Shown here piece after piece: positions 1 through 64,000 of a stretch of 64,000 nt of DNA. The translations under genes and the position numbers were made by a program. This DNA is from Ostrea edulis (taxonomy: Eukaryota). The first letter of the stretch is position 1; each line of letters begins with the position of its first letter. The notes beneath the pieces were generated by a model. It had not been told where the DNA came from, did no database searches, and saw nothing but the letters and a program-made list of their open reading frames with translations. The stretch is taken from the NCBI RefSeq assembly GCF_947568905.1, contig NC_079166.1, positions 23,126,001-23,190,000 of the forward strand, in the 5' to 3' direction.

Positions 1-599
1 ATATATATATTATTATTATTATTATTATTATAAGTAATGCAGTGTATGACCTGAGATGGTTTTGTTTTGTATCACCAAATATAAAAGTTTTGACATCAAA
101 TTCTATTTCAATCTCCTTTGAATTGCAATATCTGATAAATTCTGATAATAATTGTTGTACTTTTGGACAATCCCAAAGTAAATGGTAAATTGTTTCGTCT
201 TCCCTCTCACAAAAAGTGCATAGTTTAGAATCTACTCTACCTAATTTGTACATGTAGCTATTAGTAGTTAAAATGTGGTGGTTAACTCTGTATTGAAACC
301 ATAATGAGTTGGAATCCAATGTAGTCAAGAATGGAAGGTAAAAGATTGCCTTCCATTGCTTATCAGAGGTAATGAAATATCTACTCCATTTCGTTTTTCC
401 TGTGGGTATAGCATCTCGTTTATTGAGAATATCATACATAGGTTTCGACCCTTTCTTTGTTAAAACAAATAGTTTGATATTCAAGGGGATAAGGAGTTTT
501 TGCACAGATGCTTTATTTGTAAAGTTATACTTTTTCATATATGTGGCTACCACTTGTGTTATACCCATATATGTTAAAAAATTCATTTGTAGGTTAAAT

Positions 600-1230
600 C
601 TACATCATTTACAATTGTGTGTTCATGTTGATTCGACATGTCCTAGTGTAGTGGACTCAAAATGTATGTGTCATTCTTGGGTATTTCATCAAATAAAAAT
701 GTTGATGACGGGTTGGTGACTCAGTTTTTTGACAAATGGACTAGCTCTGGCTTGTCCATCGTCAGCTTCTCATGTTTGTGTGACAATGTTTCATTGTCGC
801 CTGTTTAATGCTTATGTCTCTCAACTCGTTCGATGCACAGGAGCTTGTTTTGCGTATGATCAGTTTTTGAATAGAAGCGGGCTGATGGCAGGCAGGTTGA
901 TGCTGCAGGAATTTAGACGGTCTCGCTTCGGGTCAGCATTTATCACATTTTGTGGTCGTCTCAATGATCTAGTTTACCAATGTGGTCTGTCATTGGGTAA
1001 AATGTTTTCTGATGTATTTCATACCCATTGTTGGACCGTACTTTGCACACTGATTTTGGTTATGGGTTGTTCCGTTTGCCATATTAGGATGTGTGACTCA
1101 GGACAGATGTGGGCGTTAGGGGATGGAGGTGCCTCAACCTATGGTATGTCCAGTGGCCATGTTTGCAAAATTTTCAATTGTGTATTAATTTCAAGGGCTG
1201 TGAGGTTGATCACTGTTTGTTATCTTCACG
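600..1230 (+). mobile_element. Degenerate 3' portion of a Penelope-like (Naiad-type) retroelement, A-to-G biased
   Basis: Aligns by eye to the better-preserved copy at 9899-10763 (RT thumb 'SQLVRCTGACFAYDQFLNR...FSDVFHT' plus the 3' UTR ending gatcactgtttgttatcttcac). The 5' boundary is approximate. Confidence 0.8.
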
Positions 1231-1989
1231 TTTTGATATCACTGGATCGAAGTGTTTTATCTTAATATTATATCATCAAGATGTTATCAGCTAGGTAAGA
1301 TTAAGTCTCTTGTTGAAATTAAATTTTGGGATTCAAATAAAAAAAAACCAAGATGACTTTTGAATATGTGATTAAAAATCAAAACTACAAATATTTCATA
1401 TATATAATACTATCATGGTTCTGACTATTTAACTTATAATGTTTGAAGATTTACAAATACCTGTCTATGGTCTAAGTACTACAGTTTCTTTAAAGAACAT
1501 AAATTTGCTGTGTTTTTTATTTTTAGAAAATTGTTTACAGTCTATTCCAAAGCGTTTCAATTTTGTGAAAACGTCAACAATTTTAGATCAAGTATTAAAT
1601 ACTTTACCCTATACATGGCACTCAGTGCTGTGCCAACCAGGATTTTTGATCTATGAAACTCATACCGGAATAAAGAACCTCTGTTATTGAGGTTGCATTC
1701 AAAAGACTCATGATTATCACTTTTAATACCGAACGCTTAACCAAGGAACAATCCCTACTTACGCAAAACGTTCTGTTTGACGCACTCGCGAGTTGAGCAT
1801 CCTACACGACAAATGTACGTTATCATAAATGAAAGAAGAGTTATATAGGAAATTACACATCAAGGTTTTAATCCTAACGAAGAAGAAAACAAGAAGAGAA
1901 AAAAAAAACCACAGACATCCACGCAAATATTTTGTTAAACGGCAAATGATAATCAAATAAAGTATGAGCTTGATGCATACAGGAATTAT

Positions 1990-2470
1990 ATCAGATCGTC
2001 GAATTACTTTGGCACTCTGATTTTCCCTAAAATAGCACCAATGAAGATACATTATCTGTCAAAATGCGTATCTGGTGCATCACAATTGGTACCGTATGAG
2101 TTTTACATTAAGACCCCTGGGTCGAAGCCTTTGCTGGTGGGCTGTTAGTCCCCGAGGGTCTCTGCAGCTCAGTAGCTAAGTACCTCGTTAATAGCTTATA
2201 AATGCGGCTGTATATTTAATTGCTGTTATAAAATTTAGAAATTCATTTCCAAATTAAGGATTATCTCCCTCACGCATAACTCTTATTCTTAGACGAATTT
2301 GACTAACTTTTTTGGCACTCTGTTTTTCCCTACAACAGCTCTAAAAGTTTATTGTTATTTCGGATTTCAAACATTTCGGTTGAGCATCACTGAGATTTTT
2401 GTCAATATATTTTGTCAATATTTGTCAATATGCGCATCTGGTGCATCAAAATTGGCACCATATAAGTTTT
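1990..2470 (+). repeat. Tandem ~350-370 bp repeat with degenerate type I hammerhead ribozyme cores (retrozyme-like)
   Basis: Same unit as 19270-19792 (minus strand). Hammerhead-like cores at 2035-2078 (gcacca-atgaaga-taca-ttatc-tgtc-aaaa-tgcgtat-c-tggtgc) and 2384-2444. Both are mutated in core positions. Confidence 0.7.
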
Positions 2471-2827
2471 AATTTATAACAGTTTTTGGAAACGTTGATA
2501 TATATATTTCTTATGAAATTATGAACATTTTTCATATTGAAATTTAATAACAGAATTGGTGAACAAAACTATGCAATTCCCCCTACCGTTATTCCTGAAA
2601 GACGGTAGGGTGGTTTTTAAATCAATAGTATACCCTGGACGTGGTGTTGATGTATCTTAACTGATTCACATGCAAGAGCTTCTCCTGTGCATAATCAGTT
2701 TTTGAATCAAGACAGGCCACTGAAAAAAATATACTGTTACGGGAACTCCTTTAGTATCGTTTAAAGTCAACATTTAAAAAAAAAGATAGTCCTTAAAGCA
2801 ATCTGATTTACCAATATAACCTATGAT

Positions 2828-3445
2828 AGGGTCAACTGCTGTCTGACGTGTTTCATCCCAATTTTAGGTCATTCTCTACACTTTGATTATAACTGCGTAT
2901 TACTTCATTTACCTGGAAAAATATAGCGCCCAAGGTGGGAGTGATCTGTTGACTGGTGATGCTTACTCCTCTTGGTAGCCTAACCCCACCTATGATATAT
3001 CTAGGGGTCCATGTTTGCTTACTTTTAATTTTGTGTTATATATAGTGGTTGTAAAATCGATCACTGCTCGTTGTATTCACCTTTTCATCATATCTCGACA
3101 AACTACAAATAAAAAAAGTTGATGTGACAGAGACTATATCGTTTGAAGTCATCATTTAGCAAATGCTTTGCTCGCTATGACAATCAGATTTACATTTGGC
3201 ATTTGGTTAAACGCTGTCTGATTTCATTCATACCAATTGTTGTGCCGTATATGTATACTTAATAGTACTACAGATTACTCCGTTTTCCTGATCAAGAATA
3301 GGGTTCACAGCGGGTGTGACCAGCAAGCAAGGGATTCTTACTTTTCCTATGCACCTCTTTGGTATCAAGGGATCCGTGTATGCCCTATTCTAATGTTGCA
3401 GTTTTTGTAGGATTGATGAAGTTAATCACTGTTCGTTTTTTTTCA
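2828..3445 (+). mobile_element. Two degenerate Naiad-type PLE 3'-end fragments (about 2828-3085 and 3200-3445)
   Basis: Recognisable motifs ctgtctgacgtgtttcat, cgggtgtgacc, ggatgcttact and gatcactg shared with 9899-10763. Confidence 0.7.
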
Positions 3446-6400
3446 TTTGTTTGTATGTGGCGGCTTACATGCATTTAAATGTTTCTAAGTGTTTCTTTCC
3501 GATTGCACAAATTAACAACAACAACAATACTCGCTGAGGGTGAGTGAAACTTAGACATTTTCTAAAACATACCTCGTATGTTATACATGAGAAAATAACA
3601 TTGCAATTGCCATATTTGTAACGTTATAATGAAATGGCTATTGGGAAAAAATCGAATAAATGAGCTGATTTGAACTCTGCGTGACATTATCTATACCACC
3701 TGGAAATCTCTAACGTTGCTCTGTATGTTTGATCCAAAATAAAATAGTAATGAATCTACTTCCTTGCTCTTTGCTAAACATAACGCTTTTATTAAGACAT
3801 GAACTGTACAATAAATGTTGCATTAATTATAATATCAATTAAACGTAAATTTTGAATGTACACTTGCAGATGGAAAATCTACATTTTTGGTAATATCAAA
3901 GAACAAGAGCCACGAATACCCAAATACGGCCCCGTATTTTTTAGTAAAATAAAGTATCTTCATTCCAAAATTTCATCATGGTTTGGAATAGCTTAGACAC
4001 GCATATAGAAATTATAACATGCAGAACCCACAACTGTTGTGTTAGTTTTGTAAAAGTTGATAATATCCAACAATATGCACCAACAATTTGTATAACCTCC
4101 AGGCCTCCATCCAATAAATATTAATGAATTGTAAATTAGTATATTACATACTGCATAGAAGTTAAGAGTTTGTTTGGATCGAGGTCTGGGGGATAAGTGC
4201 ATTTTTACTTTTTATGTTCTGCAAATAACCGGAATTTCACATTCCATTCACGAAATCCGAATACTTTTCTAAACTATAGATTTAATACAAATCGTAATAT
4301 TTAGTTGGGGGTTGTTCCGTTGTCTTTTTACAAAACCAGTAATTATTCAAAGTTAATAAAATATGATTATTTCAAACAATATTATTGAAATAAAATCGGA
4401 TCCGCGCCATCGTCGGAATCGGGCTACGTACATCAGTCGATTTTGCCCCCAAAATTTCAAATAAATTATATGTTCAATTTATGAACTTGAATATATATGT
4501 AACCATGTTAGGGATGGCTACAAAAACCTTGCACTAGTTAACAGTTTTAGTTATTTGATCAAACAATTACGAAGCTAAGTTCTCAAATCAACTCCAGATA
4601 CAATTGTCTGCGCCGCGCCTTTACTTCCACACAATTTCTTTATACGTTATCACACTATATATATTCTAATTATCTGAAGGCCGTTGAATTTAATAAATAT
4701 CTGGCTTCACATGTTTCGTCTCCGTTCATTCAGTTTTCTTGGCACTGATAAGCTTGTTTAAATCGCTGTCGCGGTACATAAAAAGACTTTGAGAGACGAG
4801 GGGTGCCTAACTCGATAGGCTACTTAGATGTGAAGATATATTGGCATATCCCGTACTGTTTAATGATTTCTAAAGTTACAGTACAATGTATGGGTACCAG
4901 ACAAAAATTAGGCGTCCACATAAAAATACAAATGATAGACTGTAGGCTACAGGTCTCTTAACTATCTACAACATTCGTTAGGTTGTTTACGTGTCAACCG
5001 ATTTGGACATACGTCATCGGGTACCGTTATATTTCGACATACAGCTATTCCGGTCCATTGCATATTTCATCCCTCAGAAATCAATATATAGAAATAAATC
5101 CGAAATATATATCTAGCAATATGGATTTTGCTTTGCTTTTAAATGAAATTCATTGACAAACAGAATTGCATTTGATCTAATTAGCAAAAATACAAGGCAG
5201 TTAATAAAAGGGATAATAATAATGGATAATTCGAAAAGGAAAAAAAATAATGTAAAAAGAATGTTAACGAAAATAATGTATATTTCATTGTTTCACTTCA
5301 ATTTATCATTGAAAATTCAGTCTCAACAGCAAATATTCAAAACCACAAATCTTATAACAAAATAAAAACGACAAATGGAACAAAGAAGATATCATTAATA
5401 CTGATTAAAATAGAGGTCAACATATGAATGACACTCGTTTCTGAAGTAAAAGTTGATGTATTTATTTTTAAAAATATATTATCCTACATAATCAAGTAAA
5501 ATATTACTAAGTATTATAGAAGGAAGAACTGAACACATTATGAAACCACACTGTCCTACTTAATTTAGTTTAAGTGTTTGTTACATGGAGGAAGTGTCTG
5601 ATAACGGAAAAAGGTTTCCCTCGTGCATTTTACGTAAGATAAGAACTAAACCCAATGACAGGAAGAAATGTGAAAGTGTTAAAATTAGCAAATTTTATGG
5701 TGGATGCCAAACTACAGATGCGTTAATTCACCATGGAGTTAACCCCTTGATTGATAAAATTCTTGTTTCTATTTATGTGAAAATAACATCCGCATAATTT
5801 TGGTTGCACTCTAACCAAATATATGCAAGGAGGAAGTTTGATTCTATTATATGTAGCAGTATCAGAATAAGATTTTTAAATTAATGAATTAGTTTCATAG
5901 ATCTTATGGAGTTAATGATAATAATTAAGGCATTTTAAGATACACACAGGTCTAGATATTATTGTAATAAATGATCCGGATAGGAAACTAATGAAATTAG
6001 ATAAATGGAACATATTTTACCTGATGATGAGTTCACGTGAACATTTTCTTAGCCTAATGTAAAATAAAGTATCTCCATTTGGCTAAACTAAATGTTCATG
6101 TGTTATTCTGTACACGTACGACTACTTTTTTAATAGTTCCCCTATCCCCCCACACATCATAAACGTAACTCCCTATATAGCAAAACACAAAATAGAAGTG
6201 TGAAACATAGCATTAACATGTTTCCTCACTGTCCAAAGTTGTACATGTAGCAACGTGCGTCTGAAATAACGCTGCTGTCCAAAGCCTGGCTATTACTGTT
6301 TTCGGCGTGTTTACATGTACATGCGGGATAATAATAACACCCCTCAAACAAATGATAAAATAAAAAAACCGAACTTATAAAAGATTATTAAAAGAAGTGA

Positions 6401-6446
6401 TCCATATGCAACATAAACTACATGTAATATTGAAACGCACATACAT

Positions 6447-6873
6447 CAGTGGCGGATTTAGAGGAGGCGCCGGCGCCCCCCCCCCCCCCCCCCCCCCTAA
6501 AATTTTCAAATTTAAGGTAAATCGCGGTATCTTGTTTCGGAAAATGTACTAAACGATAAAATAAGCAATAATTTCTTCCACTCCCGGAGAAATAAATGAC
6601 AAAATCTTTTGATGTCTTGAATTACTTTATTAGGAGAACTTAATTTTTTTCCAAAAAACCCTTAAAATTTGAGTTATTTTATTAATTTCACCTTATTAAA
6701 ATGATAGAAAATAGTACAAATGACTAAATAGAACTATTTTAAGCCCCATAAAATCTGTAAAACCCAGGAGCTTCCGGGGGCTTTGTCCCCTGAACCCCCA
6801 ATAGGGCTTCGCCCTGGACCCACTGCCTCATAAAGTGGCGGCCCCGTAACCACAATTCCTGGATCCGCCTCTG
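6447..6873. mobile_element. Non-autonomous DNA transposon (MITE) with CAG(T/A)GGCGGAT terminal inverted repeats
   Basis: Left end cagtggcggatttag; right end ctggatccgcctctg. Flanks cacatacat / tacatacat suggest a 9-bp target duplication with one mismatch. A related degenerate copy lies at about 18891-19052. Confidence 0.7.
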
Positions 6874-7568
6874 TACATACATGTAGGTCAATAGATCGTA
6901 TTCGTAAGTCAACGGTTGGATCCACTGTGTTTTCGTGTACATTTTAAGATGCCCACCCCCGAAAACTATCGGTATGTGCAATAAATGGTTATACAGTTAA
7001 AATATTGGGATTGGGTTTATCTTCATGTCATACTAAAATAACAAAGCTAAGTAAAGAGGTACTGAATTAATATTACTTTAAAATTGTTGAATGGTTGCAT
7101 ATAAATAAAAAATAAAAAATATAAAGAGAGGGAAGGAGACAAACAGAGAGGGGAGAAAGGGATGTACGAGTATACTATATAGGTGTGTGTTTTAATATAG
7201 ATTTAACATAGACAGATTTAAATATGTACAATAATATGATCAAATTCCACTGAATAGTGTTCTTGTTTCACTTTTATACCTAGAGAACTGTCACGTAAAA
7301 TTACATGAAACGTTGTAAATTTGTCACGTTACGTTGCAAAATTGCGACGTCAATAGCAATCTGGTCAAAACAATGGGTACTTTGAACGCCACTAACTAAA
7401 AAAATTGAAAATATATCGGAAAAAGTAGAACATATTTGAAAAATAGATATTCTTGGCTTCTGTCCCCGATAATAATATCATGTTCTGACTAAGGGCCATT
7501 TTTGGCTATTCGTGGCTCTGGTTCTTTAAATCGTCCATCCTCTTCTTAAACAACGATCAGGAAACGTT

Positions 7569-10500
7569 TCAGATATGTTCATTTTCGTAAACAGGGTCAC
7601 TGTTGATTTCAATAACAATTGTTTCATTTTGAGGATTTTCAGATCTCATACAAGGTGTGAGGAAAAAGGTACACACATAGATAATGTAGATGATAGACAC
7701 TAAACCTCCTAGTACTTTAATGCTCTGGAGCAAAACAGTTCGACTATTAGATTCATAGATATTGTCACGAAAGTAAGTGCAGCCATAACATGTTGTTACC
7801 GCAATCCCTGAAAATAAAAAAAAAAAGAAATAAAAAGGGAGTAATATATAAATATTGGATGCAGTTGAGGGTAACAATGAAAATTTTCTCCCCGAGAAAA
7901 CCATTGTGAACCGAGGCGTAGCCGAGGTTGACAATGGTTTCTCGAGGGATGAAAATTTTCAATGTTACCCTCAACTACATGCAATATTTGTTTTATTATA
8001 CTAAATGTTATATAAACTACAAAACAGAAAGTCTTACGTCTGTTGACATTTGATCAATCACTGTCTTGCGATATCTCGTATATCAATGCGGGTATTCGCA
8101 TTCATTACAAAAGCTCCAACAACCTCGTCTAACAATCTACGGTGAACCGTGCGCGGATAAATTTGACGCATGTGATATTTTATTTAATAATATAACCCGT
8201 TTTCGAGTACTCTTACCCGTTGCTAGATACTATTGCCCTGGAGCGTCTGCTCTCTGTTCTCAGAGGGTAACAATATGTTTTTGTCAAATGTTTTTCGACC
8301 AATCAGATTCGAGTATTTTACATGAAAATATAATAACAATCTATACCAACTGAATCACTCATTAAAAATAAGAAAATGGAGAACACATTTCCGTTTGTTG
8401 AGACTTACCGAACATTTTTACAGAACTCGTCTTTATAGTGTCAGTCGCTAAGCCTGTCGGAACTGTAGAAAATCGTTGCTGTTAGAATGTACATGTATTT
8501 TACTTAAATTTGTATTCCAATAAAACGTACAGCAAATGTTAACTTACTATTTGTAATGTTGGTTGAACATCCATGCGTGTGATTACAATATTTTTCGGTA
8601 CAGCTGCAGTTCATTTGACATCCGTCTCCATAACTAGGAAACCGACACAATAGGTCGCATCTAGCGCCAGTGTAGCCTCTCTGACAGTCTAAATTACATA
8701 AATCTTGACGAAAATATACAACCCACAGTTGCTTCTGATTTGGTAACACAAATAAATGATATTGTCGAAACATTAATTACAGAAATTTGAAAATAAGGAA
8801 AATGTACATGAACATCTTCAATCTGAAATATGTCTGTGTAAGTAGAAGAATGCATGATAAAGTCTAGTCTATTGATAGTTATATTATATTTCATTAATCT
8901 GAAATGAAACCACAATTTAAAAACATGGATATATGAGTCAACCGAAGAACCTTAGAATGCATGATTTCAAACACATATCATGATATCATGTAAACATACT
9001 TGTTTCATTATCCGTTGTTGAACTTGTAGAGGGATTCTTTACGACTGGTGGGGGAATTGGATATAAAGTTGAAACGCCTTCTGAAACAACACACATATTT
9101 ATTTTACGAAGTTTTGATAGAAACGACACCCTTTCCCAATATGAAATCCCAGCTGATCCAATATATGAGAACACATGAGCATGTTCCGAGTATGATCAAT
9201 TCATAAAGAAAAGCCAGGCTACTGACAACAACGTTGATATATTAGATTTGTCATAAACTTCATTACAATCAGCAATTAGCAAATTATATATGGTCATTAT
9301 AATGACCCCATTAGCAAATATAACTTCACATTAGGTTGTGTATCATATGGCGTGTTTCAGATCATAGTTAGACAGGTTTTTATATCCTGAGTTTGACTAC
9401 GGATTACTCCATCTACTTTATCAAGATGTATAGCTCACAGCGGGTGTGACCAGTCAACAGGGAATGCTAAATTCCTACTAGACAGCTGGTTCCACCTCAT
9501 TATACTGTTCTACTCTAGCATCATATATGTTACGTAGTTCGTCAGTGGGACGTACGTAGTGCGTAGATGAAACCTAGCGTTTCACAAAATCATCGTAAAT
9601 TACGCTGCGTCGTTCATCACAATGTAATTCTACGTCACCTCAGAGATGACGGATATTCACGTTAATGCATATATATGTAGAGATGGTGGCATTTATGCAA
9701 GATTTTGACAAGGAAAACAGGAATCTTAGAAGACAGTGAAAGATAGAACCTCTTTAATGGATTGAATTGCGGTATAGTGATCGGGGACACTCTAAAAATA
9801 TATATAACCTCTGTATGCAAGTTAAAAATATAGAGGCTATTTTCTTATAACCTTACCTTGTTAAAGACCATCAATCACCGAAACTCATGTTGATATGTTT
9901 GGTCTTTGGTGATCAGGTCTTCCAACAGTCTGTTGGAATTCCCATGGGCACGAATTGTGCTCCTTTGTTAGCTGACCTGTTTTTACATTCATATGAAGCA
10001 GAATTTATTCAAAAACTTCTACGTGAGAAGAAAAAATATCTCGCTGTGACCTTCAGTTCGACTTTTAGATATATCGATGACGTTTTGTCTATTAACAATG
10101 ATAGCTTTCATTCATATGTCCATTTGATATATCCCTGTGAGCTCGAAATAAAGGATACCACAGAGTCGTCCACTTCTGCTTCATACTTAGATATTTTATT
10201 GAAAGTAGACATTAACGGAAACTAACAACTCAACTGTATGACAAACGGGATGATTTCAGCTTCTCCATCGTCAACTTCCCACATTTATGTAGCAATATTC
10301 CATTATCACCTGCATATGGTGTTTATATATCTCAACTCATTCGATATGCAAGAGATTGTTCTGGGTATAGTCAGTTTTTAAATCGAGGTAAGCTACTGAC
10401 AAACAAGTTGATGGTACAGGGATTTCAACAGTCTCGATTGAAGTCAGCATTTCGCAATTCTATGGTCGTTATAACGATCTAGTTCGTCAATACAACCTCG

Positions 10501-11164
10501 CATTGGGTCAAATGCTGTCTGACGTGTTTCATACCGATTGTTAAGCCGTTCTTGGCACACTGATTTTGACTGCGGATAACTCCGTTTACCTGATCAGGAT
10601 ATGGTGCTCAGGGCAGGTGTGACCGGTCAACAGGGGATGCTTACTCCTCCTAGGCAAATGATCCCACCTCTGGTGTGTCCAGGGGTCCGTGTTTGCCCAA
10701 CTATCTATTTTGTATTGCTTGTAGGAGTTATGAGATTGATCACTCTTCGTTATCTTCACCTTGCAAAATTTACCATTATTCTTATCACATGTAAGCATTA
10801 AAGGGGAGTAATCTGAACCGAATGTTTAATACATTTATGCATACGCACCATTTCACTGATTTGAACTATGCTACATGGTTCAAAAGTATTTCTGTGCGGC
10901 TATTTTTCCAAAAATAATTCATTAAAAAATATTTGTCTTAGAATATAAATATTGCGTGTGGTTATACATGACCTGATCTATGCGAGGGCTAACTTCTGCG
11001 AATGAAATAATCAAAATGCAAATATGAGAAATGTCTTTCAGTTTTATTCAACATGTTGATTGGAAAAGTCTTAATGTATATCATTTCAGTCACTCTCAAA
11101 ACTGGAAGTTGGTTCTTAATTATTTCTTAGATTTGGTTTCGATTATACGTTAGTCATTAGGACA

Positions 11165-11234
<70 letters not shown>

Positions 11235-12885
11235 TAGACACCAATGAATAAGGAGTTCAACGTTTGATCAGTGGATTTGAGGATTAAATGATATAAATTT
11301 GGATATGAATTATGAAAATGGTATTCCATTTCTTGCATTTTTTGAAATTGAGCCTACGTGTACATAGGTATATGTATATGTATAAATGGTAAACAACAAG
11401 GTATTAAAATGATATTGTTTTACTGCTTGTGAAAAGCTGTAGGATCTTTCGATATACTTGTCTTTGATTAATTGTTTGTATTTCAATGTCACATTGGTTA
11501 ATATCACTATTTAATCACTGGTTGGACAGTTTTCTTTATTCATGTAGAATATGTGTAGACATAAGTACGACATGTGGCATGCCTCCACTAACAATTACAT
11601 GTAACATATCATGGATGCATTTGCATTTTTTGTTTCAAATATATGGCATTATCGCAAAATCGAATTAAAAGATTCTCGAACGAAGTCGATCGTTTACAAT
11701 TTTCAAATTACTCGTACTTGGTTTGAAATCGGAAATCTATAAGTATTATCGTATAACAGGACATACACTCAATATCAATTGATGAGCAGTTAATGCAATG
11801 ATACTCTTTAATATAATGAAATAGATTATCAATTCGTAAACGTAAAGTTATAGTTCTACTTTACATAGCATACATGTACATACAAAGCACCCACCCTTTC
11901 TTTTGTAGGTAGTCACATCATGGGGTTAGTGGTGACGTTTTGGTTCTCTCTATTATCTACCTCCACCGCCTCTGCCGAATAGTTATTCCTTCTTTCGTTA
12001 TAGTCACGTCTATGTCATTTCTACATAGTATGTACATGGCATACTTGTAACTTCCGATAAAACTACATTGTACATGAATAGCCAATATTTAGTTGGTTCC
12101 ACGCATCTTTCGTGAAAAGGTCGTAGTTTAGTACTTATATACATTATATGTACTTAACTCCGTCCTAACTTGCTATGTACTACATACGTTACGTTGATTC
12201 TGTGAAACAATGACCTGGTGATCCCAGGGGTCCGGGTTTGTCCTATTATTGATTTCTTATTCCTTTTTTTAAGATTGAAGATCGTTATTTCAACTTTTCC
12301 ATTTAAAAGTATAACACAGATCTGAAACTCCTAAGTCAAGTTTATCATGTAAAGCTGCTTCTTTAATTACTTACATCCTTGTGGCAACCCCATAGAAGAG
12401 TTATATTATCTAAGTCAGTGTGTTAGAAACACAAACCTTTACATCCTGTGACGCCATGGCAATCTGACTCTTCACAGGAACACTTCAATTGACAATCTTG
12501 ACCGAAGCTGGGATATCGACACGGGATACTACAATTAGGCCCCACATATCCAGGTGAACATTCTAAAAAAAAAAATACGTACAAGTTATTTTTCATTATG
12601 ACGATAAGTGGTATATCCTTCCATAAATCCATTTTTACATCCATCCATACACATAGGTATCCATTTGTACTTACCAATTTCACCTTTCTTACTGCAAAAT
12701 AAATCAATTACATTTATAGTCTTTCTTTTTTAATATTGTGGAAACGCATACATGATAATGAATACTACAGACACTTCTAACATACGTGTATAAATTGGTA
12801 CTTACGTGCTACTAATTTCACCAGAATAAATCAACTTTACATGCATCAAACAAAACATCCAAGATATATATGCCGCACAAAACAT
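7569..12885 (-). CDS. Small type I transmembrane protein with two MEGF10/Draper-type EGF-like modules (gene A, 227 aa)
   Basis: Exons 12885-12806 (signal-peptide-like MFCAAYISWMFCLMHVKLIYS), 12691-12675 (17-nt microexon), 12562-12437 (CSPGYVGPNCSIPCRYPSFGQDCQLKCSCEESDCHGVTGC), 9080-9000 (P/S/T linker), 8688-8548 (CQRGYTGARCDLLCRFPSYGDGCQMNCSCTEKYCNHTHGC) and 7807-7569 (TM VLGGLVSIIYIIYVCTFFL; tail DPVYENEHI*). All introns are GT-AG, phases are consistent, and the total is 684 nt with no internal stop. Confidence 0.8.
7851..8340. mobile_element. Palindrome-headed non-autonomous DNA element in the last intron of gene A (family uncertain, possibly Crypton-type)
   Basis: Imperfect ~68-bp arms (7851-7988) around a cGTAg triloop, followed by a ~350-bp tail ending gaccaatcagattcgagtatttt. 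Confidence 0.55.
9899..10763 (+). mobile_element. 5'-truncated Penelope-like (Naiad-type) retroelement; RT C-terminal half plus 3' UTR
   Basis: Translates to GIPMGTNCAPLLADLFLHSYE...FRYIDDVLSINN (RT motifs B/C), with one frameshift near 10217. The ORF ends ...SDVFHTDC* with no downstream GIY-YIG endonuclease. Confidence 0.9.
11168..11229. repeat. (CT)n microsatellite
   Basis: Pure CT run. Similar CT/GA runs at about 35058-35120, 40612-40653, 41251-41296, 56256-56301, 57498-57554 and 61123-61166. Confidence 0.95.
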
Positions 12886-12983
12886 TTCTAGCTTATCTTA
12901 AAAATCCATGCCTTTTTTCAATTGATGAACATGCACCTATATTATAGTCGCTTTTGACAATACTTATACAATGCATGTGCATG

Positions 12984-13032
<49 letters not shown>

Positions 13033-13480
13033 AACAACAAACAAACAAACATTTGCAAACAAGTCGAGTATCTGAAACATTTATAAAAAGCAACATCTGA
13101 ATGAGATGATCGCATGATCACGCTATTTCTATAATATCACGGCGGTAAGTTGTGTCTACTTATATGTATTGCGGATGTTTCATTGTTTAAATGGGCATTT
13201 AAGAGCTTTAGCTAGAAACACTTATAGATCTTTGAACCCCCTTTACGTTTTTATGAAAATACAATTTCCAAAATACTATCATAATTTTTTTTAATGAAAA
13301 CAAGTAGTAATTTTATAATACCTTTCACGTAAAACAATGTGAGAAACCCTTAATTTCTTAACATATCAATCATTGAGGGTAAAAAACACCTCATTGTTTT
13401 TATATTGTAAATATGAATCATCACAACACATTCTAGAATACAAGCTGAAGTAGTTTTAAAACGCATATTGTTTTACCTAT

Positions 13481-13990
13481 GAAAGGCGAAGATAACGAAC
13501 ATTGACCAATCTCTTAAATCCTATAAGCAATACAAAATAAAGAGATGGGCAAACACGGTTAACTAAATATGAATATATCCGTCTTCCATTTTTGTAGTTG
13601 CTTCAACTGTTTATGATGTAAAAAGGTCTAGTCTTTGATTTGCCTTGAGGAATGGTCATGTAAAGTGTTGAAAAGCCAGACGTTTTAATGTTGTTGATTG
13701 AAAAAAAAAGGTTCGTGTTTTTAAATTTGCAAAAAGTTATTTAGTATTTTTTAGAATCCACATTTGATTTACACCACCTCTGGCATATGTAGTCGCAGGG
13801 TATGTTTCAAGTTTCTCCTTCACATCTGTTAATACTTTCGTGAGGAGCAAAAATATGGATTTAGGGGAACATATCCTGGATTCAGCAATGTCTATTTGTT
13901 TGTAAGGGATTTTATGCAATTTAGGAATACAATATTGGTACGGAAACTCCTTCATCCGACCCATTGACTGGGATATTAAATAAGTCTAAA
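13481..13990 (-). mobile_element. Naiad-type PLE fragments (3' end at ~13481-13560; RT N-terminal part at ~13730-13990)
   Basis: Minus ORF reads IPKLHKIPYKQ...LLTKVLTDVKEKLETYPATTYARGGVNQMWILKN, homologous to 17725-17960. Confidence 0.75.
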
Positions 13991-14491
13991 ACTCAAGCAT
14001 GGTTATAAAAAAAATATCTTTTGAAAGGACAGTTGAAGTTCAAGTACGATTTCCAAAAGTGGAATTCATGCCAAGTGTATTTAAAATACCTAACAAACAA
14101 AAACAATGTTGTTACAAGCTATATCAGCTGGAACCATAACATGTTCCTCATGTAACCTATCTCATTCTTCTATCACTTCTGGTTTACTAAACACAGAGAT
14201 GTATATGGTACGTACTTGTGTTTTGATGTTTCTAATGCGGAACTTTAATATTCCACGTATACTTTAAATTCAGTATTACAATGTATATAATATACCAAGA
14301 CAAACAGTTGTGATAACTATACTTTGTTCAATCAAAAGACCCATACCCGAATAAAATTTCAACCTTAAAGATGCACTGTTGTTTACGTATAGCATAAATC
14401 TAGTTTTTATTTGTAACTCTTACATGACCATTCCTCACACGGTCTGTATCATGGCGAAATCTCTATTGATATACATTTATATATATAATAT

Positions 14492-14497
<6 letters not shown>

Positions 14498-14552
<55 letters not shown>

Positions 14553-14632
14553 ATGTATTGCCCAACTTTCTATTTTGTATTGATTATTTGATTATAGGTG
14601 TTATGAGATTAATCACTGTTATCTTCACCTCT
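14498..14632 (+). repeat. (TA)n microsatellite directly followed by a short Naiad-type 3'-end fragment
   Basis: The AT run at 14498-14550 abuts gcccaactttctattttgtattg...atcttcacct. Other AT runs at about 12988-13028, 14670-14690 and 39955-39985. Confidence 0.8.
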
Positions 14633-14691
14633 CACATTGTCAAAGACTGGAATTTACTATTCCCATTGTAATATATATATATATATATATT

Positions 14692-15160
14692 ATTACTACA
14701 GTAACTTGATCCGAAGAGTCGGATCACGTCGAGTTGACAGGCGTGGATCATCAGATCACACGAGACGCGAAGCGTCGAGTTTGATCTGATGATCCGCGCC
14801 TGTCAACGAGACGTGATCCAACTCTTCGGATCAAGTTACTGTAGTAATGATAAATTTATTATATACCCCTTCTGCCTTTTAAATCCACATTTATAAGATA
14901 CTAAATGCAATCCAAATTATCAAAAACACAGACATACCATGAAATTATGTTTTGTGTACGCAGTTTCGTTTGTGACACAGTCAATATTTTCCACAAATAA
15001 CGTTGCGTTGATGCATTGTGACGTCATTGTGATGGCATCAGTTTCAGAGGATACTGATACGGAATCAGAAAACCACAGTGTGGTGATCCGGAAAACCGGA
15101 TCACACGCTGTGAAATCCACAGTATCAAAGAACGATACATTGATGGGTATATAATAAATC
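14692..15160. mobile_element. Palindrome-headed non-autonomous DNA element (157-bp hairpin plus second inverted repeat)
   Basis: 77-bp near-perfect arms (14692-14848) closed by a gcGAAgc loop at 14769-14771. A second inverted pair, atttattatataccc / gggtatataataaat, lies at about 14854 and 15145. Confidence 0.7.
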
Positions 15161-16689
15161 ATAATATCATGACCTTTCAATGCTTTCATTTGTAATGGAA
15201 TGGAAAAACAAGGAGTTATATAATTGGTATTGTTTATTACAGACCCGTCTCCTCCTTTCTACAAGTAAAAATACTGGACTAACTTATTATAGTTGATTTT
15301 ATATGAATCAGTGATTATTGTAAATGATAACTTTTATGAGACGTGCGAGGTATTTGTTTCTCACTTTACCCTGACCTACTGTTTATGTCTGTGTGGTGTA
15401 ATGGCTATTTTTGATCTAATTTTACCCTTCTCCTTACTTGCTGTCTTTCATCCATTCAAATGTAACATATTCGTCACGTTGTCATTTCATGTTTGTTTAC
15501 TATGTACCAGAATCCAAGCTAGTTCAGAGCAGCGATATTTGTAGATAACGAATATACTTCCCTAATGTCATATGTTCTATCAATGTACACGTTTGATGTC
15601 TTTGTGTCATTTTCTACCAATGTACAGGTTTATTTCTATGTGTCACTTTCTATTAATGTACACGTTTTATTTCTATGCACATAAGGTTATCTGGGTACAT
15701 TTCGATGTTCACACAATCAGTCTTAAACCATGTGCTTTTGTCACGTCACAGTCGTTTATGTATGTAAAGCCGAGATCTTCAATACTACAATTGTGTTAAG
15801 TCGCTCTTCATGATTATAACATTTATAAGTAGGGTGTGTCACATAATATTCCGAAGTTAAACTGCAATTATCAAATGTATTTTGAAATACTTGGGATCTT
15901 TCCTGGGTTTCATATCCAGGAAATGTTCAACATATATGCACCCATGTTGAATGCATACATTTCTTATTGTCTGTTTAAGTTCAGATCATTTCATAGTCTT
16001 TTCGATTTTTATTATTAAGATTCGTTCAACATTGTCTACATTTAATGTGGTTGCCATGGATCAATTGGTATTCGTTTAATTTGATTCGCTGTATACCATA
16101 TCAGGAACTTAAAACTCTAAGATCTCTATGAATCCACAAGAAATCGAGTCGAGCAGTCAAGAATCAATTACATGTATGTTGAAGTTTCATTACACATGTA
16201 CTTGAATTGAGTATTAGCTCTTTAAAAGTTTTGGGCAATATCAAGTACATTTTGATCTAACTAAGCTTGTTTGCTAACAGTCAAATTGTTGAGTTTGTCA
16301 ATGCTCTGTGGATTTTTGCATCACACTAACGATTCGGCTGGTTATATTTATCAGTCAGTCGGTACATCTCTCTCAAATGGTTCTAATTTTATACTGAGTA
16401 TTAGTACTCCCCTTCTTATCTATTTATATCATTATTTATAATTTTATTTTCAGGAAGAGGGAAGAGAAAGATAAACAGATTGAGATAGAGAGATATAGAG
16501 ATTATCCAGAATATATATCAAAGGTTATTCATTCAGGAACAGTTGAATTGGTATACCGGTAACCCCGTAAAACGAATCACATACTTGCAAGAAAAATATT
16601 TGATCAAAGCAGCGACAATCCTTAATTTATATACTATAATGGCTTTCAACAGCTCACAGAAACATTTGTGCCTTCGGTTATAATCCTAA

Positions 16690-17445
16690 ATGGAGTAAAT
16701 ATCCTCTGTTGACCGCTCCTATCTGCGAGGGGCCCTATATCAGATAAAAGGAGTAATTTGTACTAAAACGTAGTATGACAACAATAACCAATGATTGGAC
16801 TAAAACACGTTAAAAGTACCCACATCATGTCAGGTGGTTTTTGCGAATAATATCATCATAACGACCATATGATTTACAAAATACTGACATTAGACGAGAT
16901 TTTTAAACCTCTGTAACATCATCTTATTTGCAATTATCTGCCCGGTTTTGAAATCTATGTTCTGATCATAACCCTCACTTTTTTATCAGTTGGTATAACT
17001 AAACACCATGTGCCAATGATAATGGATCATTTCATCATTTATCTTATTTAGACCGGAACATCTGCGTATGATCAGGTTTTAGATCGACACAGGCTATTCA
17101 CAAACAAGTTGAGGCCACAGAGGTTTCAATAGTATCGTTGATAGTCAGCATTTTGAAAATTCTATGGTCGTTAAAATGATCAATATTATCCATCAGTGGG
17201 TCAAATGTTGTCTGACATTTCTATCAGATTGTTAGGCCGTTCTCAACACACTGATTTTGAATAGCAATTATTCCGTTTACTTGATCAAGACATAGTGCTC
17301 GCGGCAGGTGTGACGGGTCAACAAGCGATGCGTACTTCTCCTAGACACCTGATGTGACCTCTACTATGTTTGTCCAACTCTTTATTCTGTATTCCTTATT
17401 GGATTTATGAAATTGATCACTGTTCGTCATCCTCATCTTTCATCA
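16690..17445. mobile_element. Head-to-head pair of degenerate Naiad-type fragments (minus ~16690-17000, plus ~17055-17445)
   Basis: Both match the RT-thumb/3' UTR consensus in opposite orientations. Boundaries are approximate. Confidence 0.65.
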
Positions 17446-17724
17446 AAGAAAAGTATATGTTTATTAGGAGTATTGGTGTCACAAATATGTAGTAGAAACA
17501 GGGATTTAAAAATGTCAAGTTTTAAAGATAGGATCACAACTTAAGTTGTATAAATACTAGTACCCAGTATGGTATTGCATTTGTGTCATTTTTACACCAT
17601 AAACTTGTTATTTGTAAGGTTTTTGTCATACTGGTCTCACAATTTTCATTTAAATTTCCGTGATTTAGATTAACGGCTTTCAAAAGACGAAATTCTTCAA
17701 AGCCATGCTTCAGTTTTAGACACA

Positions 17725-18828
17725 TTTCCTATCCCAGTCAATCGGTTGGATGAGTATGAGTTACCGTGCCTGTACTGAATCCCTAAACTTCATGCAAACC
17801 CTTTCAAACAAAGAAACATTGCTGGATCCAGTAATTTTTTTTTACTAAGCTCCTATCTTTGCTCCTCACAAAACTATTAAAAGCTTTGAAGGAGAAACTC
17901 CAAACGTAATATGGGACTCCATATGTCAGAAGTGGTGTAAATGAAATATAGATTCTAAATCACTATAAATAACTTTTAGTAAACTTGAAATCGCAGAATT
18001 TTTCTCAAATCAACACAGTGTATGCCTTTTCAACACTATACACAACCATTCCTCACGATAAATTAAAGACTAGATATTTTGACATCATAGACAGTTGCTT
18101 CCTCAACAAAAATGGAAAATGCAAGCATTCCTATCTGGTGATTAGCCATCCAAAAATTACTTTGTTAAACACCACTCTGATTCCACGCACAAGTACTTTA
18201 AAGTTGAAATGAAAAATATGCTGGATTTCCTCATTGACAATATCTTCATGGTCTTTGGTGATCAGGTATTCCAACATTCTGTTGGAATCCTCATGGGTAT
18301 ATATTGTGCTTCTTTGTTAACTGACCTGTTTTTATATTCCTATAAAGCAGATTGTATTTAAAAACTTATATGTAAAAAGAAATAATCTCTTGTTGTGGAC
18401 CTTCAATTTGACATTTAGATAAATCGACGACGTATTATCTATTAACAATAATAATTTTCATTCCTATGTCGAATCAATATAATTATCCCAGTGAACTCGA
18501 AATAAAAGACACCACAGAGTCGTCTTCTTCTACTTCATACTTAAATTTTTTATTGAAAGTAGACATTAACAGCAAACTAACAACCCATTATCATGACAAA
18601 CGGGATGATTTCAACTTCTCCATCGTCAACTTCCCATATCTATGTAGCAATATTTCATTATCACCTGCATATGGTGTTTATATATCTCACCTGATTCGAT
18701 ACGCACGATCTTGCTCTGCGTATGGTCAGTTTTTAAATCAAAGAAGGTTACTGACAAAAAAGTTGATGGTACAAGGGTTTCGACAGTCTCGTTCAAAGTC
18801 AGCATGTCGCAAATTCTATGGTCGTCAA
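17725..18828 (+). mobile_element. Degenerate Naiad-type PLE reverse transcriptase (stops and frameshifts)
   Basis: Reads YWIPKLH...FSTLYTTIPHDKLK...(long insertion)...LIDNIFMVFGDQVF...ELEIKDTTESSSSTSYL...YISHLIRYARSCS. Confidence 0.85.
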
Positions 18829-19269
18829 CTGGTTTCCGTGTTTTTTATGATAATTAAGACAGACTACAATAAATCATTTCAAAACAGCTTAGGGGCAGAT
18901 CCAGATTTTTTAAAAGTGGGGAGGTCCATGATTTATTTTGGTTTTCAAAGAGGTTCAAAAATGCGTTATTGTCACCCTGTTTTGCAAACTTTTCTCACGA
19001 AAATTGGGGAAGGGGGGTTCTGAACCCTCGACCCCCCTTATGGGTCCACCACCGTAGCACAGCAAAATTATGAAATATATTATCTGCAAGTTATTTCAAA
19101 ATCATCCGTGTAACGGTGGCTTAAATATCTTAATGTTGGTGTCTTAATGTTGGTGTCTTCTATCAAATTCCTTAAAAATTGCGAATTAAGATAGAACTGC
19201 AGAGACAAAACTATATTGTTCAATTTTCTCTACAGCTAACAGTATTTACAGAATGGATCGTGGATCATG

Positions 19270-19792
19270 GAAGATTTATAATGTAAAACTGATACGGTAC
19301 CAGTTTTGATGCACCAGATGCGCATTTCGACAAATAATGTATCTTGAAGCCGAAAGTTTGGAAATTCGAAATAACAATAAACTTGTAAGAGCTAAAAGGA
19401 AAACTAGAGTGCTAAAAAAGTGGAGCCAAATTCGTCAAAGGATCAGAGCTATGGATGAGGGAGATATAATCTTTAATTTTGAAACAAATTTCTAAATTGT
19501 ATCCCAGAAATTAAATATACATCCGTATTTTTAAGCTAGTAACGAAGTACTTAGCTACTGGGCTGTAGAGACCCTCGGGGACTAACAGTCCACCAGCAGA
19601 GGCCTCGACCCAGGGGCCGTAATGTAAAACTTATATGGTACCAATGTCGATGCACCAGATGCGCATTTGGACAAATAATGTCTCTTCAGTGATGCTCAAG
19701 CCGAAATTTTGGAAATTCGAAATGACAATACACTTGTTAGAGCTAACAGGAAAACTAGAGTGCCAAAAACTGGAGCCAAATTCGTCAAAGGT
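19270..19792 (-). repeat. About 1.5 tandem ~350-bp retrozyme-like units with minimal type I hammerhead cores
   Basis: The minus strand at 19695-19652 reads GCATCA-CTGAAGA-GACA-TTATT-TGTC-CAA-ATGCGCAT-C-TGGTGC (G12 mutated to C at 19669). The second copy, near 19311-19345, keeps GAAA but has lost the CUGA strand. Spacing is 341 bp. Confidence 0.75.
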
Positions 19793-20227
19793 AAGGTGAA
19801 GATAACGAACAGTGATCAATCTCATAACTCCTACAAGCAATACAAAATAGATAGTTGGGCAAACACGGACCCCTGTACACACCAGAGGTGGAATCATTTG
19901 CCTAGGAGGAGAAAGCATCCCCTGTTGACCGGTCACACCCGCCGTGAGCCCTATATCCTGATCAAGTAAGCGGAGTTATCCGCAGTTAAAATCAGAGTGC
20001 CAAGAACGGCTTGACAATCGGTATGAAACACGTCAGACAGCATTTGACCCAATGCGATGTTGTACTGACGAAGTAGATCGTTATAACGACTATAGAATTT
20101 GCGAAATACTGACTTCAATCGAGACTGTTGAAATCACTGTTCCATCAACTTGTTTGTCAGTAGCTTACCTTGATTTAAAAACTGACTATACGCAGAACAA
20201 GTTCTTGCATCTCGAATCAGTTGAGAT
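19793..20227 (-). mobile_element. Naiad-type PLE 3' end (RT thumb plus 3' UTR)
   Basis: Reverse complement is close to 10320-10763. It ends exactly where the hammerhead repeat begins. Confidence 0.9.
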
Positions 20228-22252
20228 CAGACTCATGAAAACCTTCTACCTTCACATTTACAGGAAAACGAAGCCATTCAGTAGACCTACGGTTACTGAA
20301 AGATAACTGAATGATATAGGTCTGCTATTCAGTAATTATTTCAGACCTTTCAGTTAACTTTCATTCAACTGAATGGTACCATTTTATGCGGTGATTCCAA
20401 TTTCATTAGAACTCGTTTGACGTCTAGATATTCTTTGTAGGGAAGTCTGCTTACAAGGATAACAACACAATTCATAAGATGGACATTTTATCTAAGAATA
20501 TCATACTATGTGTTGGTTTTTGTTTTGTTTTAAATATAAAACTAATCATTACCAAAACCTCTTACAAACGTCATGATTTACTATACACAGCGTAATAATT
20601 TTCCATCTTCCACAACTTGGAAAAATAATGTTTTAGACCTATTTTGCTTCAATACACAACCCATTACATTATAGTCAATATATTAGAATAACTCATGCTA
20701 TAGTACCGATGGTCTTTCTCTCTGAAATGTTTTAACAACCAATAAGCAGTACATAGAGAAGAGAATAAATGTCACACACACCATTCCTATCGTGCCGTGG
20801 AGTAGACCAGATCTTCTGTCGTTTTTAAATTTAGTCCTCCCTAACATCTCTTCATCACAGAGAACGTCTAAAATAGTTAATACAGAAAATGGCATCTTCA
20901 ATGTAAGATATTACAATAAAACGAACAATTAAATGAAAGATGGTCAATGAAACGTCATAGCTGTCATCAAAACACTGCTCAACGCTCGGTCATTCGCTAA
21001 AATATTATCACATCGCAATGTTTAAGGGATTTCAATTCGATCCATGGAAGAAAATAAGACGAGATAAACTAACGTGCACCGGACTACCAAAAAGAATTAA
21101 ACTTCAATAAAATTTGCTAAAGATAGACAGAAGGAACCATTTGCAAATCCACTGTAGTGAGTAAGCGAGAATAATAGCAAATATATACATTTGTACATCA
21201 TTATCAAAAAGTGGGGGTCAACCAATATACCCCACTCTGCATGTAAATTTGATGGACAATCAACGTTATCCAAAAGTAAGGGATAGCCTCCACTTTCCAA
21301 TTCTGCGTGACTATTAATTCTTTTTAAAAGATTGTGAAAAGTCAAGCCCTTGTGGAAAAAATTCTGTGCACTGGGAAATAAATGTGAGATGTTAACATCG
21401 CTTGTTTTTAATGCCAACAAGCTTTGAATGTGAAACAGCATGGCTACTCAAATAAGAATAAACTTCCAATTACTAAAAATTGTATATGTATAAAGTATGG
21501 GGTTGCAATATCAATTCTTGGAGTGTATAATACAGGGATCCGCCTGCAACATGATATGCACATAAATGCATGGTGTAATCAAGAATAACAATGTATTTGG
21601 TAAAATGAAAAGTTTGAAATTTAGAGTGTCTTATCAGAATTCAGCTTTATATCCGGCGGATAACGCTTGTGATATTTTGATCAGTATGATTAATGATCGA
21701 ATGAAAACAGATCAAGTACTTGCTGAATAGATTCTTTCCGAAATGATACCACATTCAAATTTTCTCTTCAGCCATATTATCTAGGGAAAACCACTTTCTG
21801 AACAGTCTATCCGCTCTGTCAACACCCAAAACATTACGTTGGTCCCCACATTTAATAATCATTTAATGAGGCCACCTTTCCTTTATCAACATATCAGTAT
21901 TTAATGGAGCTTTCATGAACCGTTTCGTTCACTGATTCTTTTTTCTTTTTTGCAATGGAAACCAATGTTAACTATTTTGAACTTAACGAAGCTTTAATGA
22001 ATCTTTAAAGATGCATATGCTCCAATTTTCATACTAATTTTATATAAAAATATTATTACTACGGTATTCTATGAATAAAAATACCTAAAAAACTCTATTA
22101 AACATGTATTCAAAAATCTATGGTTTTAAAGATATAAATGAAAATATTTTCAAAAGACAGTCTGTCTTTTTGAAACTCTGTCTCTCCGAAAGAAGCCGAA
22201 TGCTGACCACGTGACCGTCTTATTAGCATATCGCGCGATAAACAAATCAAAA

Positions 22253-25200
22253 ATGGCGGAAGACGAAGTAAGAGAAAAGAAAGCGAAAAAAAGAGGAGGG
22301 AGAGTAGCCACTCTGACAACATCAGAGAGAAAAAGAAGGAAGAAGGAGTACAACCAGAAACTGGCAGGAAGTAGAATTTACATTGGAGGAGCAATTGAGA
22401 AGTGGAAAAGTCTTCAACAACAGACGAAAACGAAGACGGACGAAGAAATGGCGACAATGTTGCTGGAACGGTAAAGAAATTATTGAGTCTTTCTCATACT
22501 TTTATATGTCTGTAAAATATGAAGTGGTGTAAAGGAAAAGTTTGCGGTATATTATATTATTATGTAGTCCTACCGTGTTTCATAACATGCGCGCTAAGCG
22601 AGAAAGGGGGACAAATGGCAAATTGCAATGTAAAATGTATCCCCGACCTCTTTGAAGTCAGCACTAAAAATTTGCTTTGAGTTGATGACCTTGATTTTCA
22701 ATACTCGGGGTGGGTTGGGGGGGGGGTCACCCGTCGTACACACACATTTTGAAAAACGACAAGTCTTGCGATGACTGAATGCTCAACAATCAGCTGATAA
22801 GATGTTGATGGTGATTATTCATGATACAGTAATAATTTTTCAGATTTGAAAATGAAGCAGCGTTTAAAGAACCCCAGAGCGTCCACACCTCTATGACCAT
22901 GAAAACTTCTACACCAGCAGCTTCTTCCATCATATCAAGATTAAAAAACAAAGAATATGACAGAACACCATCCATGTCAGAGATATCTGCTGATTCAGAA
23001 CAGTGAGTTTCTTCTTAAAGACCCATCTCATGACCGTACGGTCAGTGAAAATGTAGGCGGAGCCTAATCTAAACAGATGTTATTTACCTGGAGTGGCCAG
23101 GGTCTACTAAGGTGTTAATTGCTATATCCCATGGCACTCAAAGAAATACACAGAGGCAGAACATGGTAGAAATCACCTGTCCATGCTTTTTTATAGTTTT
23201 GATATACACAGGACCTGTCTCAGTGACCTCTGCAGAGTTTCTGTGGTCATGGTGTTTGAATAATGGTTGTATTCCTAAGGGTAGCTGACACACATTTTAC
23301 ACCCACCCCTCTTTCTCTCTCTCTGTCATTGACTCAATGAATAATTTCTGTTATAAATATAGAGGTATCATAAATTGATGACATAAATTATTTCAATAGG
23401 TTACAAGTTTTAAAACTTATTGTGCAAATTATTGTTTAATTTCTGATTGTGTAATTTATAATACATGTACAGGTATATAAAGGGGGGAAATTACAATTAT
23501 ATTGAAATTGCATTGTTCAGGGGCCTTTTTAAAAACAATTGAATTACAAGAAAACAGCAGTTGTGGACAGGTCATTTGCTATCAAAACTCAGGTATACTG
23601 GGCTTCCTCAAGATCTAAAGAATGCCTGTAGATACTGGCTGTTATTGTTATCAAAACACCTCTCTGGGGGTAGCCCCAGACCACAGTGTCTGCAGATGTC
23701 ACTCCACCTGAGATCTATTGTTAAATGTTTGATTGGCAGGCAGCTTACAATTTGGGGGTGTCAAATTAAAATTGGGTCTTTAAATTTTTATAAGATATTT
23801 GAATCTGCATTGTTCTGGTGATCACCATTTAGATACACAAGTATCTGAAATGTCCCATCAGACAGAGTTTGAATTCATTGTAATTTTTTATTTTCCTTCA
23901 CTGTTGTACATCTTCCATAGTGCCCAACTATTACATAAACAATGTAATGAAATTACCTCCTTTACTTTGAGGAATTAATTAATCAAATTAACAATTATAT
24001 TCAATGTTAGTAGTTTCAAAAATTTATTATAAAAAAAATATCATACAAGTAATTTGGCAATTAGATTTTATCCTGATGAGATTTTTTTACCTGGGTTTTG
24101 TAACTTTGGAGTGCAGTAAACAGTTTACAACACCTGTCATCCCTGACTTTGTTGTTTCAAATAAGTTTTGGGGTTTGGTATTGTTTTGTTCAGAGTACTG
24201 TTAATTGTCAGTGTGTCCCTAAATGAACAGATTGAATCAATCATTCCTCACTTGAGGGCATATGCTGCCCATCCAGGTAAGGTGACCCAAGTGTCCATGA
24301 GTAGTTATTTTAGCAATTAACAAATATGGACAGAGTATTTATTTGAGGACAATGATACACAAATAACAGATATGTGATATATCCTTTATAATACAGTGTA
24401 TGTATTTTAAATTCTTATACATACTGAGTAGTTTATTCCATTCATCCATAAGTTTTTGTAGAATAACAAACAAGGTAGATTGTAAATTATTCAAAAGTAA
24501 TTGAAATATAATTGGAATTATATGATATCTTTCAAAGTTATTAATTTTAAAAATTACGATTACCTGTAAATGAACAAATGCTCAATGAACATTTCTACCA
24601 ATACACAATTTCCGAGTTGCCCAATAGTTCTTTCCCTTTGTGGGTACAATTGCTTATCACTGCCTTCATAATTTGCCTAAAGGCCGATTATCAGACATTA
24701 TGCAACCACCCAAACTGCTGGGACACACACTATTAGTAAGTTTATTAGTATTTGATAATAAAATAGCTCAACAAAAATCGATAATAACCATTTTTCTTTG
24801 ATTAAAAATTGCTCGTGCAGAGGAGGAAATAAAAAAATGATTTCATGTTTAATTGATGACCTAATTCAAACAAATAGTGTTCTTGATATGGTCAGTTAAT
24901 GTATAACAACTGCTGATATAAACAAAATTTACACTTTCATTACTTTTATCCGTATTTACATAGCTACTCAGCACTGTCTATAGTGTATGTATACATCTTG
25001 TACCCACTCAAGCGTTCAACAGAACACTGAACGTACCTCCATCACAAAAGAGCTGATATCTCGGAAGTTGTGTATTACATTTACTGTTTTTTCAATGACC
25101 TCATTCTTAATCTTGGCATGGTTCAGATAAGCAAAATTTCTTTCATTGTAGAGAACCTATGTCAGGAGTGGAGGAATTGCAAGTTTCCGGTCCTGAAGAT

Positions 25201-28200
25201 CCAGGGTATGAACAGTATTTTTTCTTTAATGAATTCAATACATACCATAGAAAATAATTCATATCTTGTGTTTTTATTCAACTTTTACCTTCAGTACTTC
25301 ATATTCTTTTTTTCCCACTAGTACTAGAAAAAAGATTACAAATATGAAACCTACTGCAGAAGCTACACCATCTAGCCGTTCTCGGAAACCAAAGAAGTGG
25401 TCAGATTCATTTTGTGATCCTTTGAAGTAAGAATTTTGTGCATCCACTATTAGATATATAAAATATAATGAAGTATACATTATGCATACTACATCTTTTT
25501 ACATTACTTCAACTTTGTGGACTAAGACTGAATACTTTTATATTGAATAAAACTCTTCCTGTGAAGAAATTACCCTATTTACTCTTAAATGCTGGGTTTG
25601 CACATTGTTAAATTTTATACTTCAAGTCTTGAATGTTGTACGAACATATATGAAAGTATATGAAACTTAGAGAAGTATATTTAATTTGTTTACATATATG
25701 AACCCCCACCCCCAAAGTCTTAAGTGTGCCATGTGCATGAATAGAACACATCTTGTATGTTGTAGCTTGTCCATTGACATCTCAGTACAAGACTCAGATT
25801 TAGAGGCAGTAGACTCAGAAGAGGATGACCCAAACTACCAGCCAAGTTTTGATGTCACAGCTATTCTGTAAGTATATGACAGTTTTCACATTAGGTTCAT
25901 AATTTTAATTTACACCCATGATATGTAAATATTTATTTATTTATTAGATGAAATGAACTTTTCTGATCACTTTTGTTTGTCCATCTTTTCAGAAACTTTG
26001 CTCATAACTTGCTCATAACTTGAATAGTTAGTGATAGGATTTCATATTTCATATGCACATTCCCTGTGAATAGGTACCAAAGTTCTTTACCAATTTATCT
26101 GGACCTTAGAGTTTAAACTACTTTTAAGAAAACTTAACCAAATCAATATTTTCTGACCTTAGGACTTTTGTATTTTGTATATAGATTTTTTATGGCAAGA
26201 TCTTTCAGGTGATACCATATTTGACCTTTTGACCTTGGAGTTTAACTTTTTAACAACCTGATCTACTCAATAACATCTGAGTTATTTTGTTAAACTTTCA
26301 TATTTTTATATAGATTTGTGGTAAGACCCATAATTTCTCACCACGATCTATGACCTTGACCTCTAGAACAGCAAGGTCATGCTAATCATATTAATGAGAC
26401 AGCTAAAGGACATACAAGAAACTCTAAAAAATGTAATACACAAAAATTAAGATTTAGAATTTATTTCATAAATAAGCTAAGACTTCCCAATGACATATTG
26501 AATATCCTCTATCTATTGAACATGTATTTGATATTGGAAAGACATGAATAAATGTTTCTTTAGAGTGTTATTTACATGAAATTAATTTATGTGTTAGACC
26601 AGATGATGTGAACAGTATGGCAGAAGATGTAGCCTATGAAGAGGTTGAGTTTGGGTTTGAGTTGCCTGGTAATGATGGTCAACTAGAAGGTCCAGATATT
26701 GAGATGGGAGTTCTTCCAGGCGTCCACAGAGTGTCCACAGAGGGAGAATGCAGAGATTTGACTACGGCTTTGAAATGTATTGCATTCGTTGATCAGATAA
26801 AGGAGTTGACCAAGATACATGTACCACGATGCACAGAACAATCATGCAATAAACCTACACAGATGAAGGAGTCTTATGTTGGATCTGCATTGCACTTGAA
26901 ATGGGTATTTATCAGTAATATTTTAGCTTTTAGTATTATTTAGCATATAAATGGAATTTGTTACTTGATCATATCAGTATTAAAAGATACATTTTTGTAA
27001 AGGAAATCTTAATTAGTTTTGGTTATTCATTGATTTTGTTACACACTGGACATTGGCAGTATATTCATTATTAAATGTATTTTTAGATTTGTGAAGAAGG
27101 CCATGTAAGTCACCACTGGTGTTCACAGCCTCAGTTAAACCGACGGCTACATAGTGGAGACTTCCTAATTTGTGGTTCCATCCTGACCTCTGGAAATAAT
27201 TATGGAAAATTGGCATTGTGGGCAGAGATGTTAAAACTGAAATTTCCCTCTGCAGACCAGTTTCATAGGATTTGCAGTACATATGTTATCCCAACCATTG
27301 ACAAATTCTGGAGTGATCATCGTCAAGAGCTGTTGAATGACTTCAAGGACAAAGAAGTTGTAGTTTTAGGTAAGAGTTTTCAAATTTCAATTGCCATTCA
27401 TTTCTTATCGAATGTCTGTGTATTTGTTTATACAACCCCTTTGGCTTGTACCTTTTTCAGGTGATGGCAGAAATGATTCACCAGGCCATTGTGCACAGTA
27501 TTGTTCATACACGTTAATGGACAACGAGACCAAAAAAATCCTGACCATTGAACCCCTAGATAAAAGGATGACTGATAGGAAGTCTGTCAACATGGAAAAA
27601 GCAGGATTTCAAATCGCCCTCAACGACCTGTTAGAAAAAGATATAAAGGTGGTAGAGGTGGTTACTGATGCACACCTGGGAATTGGTTCAGTAATGAGTA
27701 AGTATTTCATATAAATTTTCTCTATGGACTAGCAATTGATAAAATGTAAATGATTCTCTTTTCATAGCATTTACAACTTTTATTTCTATTTTCAGAGAAA
27801 GATTACCCAAATATACACCATTCCCATGATATATGGCATGTGGCAAAGAATTTGGGGAAGAAGATTTTGAAGGTTAGTAAATATAATGTTTTGGTGAGAG
27901 ATTAATTATCTTATTTCATAGTGATTCTCAAAATCATGAACAGTTTTAATCAGTAATTCATATTTTAGGTGGCTCAGAAGAAGGGGAATAATATATTATT
28001 GGATTGGTGTAAAGACATCATTAACCACTTTTGGTTTTCATGTCGTCGTGCAGAGTCGTATGAGGAATTCATGGTAAGACATATTGTGGAAAGTTAATGC
28101 ACATGTATTTGTCAATATTACAATTGAAGAAGCAAGTTCAATGTATACAAATTTGCATGGACTTTTTCCATTGGAAAAAGCAAACTTCTTCATGTACTGC

Positions 28201-30704
28201 ATATCAGTGTGTGCATTTTATTTCCAGGGCATATGGCGAAGTGTATTGCACCACATTACAGACACACATGAGTGGATTCTATCTCATGGGGGTGTTAACC
28301 ACTGTCTTCATGGAGAATTAGGTGAAGAGGAAAGGACAAAACCATGGTTGTCACCGACGAAGCATGCCCATGTATTAAAAGACCTAGCAGCTGTGGTGTT
28401 AAACAAAAGACTTTTGAACAATGTTGGATACTATTTGAGATTCAGGTAAAATGGAGTAATGAAATAATAGAATAGACTATTTTCTGTCTAAATAATTTGC
28501 TTGGGTTGCTTGAAAGGAGGGGGCATATTGGTTTGCATTTACTGGTCACTCAGTAGATGAGGTATTGTAAATACTGTACTGTTTTCCCCACTATTTATGC
28601 TTCTGTAGACAAGGTGTTTTTTTTGTAAAGGTGGTCCTCTGTTGTTTAAACAAGTATTGACTGCACAGGTCCTTGAAGATGACCTTAAAACCACTAAGTG
28701 TGGCATGCTAAAGAACTCTCACTGCTCAATGGCCGTAAGTGCTGAGCATAGGCCTAAATTTTGCAGCCCTTCACCAGTATTGATGACTCCTCCATATGGG
28801 AGAAAATTTCTTGAGAGGGATGTTGAACAAGATACAATCAATCAACAGTTGGGTTTCTGGATAATAACTCCAAAAATTTACAATCTAATAAAATGAAACT
28901 TTGATATATTGTTGGGTACCAGGTAAGGAAGAGCCCTATTGATTTTGGAGAAAAATGGTCAAAGGTCATGGTCACAGTGACCGAAAAAAGAATAAAAATT
29001 TCAGAAAGATTTGGTTTCCGGATGACAACTCAGAAAGTTTAAATCCGAATCAAATGATACTTTAAGATATTATTATGTACCAAGTAAGGAAGACCCCTAT
29101 TTACTTTGGAGAAAACAGATCAAAGGTAAAGGTCACAGTGACCGAAAATAGATTTAAAATTTCAACAACAAAAATGGTTTCCGAAGGATAACTCGAAAGT
29201 TGTTAATTTGAATGAAATGAAACTTGGATATAGTGTTGGATACCAGCAAAGCAAGACCACTAGTTTTTTGGGAGAAAAAAGGTCGAGGTCACAGTTACCG
29301 AAAATAGATTGAAATTTCAGACAAATATGGTTTCTGGACAGTAACTCGAAAACTTTAAAACTGAAATCAGTTCTTCACAATTGTAAATATGCCACATCAT
29401 TCCTGACTTTACAATATCCCATGCAACTCGACTCATGCACCCCTGGGTGCATATATTGATTTTTAACTTATCGATAAGTAGTCTGCTATTCCAATTTTCA
29501 AATTTTGGTATGAAGCAATTTCTGTAGGAGGAATGTAAATTTCAGCCTGTGGGCCTCTTGTCTAAAAATGTATCAATGGTACATGCATGTTGATGACGAA
29601 CATTGTTATTACATGAGAGTTCAATTTCAGAAGTACAGCTGAACTGGAAGGATTCCATCAGCACATTCTGATGTACTGTTCAAAACGACACGCCTATACC
29701 CCACCAGTCTATCGTGCCAGAAACAGACTTGCAGCACTGGATCACAATATGAACTCAGACCGTCCAGTGCAGAAAAACAAAGATGGAAAAATAAGGTAAT
29801 CTTAGGGATGTACAAGTATCCGGTCTGTCAAAAAAAAGGGGGGGGGGCGTACCACTATGGTATACTGTTGTCTGTCTGTTCAGACATTGTAGGTAAATTG
29901 TAGAATGAACCATAAGCTCCAGGATCTTTCAACTTGGTACATTTGATCATCTTGAGGAGAGGAAGATTTCCATTGTTTTTCAAGGTCAAGGTCGTATAAG
30001 TTGATAGGAGAATCTTGTAAGCAGGATACAGACTACACCGTTGGGGCTAGGACCATCAAACACGATATACATACACCTTATGCAGAGGATGTCTATTATT
30101 CCTCAAGGTCAACGTTATGGTTTCACTTAGTAGAAAAACTTTGTTTTCATTTTCCAAAATTTGGTCAGAACCTCCCTCTCAGAGAAATACAAAATTGTTC
30201 ACATTTTAACATGATTGATGCACTGTGACCTACTTTAGGGATTAAGTAGGTTTAAAGAGTGTTATGGATTTCTTCTTGTCTTACATACAAATATTGCACT
30301 GAAGGTCCAATAGACGTATATTGTACTGTTTGCTGTACGCCTTGTTTATGAGATCATTGATGCAATATGAATTGATTGAATGATTACAACAATGTTTTAT
30401 TATACCAAATACATGATGTTGAGCATTCTCTAATTATGTGACTTTTTTATTTAATAGGTACCATCGTGTATTTAATAAAAAAAAAAGTGGGAGATGGACA
30501 GTGCATGCCATGAGGGAAAGGAAAAAATATGAGTATATGTCATCTCTATTGTGCGATGCTGTAAAATTGAGGATTAATGACAGAGTGGGCATGAAAAAAA
30601 CTGTGTTGGCACCAGATGATCCCAGATTAATTGCAAAACATCTGGCACCCGTAGAAACACCTCCAACTGAAGAACTTGTGTTGCAGCAGAAATCACGATT
30701 TTGA
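22253..30704 (+). CDS. DDE transposase of Kolobok/Mutator-like fold (723 aa, 12 exons)
   Basis: Exons 22253-22470, 22844-23002, 25152-25205, 25766-25867, 26598-26904, 27087-27369, 27461-27697, 27796-27872, 27969-28073, 28228-28445, 29631-29795 and 30458-30704. Total 2172 nt, all GT-AG, no stops. Motifs GDGRNDSPGH (D), VTDAH (D), HDIWH (DxxH) and STAELEGFH (E). Exons 3-4 are the least certain. Confidence 0.85.
25930..26400. repeat. Degenerate oyster-type interspersed repeat (ttttctgatcac... gaccttgacct motifs) in a transposase intron
   Basis: Motifs similar to those at 29830-30110, 30860-31000 and 31180-31820. Boundaries are approximate. Confidence 0.45.
28501..29460 (+). mobile_element. Helentron-associated (HINE/pearl-like) element with three ~162-bp internal repeats
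   Basis: Repeats start at 28894, 29055 and 29218 (ggtcaaaggtcaaggtcacagtgacc core). Subterminal inverted motif gggttgcttg / catgcaactc. 3' hairpin tgcacccctgggtgca. Confidence 0.65.
28668..28843 (+). mobile_element. 5'-truncated SINE fragment nested in the HINE-like element
   Basis: Matches the body and (CAAT)n tail of the SINEs at 51741-52383. Confidence 0.8.
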
Positions 30705-31179
30705 ACTGCCACGGAAATTAAATGTGAATTTTATATTGTAAAGAAATGTGAAATTATACTTAGTATAGTACATGTATTGCAGCAATATCTAATTGAAATT
30801 ATATCATGTAAAATCTACATCTGTCTCAATCTTGTAACAAACCCATTTTACACATTGCAACTTTTCTGATCACATGTTGTCCATCTTCCTTGTAAACTTT
30901 ACTCTAGACCAATATATGGGGATTTACATTAGTTCAAATGAAAGGCCCTGTCCACCCCTGAAGAACTAATGGGATAGAAAAAATGAAACTTGGGTAAAAC
31001 CACCTTGACATTGTTTACATTCTATGATGTTTAAATCGGATCAAAGTTTTCCCCAAGTATATTTAGGATATAATTTCTTTGGATTGCCAAACGAGTTGTT
31101 TATCACTATGAAAAAAAAATAACCAGTTCTATTTCTTTTCAACCAATGGGGGTAGGGGTTTGATTCATGTACTTTACAT

Positions 31180-31820
31180 GTATATGCCTCATGAGTAGGC
31201 CTTTCATTCTTATCTTCAAAGAAATGGGGCATACTGCTTTGCACCTGGCGGTTGGTCAGTAGATCACGTTGGCTCAAAATCATGAGAACCATTCAATTGA
31301 TCGTTATGATATTTCGTGTGTGGGTTGGTTATGAGAGAAGGACCCCTATTGTTTATCAGGTCAAGGGTCAATCTACCCTGAACATAAGAAGACACTGTTC
31401 ACTCAATATCTTGAGAACGCTTTGCTTGACAGACATCAAACGTAGTACACTGTTACATCTTCAGGAGAAGATAACCCCTATTGATTTTGAGGTCACATGG
31501 TCAAACTGGACTTGGGAATATATTGTTCACTCATGTGAGAATCCTTTGCTCAACAGACATCAAAATTTGTACATCTTCAGAAGATGACCCCTAATGATTT
31601 GAGGTCAAACTGGACATAGTAATATATTGTCTCCTATATTTTCAGAATTATTTGTTTGATCGACACCAAACTTGGTACAGCATACGGAGCACATAACCCC
31701 TATTGAATTTTAGGTCATGTGGTCAATCCACTCCTGGCATAGGAAAACATTGCTCATTATTTTGAATTGGTGATACTATCAATAAAATGATGCATGTGTA
31801 TAACCCTTTCCAATTTTGCA
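31180..31820 (+). repeat. Degenerate HINE-like element with internal tandem units
   Basis: Repeated acccctattgattttgaggtca units. The 3' end ttgcaccattggggc resembles the hairpin end of 28501-29460. Confidence 0.5.
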
Positions 31821-32636
31821 CCATTGGGGCATATGAGTTTTACAAACATCTCTGGTGTTTGAAGACTTCATCTAGTGACCTAATATTCAATACTGCATAT
31901 TTGATATTTCCATGGGAGATAGGGCTTTGATACTTCAAATAAAAAGTGCTACTGACCAGACCTTTATTTTGGTACCAAGGCCTTTGACCTTGCGGCCATG
32001 GACTTCTACCCACTTTTGACTCAAAGGAAATACAAGTAGTCATTTGCCACCCCCTGTTGAGGTTTGTCTTCTCAAGGAAAGCAAGGCCTATAATAGGCAA
32101 GCAGTTTTAGGTAGTGCAGATGACATGATCACTTTGTTTAGTCAAAGGTCAAAAGTTACCAAGACTTATGATTTGTATAACATTTCAGAAACGGGATGAT
32201 TATGCTTGGAGCATTCATACTATGAGAGGATAATGAAAATGGTCATAAAACAATGTCATACCTTGCCTGTCAACTTCATTGATTAATTAACATTTACATT
32301 GTAACAACACCAAAATTTAAAAGACCTAGAAAATTTATTCTTGTTACAACAATTTCTTCAATCTTTTACCACAACAGATTATTGATAAAGATATGAACAA
32401 TGTGTAAAAAATCAAAAGTGACTGATAATAGTTCCATTTTACTAAGATATAGGTAAATTTTTAAACATGGCTACGAGGATGTAAAAATATTTCAACTTCA
32501 TAGTTGCAATACCAAAAAAAAAAAAATCTAGGATATTTATAGAGAATAACAATATTGGACTAGCAGTATTAAAATAATATACAACTGGCTATCATAATTT
32601 TAAGGTTAGTATATATACAATTACATTTACAAACAC

Positions 32637-32667
<31 letters not shown>

Positions 32668-32681
32668 TTGGCTATGTACAT

Positions 32682-34471
32682 TTATATTCGCCCTGCAACA
32701 AATCCAGTGTATTGACCAAAAGGGTCAGGAAACTTGTCTCTAATAGACCAAACCGCGCAGGATGGAATGACCCGTCTGTCCCCTGCACCTAGTCTGCCAT
32801 AGGTCCACAAGATATACTGTCGGTACGCTTGGTGACGGTTGCCTTTTCTCTCGTCCACTTCATCATTGAAGACCAAAATGTCTCTCCTATATAGTCTGGC
32901 AAGGGCTAGCACAGCTTCATCGAGAATTAGCACCGAGAAGTCCTATAGAAGAAATTACATGTAGTTCTTTAGAATCTTTTTAGAAACATCGGTGTGATAA
33001 AGATGTGTTGTGTTGTAATGTGGTATGAAAATTATATTTCTAATTATCTCATGAGGAAGTAAATTGAAAGCAATATATATGTGAACTGACCAATACAAAA
33101 CTCAGCAATGATACAATCCATCTTCAAAATTCTTGTATACAATTTTAAAAAAAACAAAAAACTAAAAATGTTTACAAAGTATGTACTCTAATGATCACAC
33201 ATCTTACTGGTAAAAGAGTTATGCATTGCTCTTTCCCACAGCACACTTTCTCCCTTTCTGTTGGCATCTGCCGGCAATTTCCACAAACACACCAGTTTGG
33301 GCAAGTCCCGCCAGGTTGTGGGTGGTAGCCCCCTTGTTGGGTAGGAGGATGCATGATATCGTGAACTAGACCAGGTTGTTTTTCTGCCATCGTTAGGCAC
33401 AGTTCTCGAAGTTCATCCACCTCCATAATTGAAATGTGTTCCTACAATATAAATCATACATAAATGTGTAGATCTAATAGGGTATATGGCAATGTCATTT
33501 TTTCAGTAACTTGTATATTATTGTGTACAAATCTATTTTGCATATGTTTGTTGCTTACCCGTAAAACTTCACTCCTTCTATTGATTTGATCAAGGGCAAC
33601 TTCATCTCTTGATGGTCCTCCTCCTCTACCTCTTCCCCTGCCTCCTCTACCTCTCCCCCTGCCTCCTCTGCCTCTTCCTCGAACACCTCTCCCCCTTCCA
33701 CGGTTTCTGCCCCTACCTCTCACTTGACCTTGAACATCTATCTCTTCATCACTGCTCTGTATAGTTGTGGTACTAGAACTCTCCTGAAAATTGGCAAAAA
33801 GAGCCCATGTGATTATTATTTATTGGGTTGAGATAATAGGTGGGGTGAGGATTGTAAGGACAATGCTATAGAATTAGGTGGATAACAAGTGATTTTGAAT
33901 CTCCCATTCTACTATCACAAATTGGGCACATGGGTTTTAATGTGTATGTTGCTGGGAAGGGGTCATCCGGAAGAGAAGTAGTTTCTTTAAAAATATTTTA
34001 ATCAATGAATGCCCATACTTCACTAAATAATTTTTATTCAAAACTTTCCAACTTGCTTTAGACCCATTTTATTATACATGTACAACTGTCATTAGGTATG
34101 GGGGGGGGGGGGGGTATATATCTTTCATATATCCAAACATAACAAATGATGGCTATTTTCGAAAACGTATCCCCTCCCCCAATTATACGTGCCTGTGTCT
34201 CTAATTAATCAGACTAAAATCTGTAAAGTTCTAAAAATAAAATATAAACAAACAAGCGTGGCAAGACGTATGACAGACGCTATTTTTGGTAGAAGAGTTC
34301 AAGTCATTCATTTTGGATATTTTCAACCAATTCTTGGATATGTGCATATCTAATTAATAATTAGTGTTTTGCACATGATCTACTAAAACTAATTTAATCG
34401 GAATGGTTCTTATTCCAATATATACAAAAGATTACTCAAAGTGAAATAACGTCAATACTTACCGACGCCAT
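32682..34471 (-). CDS. KolX-like protein: RGG/RG tract plus P2X7 cytoplasmic-ballast-like Cys-rich domain (242 aa, 4 exons)
   Basis: Exons 34471-34463 (MAS), 33783-33559 (RG/RGG repeats), 33441-33208 (PNWCVCGNCRQMPTEREKVCCGKEQCIT) and 32942-32682 (RHQAYRQYILWTYGRLGAGDRRVIPSCAVWSIRDKFPDPFGQYTGF). Total 729 nt, all phase-0 GT-AG introns. Confidence 0.85.
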
Positions 34472-35054
34472 TGTTTTCTCTGTAATCACGTGTTTAAAAG
34501 GCGCGCGCTATGCATACATTATGCAAATAGGTTAACCGAAGATTTCCGAGAGTTAAATATTGGTCAGAAATGAAGAACTTATTGTGACCAATTTCTTTCT
34601 TTCGGGATGAAATCAATTAGTTTACGCTACATAACTTGTTATAAACCGCCATTATAGATACACTAACTATGTTACTTTGGAAAGGAAAAAAAATTGATTA
34701 CGAGTACGTATGTACCTTTAAGTATTAATACGATTTAGTCCAGGATGTTTGTTATAGTAAATCAAAATTCTTTTTTTTTTTTACCCCGTTAGATGGAAAA
34801 ATGACATTGTTGGTGAAGAAATTCATCAGAAGTACACATACAATGTATATCTCAATTAAAAACGTATTAAGCAAAACTGCATATCCTTACAACCAAATAT
34901 ATTATCACAGAGACTTTTGTCACATTTACATTCCATTTGACAATCAGCGCCGTAATTAGGATACCGGCAAGGTAGACTACAGGACGGTCCATAAAACCCA
35001 TGTGGACAACCATTTCCTAGATCTGGAAATATATGTTTTGTATTTATTATGTTA

Positions 35055-35101
<47 letters not shown>

Positions 35102-36369
35102 ACACACACACACACACATACATGCACACATACTTTCGAAATGTTGATGTTTCCTCCAAACAATTTAGTAAGTTAGAAATATTTGGTGGCATATTTACAT
35201 CATCGAAACCTTCCAGCGGTTGAGTGATAAATCCCTAAATTCAAATGAAATAAGCGATGTGTGATTAGGAAGTATTGAAAGATCTCTCTAGTTACTTATA
35301 AGTAATTGCCTAGTGATAGATAAAATACCTTTATTTACTTTGGGACATCCATAAACATGATGACACTCGGTTGAGTTACACGCGCATATAGACTGGCAGT
35401 AGGCACCATACTTTGGAAATGGGCATCCATGGATTTCATTAGCTGACGCCCTGATGTCGTGAAAATAAACAAAGAAACACAGATCGTTACTAATTACAAA
35501 GCATTAATCATACCATTAGTGAAATCAAAATATGGCATTCTAAAGAATAATTAGACATGACACGAAAATATTTCTTACCCATAGGAAGAGGCAGTTATGG
35601 AATATATGAGGACAAGAATGAATCATGCAATCATCATTCATTTCGTGTTCTCTGATTATGAACTTCTTTCCAGAGTGACGGAAATGACGCCCCTGACTGA
35701 AAATTATATTAATTCATTTCCTTCCGTAATATATGACAATTAGCTGTTAAATAGATATATTGGAAAATGATCTCTCGAGTTTTTTTTTTGTTTTTTTTTT
35801 TTTTTTTTTTTTTTAGATGGTAGAAAATTCAAGGAATCCTATTTTTTCATTCAGCGAGATAACTTTGTTATGAATTCTGTCAACGATTACGCCAGATGAT
35901 AAACTAAATATGAAAGGAAATACATTGATATATTATCAGAGTGGATAAAAAAGTAAAGAAGAAATATTGAAAGTTCGTATTATAGAACTAAAATACGAAT
36001 CACCTACCCTTCTGCGATTCTATAACTAAAACAGATTAATTTTAAAGCGTACATGCAGTGCTTTAGGCTATCCCGTTTCAAGAGAATTAGATGCGCTACA
36101 CGATCATTAACTAAGTGAAATATGGACTTTAAACATGATTATGAAAAGAAATATAACATCGAGTGTTTTGTCAGCAGTTTGCCTCATTTCAAAGATTGAT
36201 TATACATAGAACATATTCCTGCATATCTAATCAGTTGGGTAGAATAAACATACGCGGATGATATCGGAACAAAGTTTTATAAACATTTGGAGTATGGGAT
36301 AAAAAGATTGCAATTCAATCTATTTGTTATTAAGTCAAATGCTGTACAACATTATCATATCAATAGGTA

Positions 36370-36950
36370 TACAATTCTTTACAAACCGAATTTTACTACC
36401 GATTACTTCATTTACCTGATCAAGACATAGGATCACAACGGATGTGAACGATTACCAGATCGTGCTTACTAATCCTTCCTGAATAGGGAATGTAGAGTAT
36501 GAATTGGATTACCAAATGGGGAAGGATAGAAAATGTCTTTTGAAAAAGATTTGTAAGCATGGGCCTTGAAAGCGGATCTGCTTAGGTAGGTGTTAACTAG
36601 AACCGGTGTATGTGCATATTCCTCGTGTAACAGTAGTTTTAAGTGCCTCGATTAAAGTCAGCATTTTGCGGTCGTTCTTGCAATCTAATTTACCAATACA
36701 ACCAGACATTTGGTAAAATTCTGTCTGACATATTTAATAATGTTTATTTTGACTGCGGAATTCTCCATTTACAGGATCAAGATATAGTACTCACGACGAG
36801 TGTGATCGGTCGACAGGGGATGTTTATTCCTCCTAGGCAACTGATCCCACCTCTGTTATATCCAAGGGTCCGTATTTCCCGCACCCTTAATTTTGTATTT
36901 TATGGGAGTTACACGAGATTGATCACTGTTCATTATATTTACCGTTCACA
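36370..36950 (+). mobile_element. Degenerate Naiad-type 3'-end fragments (about 36370-36470 and 36645-36950)
   Basis: Motifs tttacctgatcaaga, gtgaccggtcgacaggggatg and gattgatcactgttc. Further fragments at about 9325-9500, 12210-12300, 43920-44030, 52385-52490 and 53370-53560. Confidence 0.7.
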
Positions 36951-38521
36951 AAAATTTATCTAGTAGCAATGGGGTAGAAAACTACAGACTTTTGAAAATA
37001 ACTAATTTTGAGCAACATGCATGTAGACCTAATAGCAATGTGGATATACGTGAAAGAAAACAGGAGGAAAGCGATAAGAAAATATAGAAATTTAGAGGAA
37101 ACGTTTGTCAGGTTATAAGTGTTTACACACGGGAAATGGTGATGAAGTATCGTTTTCCACATTAAAATTGTTGTATAATTTCTCGACAAAATGACGAAAT
37201 TCGATTTTATAATGTTTATTGCATGTGATTTGCAAATGATGTTGGACAGTTCTGGTAAGTAATCTGGTCTGTAAATAGAATTGTATTTTCGATAATAAGA
37301 TAATTACATGTGATGTATCGATTTTTTTAATATATCTGTGAATAAAGAGTGTTTCTAGTGGTGCATTGTCAGATTTTTGTCTACGCTTGCCTTCCTATCT
37401 AGCATTCCCTCTGTTATTGGTATTGCTCTGTCATTTTAGTTGTTTAGTCTGTCTTCTTGTTTGTTTTTTGGAGAAACTTGCAATTGGTAATTCTGAAACG
37501 CGATATTTTCGATACGCAAAGTCAATATTTTGCATGTTATAGAACTGGAAAAAAATACTTCTGCATGCAACAACCAGATTTATATTTTGCATGTTTAATT
37601 ATCTATTAATATCCTTCTTTTATTATCAATATGGTGTCAGTTGTTGGCTGCAAACAATATGAATTTCGAAAAAGAATGAATGCGGAAATCGGCCGTTTTC
37701 GTTACGCAGTCAATATTTTGCAAGTTATAGAACTGAAGCAAACTGTTCCATCATTTAACCTCATAAACTTTTACTTACTTTGCAATTTAATAAATACATG
37801 TATGTTCAGTCAAATAATTAATGCTTTCCCTAGTTTGCCATAAAAATCTGCATCTAATAAATGCAGATGATGTCTGCCTTTCAAGTCACGGAGGCGGATC
37901 AACCATCCACCGCATGATGAATGGAGATTATTCTACTTTCGTTTTTAAAGGTCACGGGAAAATGTTTGGACGTCCTGTCTTTTCAAAGAAAGATTACCTA
38001 AGAATAAATTGAATTTAAAAAATAAAATAAAATCAAAGACACGCATAGACCTTTAATAACTCGAATTTATTTTCTTTTTACAAAAATCGGACCAAAATTC
38101 GTTCATTTTCGGCAAAAATGGGTACTGATACGATATATCTCAAGAGCTAGATAGTTGGGATGTCTATTACTTTTTTCGCTAAATTTTAATCTCTCTTTAA
38201 TACAAATATATCAAATATAATGCATAAAACTTATTGCTAATGATATTGACGTGTGTGTGCGTTTGTTTGTTTTTTTCTTACATCAGTTTTAACGTACATA
38301 CATGTATGTATATATGATGCATGTTGAAATTAAATATTACTACATTAGTAATTAGATATTGATTCCAAAGGTTCTTAAAGCGGTTTAAATTAGAAATGAA
38401 ATAACAGCAAAGCATTATTTATATCTTCCAGCGAGATGTGGGTTCTTTAAAACGTCGAAAACCTGTGATCGATTTGAAACTTCGACCATTGTTTTGGCAG
38501 ATTTTTTTCTATATCGCATAT

Positions 38522-39951
38522 GATTGATTGGTTAAATATTGTTTAACGCCCCTCTTGAGAATTTTTCACTCACAGAGACCTCACCACTGCCGGTGAAGGG
38601 CTGCACAATTTAGGCCTATGCTTGGCGCTTATGGCCATTGAGCAGGGAGGGATCTTTATCGTGTCACACCTGCTGTGACACGGGACCTCAGTTTTTGCGG
38701 TCTCAATTCAGTGCTCGAACTGGGCTTCGCCATTTTCGCCAATGGCGAATTTTTTTCAAAATTGGCGAAAAAAAAATTCAAAGTGGCGAAAATCCCTTTT
38801 TGCAATAAATTGTATTTTAAAATCTATCTTGTGATTTCCTTTGTCAGTGACACATTATCGCCAGTTTGTTTATGCAGTCAAAATTTGTTTATTCAGTCAA
38901 CGCGTGCGACCGGAAATCCCGCGTCGATCCAGTGCACACAGAGCTGGTCACAAGGCCAGATAATAGCCTTAAGTAATGTATGGCTGCAAAAAAGTCGGTG
39001 ATTATGTAATAAAGTACATCGGACAGCTATGTACCCTGCTGTGGTCAATTGTTTAACATTTAAAGTCTTATTCATTATTGTGTTATCATTTCCACATTAA
39101 TGTCAAGAACCGACCAGTAATTAAATTGGCCGTATTATTGTGTATAATGTATATACATCAATTGTTTGTTTTTGCGGCCAAGATCGTTGATTACAAGATT
39201 TTGATTTTGATGTGTTTGATTTTAGTTCGAATATTTCATAAACAATGCGGTCGGTCACCATTGATATGGACATAGCAATTTTAATAAATAATTTTCTTTG
39301 AAGTTCAGTGCGCAACAGTATAAAAATGCTAATCTCATAAGACTATGCACCCCATTCTATTTTGACACTAAACTTGTAGCTTCTGACCCTAGTCAGTCTA
39401 AATTTCAAAAGATATCTATGTTTGGCTTTACAGTCAACCCCACCTGCTCAAACATCCGATTCTGTCCAAATTGCAAAATCTTCCATATCAAAACGGAAAT
39501 TTAATAGGGAATGGTTGAGATACGACTCTAAATTGGGCTTGATGTTTTGTGACATCTGCATTTCGGGCAATGTACACAATGTTTTCACTGAGGGGTGTAG
39601 CATCATGAAGTTTATATATGATTTATTATCTGAGTTTTGATTTCCATAATAGAATTTATCAAACAAATCAACTTATTATTTCAGAAAGAAGTGTTTAGGT
39701 ATGATAGCTGGATATGATTAAGTAATGTAACTGATTCAAAATGCTAAAATCAGTGTAATGAATAAAATAATATGATCTAAATAATTGTAAAGCATGAGAT
39801 TATTTGCGCTGCGCCGCACCCCGAAAAAGTGGCGAAAGGGAATTTTGGTCCAGTGGGAGCACTGGGTCTCATCCGAAGACTGCTCCATTTAGTCGCCTCT
39901 TACGACAAGCAAGGGGTACTGAGGACCTACTGAAACCCGGATCCCCACGGG

Positions 39952-39952
<1 letters not shown>
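38522..39952 (-). mobile_element. SINE (non-tRNA head type) split in two by a hAT-like insertion
   Basis: 3' half at 38522-38704 and 5' half at 39865-39952. Joined, they align with the intact copy at 51741-52005. Confidence 0.85.
38709..39864 (+). mobile_element. Internally deleted hAT-like DNA transposon (1156 bp) retaining a TTF-type zinc-finger fragment
   Basis: TIRs CAGTGCTCGAACTGG / CAGTGCTCCCACTGG (13/15). Imperfect target duplication ggtctca. Internal ORF KRKFNREWLRYDSKLGLMFCDIC (39422-39640). Confidence 0.75.
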
Positions 39953-39989
<37 letters not shown>

Positions 39990-40605
39990 TGCTGATTTGA
40001 TTACAATTTTATATGTATTCACACAACACTATCATTATCTGCTGTCCCAGAAACTGATGTGTGAAGCAGTTGGGTTATTTTATTTATCATGTTGTTAATT
40101 TAAATCTTGTCTATAATCAGTATTTCATATATAATTATATAGATATGTGCAGTGCAGAAGTGTGAACTCTGTCAGTATTACCGGTAGTACTTCTAAATGA
40201 TTGTTATTAATTTTCATTATTATAATTAATTGCCTGTTAACATGTACATGCCCCCCGAAGGCCCTTGATTGGTGAAGAAACTATATACTATATATATATA
40301 TATATATATGCACATTTACAGGTACACATATATAATAAAGGTAATTGGGCAGGATGAACATGTGTATATATACATGTATAGATATAAATATTCAGACACC
40401 GTAGTATCGAGGAGGGGCTGCCCCTCCACTTTGGGTGGTGGTGGTGGTGATGTCGACCATTTCCTTCCTATGGGAACAACTTGACCAGCCTAATCACACT
40501 TCAACTTTTATCAATCTTGTGAATTATATAATATATGTGTTGTGATGATTGTTACTAAAAGTTTATATTAGTATTGACGTACGCCCCCTCAATGATTAGG
40601 ATAGA

Positions 40606-40657
<52 letters not shown>

Positions 40658-41247
40658 ACGGTGTTCTGGATAGGCTTGGCCCGCACACTGAAAAATGAAA
40701 ATACATGCATGATATTTATTAAATTCATTTTTTTGAAAAAGTCTGATGTAGTTACATACATTGTCTCTTGGAAACAGACACGTAGCATCATTTATCGGGG
40801 GGGGGGGGGGGGTCGAAGGATAAGTTGGTAGTTAGTTAGCAAATGAAAAAAACCTTTCTGCCTGATCTTCGAATTCTTAAATTGTCGGGGAGTGGTGGTG
40901 GTACTGGTGGGGGGGGGGGGGGGGGAGGGGGAGGGGGGGGGAGGGGGAGGGGGGGGTATCCTTTGCTACATGGGTTCAATTCATAATTTTAAGCCTATTT
41001 TTTTTTCTCATTCAATACTACGATCAAGAATATGTGTGTGTGTGTGGGGGGGGGGGGGTGTCACTCAATATATCCTTATTCGCATATGAAAATAAGTGCC
41101 AGGGAAAAGGATTTAAATATACCACATTGTCTATACATGTACTCAAACAACTTCCCAGAGTCCGTTCTAGATTTAGACTGAATGTTGGTGCATACAATGA
41201 AATGCCCACTGACTGATGTAATTTTCATTTATCAAAGATGAACACTA

Positions 41248-41298
<51 letters not shown>

Positions 41299-42687
41299 GG
41301 AACAATTTAGGGGAATGTCAAGATATAAACACGGACGCATTTTTGTGAGGTTTTTAAATACATTTGCTATATGAAATATACCATCTGAAGTTACATGCAT
41401 ATTACTTGACGTGTTTTGCTGTACCCAAGAAAACGATATCCCATTCATGCAGCATAAATTTGTATCGTTTAGTACATGTACATTTACCACACTTTATTCA
41501 ATATATTTTGTAAATACCCACAGCATGCAGACATATTTTATTCTTATGTACTGTAACATGTATATTGCACACACATGTAAGCAGACATGTTATACAGTCC
41601 TTGGTGTACATGGCATAACAAGTAATTTTATCCGACTCAATCGACGTTTTTAATCGAAGTGTTTATATTTATGACCAAAAAAAAAAAAGAAAAAAAAAAG
41701 AAGAAAATTCAAGAGCCATTTTATTTTCCATATTTCATTTGAATAGGAGGACATTGAACAGCACCTTCGAAAATATGATTGCGTTCTACTCAGCAATTGT
41801 TGACAAATACACGCATTATTTTCCTCACTCTAATTAACACAAGATTATTCCGCAAAATGTCTATGACCACGATAAAGTTACATGTAAATGAATAATGTAT
41901 TTTCCATAGCATGCCAGTTTTCAATAGTCTTTGATCTCAATGAGTATTTTTATATAAAAAGTTAAAATTGTAACTTTTAGAAAAAATATTCTAGAAGAAT
42001 CAGGGTACGGTAAATCCTATAAGGTCGATGACGTCGTTCCGAAAAAGCGACCGTCGGAAGATAGCATCAGAGTTAACAATGCAATATTGTAACGTTATTT
42101 TCTCAATATCAGCAACAAGTAAATGGTACATGTTATATATGAATGAAACTAGAAAATTACCACCTTTCTACCTGCAAAATATGATCGGATTTTGGCCAAT
42201 AACGTCCCTTGTTCTTTGTGATCCTGAGACCAAGACAACCCTACAGTAGGAAGTTGTTTTTATAGTAGATAATACCTTGATTGTAGATAGCATGACTCCC
42301 GAGCCAAAGTAATGTCTACAGTAGATACTGAAAATTATCTTTCGAAACCGTTTTTGATCATCCCCAATGCCAATATCAAGATAAAAAAGAACATAAAGAG
42401 TCGGCGTGAACAGTTGTTTAATTGTTGCCTTTCTGTCTGACTGTCATCGTATTATCATTATTGGTCGAATTTGATGGTGTATCTGGAATGTAATTTCGAT
42501 GAAACGTGTGACTTCTGTGTTTTTCATTTCAAATGGAGCAATCATATCAGGATTTGCATAAAACTGTTGTTGTTTTAATGGTTTGAATAAGAAAACATTG
42601 TGACTTGATGTTTGATGAATATCTGAAATGCTGACAGATTTGTAAAAAAAAAAAAAAAAGTATATTATTCTTTTTTGTGTTTTACAG

Positions 42688-45600
42688 GACAAAGAGCATG
42701 CAACGACGATAGTAAGTAGCGTATTACGTGAAAAATTGTTTATACCAATGTGGGATGTGTTGGATACATGTACAATGATTATGATTATATATTACAGCTG
42801 TGATCCATTTCCGTGTCATCTCGATTTTCTTCGGATTATCTTTCATGCATTTAAGCATTACAACCCAAAACAATTAAGCTATTAATTTACTGAAATTCAA
42901 TTACTAGTTAATCTATGAAATGGACCAAATGATATGGTCAGTATGCTTTGATACAGAGTCCGCTGATTAGAAGAAGAATCATTTTCAACCTTCAATGAAA
43001 GATGATTGGAATCAGGTCGTTTTAAAACTCAACTAATATGTTATTGCGATTTAAAAAGGTAAACAACATATATTTACAGATATATCCAGGTTTAATCATT
43101 CACACAATTTTTTTCAGGATTTGTGATTGACAATTCCAGTGGACAGGAAATTTCCAATAATAACATTCTTATAGATTTTGGCATCATTGAAACTCAGTGT
43201 GACTGTAAGGTCAGTTTCAATTTCTCTGGTGAGTATTTCTACAGTTTGGCAGCAAATCCCGGATATGATGGCTGTGGGACAGCGATAGAAATATCAGTTG
43301 ATAGCAATACAACCTTTAGATTACCTTGTTCATTCAAGCAACCAAGCACTGTATTTGGTACATCTGACGAAACCAGCGATACTGTGAAGTTGATACCTTC
43401 CGTCAATCAGAACATCAAAGGAAACAGTGGTTACTGTGTACGCATTGCAAGTAACAGTGAGTGACATTTTTTTCTTTTCGAATTAAAAAAAAGAAATTAC
43501 AGTAAAACACGATTATAGCGAACATTCAGGACAAGCAAACAATGATTCGGTGTAACAAGGCACTTTTACATTCAATAAAGTTTTGTTATTTTCCACTCCT
43601 AGGGGAATAAACATCTCTTCATAATACGTGTGATTGCGTTATTAGTGTTTTCATTACATTTTACTGTATGCATGTACAGATGGACGGGTTAAAGCAACAT
43701 TAGGAACCAGAAACACTAACGTGTACATCAATTTTCAGAAATATCAAATTACTTCCATGCCTACTGTGGCACGTTAGAAACAGAGTGGTCAACGACTGCA
43801 GGTTACCAGCCGATCAGCACTGATGCAGTGTTGCAAAGAAATACATCTGGCTCCAGAGTCGATAAGACGAGCTCACTACAGTGTATGTTTAGGGTTGTGT
43901 AGGTTTAGTAGAACGATTTTATTCGTACTGTACCACCTCTTGTATGTCCAGGGGTTCATGTTTACTCAACTCTTAATTTTTAAATCCTTATAGAAAATAT
44001 AAAATCTGTCATTGTTTGTTCTCTCCACATTTTAAAGGACATATGAAACACGTGAAAAGTGATTAGGTTTATGAAATACATTCAATTTATTCATACATGC
44101 ATGAAATAAAGAATTATGTTTTATTTCTTATCATTTAATCATATTTTTTAAAATAGAAAAACAATTGGTTTTTCTCACCAAAAAGTTTGAATTTACGTTT
44201 CTGAAATGGCGCGTAGGAGTACCTATTCATAACAAAGAAAACAACAACAAAACTGGCTGTGCGTTCGGTTGAGATAGAGTTACTGTGAAAAATTAAATGA
44301 ATTATACGCTAAATGAAATGTACAATTGTTAAAAACTGAAATAAATAAAAAGGAAGAGAAGTGGTGATTGGATGTATGCTGCATTGCATTCGAGACGTTG
44401 AACACTGGTTGTGTCGTAGGAACGGTGGAATGCGACTCGGCCCCATTTCAATATCAAATAAAAAGCTCAACACCTCTTCATCTAAATTGCGCTCATTGAC
44501 TGAGCCCCATATAACGCAGTTCAATTTCATTAATATTTACCAGATCAAAAGTCGCTGCTTCTCCGTCTTCTTATCGAACTCGTAAAGCAGACGATACATA
44601 CCGTAATATGTCGACTTTTACCAGTCAGCGCCCTACGTCATCAAGTTTACTGTTCTGCCACGTCATCACTAGGCCTCTTTATGTTGCTTCTTTAAATCAA
44701 TTTGTATTGTATTCACATCTTTGGTTGTGTTTATTTTTGGTAGCATCAAACAAATACATTTCGTTTACAATGCATCTGTGGAAATTTCCGAACTATAAAT
44801 AGCGCTAAAATTAGAACGGCCGTTAACGGGGAAAACGCATTTCAGAGAAAAGTAGTCCCGCGTGTTTAGTGCAGAGTAACTCCGCACAATTTTGTTTGAC
44901 ACAGAAATCAAACAAATTTTTCATCCAATCAGTATCGTTGTTAAGTGATCACTTTAAAAGTTATTAAATGGTTACGTTTTAAGAGTAATGATGTAAATAG
45001 GGTAGCTTTAATGGACTTTGAATTTAAAGGACCAATGATGGCCAGAAGAGAAAACAAGCAACTATTATATATGTTAAGATAAGAAATAGTTGAGGGGATA
45101 AATTGGAAACTTTTTGTTGCTTTTGAGATTTGTTTTTCTTCTTCATATCTTGATTTCATGGTTCAAATGATATATTGTATTGTGGAACAGCTAAAAATTC
45201 AAATTTGAGAAAATATTTATTCCAAGACAAAAAATAATAAACTCCACTAATTAATGGTGCTACAGTATTAACATATTGCATATTTGACTACAAGAAAACA
45301 GTTACGTTGATTTGAAACTCTTGGTTGGCAAAGCTTGTATCATTGTCAAACTAGGTTTCATTATCAGCTTTTCACGATTTCAGACAATTCTGAATATAAG
45401 TTCTAATTGTAGATAGGGAGATGGGTATCAACAGCACACTAATCTGTTATTTCTGTTTAGTATACATACATCAAAATATCAACTTCGAACTTTTCAGGGA
45501 TAGTAATTGGTGCAGCGTCCTGTGGAAGTGCGGCTATATTCGCAGTATTTACAGTGATTATAGTGTGGATCCATAAAAGGTGTTTATTGTGAAATCGAAT

Positions 45601-46671
45601 GAATTTGAAAAATATAAATGAATTAGAAAATAAGGACAATGAATATAAAAAAAACCCAACAAATACAGTAGTTAACTCGTTTATTATACTTTTATATCAA
45701 ATATTTCAGTCTGAATGCATGACATACTTTGGATAAAATACCCATAATGATTCTCCGTATGAGAGATTGATAAGCTTCCCGGGATGATGTATATAAAGAA
45801 AGTCAGGTCTCATGACATGCGTTCGTTAGTTTTCTAAAATTTTCATTCCTTACATCTGAAATTTGCAAAACACTGAGCAAGACTCGTTTTGGTGCTGGTT
45901 ATAGAGACTGCATTCACCTAGAATACATTTAGATGCATTATATTTGCTGTAGTATTCCTTATGACGTCATTTAGAGATTTTACCAAGCGACATTTCAAAC
46001 ACGCATCCAAAACGACACTAGGCATTCATTGACAAAACAACATATTGTAACGCCACGGATTACATCAGTATAATCAAGAACACAGCTTTTTAAAAATATA
46101 TTTACAATAAACGGGTAATGTTACACAGTTTTGTTTCAAGGTCCTAGTTGCATTCACTACAACGCAGATGTTGCATGTAATTAAGAGTGATATTGTGTAG
46201 CAATATTTTCATCGGAAAATGCTTATAACTTAATTTATTATAATGAATTATCACACCATTGAATCTATACACAGTGCTAATATGTAATGACCCATTCTCT
46301 ATTGTTTTGCAAATATCATGCATCAAATTCAAACTTTTATTTTCATTTAACCCCACATCAAAAGACACAAGAAGGATGTTCCTTATACGAAAAAGACATT
46401 ATCAAGTCAACAAGCAGTTGGAAAGGAGAAGAGAGTTGAAAGTGGTCTTAAGGACAACCCGTTGTATCAATCAGCTGATAGAGATTCGTACATGCGTAGT
46501 CAGAACCCAACTTGTCCATCGATCTGCAATAGTCTTGGTTTGATAGAGAACACTTTATATCAGTCTGCAGATGATGATGTACAGGGTAGAGAGGAGAGTT
46601 TTAAGAACATGGACAGCGACAATATATCTGATCTCCCAATGTATTCAGAAATAAACCATAGCCATAAATAA
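42688..46671 (+). pseudogene. CUB-like-ectodomain receptor paralog (gene C), decayed in the cytoplasmic exons
   Basis: Exons 42688-42711 (microexon GQRACNDD), 43118-43456, 43739-43882, 45498-45579 (TM IVIGAASCGSAAIFAVFTVIIVWI), 45710-45806 (stops in all three frames) and 46351-46671 (acceptor reads AA not AG; NPLYQS, NTLYQS, MYSEI). A possible signal exon lies at 37191-37254 (low confidence). Confidence 0.6.
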
Positions 46672-49600
46672 ACAAGGAGGATAAGGAACAGTCTAACTCC
46701 GATTATCTCAAATATAGCTGCAGAATTTAGAGTAAGGTCATTAGACTAGCTGTGATATACATTAGAGTACTAGAGTATGCGCCATGAATAAGGCTTCAGG
46801 AGGGAGACTATTTTGCGCATTGATGCGTGTCCAAGATGGAGTCAAAATTCAAACTTTAGTTCAAACATACATCATTGATACATTAATGTATATCAAATTT
46901 TTAGAAAAGTTTCATAATGGAACTAATTCACCCCCCCCCCCCCTTATACATACAGTGAACATAGACCTTCACCTGGGGGACATTTCAGTTAGTTAATGCA
47001 ATATACATGTACATGTATTCTCAGTTATCCAATAGTGAGTTTTTGGTTCATTGTGAAACTACAATTAGAAATCTTAAACATATGAAATACACACCTATCT
47101 GTGAGAGCAAGATGACTCAGATGAACTTACATGTAGTGATCCATGGGCAGTCCATGGGTCTCTTTCCATTGATATTAATTATTTATTGAAATATGAAATG
47201 GTTATTTAAACATATTTGGTGTATTATACTGTATAGTGATATAAATTTCTATCAAAAATATGTATAGGTAATAAATTTGGTCCAGTTATTACAAGAAATT
47301 GTATGAAAAATAACTAAATATTTAGGCAATCATTGTGAGTGCGAAAAGGTCAACTGCAATAGCACACACTATATATCATTCTTAAATGGCTCATAAAAAC
47401 TTCTAGTATTGTGAGTTTGAATGCTCCATATTGTAATTTGGGAATGCTTAATCATTTAAGGTCAATAGTTTATCTCTGCTGACTGTATCTCTTAAAATTC
47501 ATTTCTAGAAGGGGGGGGGGGGGGGTAGGGTTACAAAATCTGACATAGTTTCAGATTAAACCTCATTTGGTATATTTTTTTATATTCAATATTTTAGATA
47601 CTACTTGACTTATTGTAAAAATGAAATAAAATCAAAAATTTTATGAGCAGAATTTTGTTGTTGTCAAAAAATGTATGCCTGATAGTATTTGAGAAACGCC
47701 ATATTTAGGGTAAATTTGGACAATTGCCAAGTCGAATCATCCCAATGTCTTCCTTAGATGCATTTTGAATTTCTAATCAATGTTGACATTTTATCTGTTT
47801 GTGTTTGATTTACATAACTATATATGATAAACAATATTTCTGGTGTCAATAAAATTTTTATTGGCTTTTGTGTTAATTTGCTCAATTTTGGCATTTTTTG
47901 CCTTTAGGTGCTGCAAAAGAGGGGATTTAAATATCGCTTTCCTCGACAATTAACCTGATTACTTTTGTTGATTTTTTTATATGTTTTAGGATAAAGTCAA
48001 AATTTTATAATAAATAAAATTGAAAAAAAATTCAATGAACGGTTTTTTGGGGGCTAGTTATCAATAGCTATCTGAAAAGAAGTTTAAAACTAAACAAAAC
48101 AAACCAACATATCTAAAGTGCTGAAACAGTAAAAGTAAATATATCATATATTTTTATTTAAAGAAATTCATGAACTCGTTCATCTATTTAGTCGTATTAC
48201 TATTTTTCTATTTCTCAATTGGCTAAAAATTAAAATATTGATAATCATACCATTTATTGTTAACAAATTAAGTGTGTGATTACAAACTGCACGTAAGTCT
48301 TGTATTTTTGGTATTCAAAAAAAAAAACATGAATAACTGTAGAAGAAACTAATAAACAAAGCAGGATGGCGGCGCCCATATGGATCACAAAATTTTCAGT
48401 GAACGTATGTAGAGATTATCTCTATTCATTTGCTGATTTTCTCATTGTTTTTCTTTTACATACGTATTACTTTCAGAGCTTTGCTTCGAGGACGGGCCGA
48501 AGGCCCGTCCGAACTTCGCTCAATATAAATGTACATGCACATAAAAAAAAAATTTTTTGGGGGGGGAAATAATAGGATTCGTTGAAATGCATTTAACTAT
48601 ATTTGTATCAAGAATGACCGTTGACAAAGATTGATCATTACTGTCTAAACTGGACTTTTTTTCTGCATTTATCATTTCCTCAGAAAGTAAAATAATATGT
48701 CTTACGGCGTGACCGTGTTTGAGGGCGAAGCAAAAAATATTGGCATTAGTATATAAATCCATAACAGGACAAATGTATCCCGAAATATTAGCACCTAACG
48801 TGTGAGGACAAAGCTCAATCAAAGTATTCTAACTTTAGACAGTTTTGATCCGCCTATTCATTGAATGTGGGAAACGCTATGCAACTGATGTAAACAGTGC
48901 ATTGCGACGTCATATTCAGCGTCGGTGTTTAGCAAATACGCAAACATAGGAGACATGGCACAATCGCGTTATTCAAGGAGTGATTATATATGATTAAGAA
49001 AATAAGATTTACATGCTTTTACGGGTTTTATGTAACATCTCAGAACGACGTGAACTTGGGTACACGAGATTCAAAATGGGGAAATACATGTCCATGCGCT
49101 AGTATTCGAATCGACGCCATTGGGACCAAAATGTTTAAGTTCCATAGGTATGGTTTAATTTTTCATTAGTTTTCAATATATTCCTTTTAAACATGTATAT
49201 ACGTGTTACATTGTAGCTATAGGGAGAGCTCCGCTCTCACAGCCCTTGGGGCCGTGAGAGGGCTTCGCCCTCTATTAGGATAAACCATTGGAAATAAAAA
49301 TGATTTGCCTTTCGATGATTCAATTAGATGACATTGTTTCAGTCAGATGATAAATAAGTTCTTGCGTGTACCAATATCACATTGACTGAATCTATAGTTG
49401 CAGGTGAGAATTTTGGAGGTTTTTAATTCGTCTCTTTATGCATCTAATCCCACCCCTTGTGTCTTCAGGGGCCCTTGTTTATCCTGTTCTCGATTTTGAA
49501 TTGTTTAGAAGATTGTAGAGTGATTTCTCTTTTGAAAATTAACCAACAATCTTCTATCATCTGTATATATGCATATCTTTCTATTTATCTATGTCAATGG

Positions 49601-49762
49601 GGTCAAACTACTTATTCGTTCATAAACGTATATGACCCATGGTTACGTGCTTCAGTTGAATTTCGTTGAAAGAAAACTGGATATAACTGAATACAACATG
49701 ATATAACGTTAGCTTCAAGTTCATCGACCTGTTACTGCATTTTATATTCTGTTACAATAGAG

Positions 49763-52700
49763 ATGTCTTTCAGCATTATGTATATTCTCCCAGTTCTCAT
49801 ACTCAAATGGATTACCTGCAACTCCTTTGTGAATGGTAAGCATGAATCGTATATCGCCTTCAATTTATAATGATCAATATTTGAAAAGATAAACCTTTCT
49901 CTCGTCATATATATTTTTAAAATTCGACTGAATATTAATGTAATGTTACAGTATGTAAAGAATTTGTCTATTGAGCAGGTTAAGTCCCAAAACATTGGAT
50001 GGATTTGAATGACATGTGTATTCGATAAAGAAATGTGGATTTATGCCTTTATATTGTAGGTCAGATATGCACCACTGACACTACTGGTGAGTATATTAGT
50101 AGGCTTAACCTTCGGAATTTATTGATATGGCGCTGCACTGCCTCAACCGCACGATGATTATTTTTCAATCTGATTAAGATACAGACCTCTCAAACAGCGC
50201 AGTCTTACATCATCGTTTGCAGTTTCATTACTCTGTGAAAGATAACTCTGCAATTTCGAATTATTCCTCGAAATAATAAACACTCTCATGTGTTGCATTA
50301 TGCATGGACATGTACACATGTCTAAGTACACATACAGTATGTCCAAAGGGGATACAGATATCATTAACTAAATCAAATTGTTTAATTTTTCTAAATCAAT
50401 CTAATTAAAGATTGATATTTTTAACCATTATTTCCTAGTCTCTTTATCTCAGCTGTAGTTCAGACCTGTGGAGAAACTACTAAGACAACCGGAGAAATGT
50501 ATCTGGATTTCTATACCGGGAAGCTGGCGACAAACTGTTCATGTCTACTTGTTCCCATGTTTTCCGGGCGGATTATAGTTAGCATTATATCGATGCCAGA
50601 TATTGAATCTCGGTTAATTATTGCTGAACAAGGTAATGGAAGAATAAATAACACATTCATGGACTACAGAAAGAGTCCCATAATGAAGAGAGTGAAAGAA
50701 CAGAGACCAGTCATCATCAGACCTCACTACCATTCCACTGGACAAAACTTCTTCTGTGTATCGGTCTCCTCTCAAGGTATGCGGATATAGATGAGTGTAA
50801 TAAAATGTGGGATTTTTGTTTTCAGTGATGGCACGTTTAGCTTCATGCAAACAAAGGATAGGACTAGTAGCAGATTCAAAGTTTAATTAAATAATCCCAA
50901 TAAATAAGGTATGTACCATTCATGGAAATATCATCCATGCAACTATTTGAAAACCACTCTGATGCAATTTACTGGTATGTGCATAATTGTTCTTTTTATG
51001 TATAGAAAAACGAACATAATTTCTTTTCAACACAGTGTAGATGTCAAATATTCCGTGCGTACAGACCTAACTTTCCGTGATTTAATCACAATCATACGGT
51101 CATAGTAAGAAAAGCCAGATTTGTTAGCAGAAACCAATGAAATAAAAATGATAAAAAATACCACCAAAATGTTTAAGGAATATTAGATAACTGTTCATAA
51201 TATGCTGTAAAGAATGGAATATGCCAATTTACATGTACTGTTACAGTACGATTTTAAGTTCTATGTTACAATATCTTAATAGTGATATCCAGATGGACGT
51301 CTTAAGTCATTCATTGTTTAGGCTTTAGGGTACATTTAGTATTGTATTATATTTGTTCTGTACATCGACAGAAATACTCGGTACACAGCCCTGAAATAAA
51401 CACTCTATGTACTTAGAACGGTGATCTGTTTCTATGTACAGTCTTCTACTTTAAGGTGAAGGGGATATCAAGATTTCCTGCGGATCTGACTCAAATAACT
51501 TGACATCGATGGACAAGAATCCCACCGATTTTAACGCACTGGTTCCACGTCGGATATGTGAGTAACAACAATGTCTGTTTTCTGATTCATGCTTATTAAC
51601 CACTTTAGGACTAACCAACGTAGTTTACCACGTACTGAATATGTGTTTTAGCCGTGACAATAATGCTTTATGATATAGAATAATCAAGTTCATCAATATC
51701 GCATTACAGATAGAAAACATTCCTTCTTTGCATTTTAAGTCCCGTGGCGATCCGGGTTAGAGTAGGTCCTCAGTACCCCTTGCTTGTCGTAAGAGGCGAC
51801 TAAATGGGGCGGTCCTTCGGATGAAACCGCAAAAATCGAGGTCCCGTGTCACAGCATGTATGGCACAATAAAGATCCCTCCCTGCTCAAATACCGTAAGC
51901 GCCGAGCATAGGCCTAAATTTTGCAGCCCCCCGCGGCAATTGTGACGTTTCCATGTGAGTGAAATATTCTAGAGATGGACGTTAAACAATATACAATAAA
52001 TTGATTATATATTTTAGTCACTGTGTATGATGAATTTCAACCTTCCCTCTGCGGTGGTCTAGAGGTAGAACGTTCGACCCACATGCGGAAGGTCGGGGTT
52101 TGAAAGACCTTAGTCGTTAAAATTAATAGTGACAGTTCCATCTCCAAACGCTCGGCATCAGGTGTTAACGTCACGGGTCATCAAAGATTACCTTAAAAAC
52201 GGATGTCCCGTGTCACCGTAGGTGTGATGCGCTAAAGAAACCCTCACTGCCCTATTGAGGTAAGCGCTCAGCATGGGCCTATATTTGAAGCCCTTCACTG
52301 GAATAGGTGACGTCTCCATATGAGTGAACAATTCTCGAAAGGGACGTAAAACAAGATACAACCAATCAATCAATCAATCAATTTACCATTCCACCCTTGG
52401 TGTGTTCAGGGGTCCGTGTTTACCCTGTACTAGATTTTGTATTCTTTATAAGATTATGAGATCCGTCGCTGTATGTTATCTTCACTGTTTTCATGTGTGA
52501 TATGACGAGAAGTTATTTTAGGGAGCATTGTGACGATAGGTGTAACTGTATCCTTCCTGGTTCTGTGCTTGTTCACGGTGTGTCTCTATATGCACGTGCG
52601 CGGAAGGTATGTATGAAAATCATAATTTACAACGTATCCACGTGTTATAAGATATCATTAATTATTGATTAAGGAAGTAGTATATTGTGTGTCAGAAATA

Positions 52701-53067
52701 CAATCAAATTCCAGTGCTGAGTATTTTTCTTTTCAAATTAAAATATCAATTTTACCTCCATTATGGATAAACAACAATAGGATACCGGATGTTAATGACA
52801 GGACATGTTTAACATATCACTTTATCTTGTTTTAGAGCGGAGAAGTCTACAATAGAATCTGACGGAGGAGACGAAATAACGCAAACAAGCCGTGTCTTCT
52901 ACAGCGTCCGCGACAGTGAACATGTATCTCCGAACATTTATAATGAATACGAAAAGCTGGGGATGAAATCAATGCATTTCTACAATGATTTATCATTAAC
53001 AGTTGATCAAACATCGATATCGCCATACACCAATGTTCCAATGGATGAAAATACGTCCGACATATAA
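49763..53067 (+). CDS. Type I membrane receptor with atypical CUB-like ectodomain and tyrosine-motif tail (gene D, 280 aa)
   Basis: Exons 49763-49835 (signal peptide ending VNG), 50060-50086 (27-nt microexon QICTTDTT), 50453-50776, 51456-51557, 52522-52606 (TM SIVTIGVTVSFLVLCLFTVCLYM) and 52836-53067. Total 843 nt, all GT-AG, phases consistent, no stops. Confidence 0.85.
51741..52005 (+). mobile_element. SINE, structured non-tRNA head, in intron 4 of gene D
   Basis: Starts cccgtggcgatccggg like the copy at 39952 (minus). Shared body gtcccgtgtcac...aaagatccctccctgctc...gagcataggcctaaattt. Confidence 0.8.
52045..52383 (+). mobile_element. tRNA-derived SINE (MetaSINE-like body) with (CAAT)n tail
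   Basis: A-box-like gcggtggtctagaggtagaa head and degenerate B box. Body shared with 51741-52005. Tail caatcaatcaatcaat. Confidence 0.75.
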
Positions 53068-54609
53068 AATTAAGGTTACTTATTGCAATGAAACTTAAAA
53101 CGTATTTCACCTCGGTGTTTGTTGTTGTGAAAATATATTTAGCATTAAACAGTGAATCAAAAGTAAAACCTTATTGTTCTCTTTAAGTCCTTATTTATAA
53201 TTATAATGATATCAGTATAATATTAATTCATGTTTTGTTATGTATTTATTGTTTTAGTTTGTTTTACATATAAAACGCTTTAGGGTAATTGTGTTGATTA
53301 GAGAAAGCACTATATACATGTACAACAATACTATTTCATTGAACATCGATGCAAACGGAAACTATATGACAAATGGGATGACTCCCGCTACTACATCGTC
53401 AACTTCCCATATTCATGCAGCAATATTTCAATATCACTCCCATATGGTATTGATGTCTCTCAGCTGATTTAATATGCGAAAGAATGTTTTGCGTATGATC
53501 GTTTTTTTTAAATCGAGACAGGCTACTGAGAAAGAAGTCGATGGATTTCAACATTTTGAAGTTTTCGTTTGTGGTTTTGCCTCACTATCATCATCGCCGT
53601 CGTCGTACTCATCATTTCTACTATAAAATATGTTCTTCGGGCAATAAACAATACAGGGTTTTATCAAGTACCCATTTGCCAATTTACAAACTAAAGAATA
53701 CTATCTACACATATATGCATGATACTTTTATTTAGTTAGTATTGGCGTCGAACAAAGATACTGATTGTTTTAATCAGTGACATATTAAAGTACTCGAGTT
53801 GTCACTTAAAACGATGTTATTGGGATGAGGCTGTCTGTTTAGGCAATACTAAGGAGTTGGAGTCTTTAGTCTGGGCATTATCTCAGCACCATTGGGGTGT
53901 GAGGTTTATATTTACGACGTATTGTTGGGTTAAGTTTGTCAGTCTAGGTAATATTTAAGGGCTAAGTCTGTTAGTTTACGAAATATATCAAAAGATTTAG
54001 TTACTTGGTTTACAGGATATTAAAGGAGGCTTGTCATTTTAGGGGTTATCAATGACTACGGATGTCAGTCTAGGCAGTGACAAGGACACGGCTTGTCCGC
54101 CGGGGTGGTAAACATGGAATGATGTTGTCAGTATTGACGATTAAAAATGTCAGTTCCTAGGAATATCTTTGTCATTATAATAGCGGACTAGTATTGAAGT
54201 TGTAAGCCTCGCAGGTATTCTACAATTAGATGTGTCAGCCCTAGCGATGTACATTATTGGAATGTTTATTCGTTTTTATATCGACCGTTGGGATAGGAGG
54301 TTGATGATGAAACATATGACAACGGAGACTAAAATCGAGTTTCTATGAAGCTTACTATTCCACGTGGAAATTTCAAGAGTTATCTAACTTCCATGAAAAT
54401 CATCTGTTTCTAGGATTCTTTGACAGATATTTACGAAAACAACGGAAACTTTTTATGTATTTTCAATCTTGGTACATGTATATCGTTCTTCGTGGCAAGT
54501 TCCCATAATTTGTTCTGTTTATTTTATGAATATATCAGTTGTACAATCCTTATATTTTCAACTCGCCTCAATTTGCACAAAACCTTTAAACAATTACACC
54601 ATTACCTAC

Positions 54610-56253
54610 AGTACACGACACGAGTTTTATGCGTGTTCCACGCAACGCGGTGGAACAAATTTGCCCCAAACACGGTGGACCTTTAAAATTGTCGGCACCT
54701 TTGAAGTCCTATTTTTCTGCGCGAGCTAGACATTGAAGTCCACGGAGGATCTCCGTGGATGCCACCGCGCATCTCCGTGGATGTCACCTGTACCTCCGTC
54801 GATGCCACCGTGTACCTCCGTGTGATAAAACCAAGAAATAATTTCCGAAATAATTCACCCAAAAAACCTTTTCGCTTGGCCAGCATGCATGCCCCCACCC
54901 CATTACTTATTTAGAAATTAGCTATAAATCATTCAATTCTTGTAATTGTTGTTTAATGATACGTTGGTGTTTTCGGTACATATCCGTATGTAGACTTCCC
55001 TGCAGGCGTTCACACCTTTTTATGAAACGCCCAAATTCTCGACATCCTGTATATAAACACCTGTATTATTCCTACCACTCGTCGGTACATTGTTTCACGG
55101 CACGTGCAGCACAATTTCACCAAATAAAAAAAGGGTCATGAACAACGACAATCACATGCCAGTAATTTCAATTTGATAAATAGCAGTTCAAAGAAATATG
55201 TACTATAAACAATGATTTATTTTTACGTAAAGTTTTAATTGTAATTAGGAATATGTGATTAAGGTCAGCTATATACATGTACATGTTTACATTGGAGATG
55301 AATTTCATTATGTACTCAACTGTGAAGCAATGTGAGCAAAGAATCAAATTTTTATCATCTAAACAAATAAATATTTATAATATCTTTACTTTTAAACAAA
55401 CCTTTAGAAAACTCCGTACTTTCATTAAGAAAATAATAAAATAAAATGTGCTCCCCTACCTAGAATGTCCATACTTCACATTAATAATAATACGTTTTTT
55501 TTTAAAGGTTTTTTTCTTCTAACTTGATAAATACTTTATTACACGCATGTATTATTTACTAAATGTATATATAACAGTTTTTTGTCTTTATATTTTTGTA
55601 TACCATTGCATAATGGTGATGAGATCCAATAAATTGAATTGAGTACATGTAGTCTTGAAATATCACAAAGTATATAGTTGACAACGATTGAAATAAAAAT
55701 GCAGACGTTTTCTCGTTTATTCAGTAACTCAATAACTTGCGCGTCTTCTGAATGAAAGTTGTAAAACAAACGTACTAGGTTTTGGTCAGTTATAACATAA
55801 TATGGGGGTAAAATTCATCTAATCTCCGCTAGCAATGGGTTTTGAGTCAACTGTGCCTTCGTGGACGAATAATCTCGGCTTGCGAAGATGGAAAGAAAAA
55901 AAAGCCTAGATAGTCCGCTTGCATTAACATGTATTATGAAGGTGAAATCGAAGAATTATCCAGTAAATCCATTGATGTTGCAGTATATATAGCATGTATT
56001 TATTTTATTTTTGACTGAGAGGGAGATAGACAGCTAAGCACGTAACATCGTTTTAGAAGGAGGGGGATTCATTCATTAGTCCTAACCCGGACCAGCCGAA
56101 AAATTTAACATGTAAGGAAAACAAAATGGGAAATAAAAAAAATATTAGAATGAAAGGGGATGGATAATTAATCAGAAAGAAATTGTACTTTCAAGATTTA
56201 TACTGAACGTATTAAACTTCCCGTATCTGCATACATTCATGAATATTACCAAT

Positions 56254-56304
<51 letters not shown>

Positions 56305-56616
56305 CTTTCATTATCTAATGCATCTAAAGATTAAATTAAAGATTTTAATAATCGATAGCGTATATGAATAAAAGCAAATAATCGTTAAGTCTTTTCTGTT
56401 TCTATTGATATTAGTCTTTTTTTCATGAACTAGTTGCCTTTGACACCGAGGATTTACATCCTTAAATATTGATTACAAGCACGTAGAATCGGAGAGGGTG
56501 TACTTTGAAAACTTGAAAGTTAAGGATTTAGCCTTGTAGCTTGTAGCGACCTACCCACTGCACGATTTAAGAAATTGAAGTCGGAAGGGGAAATTGAGAC
56601 AGTTTCAGACTACTAC

Positions 56617-56647
<31 letters not shown>

Positions 56648-57495
56648 ATACACACATGCTCCCAATTTAAGGTTTTCCTAATCGGACAATTTAAGCACCA
56701 TTTTTGTTGTTATTTTATTTCTTGTCAAGAAATTTACACAACTTAACCGGCAACATACCCCTTCTGATACATTGAAAAATATAAGTAATGTTAGCACGGG
56801 GCTCTATAAAGTTTAATCTGCAGTTTGGTCATACTTCGTCATTCAATAACTTGTTCAAAATAAAAAAAAAATGTTTGTCGGGTTAGCGGTACTATGATGT
56901 ATGACTATAACAATGACCTGTGTATAACTTGTACATTCCATGCAAATTTGAAGGGGTTTTCGCCTCAGTAGAACAATGGGGGTCAGCTAATCCGTGTATT
57001 TGAAATCAACAGAAGTGCTTAGCTTCTTGCGGAAAGTGTGAAATATATTGGGTCGGCGCAAGATACCCGTGATCTTGGACTAGATCTGATATCGCGCCGA
57101 CCCAATATATTTCACACTTTTCATAAGAAGTCAAAACCCAAACTAGCCAACCGTAATTGAGTTAACTGTGACAAAGAACCTAGGAATTTGCATGGTATAT
57201 ACTTATTATACAAAAATCATTGCATTATCCAGACACTCCCGATGAACATTTTTTTTTTATGAAAACCTCTATCAAAGTTCATCGAACATAAGTCTCGGTC
57301 AAATGTAATTAACTCGGGATTTTAAAAATAAATCATTCGATGGTTTGTATGTTTGCTTCTATTAATTACGTAATAAATTAATTCCAATTTGTTAATCATC
57401 GAAAATGCTCTAATTTCTATATTGGATCAAGTTATATTTGTCAAGATGCATATCAACACAATATGATGGAAGTAATTATGTTAAACAGCACATTT

Positions 57496-57557
<62 letters not shown>

Positions 57558-58061
57558 ACATCGGTAATTATTAAATATCCCCATCACATGTTGTACATGT
57601 ATGTTTTTCATTTACTGAATATACTAATTCGCATTCAAAACAGGAATTGCCTGCAAGTACGCATTATTTAAACATAGAATTTAAGAATATTTTAATGAAG
57701 AAAGAAGACTAAAAGAAAAAATTCAAAACCAGGTTTTCTTAAAAACATAATATATAGTGTTTGGTATCGTTGGAATTGGCTCAAAATGCTGAAAAACAAT
57801 ATAAGTATCAGGGGGGGGGGGGGGGGAAATATTGACATTTTTTTCTTTTCTTAAAATTCCACCCTTATCTCGATTATTTGGCCTGCGGCACATTTTCACA
57901 TCTCCCGTAAGGCGCCCGTGGCCAGAACAAAGCTCTTAGCAGCTGTGTGTATTCACAAATAACACACACCGTGGAACACGGAGGACACGGTGTATCTCCG
58001 TGGATTTTCCACCGTGGTCTTTCCACGGTGGGGTGTATAAAACTCGTGTCGTGTCGTGTAC
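54610..58061. mobile_element. Candidate ~3.45-kb element bounded by inverted termini with subterminal ccacgg/ctccgtgg repeats
   Basis: agtacacgacacgagttttat at 54610-54630 has its reverse complement (plus one extra gacac unit) at about 58036-58061. Both ends carry clusters of ctccgtg/ccacgg motifs. No target duplication was found. Confidence 0.45.
57033..57120. repeat. Perfect 27-bp inverted repeat with 34-nt spacer
   Basis: aaagtgtgaaatatattgggtcggcgc (57033-57059) / gcgccgacccaatatatttcacacttt (57094-57120). Confidence 0.9.
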
Positions 58062-58199
58062 TTGACTGCGTCTTTCTATTTAATTTGTTCGCATTGATGA
58101 TGGCATTGTCAACATATTCTTGATATGGAAGTTGCAAGTAAAGTAATCATACATGTGCTCTTGCAAAAGGAGCTATGTATGATCAACTTAACACCACAA

Positions 58200-58582
58200 T
58201 GGTGACCGGCCGACGGGGGATGCTTACCCCTCATAGGTACTTGACCCCACCTCTGGTGTGTTCAGGGTTCCGTGTTTGCCCAAACTCTCTATTTTGTATT
58301 GCTTGTAGGAGTTATGAGATTGATCACTGTCGTTATCTTTACCTTTCACCTAAATCTTCACAACGTTGGTATTGGGCTCAGTACAATTATGTCAACGATT
58401 TCAATGCTTGGTATCCAGAATCAAAGAAGACGACTTTCTAAGATGAAAAGTGAAGATAACGAACAGTGATCAATCTCATAACTCTCATATCAAAGCAATA
58501 CAAAATAGGTAGTTGGACAAACACGGACCCCTGGACACACCAGAGGTGGGATCAGGTGCATAGGAGTAGTAAGCATCCCCGG
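58200..58582. mobile_element. Tail-to-tail inverted pair of Naiad-type 3' ends
   Basis: Plus copy at about 58200-58348 and minus copy at about 58445-58582, roughly 100 bp apart. Confidence 0.85.
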
Positions 58583-59696
58583 TGATATGATGTATTTTCA
58601 ATATATGGCAAAGTTAGCCCAGCCCAGGGGCATGAACTCTGAACTCAGGGAGCATGCCACTTGTCATTACAGCCTTGCAAACATGTTGCTTCCCCGATGT
58701 AAAAGATTTTCTGATATATGATCCATTTTAAATGTACCACCAACTTACTCCACTGGTGCATGACGCCTGAATGAAGGGGTCCTGCATTTTATGAGTTCGG
58801 TATAGTGCACGCTGATCATTAAAATCAGTTTGACTGCTTGAATTCCAGGAGTAAATGCGATTTTCTAAGATACAATGGATTTACAACATATTACCAACAC
58901 AGGAACCAAGTATTTCTCATTTTTGGTTTGTTATGTTCATGCCAGGAAGAACGATGTTTGAAGATTATATTAATTTTGATGGATTTCGCCACACCCCTTA
59001 TACCCCAGGGACGCAGAGTCTATAAAGTTAATAATTTCTTCTACCCATCGAATCATTTATGTTATATACCAAGATTGGCTGGAAATGGTTCAGCCCCTCA
59101 GCAGCAGAAACTGAAAATGTTCAAATGTTTACGCCAGATGCAGGATGAGCGACGTACGACGACATGCGAAAAGAGATATCAGGAGGTCACCTGAATGACT
59201 CGGGTGACCTAGAATATATCAATAAAGGTCACCAAAATGCGTCAAAAAGCAGAAAACCGTGACCTCAGCCTGATTTTCGCTTAAATTGTCCATACATGCT
59301 TCTGCGATAAACAGATTAAATAAATCAAGTGGCCTTAACATTCACACGTTCATGCGGTGGTTGTGAATCACTGACGATAGGCCGGTGAGTTACAAAGCAT
59401 ACACTCATAGCATACAGGAAATAAATGATCACACGACAAATTTCCGAAACATTATAATTAAAAATTAAGTACATTAAGAATACATGGTATATCAGGAAAT
59501 ATATAAAATGCCAACAAGTACTTGCCCATCTTAAAACGTTCTCTTTGTCTTTTGCAATTACATTAAATTGTGGAAAGGTCAGATCATCAGTAGTTTACAT
59601 TGCAAGTGGGTGAGTGTTTTGATTCGCCTTAATGATGGACTTCCTTTAAACGGCTAGATGCCGTATGTAGGTGATGACTTATTGCTTAGAAGGAAA

Positions 59697-61119
59697 ATGA
59701 AATCAATGAAGAGTGCACGAATAAATGATTTAATTAATTACGCTTTGTTTATTTCGTTAACGGTGGATCTCTGGCATAACCAAACCGTGAACGGTAAGTA
59801 TGTTTTTTTTTATTTCATTCATTCACTATTTACAAATCATGAAATACTGTGTATAGTCTAAATTTCGCTCCATTTTAATGTTCGCTTTTTTATCCGTAGG
59901 TTATAGTCTATGTTAGGAATTCAGTGAAAGTAGAATAAAAATTTAACGAAAAAACATTTGACCTGGATACCGTGAAAATAACAAGACGTGGATCTAATGT
60001 TGCATCAGGATTTATGTTCCAATATGTAAGGATTCACATGTTTGAATTATGTTCCAATATGTAAGAATTCACATGTTTGAATTGTATTCAATTCAGAGAA
60101 CGTACACAGACTCTTGTAAATGCTTTATGCCCGTGTTGTCAGGAAGAAGCTGCTGAAATAGTATGTAGGAATAATGACCTTAGGGAGACCAATGTTTAAT
60201 TAGAAATCCCTTTCGAGTGATATATCGGTTTATATCAAAACCAATGGTTTGTATGTATGTCATATAGCTACTGATAAGAGAGGTGCACGCTCGTTGCACT
60301 AGTCCCCTCCCCCTTCGTGAGTTCTTTCCCTGATGACGTAATCAATTTATTAACAAAATATTAATTCAAATTCATAACTTGTTCATTATCTAGATCCATG
60401 CTACAGAACATATGCAATGAAATTTAAAGACTGTTCTGATACTTGTTCTTGTTGCTACATGCGTTGAAAGAAAACCTTTAAATCAAGGGATGTCAGATCG
60501 TGTCGTTTATTGACTAAATAAATGACACAGAAAAACAAAAATATATACAATATTTTACATATACCAAATATTGATCGAATTTGATTGCTTGGATAAGATC
60601 ATACTGTGATAAGGATATTTAAAAAATTATGTTGCAAATTAGTGCTTAACCCAGCTATTGTTGTATTATGGTTAAAGGTTTGTGCAACATAAAGGTGGCG
60701 TAAAAAAGGCCCACTTGCACATACTAGACCAAACTAAGTAAACATGTCAAACAATCCAAGCCACATGTATAATAAACTAGTCCACAATGGTTATAATTTA
60801 TAGTGAATCCCGAGCCCACTCCACATCGAACTCGAGCATGATTGCAAATGCGAATAACGGTTACAATATGTAAAATACTAGATATTTGATAATGTTATAT
60901 GAAATGAAAATAGCTTGCATATTATACATTTTCTGATATGAAATTCACGTTCTCACACGGAGACTTCCAAATACCAATCAAGTATGTATCATTCAATCAA
61001 ACTTCTTGGGGAGGATTGCAAAACTCGCGAACTCGGGTGGTTAAGAATGCTGATTAAATTACACAGACAGTATATAAACATTTGTATTGCAGGTCAAATC
61101 TGTGGACATTCAACAAGTA

Positions 61120-61170
<51 letters not shown>

Positions 61171-62930
61171 CTTGCTACGACATATTACTTCTTTAACATA
61201 ACATGCATACCTAAGTTTTTTTTTTTTTTTTTTTTACAGATATCATCAAAACCTGCGGAGAGAAGCTGATGAACGTCAGTGACGCGTCTCTTGATTTCTA
61301 TACAGATAATCTCCAAACAGATTGCCATTGTTCGTTGAAAGCTAGTCGGAATGGACACATTCAATTTCAAGTCCTGTCGCATCCAAACAAGGAGAATTGT
61401 TTTAGCCAAATTAATATTCGAACTGCATCCATTTTGGGGGGATCTCTTATCTTTATTAACTGTAATTTGATAAGTGAAAAAATAAACGTACAGGGGGATA
61501 GTGACGTCATATCGATATGGCTTTCCCATTCCCGTAACAGAACACCAGTCAAGAACGGATTTTTCTACTGCCTTAATATCTCAAGTATCGGTGAGTGGAT
61601 TTTCCCATATACATTTAGAGTTTACAATATTGATCAATAATAAATAGGAGAAAGGCATGTAGATTGTTGAACTGCACATCGCGGGATCGAATTCATCAGG
61701 TTTTGTTTTCACATTACTTTATATTTAAACTGCCTTTTTAACTAAAAAGAGTAAATTAGAAAATTTTCAGTTCCAAAATACTGTTTTACATATCCTTCGC
61801 TTCCCATCCATATCAAAATTGACCTGGTGTAGCAATCATCCTTAAAACGGGACAATAGCTTACACTGAACAAGCATTTTGAAAGGTTGAAAATTATAATG
61901 AACATGATGAAGAGAACGAGGGTCAAAGGTCATTATGTGCAAGATTCGTACTTTATTTACATATTAAGCATTGTCTTACTATCTGATGTTCTGCCGATAT
62001 ATTCCAATAAAGATAATATATATTGTAACATTATAGAACAAATGATTTTTTTTTATTATATTCAAATATATTTGGTTGCTAAGCAACACTACCATAACAA
62101 ATGTTATAAAAAAGTACCACCGTATCTTTCCTCTCTAAGTCCAATGTATACGAATGTTCAAGCACATATTTTCATTCACTAAATTTGAATGTACTTGCAT
62201 CGTAGTATACAAAAATGTGCTTTTTACATTCAACCTCTCAAAACCTATTTCTAGACATAATTCTTGGTACAGGGTTGTCGACATGCATTGGCCAAAATCG
62301 GTCAATCGACTGGAACTTCACGGGAAACAAGATAATGCCCAAAATCTTAAACAAAAAGTATTTTTTGATAATAAAATTAACGAAGACATCTTTCACTTCA
62401 AATGTATATTTTTTTTAATGTAATGTTTCTATGTACTTAATTGACTTTTATCTGCTTAAAAAAATAGAAACAATCTTTTAGATATAATATGGAAACTATA
62501 CATGATATATCTTATGCCCGTAGCTTCAAACTAGAGACACCCCTTTCGCGTAGTCCTGTTTTTCGCACCCTCGGTCAAATTGACTGGTGTGGTAGAGAAA
62601 GGATTAAAAAAGGATTATTGTCCACGAATCGAATGTTACAGGATGTACGTTGATATACAATTGATCATTTTAGTTCCATTAAATTAATTATATCAAATCG
62701 ACTTCAAACGGTATCAATCAATCAATCATGTTGTAGAATCATGGCGGGTTTTCTCTGCGGATTATCGCAGATCTGTCACGTCAGAAAAGTATTTTTCTAT
62801 AGTTTATGTAATGTCAAATAACAATGGTGAATAAATTCGTATATTTCAGATCATGAAAGCAAATTAAATTTACGTTGTGATGAGAAATCTAGTGCTAAAA
62901 AAGAAATGAACGCACCCTCTTCCTCACAAG
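59697..62930 (+). CDS. Third CUB-like-ectodomain paralog (gene E), 3' part not in the window
   Basis: Exons 59697-59793 (ends TVNG), 61093-61116 (24-nt microexon QICGHST), 61240-61590 (TCGE...LDFYTDNLQTDCHC...FYCLNI) and 62850-62930 (KLNLRC). Same exon phases as gene D. No TM exon is seen before the window ends. Confidence 0.75.
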
Positions 62931-63147
62931 GTAAGGATGTACATAGGAATACCTGGCAGTACGAATGTAGACGAATGAAGACAGAGTCACGATAAATGGA
63001 TAAAAAAATTACTACCCACATCAAGTATTCTGTAGAATATCATTTAGAGACAGAATAATCAATTTCAAATAAAACGTGACAAGGGTTGACCAATTCCCCT
63101 CTTCAAAACCTATTTTAGAGAGGTATAAGAGAACAGTACAATATATT

Positions 63148-63751
63148 GGGGTCGTCCGCTTCTGCTTCATACTTGGATGTTTTGTTGAAGGTAGACATTG
63201 GCAGCAGGCTGGCGGCTTGGCTGTGTGGCAGGCGGGGTGGTTTCGGCTTCTCCATCGTCAGTTTCCCACATTTATGTAGCAATATTCCATTATCACCTGC
63301 ATATGGTGTTTATATATCTCAACTGATTCGATATGCAAGAGCTTGTTCTGGGTAGAGTCAGTTTTTAAATCGAGGTAAGCTACTGACAAACAAGTTTATG
63401 GTACAGGGATTTCAACCAGTCTCGATTGAAGTCAGCATTTTGCAAATTCTATGGTCGTTATAATGATCTAGTTCGTCAATACAACCTCGCATTGGGTCAA
63501 ATGCTGTCTGACGTGTTTCATACCGATTGTTAAGCCGTTCTTGGCACACTGATTTTGACTGCGGATAACTCCGTTTACCTGATCAGGATATGGGGCTCAC
63601 GGCGGGTGTGACCGGTCAACAGGGGATGCTTACTCCTCCTAGGCACCTGATCCCACCTCTGGTGTGTCCAGGGGTCCGTGTTTGCCCAACTACCTATTTT
63701 GTATTGCGTGTAGGAGTTATGAGATTGATCACTGTTCGTTATCTTCACCTT
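63148..63751 (+). mobile_element. Young 5'-truncated Naiad-type PLE copy with an A-to-G hypermutated 5' segment
   Basis: Near-identical to about 10280-10763 over the last ~490 bp. The first ~112 bp differ almost only by A-to-G changes. Confidence 0.92.
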
Positions 63752-64000
63752 GCATATACATGTGTCTGTTGATATGCAAAAAAGAGATGTTGGTGTCCAA
63801 CTGTAAAACTTCAAACTAGCAAGGACTGGAGAACCAAAAAAAAAGTGAATCACAGCCATTTTTGCACTGTAATTCAAGTTCGACAAATCGTACATGTACA
63901 TACACGCAGTGATAATGAAATAAATACAATTTTCATTCCGTATCAAAATAAAAGTTTGCGGTTTTTGTTTCGTTGTAACAAACTCATAAGCGCTATGTCA

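What the first reader, a model, noticed from the sequence alone, without database searches (positions are those of the whole stretch)
22009..34717. Intron-rich, coding-intact Kolobok-like element with eroded TIRs: active giant or domesticated gene pair?
Both ORFs are uninterrupted across 14 introns and the D-D-E residues are present. Yet the TIRs match only 8/11, and the introns and spacer have accumulated old, degenerate repeats. Intact coding sequence in a decaying non-coding frame suggests purifying selection, either on a long-lived mobile lineage or on a host-captured locus. A clean TTAA pair still brackets it.
Basis: partly seen in the sequence, partly recalled or inferred. Interest (0 to 1): 0.7.

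Follow-up and report, generated by a model that had tools for sequence, protein, structure and literature searches.

The report
Young two-gene Kolobok transposon in oyster
This 12.7-kb stretch is a young copy of an ordinary two-gene Kolobok "cut-and-paste" transposon in an oyster genome, not a domesticated gene pair, and it is notable only because it is the one copy found here in which both genes are still unbroken.

Summary
Three more full-length copies (99 %, ~96 %, ~91-95 % identical), at least nine left and nine right ends and a 1.3-kb deletion derivative all begin and end at the same bases. All are flanked by TTAA in unrelated DNA. One copy sits in a high-copy repeat whose nine other copies examined carry a single TTAA there, so TTAA is a true target-site duplication.

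The + strand gene has 13 exons and 756 codons. It is open, and RNA-like contigs support eight of its splice joints. It aligns colinearly with a large transposase family and shows the published Kolobok signature. The - strand gene (4 exons, 242 codons) is a KolX / P2X7-ballast protein.

These features match the published Kolobok "Kol0" lineage (Kojima & Bao 2022). The 8/11 terminal repeat is not eroded: both ends are conserved across copies and are the family's native ends. Domestication is refuted.

Both genes show purifying selection between copies (dN/dS 0.2-0.5), as expected for a family that stayed mobile. The other full-length copies are broken.

Verdict: a new member of a known kind. Whether the family is active now was not shown. 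The scan had already noted KolX-bearing Kolobok derivatives elsewhere in this genome.

The parts
22005..22008 (.). Left TTAA target-site duplication
   Evidence: Homology between copies starts here. TTAA is single in paralogous empty sites of copy c2.
22009..22030 (+). Left terminus, starting AG (5'-RR). It is the imperfect terminal inverted repeat, 8/11 against the right end.
   Evidence: Conserved in 9 further left ends, down to ~83 % overall identity, with one substitution in one end.
22009..34717 (+). Complete Kolobok (Kol0-type) element, 12,709 bp
   Evidence: Full-length alignment to copies on C3:56.5 Mb, C5:61.7 Mb and C7:30.3 Mb. Read depth is ~10x that of the flank.
22253..22470 (+). 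Transposase exon 1 (ATG at 22253); basic N-terminal region
   Evidence: GT..AG joint 22470>22844 in RNA-like contigs. N-terminus resembles those of homologues P0009, P0116 and P0122.
22844..23002 (+). Transposase exon 2
   Evidence: Joints; frame.
23019..23779 (.). Nested 761-bp MITE in intron 2. It has its own TTAA duplication (23015-18 and 23780-83) and AGACCCA...TGGGTCT ends, so it is itself Kolobok-type.
   Evidence: Absent from copies c3 and c4, which read a single TTAA there. Read depth is ~350-550 against ~2 in the flank, and a 23014>23780 joint is seen in reads.
24606..25073 (.). Second nested MITE-like insertion in intron 2 (ends CACAAYTTCCGAG, inverted)
   Evidence: Absent from copy c4, present in c2 and c3. 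High read depth.
25152..25205 (+). Transposase exon 3
25328..25426 (+). Transposase exon 4
25766..25867 (+). Transposase exon 5
26598..26904 (+). Transposase exon 6 (Cys-rich region upstream of the catalytic core)
   Evidence: aligned to homologues.
27087..27369 (+). Transposase exon 7 (W.C..GH...W.SQP ... SGNN block; ends in the G of GDG)
27461..27697 (+). Transposase exon 8: the (G)DGRNDSPG motif (first D) and the VVTDAH motif (second D)
   Evidence: 1107 database relatives at E<=0.001, best 5.5e-33. Motifs are conserved in the alignment. The same pattern occurs in Kolobok_1_AP in Data S5 of PMC9587614.
27796..27872 (+). Transposase exon 9: HSHDIWH, the C/DxxH signature
   Evidence: A contig running past 27697 continues with letters that match 27796-27825. 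Alignment.
27969..28073 (+). Transposase exon 10
   Evidence: Homology plus canonical AG/GT sites and an open frame. No RNA evidence was obtained.
28228..28445 (+). Transposase exon 11 (His/Cys-rich block LHH..D.HEW...C.HG, between DxxH and E)
28849..29327 (.). Three degenerate tandem copies of ~160 bp in intron 11
29631..29795 (+). Transposase exon 12: STAELEGFH, holding the likely third catalytic residue E
   Evidence: 59-69 % identity to homologues.
30458..30704 (+). Transposase exon 13 with stop codon. It contains an A10 run at ~30477-30486 that keeps the frame.
   Evidence: The run is A8, A10 or A12 in seven copies.
30705..32681 (.). Spacer between the convergent 3' ends, with degenerate repeats at 31412-31726
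32682..32942 (-). KolX exon 4 with stop codon (C-terminal half of the ballast-like domain)
   Evidence: Pfam P2RX7_C 1.5e-18. Matches P2X7 residues 513-591 at E 6.8e-13.
33208..33441 (-). KolX exon 3 (the Cys cluster WCxCGxC...CC...CIT)
   Evidence: Pfam P2RX7_C 2e-6. Matches P2X7 residues 469-508. The motif agrees with the KolX alignment in Fig. S6 of PMC9587614.
33559..33783 (-). KolX exon 2 (acidic stretch followed by an RG/RGG-rich tract)
   Evidence: Open frame with AG/GT sites. 21-nt repeat at 33620-33678.
34463..34471 (-). KolX exon 1 (ATG GCG TCG followed by GTAAGT)
   Evidence: Inferred from the sequence; no RNA evidence.
34704..34717 (+). Right terminus, ending CT (YY-3')
   Evidence: The last ~14 bases are the same in 9 further right ends.
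34718..34721 (.). Right TTAA target-site duplication

Best explanation
The stretch is one recently inserted copy of an autonomous-type DNA transposon of the Kolobok superfamily, Kol0 lineage. It carries two convergent, intron-bearing genes. One is a DDE transposase with the C/DxxH signature (13 exons, 756 codons). The other is the accessory protein KolX, a zinc-cluster 'ballast' domain like the C-terminus of P2X7 (4 exons, 242 codons), here preceded by an RG-rich tract.

Inferred mechanism: both genes are transcribed from promoters just inside each end and spliced. The transposase binds the short imperfect AG...CT termini, cuts the element out and pastes it into a TTAA, which is thereby duplicated.

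Shown here: the TTAA duplication, conserved termini, multiple young copies, a deletion derivative, splicing of the transposase mRNA in a related oyster, open frames, and purifying selection between copies.

Inferred only: catalysis by the named D/D/E residues, the role of KolX (unknown in the literature), and activity at present.

The family kept moving while its introns picked up MITEs. Copy c4 has neither MITE, c3 has one, and c2 plus the window copy have both, so each enlarged version was transposed again.
For: Copies and ends:
- Four full-length copies on three chromosomes, with homology limits exactly at the TTAAs and unrelated flanks.
- At least 10 left and 10 right ends at >=89 % identity, plus hundreds of more distant terminal matches.
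- Read depth inside the element is ~10x that of the single-copy flank.
- Nine of nine paralogous empty sites read ...gcgaa TTAA a[ct]tcttcg..., against TTAA-element-TTAA in copy c2.
- A 1.3-kb internal-deletion derivative keeps both ends and the TTAAs.

Genes:
- Seven canonical GT..AG joints, plus an eighth shown by a contig that runs on into the next exon. Exon contig depth is 250-650 against 1-14 in unique intron sequence.
- Frames are open exon by exon.
- The transposase exons are colinear with full-length homologues and share the motifs GDGRxDSPG, TDAH, HSxDxWH and LExF. The same pattern occurs in Kolobok_1_AP in the published Kolobok alignment.
- KolX: Pfam P2RX7_C and P2X7 residues 469-591.
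- The amphioxus homologue P0009 has the same convergent P2RX7_C neighbour.

Selection: dN/dS is 0.20-0.53 for the transposase and 0.21-0.30 for KolX. Exon divergence is about half of non-coding divergence.

Literature definition of Kolobok and Kol0: TTAA duplication, 5'-RR...YY-3' termini, transposase plus KolX (PMC9587614).
Against: - No Pfam model hits the transposase exons. Homologues give only sub-threshold MULE/Mutator hits, so superfamily assignment rests on motifs, architecture and target site, not on a curated model or a tree with named Repbase families.
- Exons 10-13 of the transposase and all KolX joints lack RNA evidence.
- The RNA-like runs are from a related organism and are labelled RNA only by guess, although exon/intron depth and spliced joints argue for RNA.
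- No empty allele of this particular insertion was seen, and present-day activity is not shown.
- Four of the seven copies that hold the last exon carry an out-of-frame A8 run.
Confidence: 0.9

Rival explanations
1. A domesticated (host-captured) transposase/KolX gene pair, with the TTAA and terminal repeat there by chance.
For: Both ORFs are open and dN/dS is below 1. An 8/11 terminal repeat beside a TTAA pair is expected by chance many times per window. Kolobok domestication is known in Xenopus (PMC6004289).
Against: The same 12.7-kb unit, introns and spacer included, recurs at 91-99 % identity in unrelated flanks on other chromosomes, ending at the same bases. A TTAA duplication is shown against empty sites. 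There is a deletion derivative with both ends. Non-coding divergence to the nearest copy is only 0.6 %.
Confidence: 0.02
2. A piggyBac-type element. piggyBac also targets TTAA, and a few piggyBac families carry a KolX-like gene.
For: TTAA duplication. PMC9587614 notes piggyBac families that encode KolX-like proteins.
Against: The termini are AG...CT, which PMC9587614 gives as the Kolobok state in contrast with piggyBac. The transposase shows the GDGxxDSPG / DxxH / LExF pattern of the Kolobok alignment, and neither the exons nor the homologues hit a piggyBac Pfam domain. This KolX keeps the Cys cluster that the piggyBac versions mostly lack.
Confidence: 0.02
3. A real Kolobok family that is now extinct. 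The window copy would be open only because it is young, and nothing moves any more.
For: Every other full-length copy has frameshifts or stops, or a 10.6-kb insertion in KolX intron 1. Only about 10 copies exist. No polymorphic empty allele was observed.
Against: Non-coding divergence to copy c2 is 0.6 %, and the two share a nested MITE that must have been carried along by transposition. The transposase is transcribed and correctly spliced at high depth in a related oyster. Both ORFs are open here.
Confidence: 0.4
4. The copies arose by segmental duplication rather than transposition.
For: Two left ends on C4, 190 kb apart, have identical flanks, so some copies were duplicated along with their surroundings.
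Against: For all the other copies, similarity stops precisely at the TTAA on both sides and the flanks are unrelated. The empty-site comparison shows a clean TTAA duplication.
Confidence: 0.01

Closest known systems
Kolobok superfamily, Kol0 lineage (type Kolobok-1_XT; also Kolobok-1_BF and Kolobok-1_AP), described by Kapitonov & Jurka 2007 and Kojima & Bao 2022 (PMC9587614)
   Same: TTAA target-site duplication, 5'-AG...CT-3' termini, short imperfect terminal repeats, a DDE transposase with the C/DxxH signature and a His/Cys block before the last E, and a second gene encoding KolX (P2X7-ballast-like). The amphioxus homologue shows the same convergent gene pair.
   Different: This is an oyster family. 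The paper's list of hosts for Kol0 names vertebrates, annelids, cnidarians and sponges, although Kolobok as a whole is known in molluscs. Other differences are the 12 + 3 introns, an RG-rich tract in front of the KolX domain, and nested MITEs carried along in intron 2.
Xenopus XKol full-length elements (Hikosaka et al. 2018, PMC6004289)
   Same: ~12.2 kb long, AG-starting imperfect terminal repeats, intact TTAA on both sides, few copies, and proposed recent activity.
   Different: A different phylum. Many Xenopus XKol transposase genes are domesticated, whereas the copy here is a mobile-element copy.
KolobokP of bivalves (PMC9587614)
   Same: Same superfamily and same host group (oysters).
   Different: [quoted passage not shown] Neither is present here: there are no long terminal direct repeats and the accessory gene is KolX.
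piggyBac
   Same: TTAA-specific cut-and-paste insertion.
   Different: A different transposase family and different termini. See the rival explanation.
P2X7 receptor cytoplasmic ballast domain; zebrafish Nanor
   Same: The KolX exons align to P2X7 residues 469-591, with the Cys cluster conserved.
   Different: A stand-alone transposon protein with no channel part. The literature reads P2X7's ballast as derived from KolX, not the reverse.

Membership tests
Kolobok superfamily | [quoted passage not shown] | tested here: met
   TTAA flanks both ends of all copies examined but one, whose right-hand site reads TTAC. Nine of nine paralogous empty sites have a single TTAA.
Kolobok superfamily | Termini 5'-RR ... 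YY-3' (in contrast with piggyBac) | tested here: met
   5'-AG...CT-3' in every end aligned; one left end starts GG, which is still RR. Definition from PMC9587614.
Kolobok superfamily | [quoted passage not shown] | tested here: met
   The order GDGRNDSPG - VVTDAH - HSHDIWH - STAELEGFH is found across exons 7/8, 8, 9 and 12. The columns are conserved among 12 full-length homologues, and the pattern is shared with Kolobok_1_AP in Data S5. The catalytic role of the residues is inferred, not assayed.
Kolobok superfamily | Zinc-finger motif downstream of C/DxxH and upstream of the last E (all lineages except Kolobok1) | tested here: inconclusive
   A conserved His/Cys block (NHFW..C; LHH..xH.W; C.HG) lies in exons 10-11. 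I did not map it residue by residue onto the published motif, and I did not model the structure.
Kolobok superfamily | Phylogenetic placement of the transposase among named Kolobok families | not tested
Kol0 lineage | A second gene encoding KolX (cytoplasmic-ballast fold, conserved Cys cluster) | tested here: met
   Pfam P2RX7_C at 1.5e-18 and 2e-6. P2X7 residues 469-508 and 513-591. Motifs agree with Fig. S6.
Autonomous (currently active) element | Both ORFs intact and expressed; insertion polymorphism or demonstrated transposition | tested here: inconclusive
   ORFs are open. Transposase mRNA is spliced in a related oyster. There is a 99 % identical sister copy. No polymorphism or activity data were obtained.
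Domesticated transposase gene | Single-copy orthologous locus without transposon ends | tested here: not met
   Multi-copy, with conserved ends and target-site duplications.
piggyBac | piggyBac-type transposase domain and termini | tested here: not met
   No such Pfam hit on the exons or the homologues. Termini are AG...CT.
KolobokP | [quoted passage not shown] | tested here: not met
   No terminal direct repeats were found by the repeat finder. The accessory gene is KolX.

The most novel reading that the evidence does not exclude
The window copy may be the only transposase-competent source of a Kolobok family that is still moving in oysters. It would then be a candidate for the first experimentally tractable Kolobok, a TTAA-specific cut-and-paste system with a KolX partner whose function could then be tested. 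In addition, the poly-A run in the last transposase exon (A8, A10 or A12 among copies, with only A10 in frame) may act as a slippage-prone switch that sets how much full-length transposase is made, rather than being simple decay or assembly noise.
Probability: 0.15. Interest if true: 0.55.

Novelty: new member of a known kind. Interest (0 to 1): 0.3.

Why it matters
It also gives a cleanly annotated Kol0-type Kolobok with an RNA-supported exon model, a proven TTAA duplication, a dated series of copies and a matching 1.3-kb non-autonomous derivative.

As far as I know, no Kolobok transposase has been shown active in an assay. An open two-gene copy with a natural mini-element would therefore be a reasonable starting point for testing Kolobok transposition and the unknown role of KolX, the presumed ancestor of the P2X7 ballast domain. 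Beyond that it is ordinary transposon biology.

Tried and rejected
- **Pfam on ten ORF pieces:** no hit for any transposase exon. Full-length homologues gave only sub-threshold MULE/Mutator hits.
- **Terminal repeat as evidence:** rejected after simulation. 0.3 % of random TTAA pairs reach 8/11, and with 535 TTAAs in the window hundreds of pairs would pass.
- **Shared subterminal motifs between the two ends:** only three 8-mers were shared, at about chance level.
- **Empty allele of this insertion:** not obtained. The left flank is single-copy and was covered only ~1-2.6x by the two raw-read runs, no such loose end was listed, and read laying allows one call of at most 6 kb while the element is 12.7 kb. 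Paralogous empty sites of copy c2 were used instead.
- **Alternative acceptor after the A-run in exon 13:** considered, because it would make the run intronic. Rejected as the main form, because homologues conserve the residues encoded upstream of the run (R-x-x-R-x-F-N-K-K).
- **Long terminal direct repeats (KolobokP):** none found.
- Frames were checked exon by exon with their split codons. All searches used single exons by reference or natural database proteins. No structure prediction was run.
Full report
**Setting.** The window is G000:C3:23126001-23190000 of an 895-Mb genome. The public runs that hold the stretch are labelled oyster or oyster metagenome. GC content is about 35 % throughout, with no compositional break at the element.

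**Observation.** TTAA lies at 22005-22008 and 34718-34721. The 11 bases inside them match 8/11 in inverted orientation. That match alone is worthless as evidence: 0.3 % of random TTAA pairs in this window do as well, and the window has 535 TTAAs.

The boundaries are nevertheless exactly right.
- A 1.25-kb internal probe found three further near-identical places: C3:56.5 Mb at 100 %, C5:61.7 Mb at 98 % and C7:30.3 Mb at 96 %.
- After fetching 20 kb around each, homology to all three starts at window 22005. For the two copies that were fetched to their end, it stops at 34721.
- The flanks outside the TTAAs are unrelated.
- Searches with the terminal 246 bp of each end found about ten left and ten right ends at 89 % identity or more, plus hundreds of weaker terminal matches.
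- In fifteen more ends that I fetched, the termini recur next to TTAA and unrelated DNA. One left end starts GG instead of AG, and one right-hand TTAA reads TTAC.
- Raw-read depth is ~15-20 inside the element against ~1-2.6 in the left flank. That gives roughly ten copies at 90 % identity or more.

**Proof of transposition.** Copy c2 (C3:56506512-56529812) lies inside a young high-copy repeat. In nine of nine other copies of that repeat, the sequence runs straight through a single TTAA. In c2 the same two flanks are separated by TTAA-element-TTAA. TTAA is therefore a target-site duplication, and the element proper is AG...CT.

A 1.3-kb derivative on C7 joins window-equivalent 22005-22431 directly to 33806-34721 and has TTAA on both sides. 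This is the usual internal-deletion, non-autonomous product of a cut-and-paste element.

**Gene 1 (+ strand).** Contigs of two runs from a related organism are labelled RNA only by guess. They have a depth of 250-650 on exons and 1-14 on unique intron sequence. They show seven canonical GT..AG joints, and a contig that runs past 27697 continues with letters matching 27796-27825.
- Exons 10-13 were placed by tblastn with twelve or more full-length database homologues and by canonical splice sites.
- The model has 13 exons and 2271 nt, which is 756 codons plus a stop. It is open when checked exon by exon with the split codons.
- Exon 8 alone finds 1107 relatives at E<=0.001, the best at 5.5e-33.
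- The exons align colinearly with full-length homologues. The conserved blocks are GDGRxDSPG..AQYC, EVxTDAH, HSxDxWHxAKN, a His/Cys block, and RxTxxLExF.
[quoted passage not shown] Kolobok_1_AP in their Data S5 shows the same string of motifs.
- Pfam has no model for this family. Only sub-threshold MULE/Mutator hits appear on homologues, which fits the reported kinship of Kolobok with MuDR, P and hAT.

**Gene 2 (- strand).** This gene has four exons: 34471-34463, 33783-33559, 33441-33208 and 32942-32682. They total 242 codons and all sites are AG/GT.
- Exons 3 and 4 hit Pfam P2RX7_C at 2e-6 and 1.5e-18.
- They align to P2X7 residues 469-508 and 513-591.
- The WCxCGxC...CC...CIT and AYRQ...W..G.LG...R.IPSC motifs are those of KolX in the paper's Fig. 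S6.
- Exon 2 adds an acidic stretch and an RG-rich tract.
- The Kol0 lineage is defined by exactly this pair, transposase plus KolX.
- As an independent check, the amphioxus homologue P0009 (782 aa, multi-exon) is followed by a convergent gene with P2RX7_C.

**State of the copies.**

| Copy | Identity to window | Transposase | KolX |
|---|---|---|---|
| c2 | 99 % | Only the A-run difference in the last exon | Exons identical; intron 1 carries a 10.6-kb foreign element |
| c3 | ~96 % | Three further frameshifts and one stop | Three frameshifts |
| c4 | 91-95 % | Three further frameshifts and one stop | Open |

The poly-A run in exon 13 is A10 in the window copy and in one truncated copy. It is A8 in four copies and A12 in one. 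Only A10 is in frame here. Homologues read ...FNKK-SGRW, which would correspond to A7. So, within what the searches returned, the window copy is the only one with a complete open transposase. Homopolymer assembly error cannot be excluded.

**Selection and age.**

| Copy compared with window | Non-coding divergence | Exon divergence | Transposase dN/dS | KolX dN/dS |
|---|---|---|---|---|
| c2 | 0.6 % | 0.2 % | 0.53 | not computable (no differences) |
| c3 | 2.5 % | 1.5 % | 0.37 | 0.30 |
| c4 | 6.0 % | 3.1 % | 0.20 | 0.21 |

This is the pattern expected when copies descend from successive functional source elements. It does not point to host selection.

Diverged elements of a related family in the same genome (about 67 % DNA identity) keep the same exon boundaries for exons 7-11. 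The introns are therefore old in this lineage.

**History written in the introns.** Intron 2 holds two discrete insertions.
- A 761-bp MITE at 23019-23779 has its own TTAA duplication and AGACCCA...TGGGTCT ends, so it is Kolobok-type. It is present only in the window copy and c2.
- A ~470-bp MITE-like element at ~24606-25073 is absent from c4. Both have read depths in the hundreds.

The order is therefore c4 (neither), c3 (one), then c2 and the window copy (both). The enlarged element was transposed again after each gain.

**Comparison with what is known.** Everything tested fits the published Kol0 Kolobok.
- Full-length Xenopus elements are ~12.2 kb long, with imperfect AG-starting terminal repeats and TTAA on both sides. 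Neither the size nor the 'weak' terminal repeat is therefore unusual.
- Kolobok is known in molluscs, and KolobokP is common in oysters, but the present element lacks KolobokP's long terminal direct repeats and nuclease.
- The scan had already noted KolX-bearing, transposase-less Kolobok derivatives elsewhere in this genome and the KolX gene of this very element.

**Verdict.** The 'eroded TIR' and 'domesticated pair' readings are rejected. This is a new member of a known kind. Current activity is plausible but unproven.

Noticed in passing
window 30477-30486, and the same place in L043-L048: The poly-A run in the last transposase exon is 10 long here and in one truncated copy, 8 in four copies and 12 in one. 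Only A10 keeps the frame, and homologues suggest an ancestral A7 (FNKK-SGRW). It could be a hypermutable homopolymer, an assembly error or slippage-dependent expression.
   Followed up: partly
G000:C3:56518926-56529518 (L012:5926-10000 plus L049:1-6518): Copy c2 carries a nested 10.6-kb element in KolX intron 1. It has ~50-bp imperfect terminal inverted repeats starting CAATCTAATTAAAATT and an apparent 9-bp target duplication (AAGATTACT). Its ORF pieces hit the DEAD/RecQ-like helicase domain (5.5e-9) and DUF6589 (1.5e-16).
   Followed up: partly
L011:3212-3515 and L033-L041: The host sequence of copy c2 is a very young, very abundant repeat: 979 candidate places, many at 98-99 % identity. It contains an internal inverted segment and was not classified.
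   Followed up: no
window 23019-23779: A 761-bp Kolobok-type MITE (TTAA duplication, AGACCCA/TGGGTCT ends) with read depth of ~350-550, which implies hundreds of genomic copies. It is far more successful than the autonomous family it sits in, and its ends differ from those of the host element.
   Followed up: partly
G000:C4:87257939-87258184 and C4:87067526-87067771 (L017, L018): Two left ends of the family, 190 kb apart, have identical flanks. This looks like a segmental duplication that includes a copy. No right ends were found nearby.
   Followed up: no
window 22209-22214 and 34487-34492: A CACGTG (E-box) motif lies ~40 bp upstream of the transposase ATG and ~16-21 bp upstream of the KolX ATG. 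This may be a shared promoter element or chance.
   Followed up: no
run X19 record 1 (laid on window 22005-22314): In the related organism, a contig at depth 134 crosses the left end into a different flank. The family therefore sits at another site there, and that end is covered by read-through transcription or by DNA present in the library.
   Followed up: no
proteins P0091 and P0092: Two homologues of ~1030-1080 aa carry the Kolobok transposase core followed by an array of C2H2 zinc fingers. They may be domesticated fusions or merged gene models in another genome.
   Followed up: no

What the first reader, a model, noticed from the sequence alone, without database searches (positions are those of the whole stretch)
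42688..62930. Tandem cluster of three highly diverged receptors with an unnamed CUB-like ectodomain and shared microexon architecture
Genes C, D and E share one exon plan: signal exon, 24-27-nt Cys-containing microexon, ~330-nt domain exon, short exon with the last Cys, and (in C and D) a TM exon. They share the motif pattern (L/I)DF...CxC...(Y/F)C(L/V)x(I/V)...C. Elsewhere sequence identity is low, and the Cys count differs (7, 6, 8). The tails of C and D carry different tyrosine motifs. Rapid ectodomain divergence, birth-and-death decay and varied signalling tails are hallmarks of paired immune-receptor clusters. I cannot assign the domain to a named family.
Basis: partly seen in the sequence, partly recalled or inferred. 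Interest (0 to 1): 0.7.

Follow-up and report, generated by a model that had tools for sequence, protein, structure and literature searches.

The report
Oyster receptor family with CUB-like domain
Three neighbouring flat-oyster genes encode related single-pass membrane receptors from a small, unnamed, mollusc-only family, with a CUB-like outer domain and tyrosine-motif tails that differ by subfamily; an immune role is plausible but was not tested.

Summary
Genes C, D and E (Ostrea edulis LOC125673795, LOC125677402 and an E-type gene) share one exon plan with canonical AG/GT splice sites. The plan is signal exon, 24/27/24-nt Cys microexon, 339/324/351-nt phase 1-1 domain exon, short Cys exon, TM exon and tail exon. 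Spliced contigs in two runs confirm D, microexon included.

Two corrections. C's signal exon lies at 37191-37254, outside the stated span. E is not truncated: its TM and tail exons lie 457-1922 nt beyond the window end.

- **Extent:** the array continues for about 80 kb, with seven E-type and two F-type units, several of them broken.
- **Domain:** no Pfam or PDB sequence match. Two AlphaFold models give a jelly-roll whose best structural matches are mostly CUB domains, but only at Z about 8-9.
- **Range:** only 46 representatives among 1.84 billion proteins. Every one that carries an organism name is a mollusc, and none has a described function.
- **Tails:** D has an ITAM-like plus an ITIM-like motif, and the ITAM-like motif is conserved in Crassostrea gigas. 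C, E and F have NPLYQ(S/P)A. A third subfamily has YEEI.

C, D and E are old subfamilies, not "paired" receptors. Immune function is untested.

The parts
37191..37254 (+). Gene C (LOC125673795) signal-peptide exon, phase-1 donor.
   Evidence: ATG plus hydrophobic core plus G|gtaagt, conserved in paralogue C'. It is the N-terminus of RefSeq model P0015. Splice sites checked.
42688..42711 (+). Gene C 24-nt microexon (QRACNDD), phase 1-1
   Evidence: present in P0015.
43118..43456 (+). Gene C domain exon (339 nt, phase 1-1) encoding the CUB-like jelly-roll. The 'TCG' cysteine is replaced (NSS).
   Evidence: profile E 1.2e-37. Paralogue C' keeps the Cys.
43739..43882 (+). Gene C short exon with the last ectodomain Cys, plus stalk
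   Evidence: P0015.
45498..45579 (+). Gene C transmembrane exon
   Evidence: P0015.
46365..46671 (+). Gene C cytoplasmic tail exon with NPLYQSAD, NTLYQSAD and YSEI motifs, ending at the stop codon
49763..49835 (+). Gene D (LOC125677402) signal-peptide exon
   Evidence: Covered by spliced contigs of runs X1 and X6. Matches P0098.
50060..50086 (+). Gene D 27-nt microexon (QICTTDTT), phase 1-1
   Evidence: Exactly 27 unplaced letters sit between the signal-exon and domain-exon pieces of contig record 22 of run X6. Present in P0098.
50453..50776 (+). Gene D domain exon (324 nt, phase 1-1). It lacks the central Cys pair.
   Evidence: (E 3.4e-35).
51456..51557 (+). Gene D short exon with the last Cys
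52522..52606 (+). Gene D transmembrane exon
   Evidence: An 83-letter unplaced stretch sits at this position in the X1 transcript contig.
52836..53067 (+). Gene D tail exon with an ITAM-like YEKL-x7-YNDL and an ITIM-like SPYTNV
   Evidence: The ITAM-like motif aligns with YEQL-x7-YNDV in the C. gigas orthologue P0017. Covered by contigs in runs X1 and X6.
59697..59793 (+). Gene E (unit E1) signal-peptide exon
61093..61116 (+). Gene E 24-nt microexon (QICGHST), phase 1-1
   Evidence: The same microexon is found in E2-E7.
61240..61590 (+). Gene E domain exon (351 nt, phase 1-1), with the full set of six cysteines
   Evidence: E 1.4e-50. AlphaFold model m36a465b0497f.
62850..62930 (+). Gene E short exon with the last Cys. 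The gene continues beyond the window (TM exon L011:457-553, tail exon L011:1706-1922).

Best explanation
C, D and E are three expressed or expressible members of a small, mollusc-restricted family of type I membrane receptors.

Shown:
- Each protein has a signal peptide and one jelly-roll ectodomain (about 116 of its ~135 residues modelled alone) that resembles a CUB domain. The domain is built from three phase 1-1 exons (Cys microexon, domain exon, short Cys exon) and carries 6-8 cysteines.
- A short stalk, one TM helix and a 70-105-residue tyrosine-rich tail follow.
- The ectodomain scaffold is shared across the family, while the tail module differs by subfamily.

Inferred mechanism: ligand-driven clustering leads to tyrosine phosphorylation of the tail, which recruits different adaptors.
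- D: a Syk-type tandem-SH2 kinase through YxxL-x7-YxxL, and a phosphatase through SxYxxV.
- C, E and F: a PTB-domain or endocytic adaptor through NPxY.
- The conserved chromosome-7 subfamily: a Src-type SH2 through YEEI.

The ligand and the tissue of expression are unknown. The E subfamily is a young, Ostrea-specific tandem array turning over by birth and death.
For: - Exon plan, splice sites and phases.
- The D model is identical to RefSeq P0098 and is supported by spliced contigs in two runs. C is confirmed by P0015, and E-type architecture by P0001.
- Homology.
- Extended array of E1-E7 plus F1 and F2, with TM and tail exons.
- Family range: 46 representatives among 1.84e9 proteins. All those with an organism name are molluscs: Ostrea, Crassostrea, Saccostrea, Pinctada, Mizuhopecten, Mytilus, Solemya, Haliotis.
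- Fold: AlphaFold gives pLDDT 73.5 and pTM 0.71 for the domain exon alone, and 83-93 per block for most of the ectodomain with 39 sequences. VIA-align finds spermadhesin CUB at Z 8.4 (108 aligned, 3.2 A), Kremen CUB at 8.4-9.0, and about two thirds of the top 30 are CUB domains.
- The language-model neighbours that carry a name are all CUB or CRF-BP clusters, at 0.76-0.86.
- Tail motifs. The ITAM-like motif is conserved between Ostrea D and C. gigas LOC105348475 although overall identity is only 36%.
- ITAM-to-Syk-to-ERK signalling has been demonstrated in oyster haemocytes for a different receptor, CgIgR (PMC6994640).
Against: - No sequence link to CUB or any other family. Pfam gives nothing for the ectodomain of 39 members at E<=1, and a PDB profile search gives 0 hits at E<=10.
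- Foldseek's best E-value is only 1.6e-3 to 2.5e-3.
- Z of 8-9 is within the range the tool calls common for models with no true match. Collagen-binding, GOLD and SID1 sandwiches score equally.
- Short tyrosine motifs arise easily by chance in Tyr-rich tails. No phosphorylation, binding, tissue or infection data exist.
- dN/dS of about 1 among E copies fits relaxed constraint as well as diversifying selection.
- C has an odd Cys count and a weak signal peptide.
Confidence: 0.6

Rival explanations
1. This is a diversifying immune-receptor cluster. The receptors are haemocyte pattern-recognition or self/non-self receptors. The E array supplies variable recognition domains, and D (ITAM/ITIM) and C/E/F (NPxY, phagocytic) supply activating, inhibitory and engulfment outputs.
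For: - A tandem array with birth-and-death turnover.
- Domain-exon dN/dS of about 0.7-1.4, with some pairs higher.
- Domain-exon dN is 2-3 times that of the TM plus tail.
- D orthologues share only 36% identity yet keep the ITAM-like motif.
- Oysters have ITAM-Syk signalling in haemocytes (PMC6994640).
Against: - No tissue, haemocyte or infection expression data could be obtained. No paper mentions any family member.
- The ectodomains are not 'paired'.
- The family is small, at about 20 domain exons.
- C, D and E are ancient subfamilies.
- Omega of about 1 with several dead copies suggests decay as much as selection.
Confidence: 0.25
2. These are non-immune adhesion or scaffold receptors of the CDCP1/DCBLD type. 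A CUB-like ectodomain mediates protein-protein or matrix contacts, and the tail is a Src-family substrate that docks adaptors, with roles in development, epithelial adhesion or endocytosis.
For: - CUB-rich structural and language-model neighbours, including clusters carrying the CDCP1_CUB_6 family.
- A YEEI motif in the bivalve-wide, slowly evolving subfamily, and NPxY in C, E and F.
- That subfamily appears once in this genome and forms a clade spanning oyster, pearl oyster, scallop and mussel, which suggests a housekeeping role.
Against: - No sequence match to the CDCP1 or DCBLD Pfam families.
- Rapid turnover of the E array is unusual for adhesion scaffolds.
- The ITAM-like spacing conserved in D points to tandem-SH2 docking.
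Confidence: 0.3
3. The genes are mostly decaying, functionless lineage-specific genes. The shared features reflect common descent only, and the tail motifs are chance.
For: - Five of the seven E units are broken.
- C has lost a structural Cys.
- RefSeq isoforms of C and E7 splice out part of the domain or skip the microexon.
- Omega is about 1.
Against: - C, D, E1 and E7 have fully open frames and intact splice sites.
- D is transcribed and correctly spliced in two runs.
- The D lineage, with its ITAM-like motif, is retained in Crassostrea.
- Named family members span five bivalve orders and a gastropod.
Confidence: 0.1

Closest known systems
CUB domain (Pfam PF00431; spermadhesins, C1s/MASP, Kremen, neuropilin)
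   Same: - A jelly-roll beta-sandwich of about 110 residues encoded by a phase 1-1 exon.
- The best structural superpositions are CUB domains: spermadhesin Z 8.4, 108 of 109 residues aligned, rmsd 3.2 A; Kremen Z 8.4-9.0.
- The Cys spacing TCG-x22-CxC and (G/N)C-x20-C parallels the two canonical CUB disulfides. That comparison rests on my own knowledge of CUB.
   Different: - No detectable sequence similarity. PF00431 finds 46 genuine CUB exons in this genome at E<=1e-10 but none of this family. Thirty-nine members give no Pfam hit to the ectodomain at E<=1.
- There are extra cysteines: one in the microexon, the second in CxC, one in (Y/F)C, and one in the short exon.
CDCP1 (Trask) and DCBLD1/2: single-pass receptors with CUB-type ectodomains and Src-phosphorylated tails
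   Same: - Type I topology with a CUB-like ectodomain, one TM helix and a tyrosine-rich tail carrying SH2-docking motifs (YEEI, YxxL).
- Language-model neighbours include clusters with the CDCP1_CUB_6 family.
   Different: - A single small domain instead of three CUB-like domains or a CUB+LCCL+discoidin set.
- No sequence homology.
- Restricted to molluscs.
ITAM/ITIM immunoreceptors, including oyster CgIgR (PMC6994640), and vertebrate paired receptors (KIR, LILR)
   Same: - D's tail fits YxxL-x7-YxxL and also has SxYxxV.
- Tandem array with birth-and-death turnover.
- Oyster Syk binds an ITAM receptor.
   Different: - The ectodomain is not immunoglobulin-like.
- No pairs of near-identical ectodomains on opposite tails.
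- No evidence of immune expression.
Draper / CED-1 / MEGF10 engulfment receptors (tail logic only)
   Same: The family carries NPxY motifs (C, E, F) and ITAM-like motifs (D), the two docking types used by Draper for Ced-6 and Shark. The Draper comparison rests on my own knowledge.
   Different: - A completely different ectodomain, since Draper has EGF repeats.
- Here the two motif types sit on different paralogues, not on one tail.

Membership tests
CUB domain (PF00431) | Sequence match to the Pfam CUB profile above the gathering score | tested here: not met
   No Pfam hit at E<=10 for the three domain exons. No hit at E<=1 for the ectodomains of 39 family members. PF00431 finds other CUB exons in the same genome, so the profile works there.
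CUB domain (PF00431) | CUB jelly-roll fold superposable on solved CUB structures | tested here: inconclusive
   Z 8.2-9.0 to Kremen, C1s and meteorin CUBs for model 1. Z 8.4 to spermadhesin and Kremen CUBs for model 2. ColG collagen-binding, SID1 and GOLD sandwiches score alike, Foldseek E is only about 2e-3, and the tool's own note puts typical chance-level best Z at 7-8.
CUB domain (PF00431) | Two conserved disulfides (C1-C2, C3-C4) with typical spacing | tested here: inconclusive
   Spacing of 22 and 20 intervening residues in E1. D has lost both cysteines of the second pair together, as expected for disulfide partners.
ITAM-bearing receptor | YxxL/I-x6-12-YxxL/I in the cytoplasmic tail | tested here: met
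   D has YEKLGMKSMHFYNDL. The C. gigas orthologue has YEQLRISSLHVYNDV at the aligned position. C and E lack it.
ITAM-bearing receptor | Tyrosine phosphorylation and recruitment of a Syk-family tandem-SH2 kinase | not testable with these tools
   Needs biochemistry. The pathway exists in oysters (PMC6994640).
Paired immune-receptor cluster (KIR/LILR type) | Near-identical ectodomains coupled to opposite (activating or inhibitory) tails | tested here: not met
   D versus E: 37% identity over 52 residues only. The E units with a tail exon (E1, E3, E5, E6, E7) all have the same NPLYQSAD-type tail, read NSLYQSAD in E5.
Paired immune-receptor cluster (KIR/LILR type) | Tandem array with gene birth and death | tested here: met
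   Twelve domain exons lie within 23.03-23.26 Mb of contig C3. There are stop codons in E4 and E6, missing TM and tail exons in E2 and E4, and Cys loss in E3 and E5.
Paired immune-receptor cluster (KIR/LILR type) | Expression in immune cells or induction by infection | not tested
   Run metadata were coded, only one read-laying run was available, and no literature exists.
NPxY-tail (PTB-docking or endocytic) receptors | NPxY motif in the cytoplasmic tail, conserved among paralogues | tested here: met
   C has GLKDNPLYQSAD, E has GLKENPLYQSAD and F has LKDNPLYQPAN. Binding to adaptors was not testable.

The most novel reading that the evidence does not exclude
Molluscs possess a previously unrecognised, non-immunoglobulin immune-type receptor system. 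One cryptic CUB-like ectodomain scaffold is wired by exon shuffling to alternative phosphotyrosine modules: ITAM/ITIM in D, NPxY in C, E and F, and YEEI in the conserved subfamily. The Ostrea-specific E array supplies fast-evolving recognition variants on haemocytes.
Probability: 0.2. Interest if true: 0.75.

Novelty: new variant of a known kind. Interest (0 to 1): 0.45.

Why it matters
The flat oyster is a declining aquaculture and restoration species limited by disease, and most of its candidate receptor genes are listed only as "uncharacterized protein". This work does three things.

- It defines a family that is missing from Pfam and from the searched literature.
- It gives exact gene models, a fold assignment and a family profile.
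- It identifies a conserved ITAM-like tail on a non-Ig receptor.

That turns the question of which receptors feed the Syk, Src and PTB pathways in bivalve cells into experiments with named genes: LOC125677402, LOC125673795 and LOC130046423. If the family is not immune, it is still a clean example of one ectodomain scaffold combined with alternative signalling tails through phase 1-1 exons.

Tried and rejected
- **Pfam:** scans of the three domain exons (E<=10) and of 39 family members (E<=1) gave only sub-threshold hits to TM and juxtamembrane segments such as TMEM154 and SIT.
- **PDB sequence search:** a profile search found nothing at E<=10.
- **Foldseek against PDB:** both models gave no hit at E<=1e-3.
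- **False positive:** P0043 (2603 aa) from the representative search is an FG-GAP repeat protein, not a CUB link.
- **Profile-profile test against CUB:** I tried to build a CUB alignment from this genome for hhalign. The test was not run.
- **Literature:** searches for twelve LOC ids, four XP accessions and one UniProt accession (K1QYY7) found no paper.
- **Earlier notes:** a word search of earlier scan notes added only the neighbouring-window note.
- **Readings rejected:**
  - E as a secreted or truncated member, because its TM and tail exons lie just past the window.
  - C, D and E as recent, rapidly diverged duplicates, because the tree shows old subfamilies.
- **Joined models:** Searches used single exons by reference, or public protein ids. 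The only joined step was an equality check inside a script against P0098.


Full report
**Source and setting**

The window is Ostrea edulis chromosome-scale contig C3, bases 23,126,001-23,190,000. The species follows from RefSeq proteins that map to a contig of the same length, 98,268,724 bp. All of the finding lies on the + strand.

**1. The observation**

Reading the sequence and checking every boundary in a script gives three genes with one plan and canonical AG/GT sites throughout.

| Exon | Gene C | Gene D | Gene E (unit E1) |
|---|---|---|---|
| Signal | 37191-37254 | 49763-49835 | 59697-59793 |
| Microexon | 42688-42711 (24 nt, QRACNDD) | 50060-50086 (27 nt, QICTTDTT) | 61093-61116 (24 nt, QICGHST) |
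| Domain | 43118-43456 (339 nt) | 50453-50776 (324 nt) | 61240-61590 (351 nt) |
| Short Cys exon | 43739-43882 | 51456-51557 | 62850-62930 |
| TM | 45498-45579 | 52522-52606 | L011:457-553 (beyond the window) |
| Tail | 46365-46671 | 52836-53067 | L011:1706-1922 (beyond the window) |

- The microexon, domain and short exons are all phase 1-1. The TM exon is phase 1-2.
- C's signal exon lies 5.4 kb upstream of the stated start. It is conserved in a 90%-identical segmental duplicate, C', 138 kb upstream. It is also the N-terminus of RefSeq model P0015.
- E is not truncated. Its TM and tail exons begin 457 nt past the window end.

The similarity is more than chance:
- BLASTP gives D-E 8e-12 and C-E 1e-4.
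- A profile of the domain exons scores C, D and E at 1e-37, 3e-35 and 1e-50.
- The microexon recurs with the same flanks in D and in all seven E units.

Public models agree. The D exons concatenated in a script translate exactly to XP_048771404 (P0098, LOC125677402 isoform X1, 280 aa). C is LOC125673795 (P0015). The E-type unit E7 is LOC130046423 (P0001, 287 aa).

Transcription and splicing of D are directly supported.
- In run X6 (same organism, no mismatches), a 740-nt contig lies on 49700-49834, 50452-50773 and 51453-51557. Exactly 27 unplaced letters sit between the first two pieces, which is the length of the microexon. A second contig covers the tail exon.
- In run X1 (a relative or divergent allele, with about 3% other letters in the domain exon and up to about 10% in the tail exon), a 1040-nt contig lies on the signal, domain, short and tail exons. 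It has 24 and 83 unplaced letters where the microexon and the 85-nt TM exon belong.
- These are contigs, so they show the spliced form but not its level or tissue.

**2. What surrounds it**

The three genes are the left end of a larger array. Searching the assembly with E's domain exon and scanning 110 kb fetched to the right of the window shows seven E-type units and two divergent F-type units, spanning roughly 80 kb beyond the window end.

| Unit | State |
|---|---|
| E1, E7 | Complete |
| E2 | Has signal, microexon, domain and short exons; no TM or tail exon |
| E4 | As E2, and its domain exon carries a TGA |
| E3, E5 | Broken or shortened signal exon; the (Y/F)C cysteine is changed to W. 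E5 has a tail exon, but no TM exon was found in the scan |
| E6 | A TAG in the domain exon; about 9 kb separates its domain and short exons, against about 1.3 kb in the other E units |
| F1, F2 | No microexon; the signal sequence runs directly into the domain |

Birth-and-death turnover is therefore real, but it shows outside the window, not in gene E.

A broader profile built from 39 family proteins finds 20 domain exons in the 895-Mb assembly. Nineteen are on contig C3 and one is on C7. These counts are lower bounds, because the tool scores only its best candidates.

**3. What the domain is**

*By sequence it belongs to nothing named.*
- Pfam gives no hit at E<=10 for the three exons.
- Pfam gives no ectodomain hit at E<=1 for 39 family members.
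- A profile search of all PDB sequences gives nothing at E<=10.
- PF00431 does recover 46 ordinary CUB exons elsewhere in this genome at E<=1e-10, and none of this family is among them.

*By predicted structure it is a jelly-roll beta-sandwich.*
- E1's domain exon alone with 10 sequences gives mean pLDDT 73.5 and pTM 0.71, with eight strands.
- Full-length E7 with 39 sequences gives per-block pLDDT of 83-93 for most of the ectodomain. The short exon supplies the last strand. A TM helix spans residues 188-219 and the tail is disordered.
- Foldseek finds no significant PDB match, with best E 1.6e-3 to 2.5e-3.
- VIA-align on the second model gives Z 8.4 to spermadhesin (108 of 109 residues, rmsd 3.2 A) and to Kremen CUB. 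About two thirds of the top 30 are CUB domains.
- The tool itself warns that Z of 7-8 is typical for models without a true match.

*Other weak pointers to CUB.*
- Language-model neighbours with a name are all CUB or CRF-BP clusters, for two distant family members, at scores of 0.76-0.86. These are leads only.
- The spacing of TCG-x22-CxC and (G/N)C-x20-C parallels the two canonical CUB disulfides, which I know from the CUB literature and did not test here.
- D has lost both cysteines of the second pair together.

I read the domain as a cryptic, highly divergent CUB-type domain with extra disulfides, at about 65% confidence. "CUB-like and unnamed" is a fair description. Membership of Pfam CUB fails.

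**4. Family range and history**

A profile search of 1.84 billion representative proteins returns only 46 hits at E<=1e-3. One of them, P0043, is a false positive and is really an FG-GAP protein.

Every hit that carries an organism name is a mollusc, and none has a described function; all carry placeholder or automatic names such as "uncharacterized protein" or "mucin-5AC-like". The named species are:
- Ostrea edulis
- Crassostrea (Magallana) gigas, C. angulata and C. virginica
- Saccostrea echinata and S. cucullata
- Pinctada imbricata
- Mizuhopecten yessoensis
- Mytilus californianus
- Solemya velum
- Haliotis rufescens, with a four-domain, 843-aa protein

A maximum-likelihood tree of 50 domain segments omitted some rows:
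- P0001, P0002, P0003, P0005 and P0015, as duplicates of window-encoded rows.
- P0043, as a false positive.
- Segments covering fewer than 70 profile positions, which removed Haliotis P0034.

The tree gives three groups:
- A C-type clade (support 99/95) with Ostrea, Saccostrea and C. virginica.
- A clade (support 92/75, below the tree's star threshold) that includes Ostrea, C. gigas, Pinctada, scallop and mussel; its Ostrea member is the C7 gene.
- A D/E/F group. D pairs with C. gigas LOC105348475 (support 99/96), and the E copies form a tight Ostrea-only cluster.

Long branches make the deep joins uncertain. C, D and E are therefore old subfamilies kept side by side, not recent duplicates that diverged fast. 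Only the E expansion is young, at 80-90% protein identity.

Divergence among the E copies:
- Domain-exon dN/dS by the Nei-Gojobori method is mostly 0.7-1.4. It reaches 4.7 where dS is tiny.
- The domain's dN of 0.07-0.10 is 2-3 times that of the TM plus tail, at 0.035.
- With 116 codons, dead copies and likely gene conversion, this cannot separate diversifying selection from relaxed constraint.

**5. Tails and the likely mechanism**

All tails are tyrosine-rich, but the motif type tracks subfamily.

| Subfamily | Tail motifs |
|---|---|
| D | YEKL-x7-YNDL (ITAM consensus) and SPYTNV (ITIM consensus) |
| C, E, F | GLK(D/E)NPLYQ(S/P)A; C adds NTLYQSAD and YSEI |
| C7 subfamily | YEEI and a conserved HWNWTY |
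| Saccostrea C-type | Repeated SxYT(T/S/A)L |

Ostrea D and its C. gigas orthologue are only 36% identical over 215 residues (E 5e-44). Even so, the ITAM-like segment aligns as NEYEKLGMKSMHFYNDLSL against NEYEQLRISSLHVYNDVSL. That argues for constraint on this segment.

Oysters do use ITAM-to-Syk-to-ERK signalling in haemocytes, as shown for the Ig-type receptor CgIgR (PMC6994640).

My best reading is a family of type I receptors that pairs one ectodomain scaffold with alternative phosphotyrosine docking modules.
- Shown: topology, fold class, motifs and their conservation, and transcription of D.
- Inferred: surface location, phosphorylation, adaptor identity and the ligand.

**6. Comparison and verdict**

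The closest functional analogues are CDCP1/DCBLD-type CUB scaffold receptors and ITAM/ITIM receptors. In tail logic, Draper/CED-1 is also close. The family is a sequence member of none of these.

The "paired receptor" label fails its defining test, because there are no near-identical ectodomains on opposite tails. An immune role remains possible but untested. No paper in the searched library mentions any member.

I rate this a new variant of a known kind: an unnamed, mollusc-restricted receptor family with a cryptic CUB-like domain. It is of moderate interest.

**Limits**
Single exons by reference, and public protein ids, were used instead.

Noticed in passing
L011:2783-L025:4623 (ext 66783-78623, just right of the window): Unit E2 has signal, microexon, domain and short exons but no TM or tail. 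The next unit, E3, has a broken signal exon but keeps its TM and tail. Because all ectodomain exons are phase 1-1, splicing E2's short exon to E3's microexon would be in frame and give a two-domain receptor. The same pair is duplicated as E4+E5. Haliotis P0034 shows that four-domain proteins exist in the family.
   Followed up: partly
window 51636-52482 (intron 4 of gene D): Very high-copy repeats, one with a tRNA-like start. Summed contig depth in DNA runs reaches 1e5-1e6, against about 25 for the flanking sequence.
   Followed up: no
window 43210-43338 (inside gene C's domain exon): RefSeq isoform X2 of LOC125673795 (P0015) uses an internal donor and acceptor that remove the 43 central residues of the domain. 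RefSeq isoforms of LOC130046423 skip the microexon (P0049) or use an internal acceptor (P0052). These may be splicing noise or regulated variants.
   Followed up: no
window 37509-42215 (intron 1 of gene C): About 4.7 kb of this intron does not align to the 90%-identical paralogous segment C' (G000:C3, about 23.03 Mb), where the signal exon and the microexon lie only about 1.5 kb apart. The extra sequence is rich in simple repeats.
   Followed up: partly
window 12423-12707 (-) and 34856-35131 (-): Open frames on the minus strand encode EGF/laminin-type Cys repeats (CSPGYVGPNCSIPCRYP..., CPHGFYGPSCSLPCRYP...). They look like exons of MEGF10/Draper-like genes upstream of the cluster.
   Followed up: no
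G000:C7:28763937-28764410 (-), locus L036: This is the only family member found off contig C3. It belongs to the conserved YEEI/HWNWTY subfamily, with members in C. gigas (LOC105321153), Pinctada, scallop and mussel. The C. gigas cluster includes full-length open frames on Logan contigs of 1.3-2.7 kb, which may be transcripts.
   Followed up: partly
window 61127-61170, 56258-56303 and 57503-57557: Long (CT)n and (GA)n microsatellites. One starts about 10 nt after the donor site of gene E's microexon.
   Followed up: no
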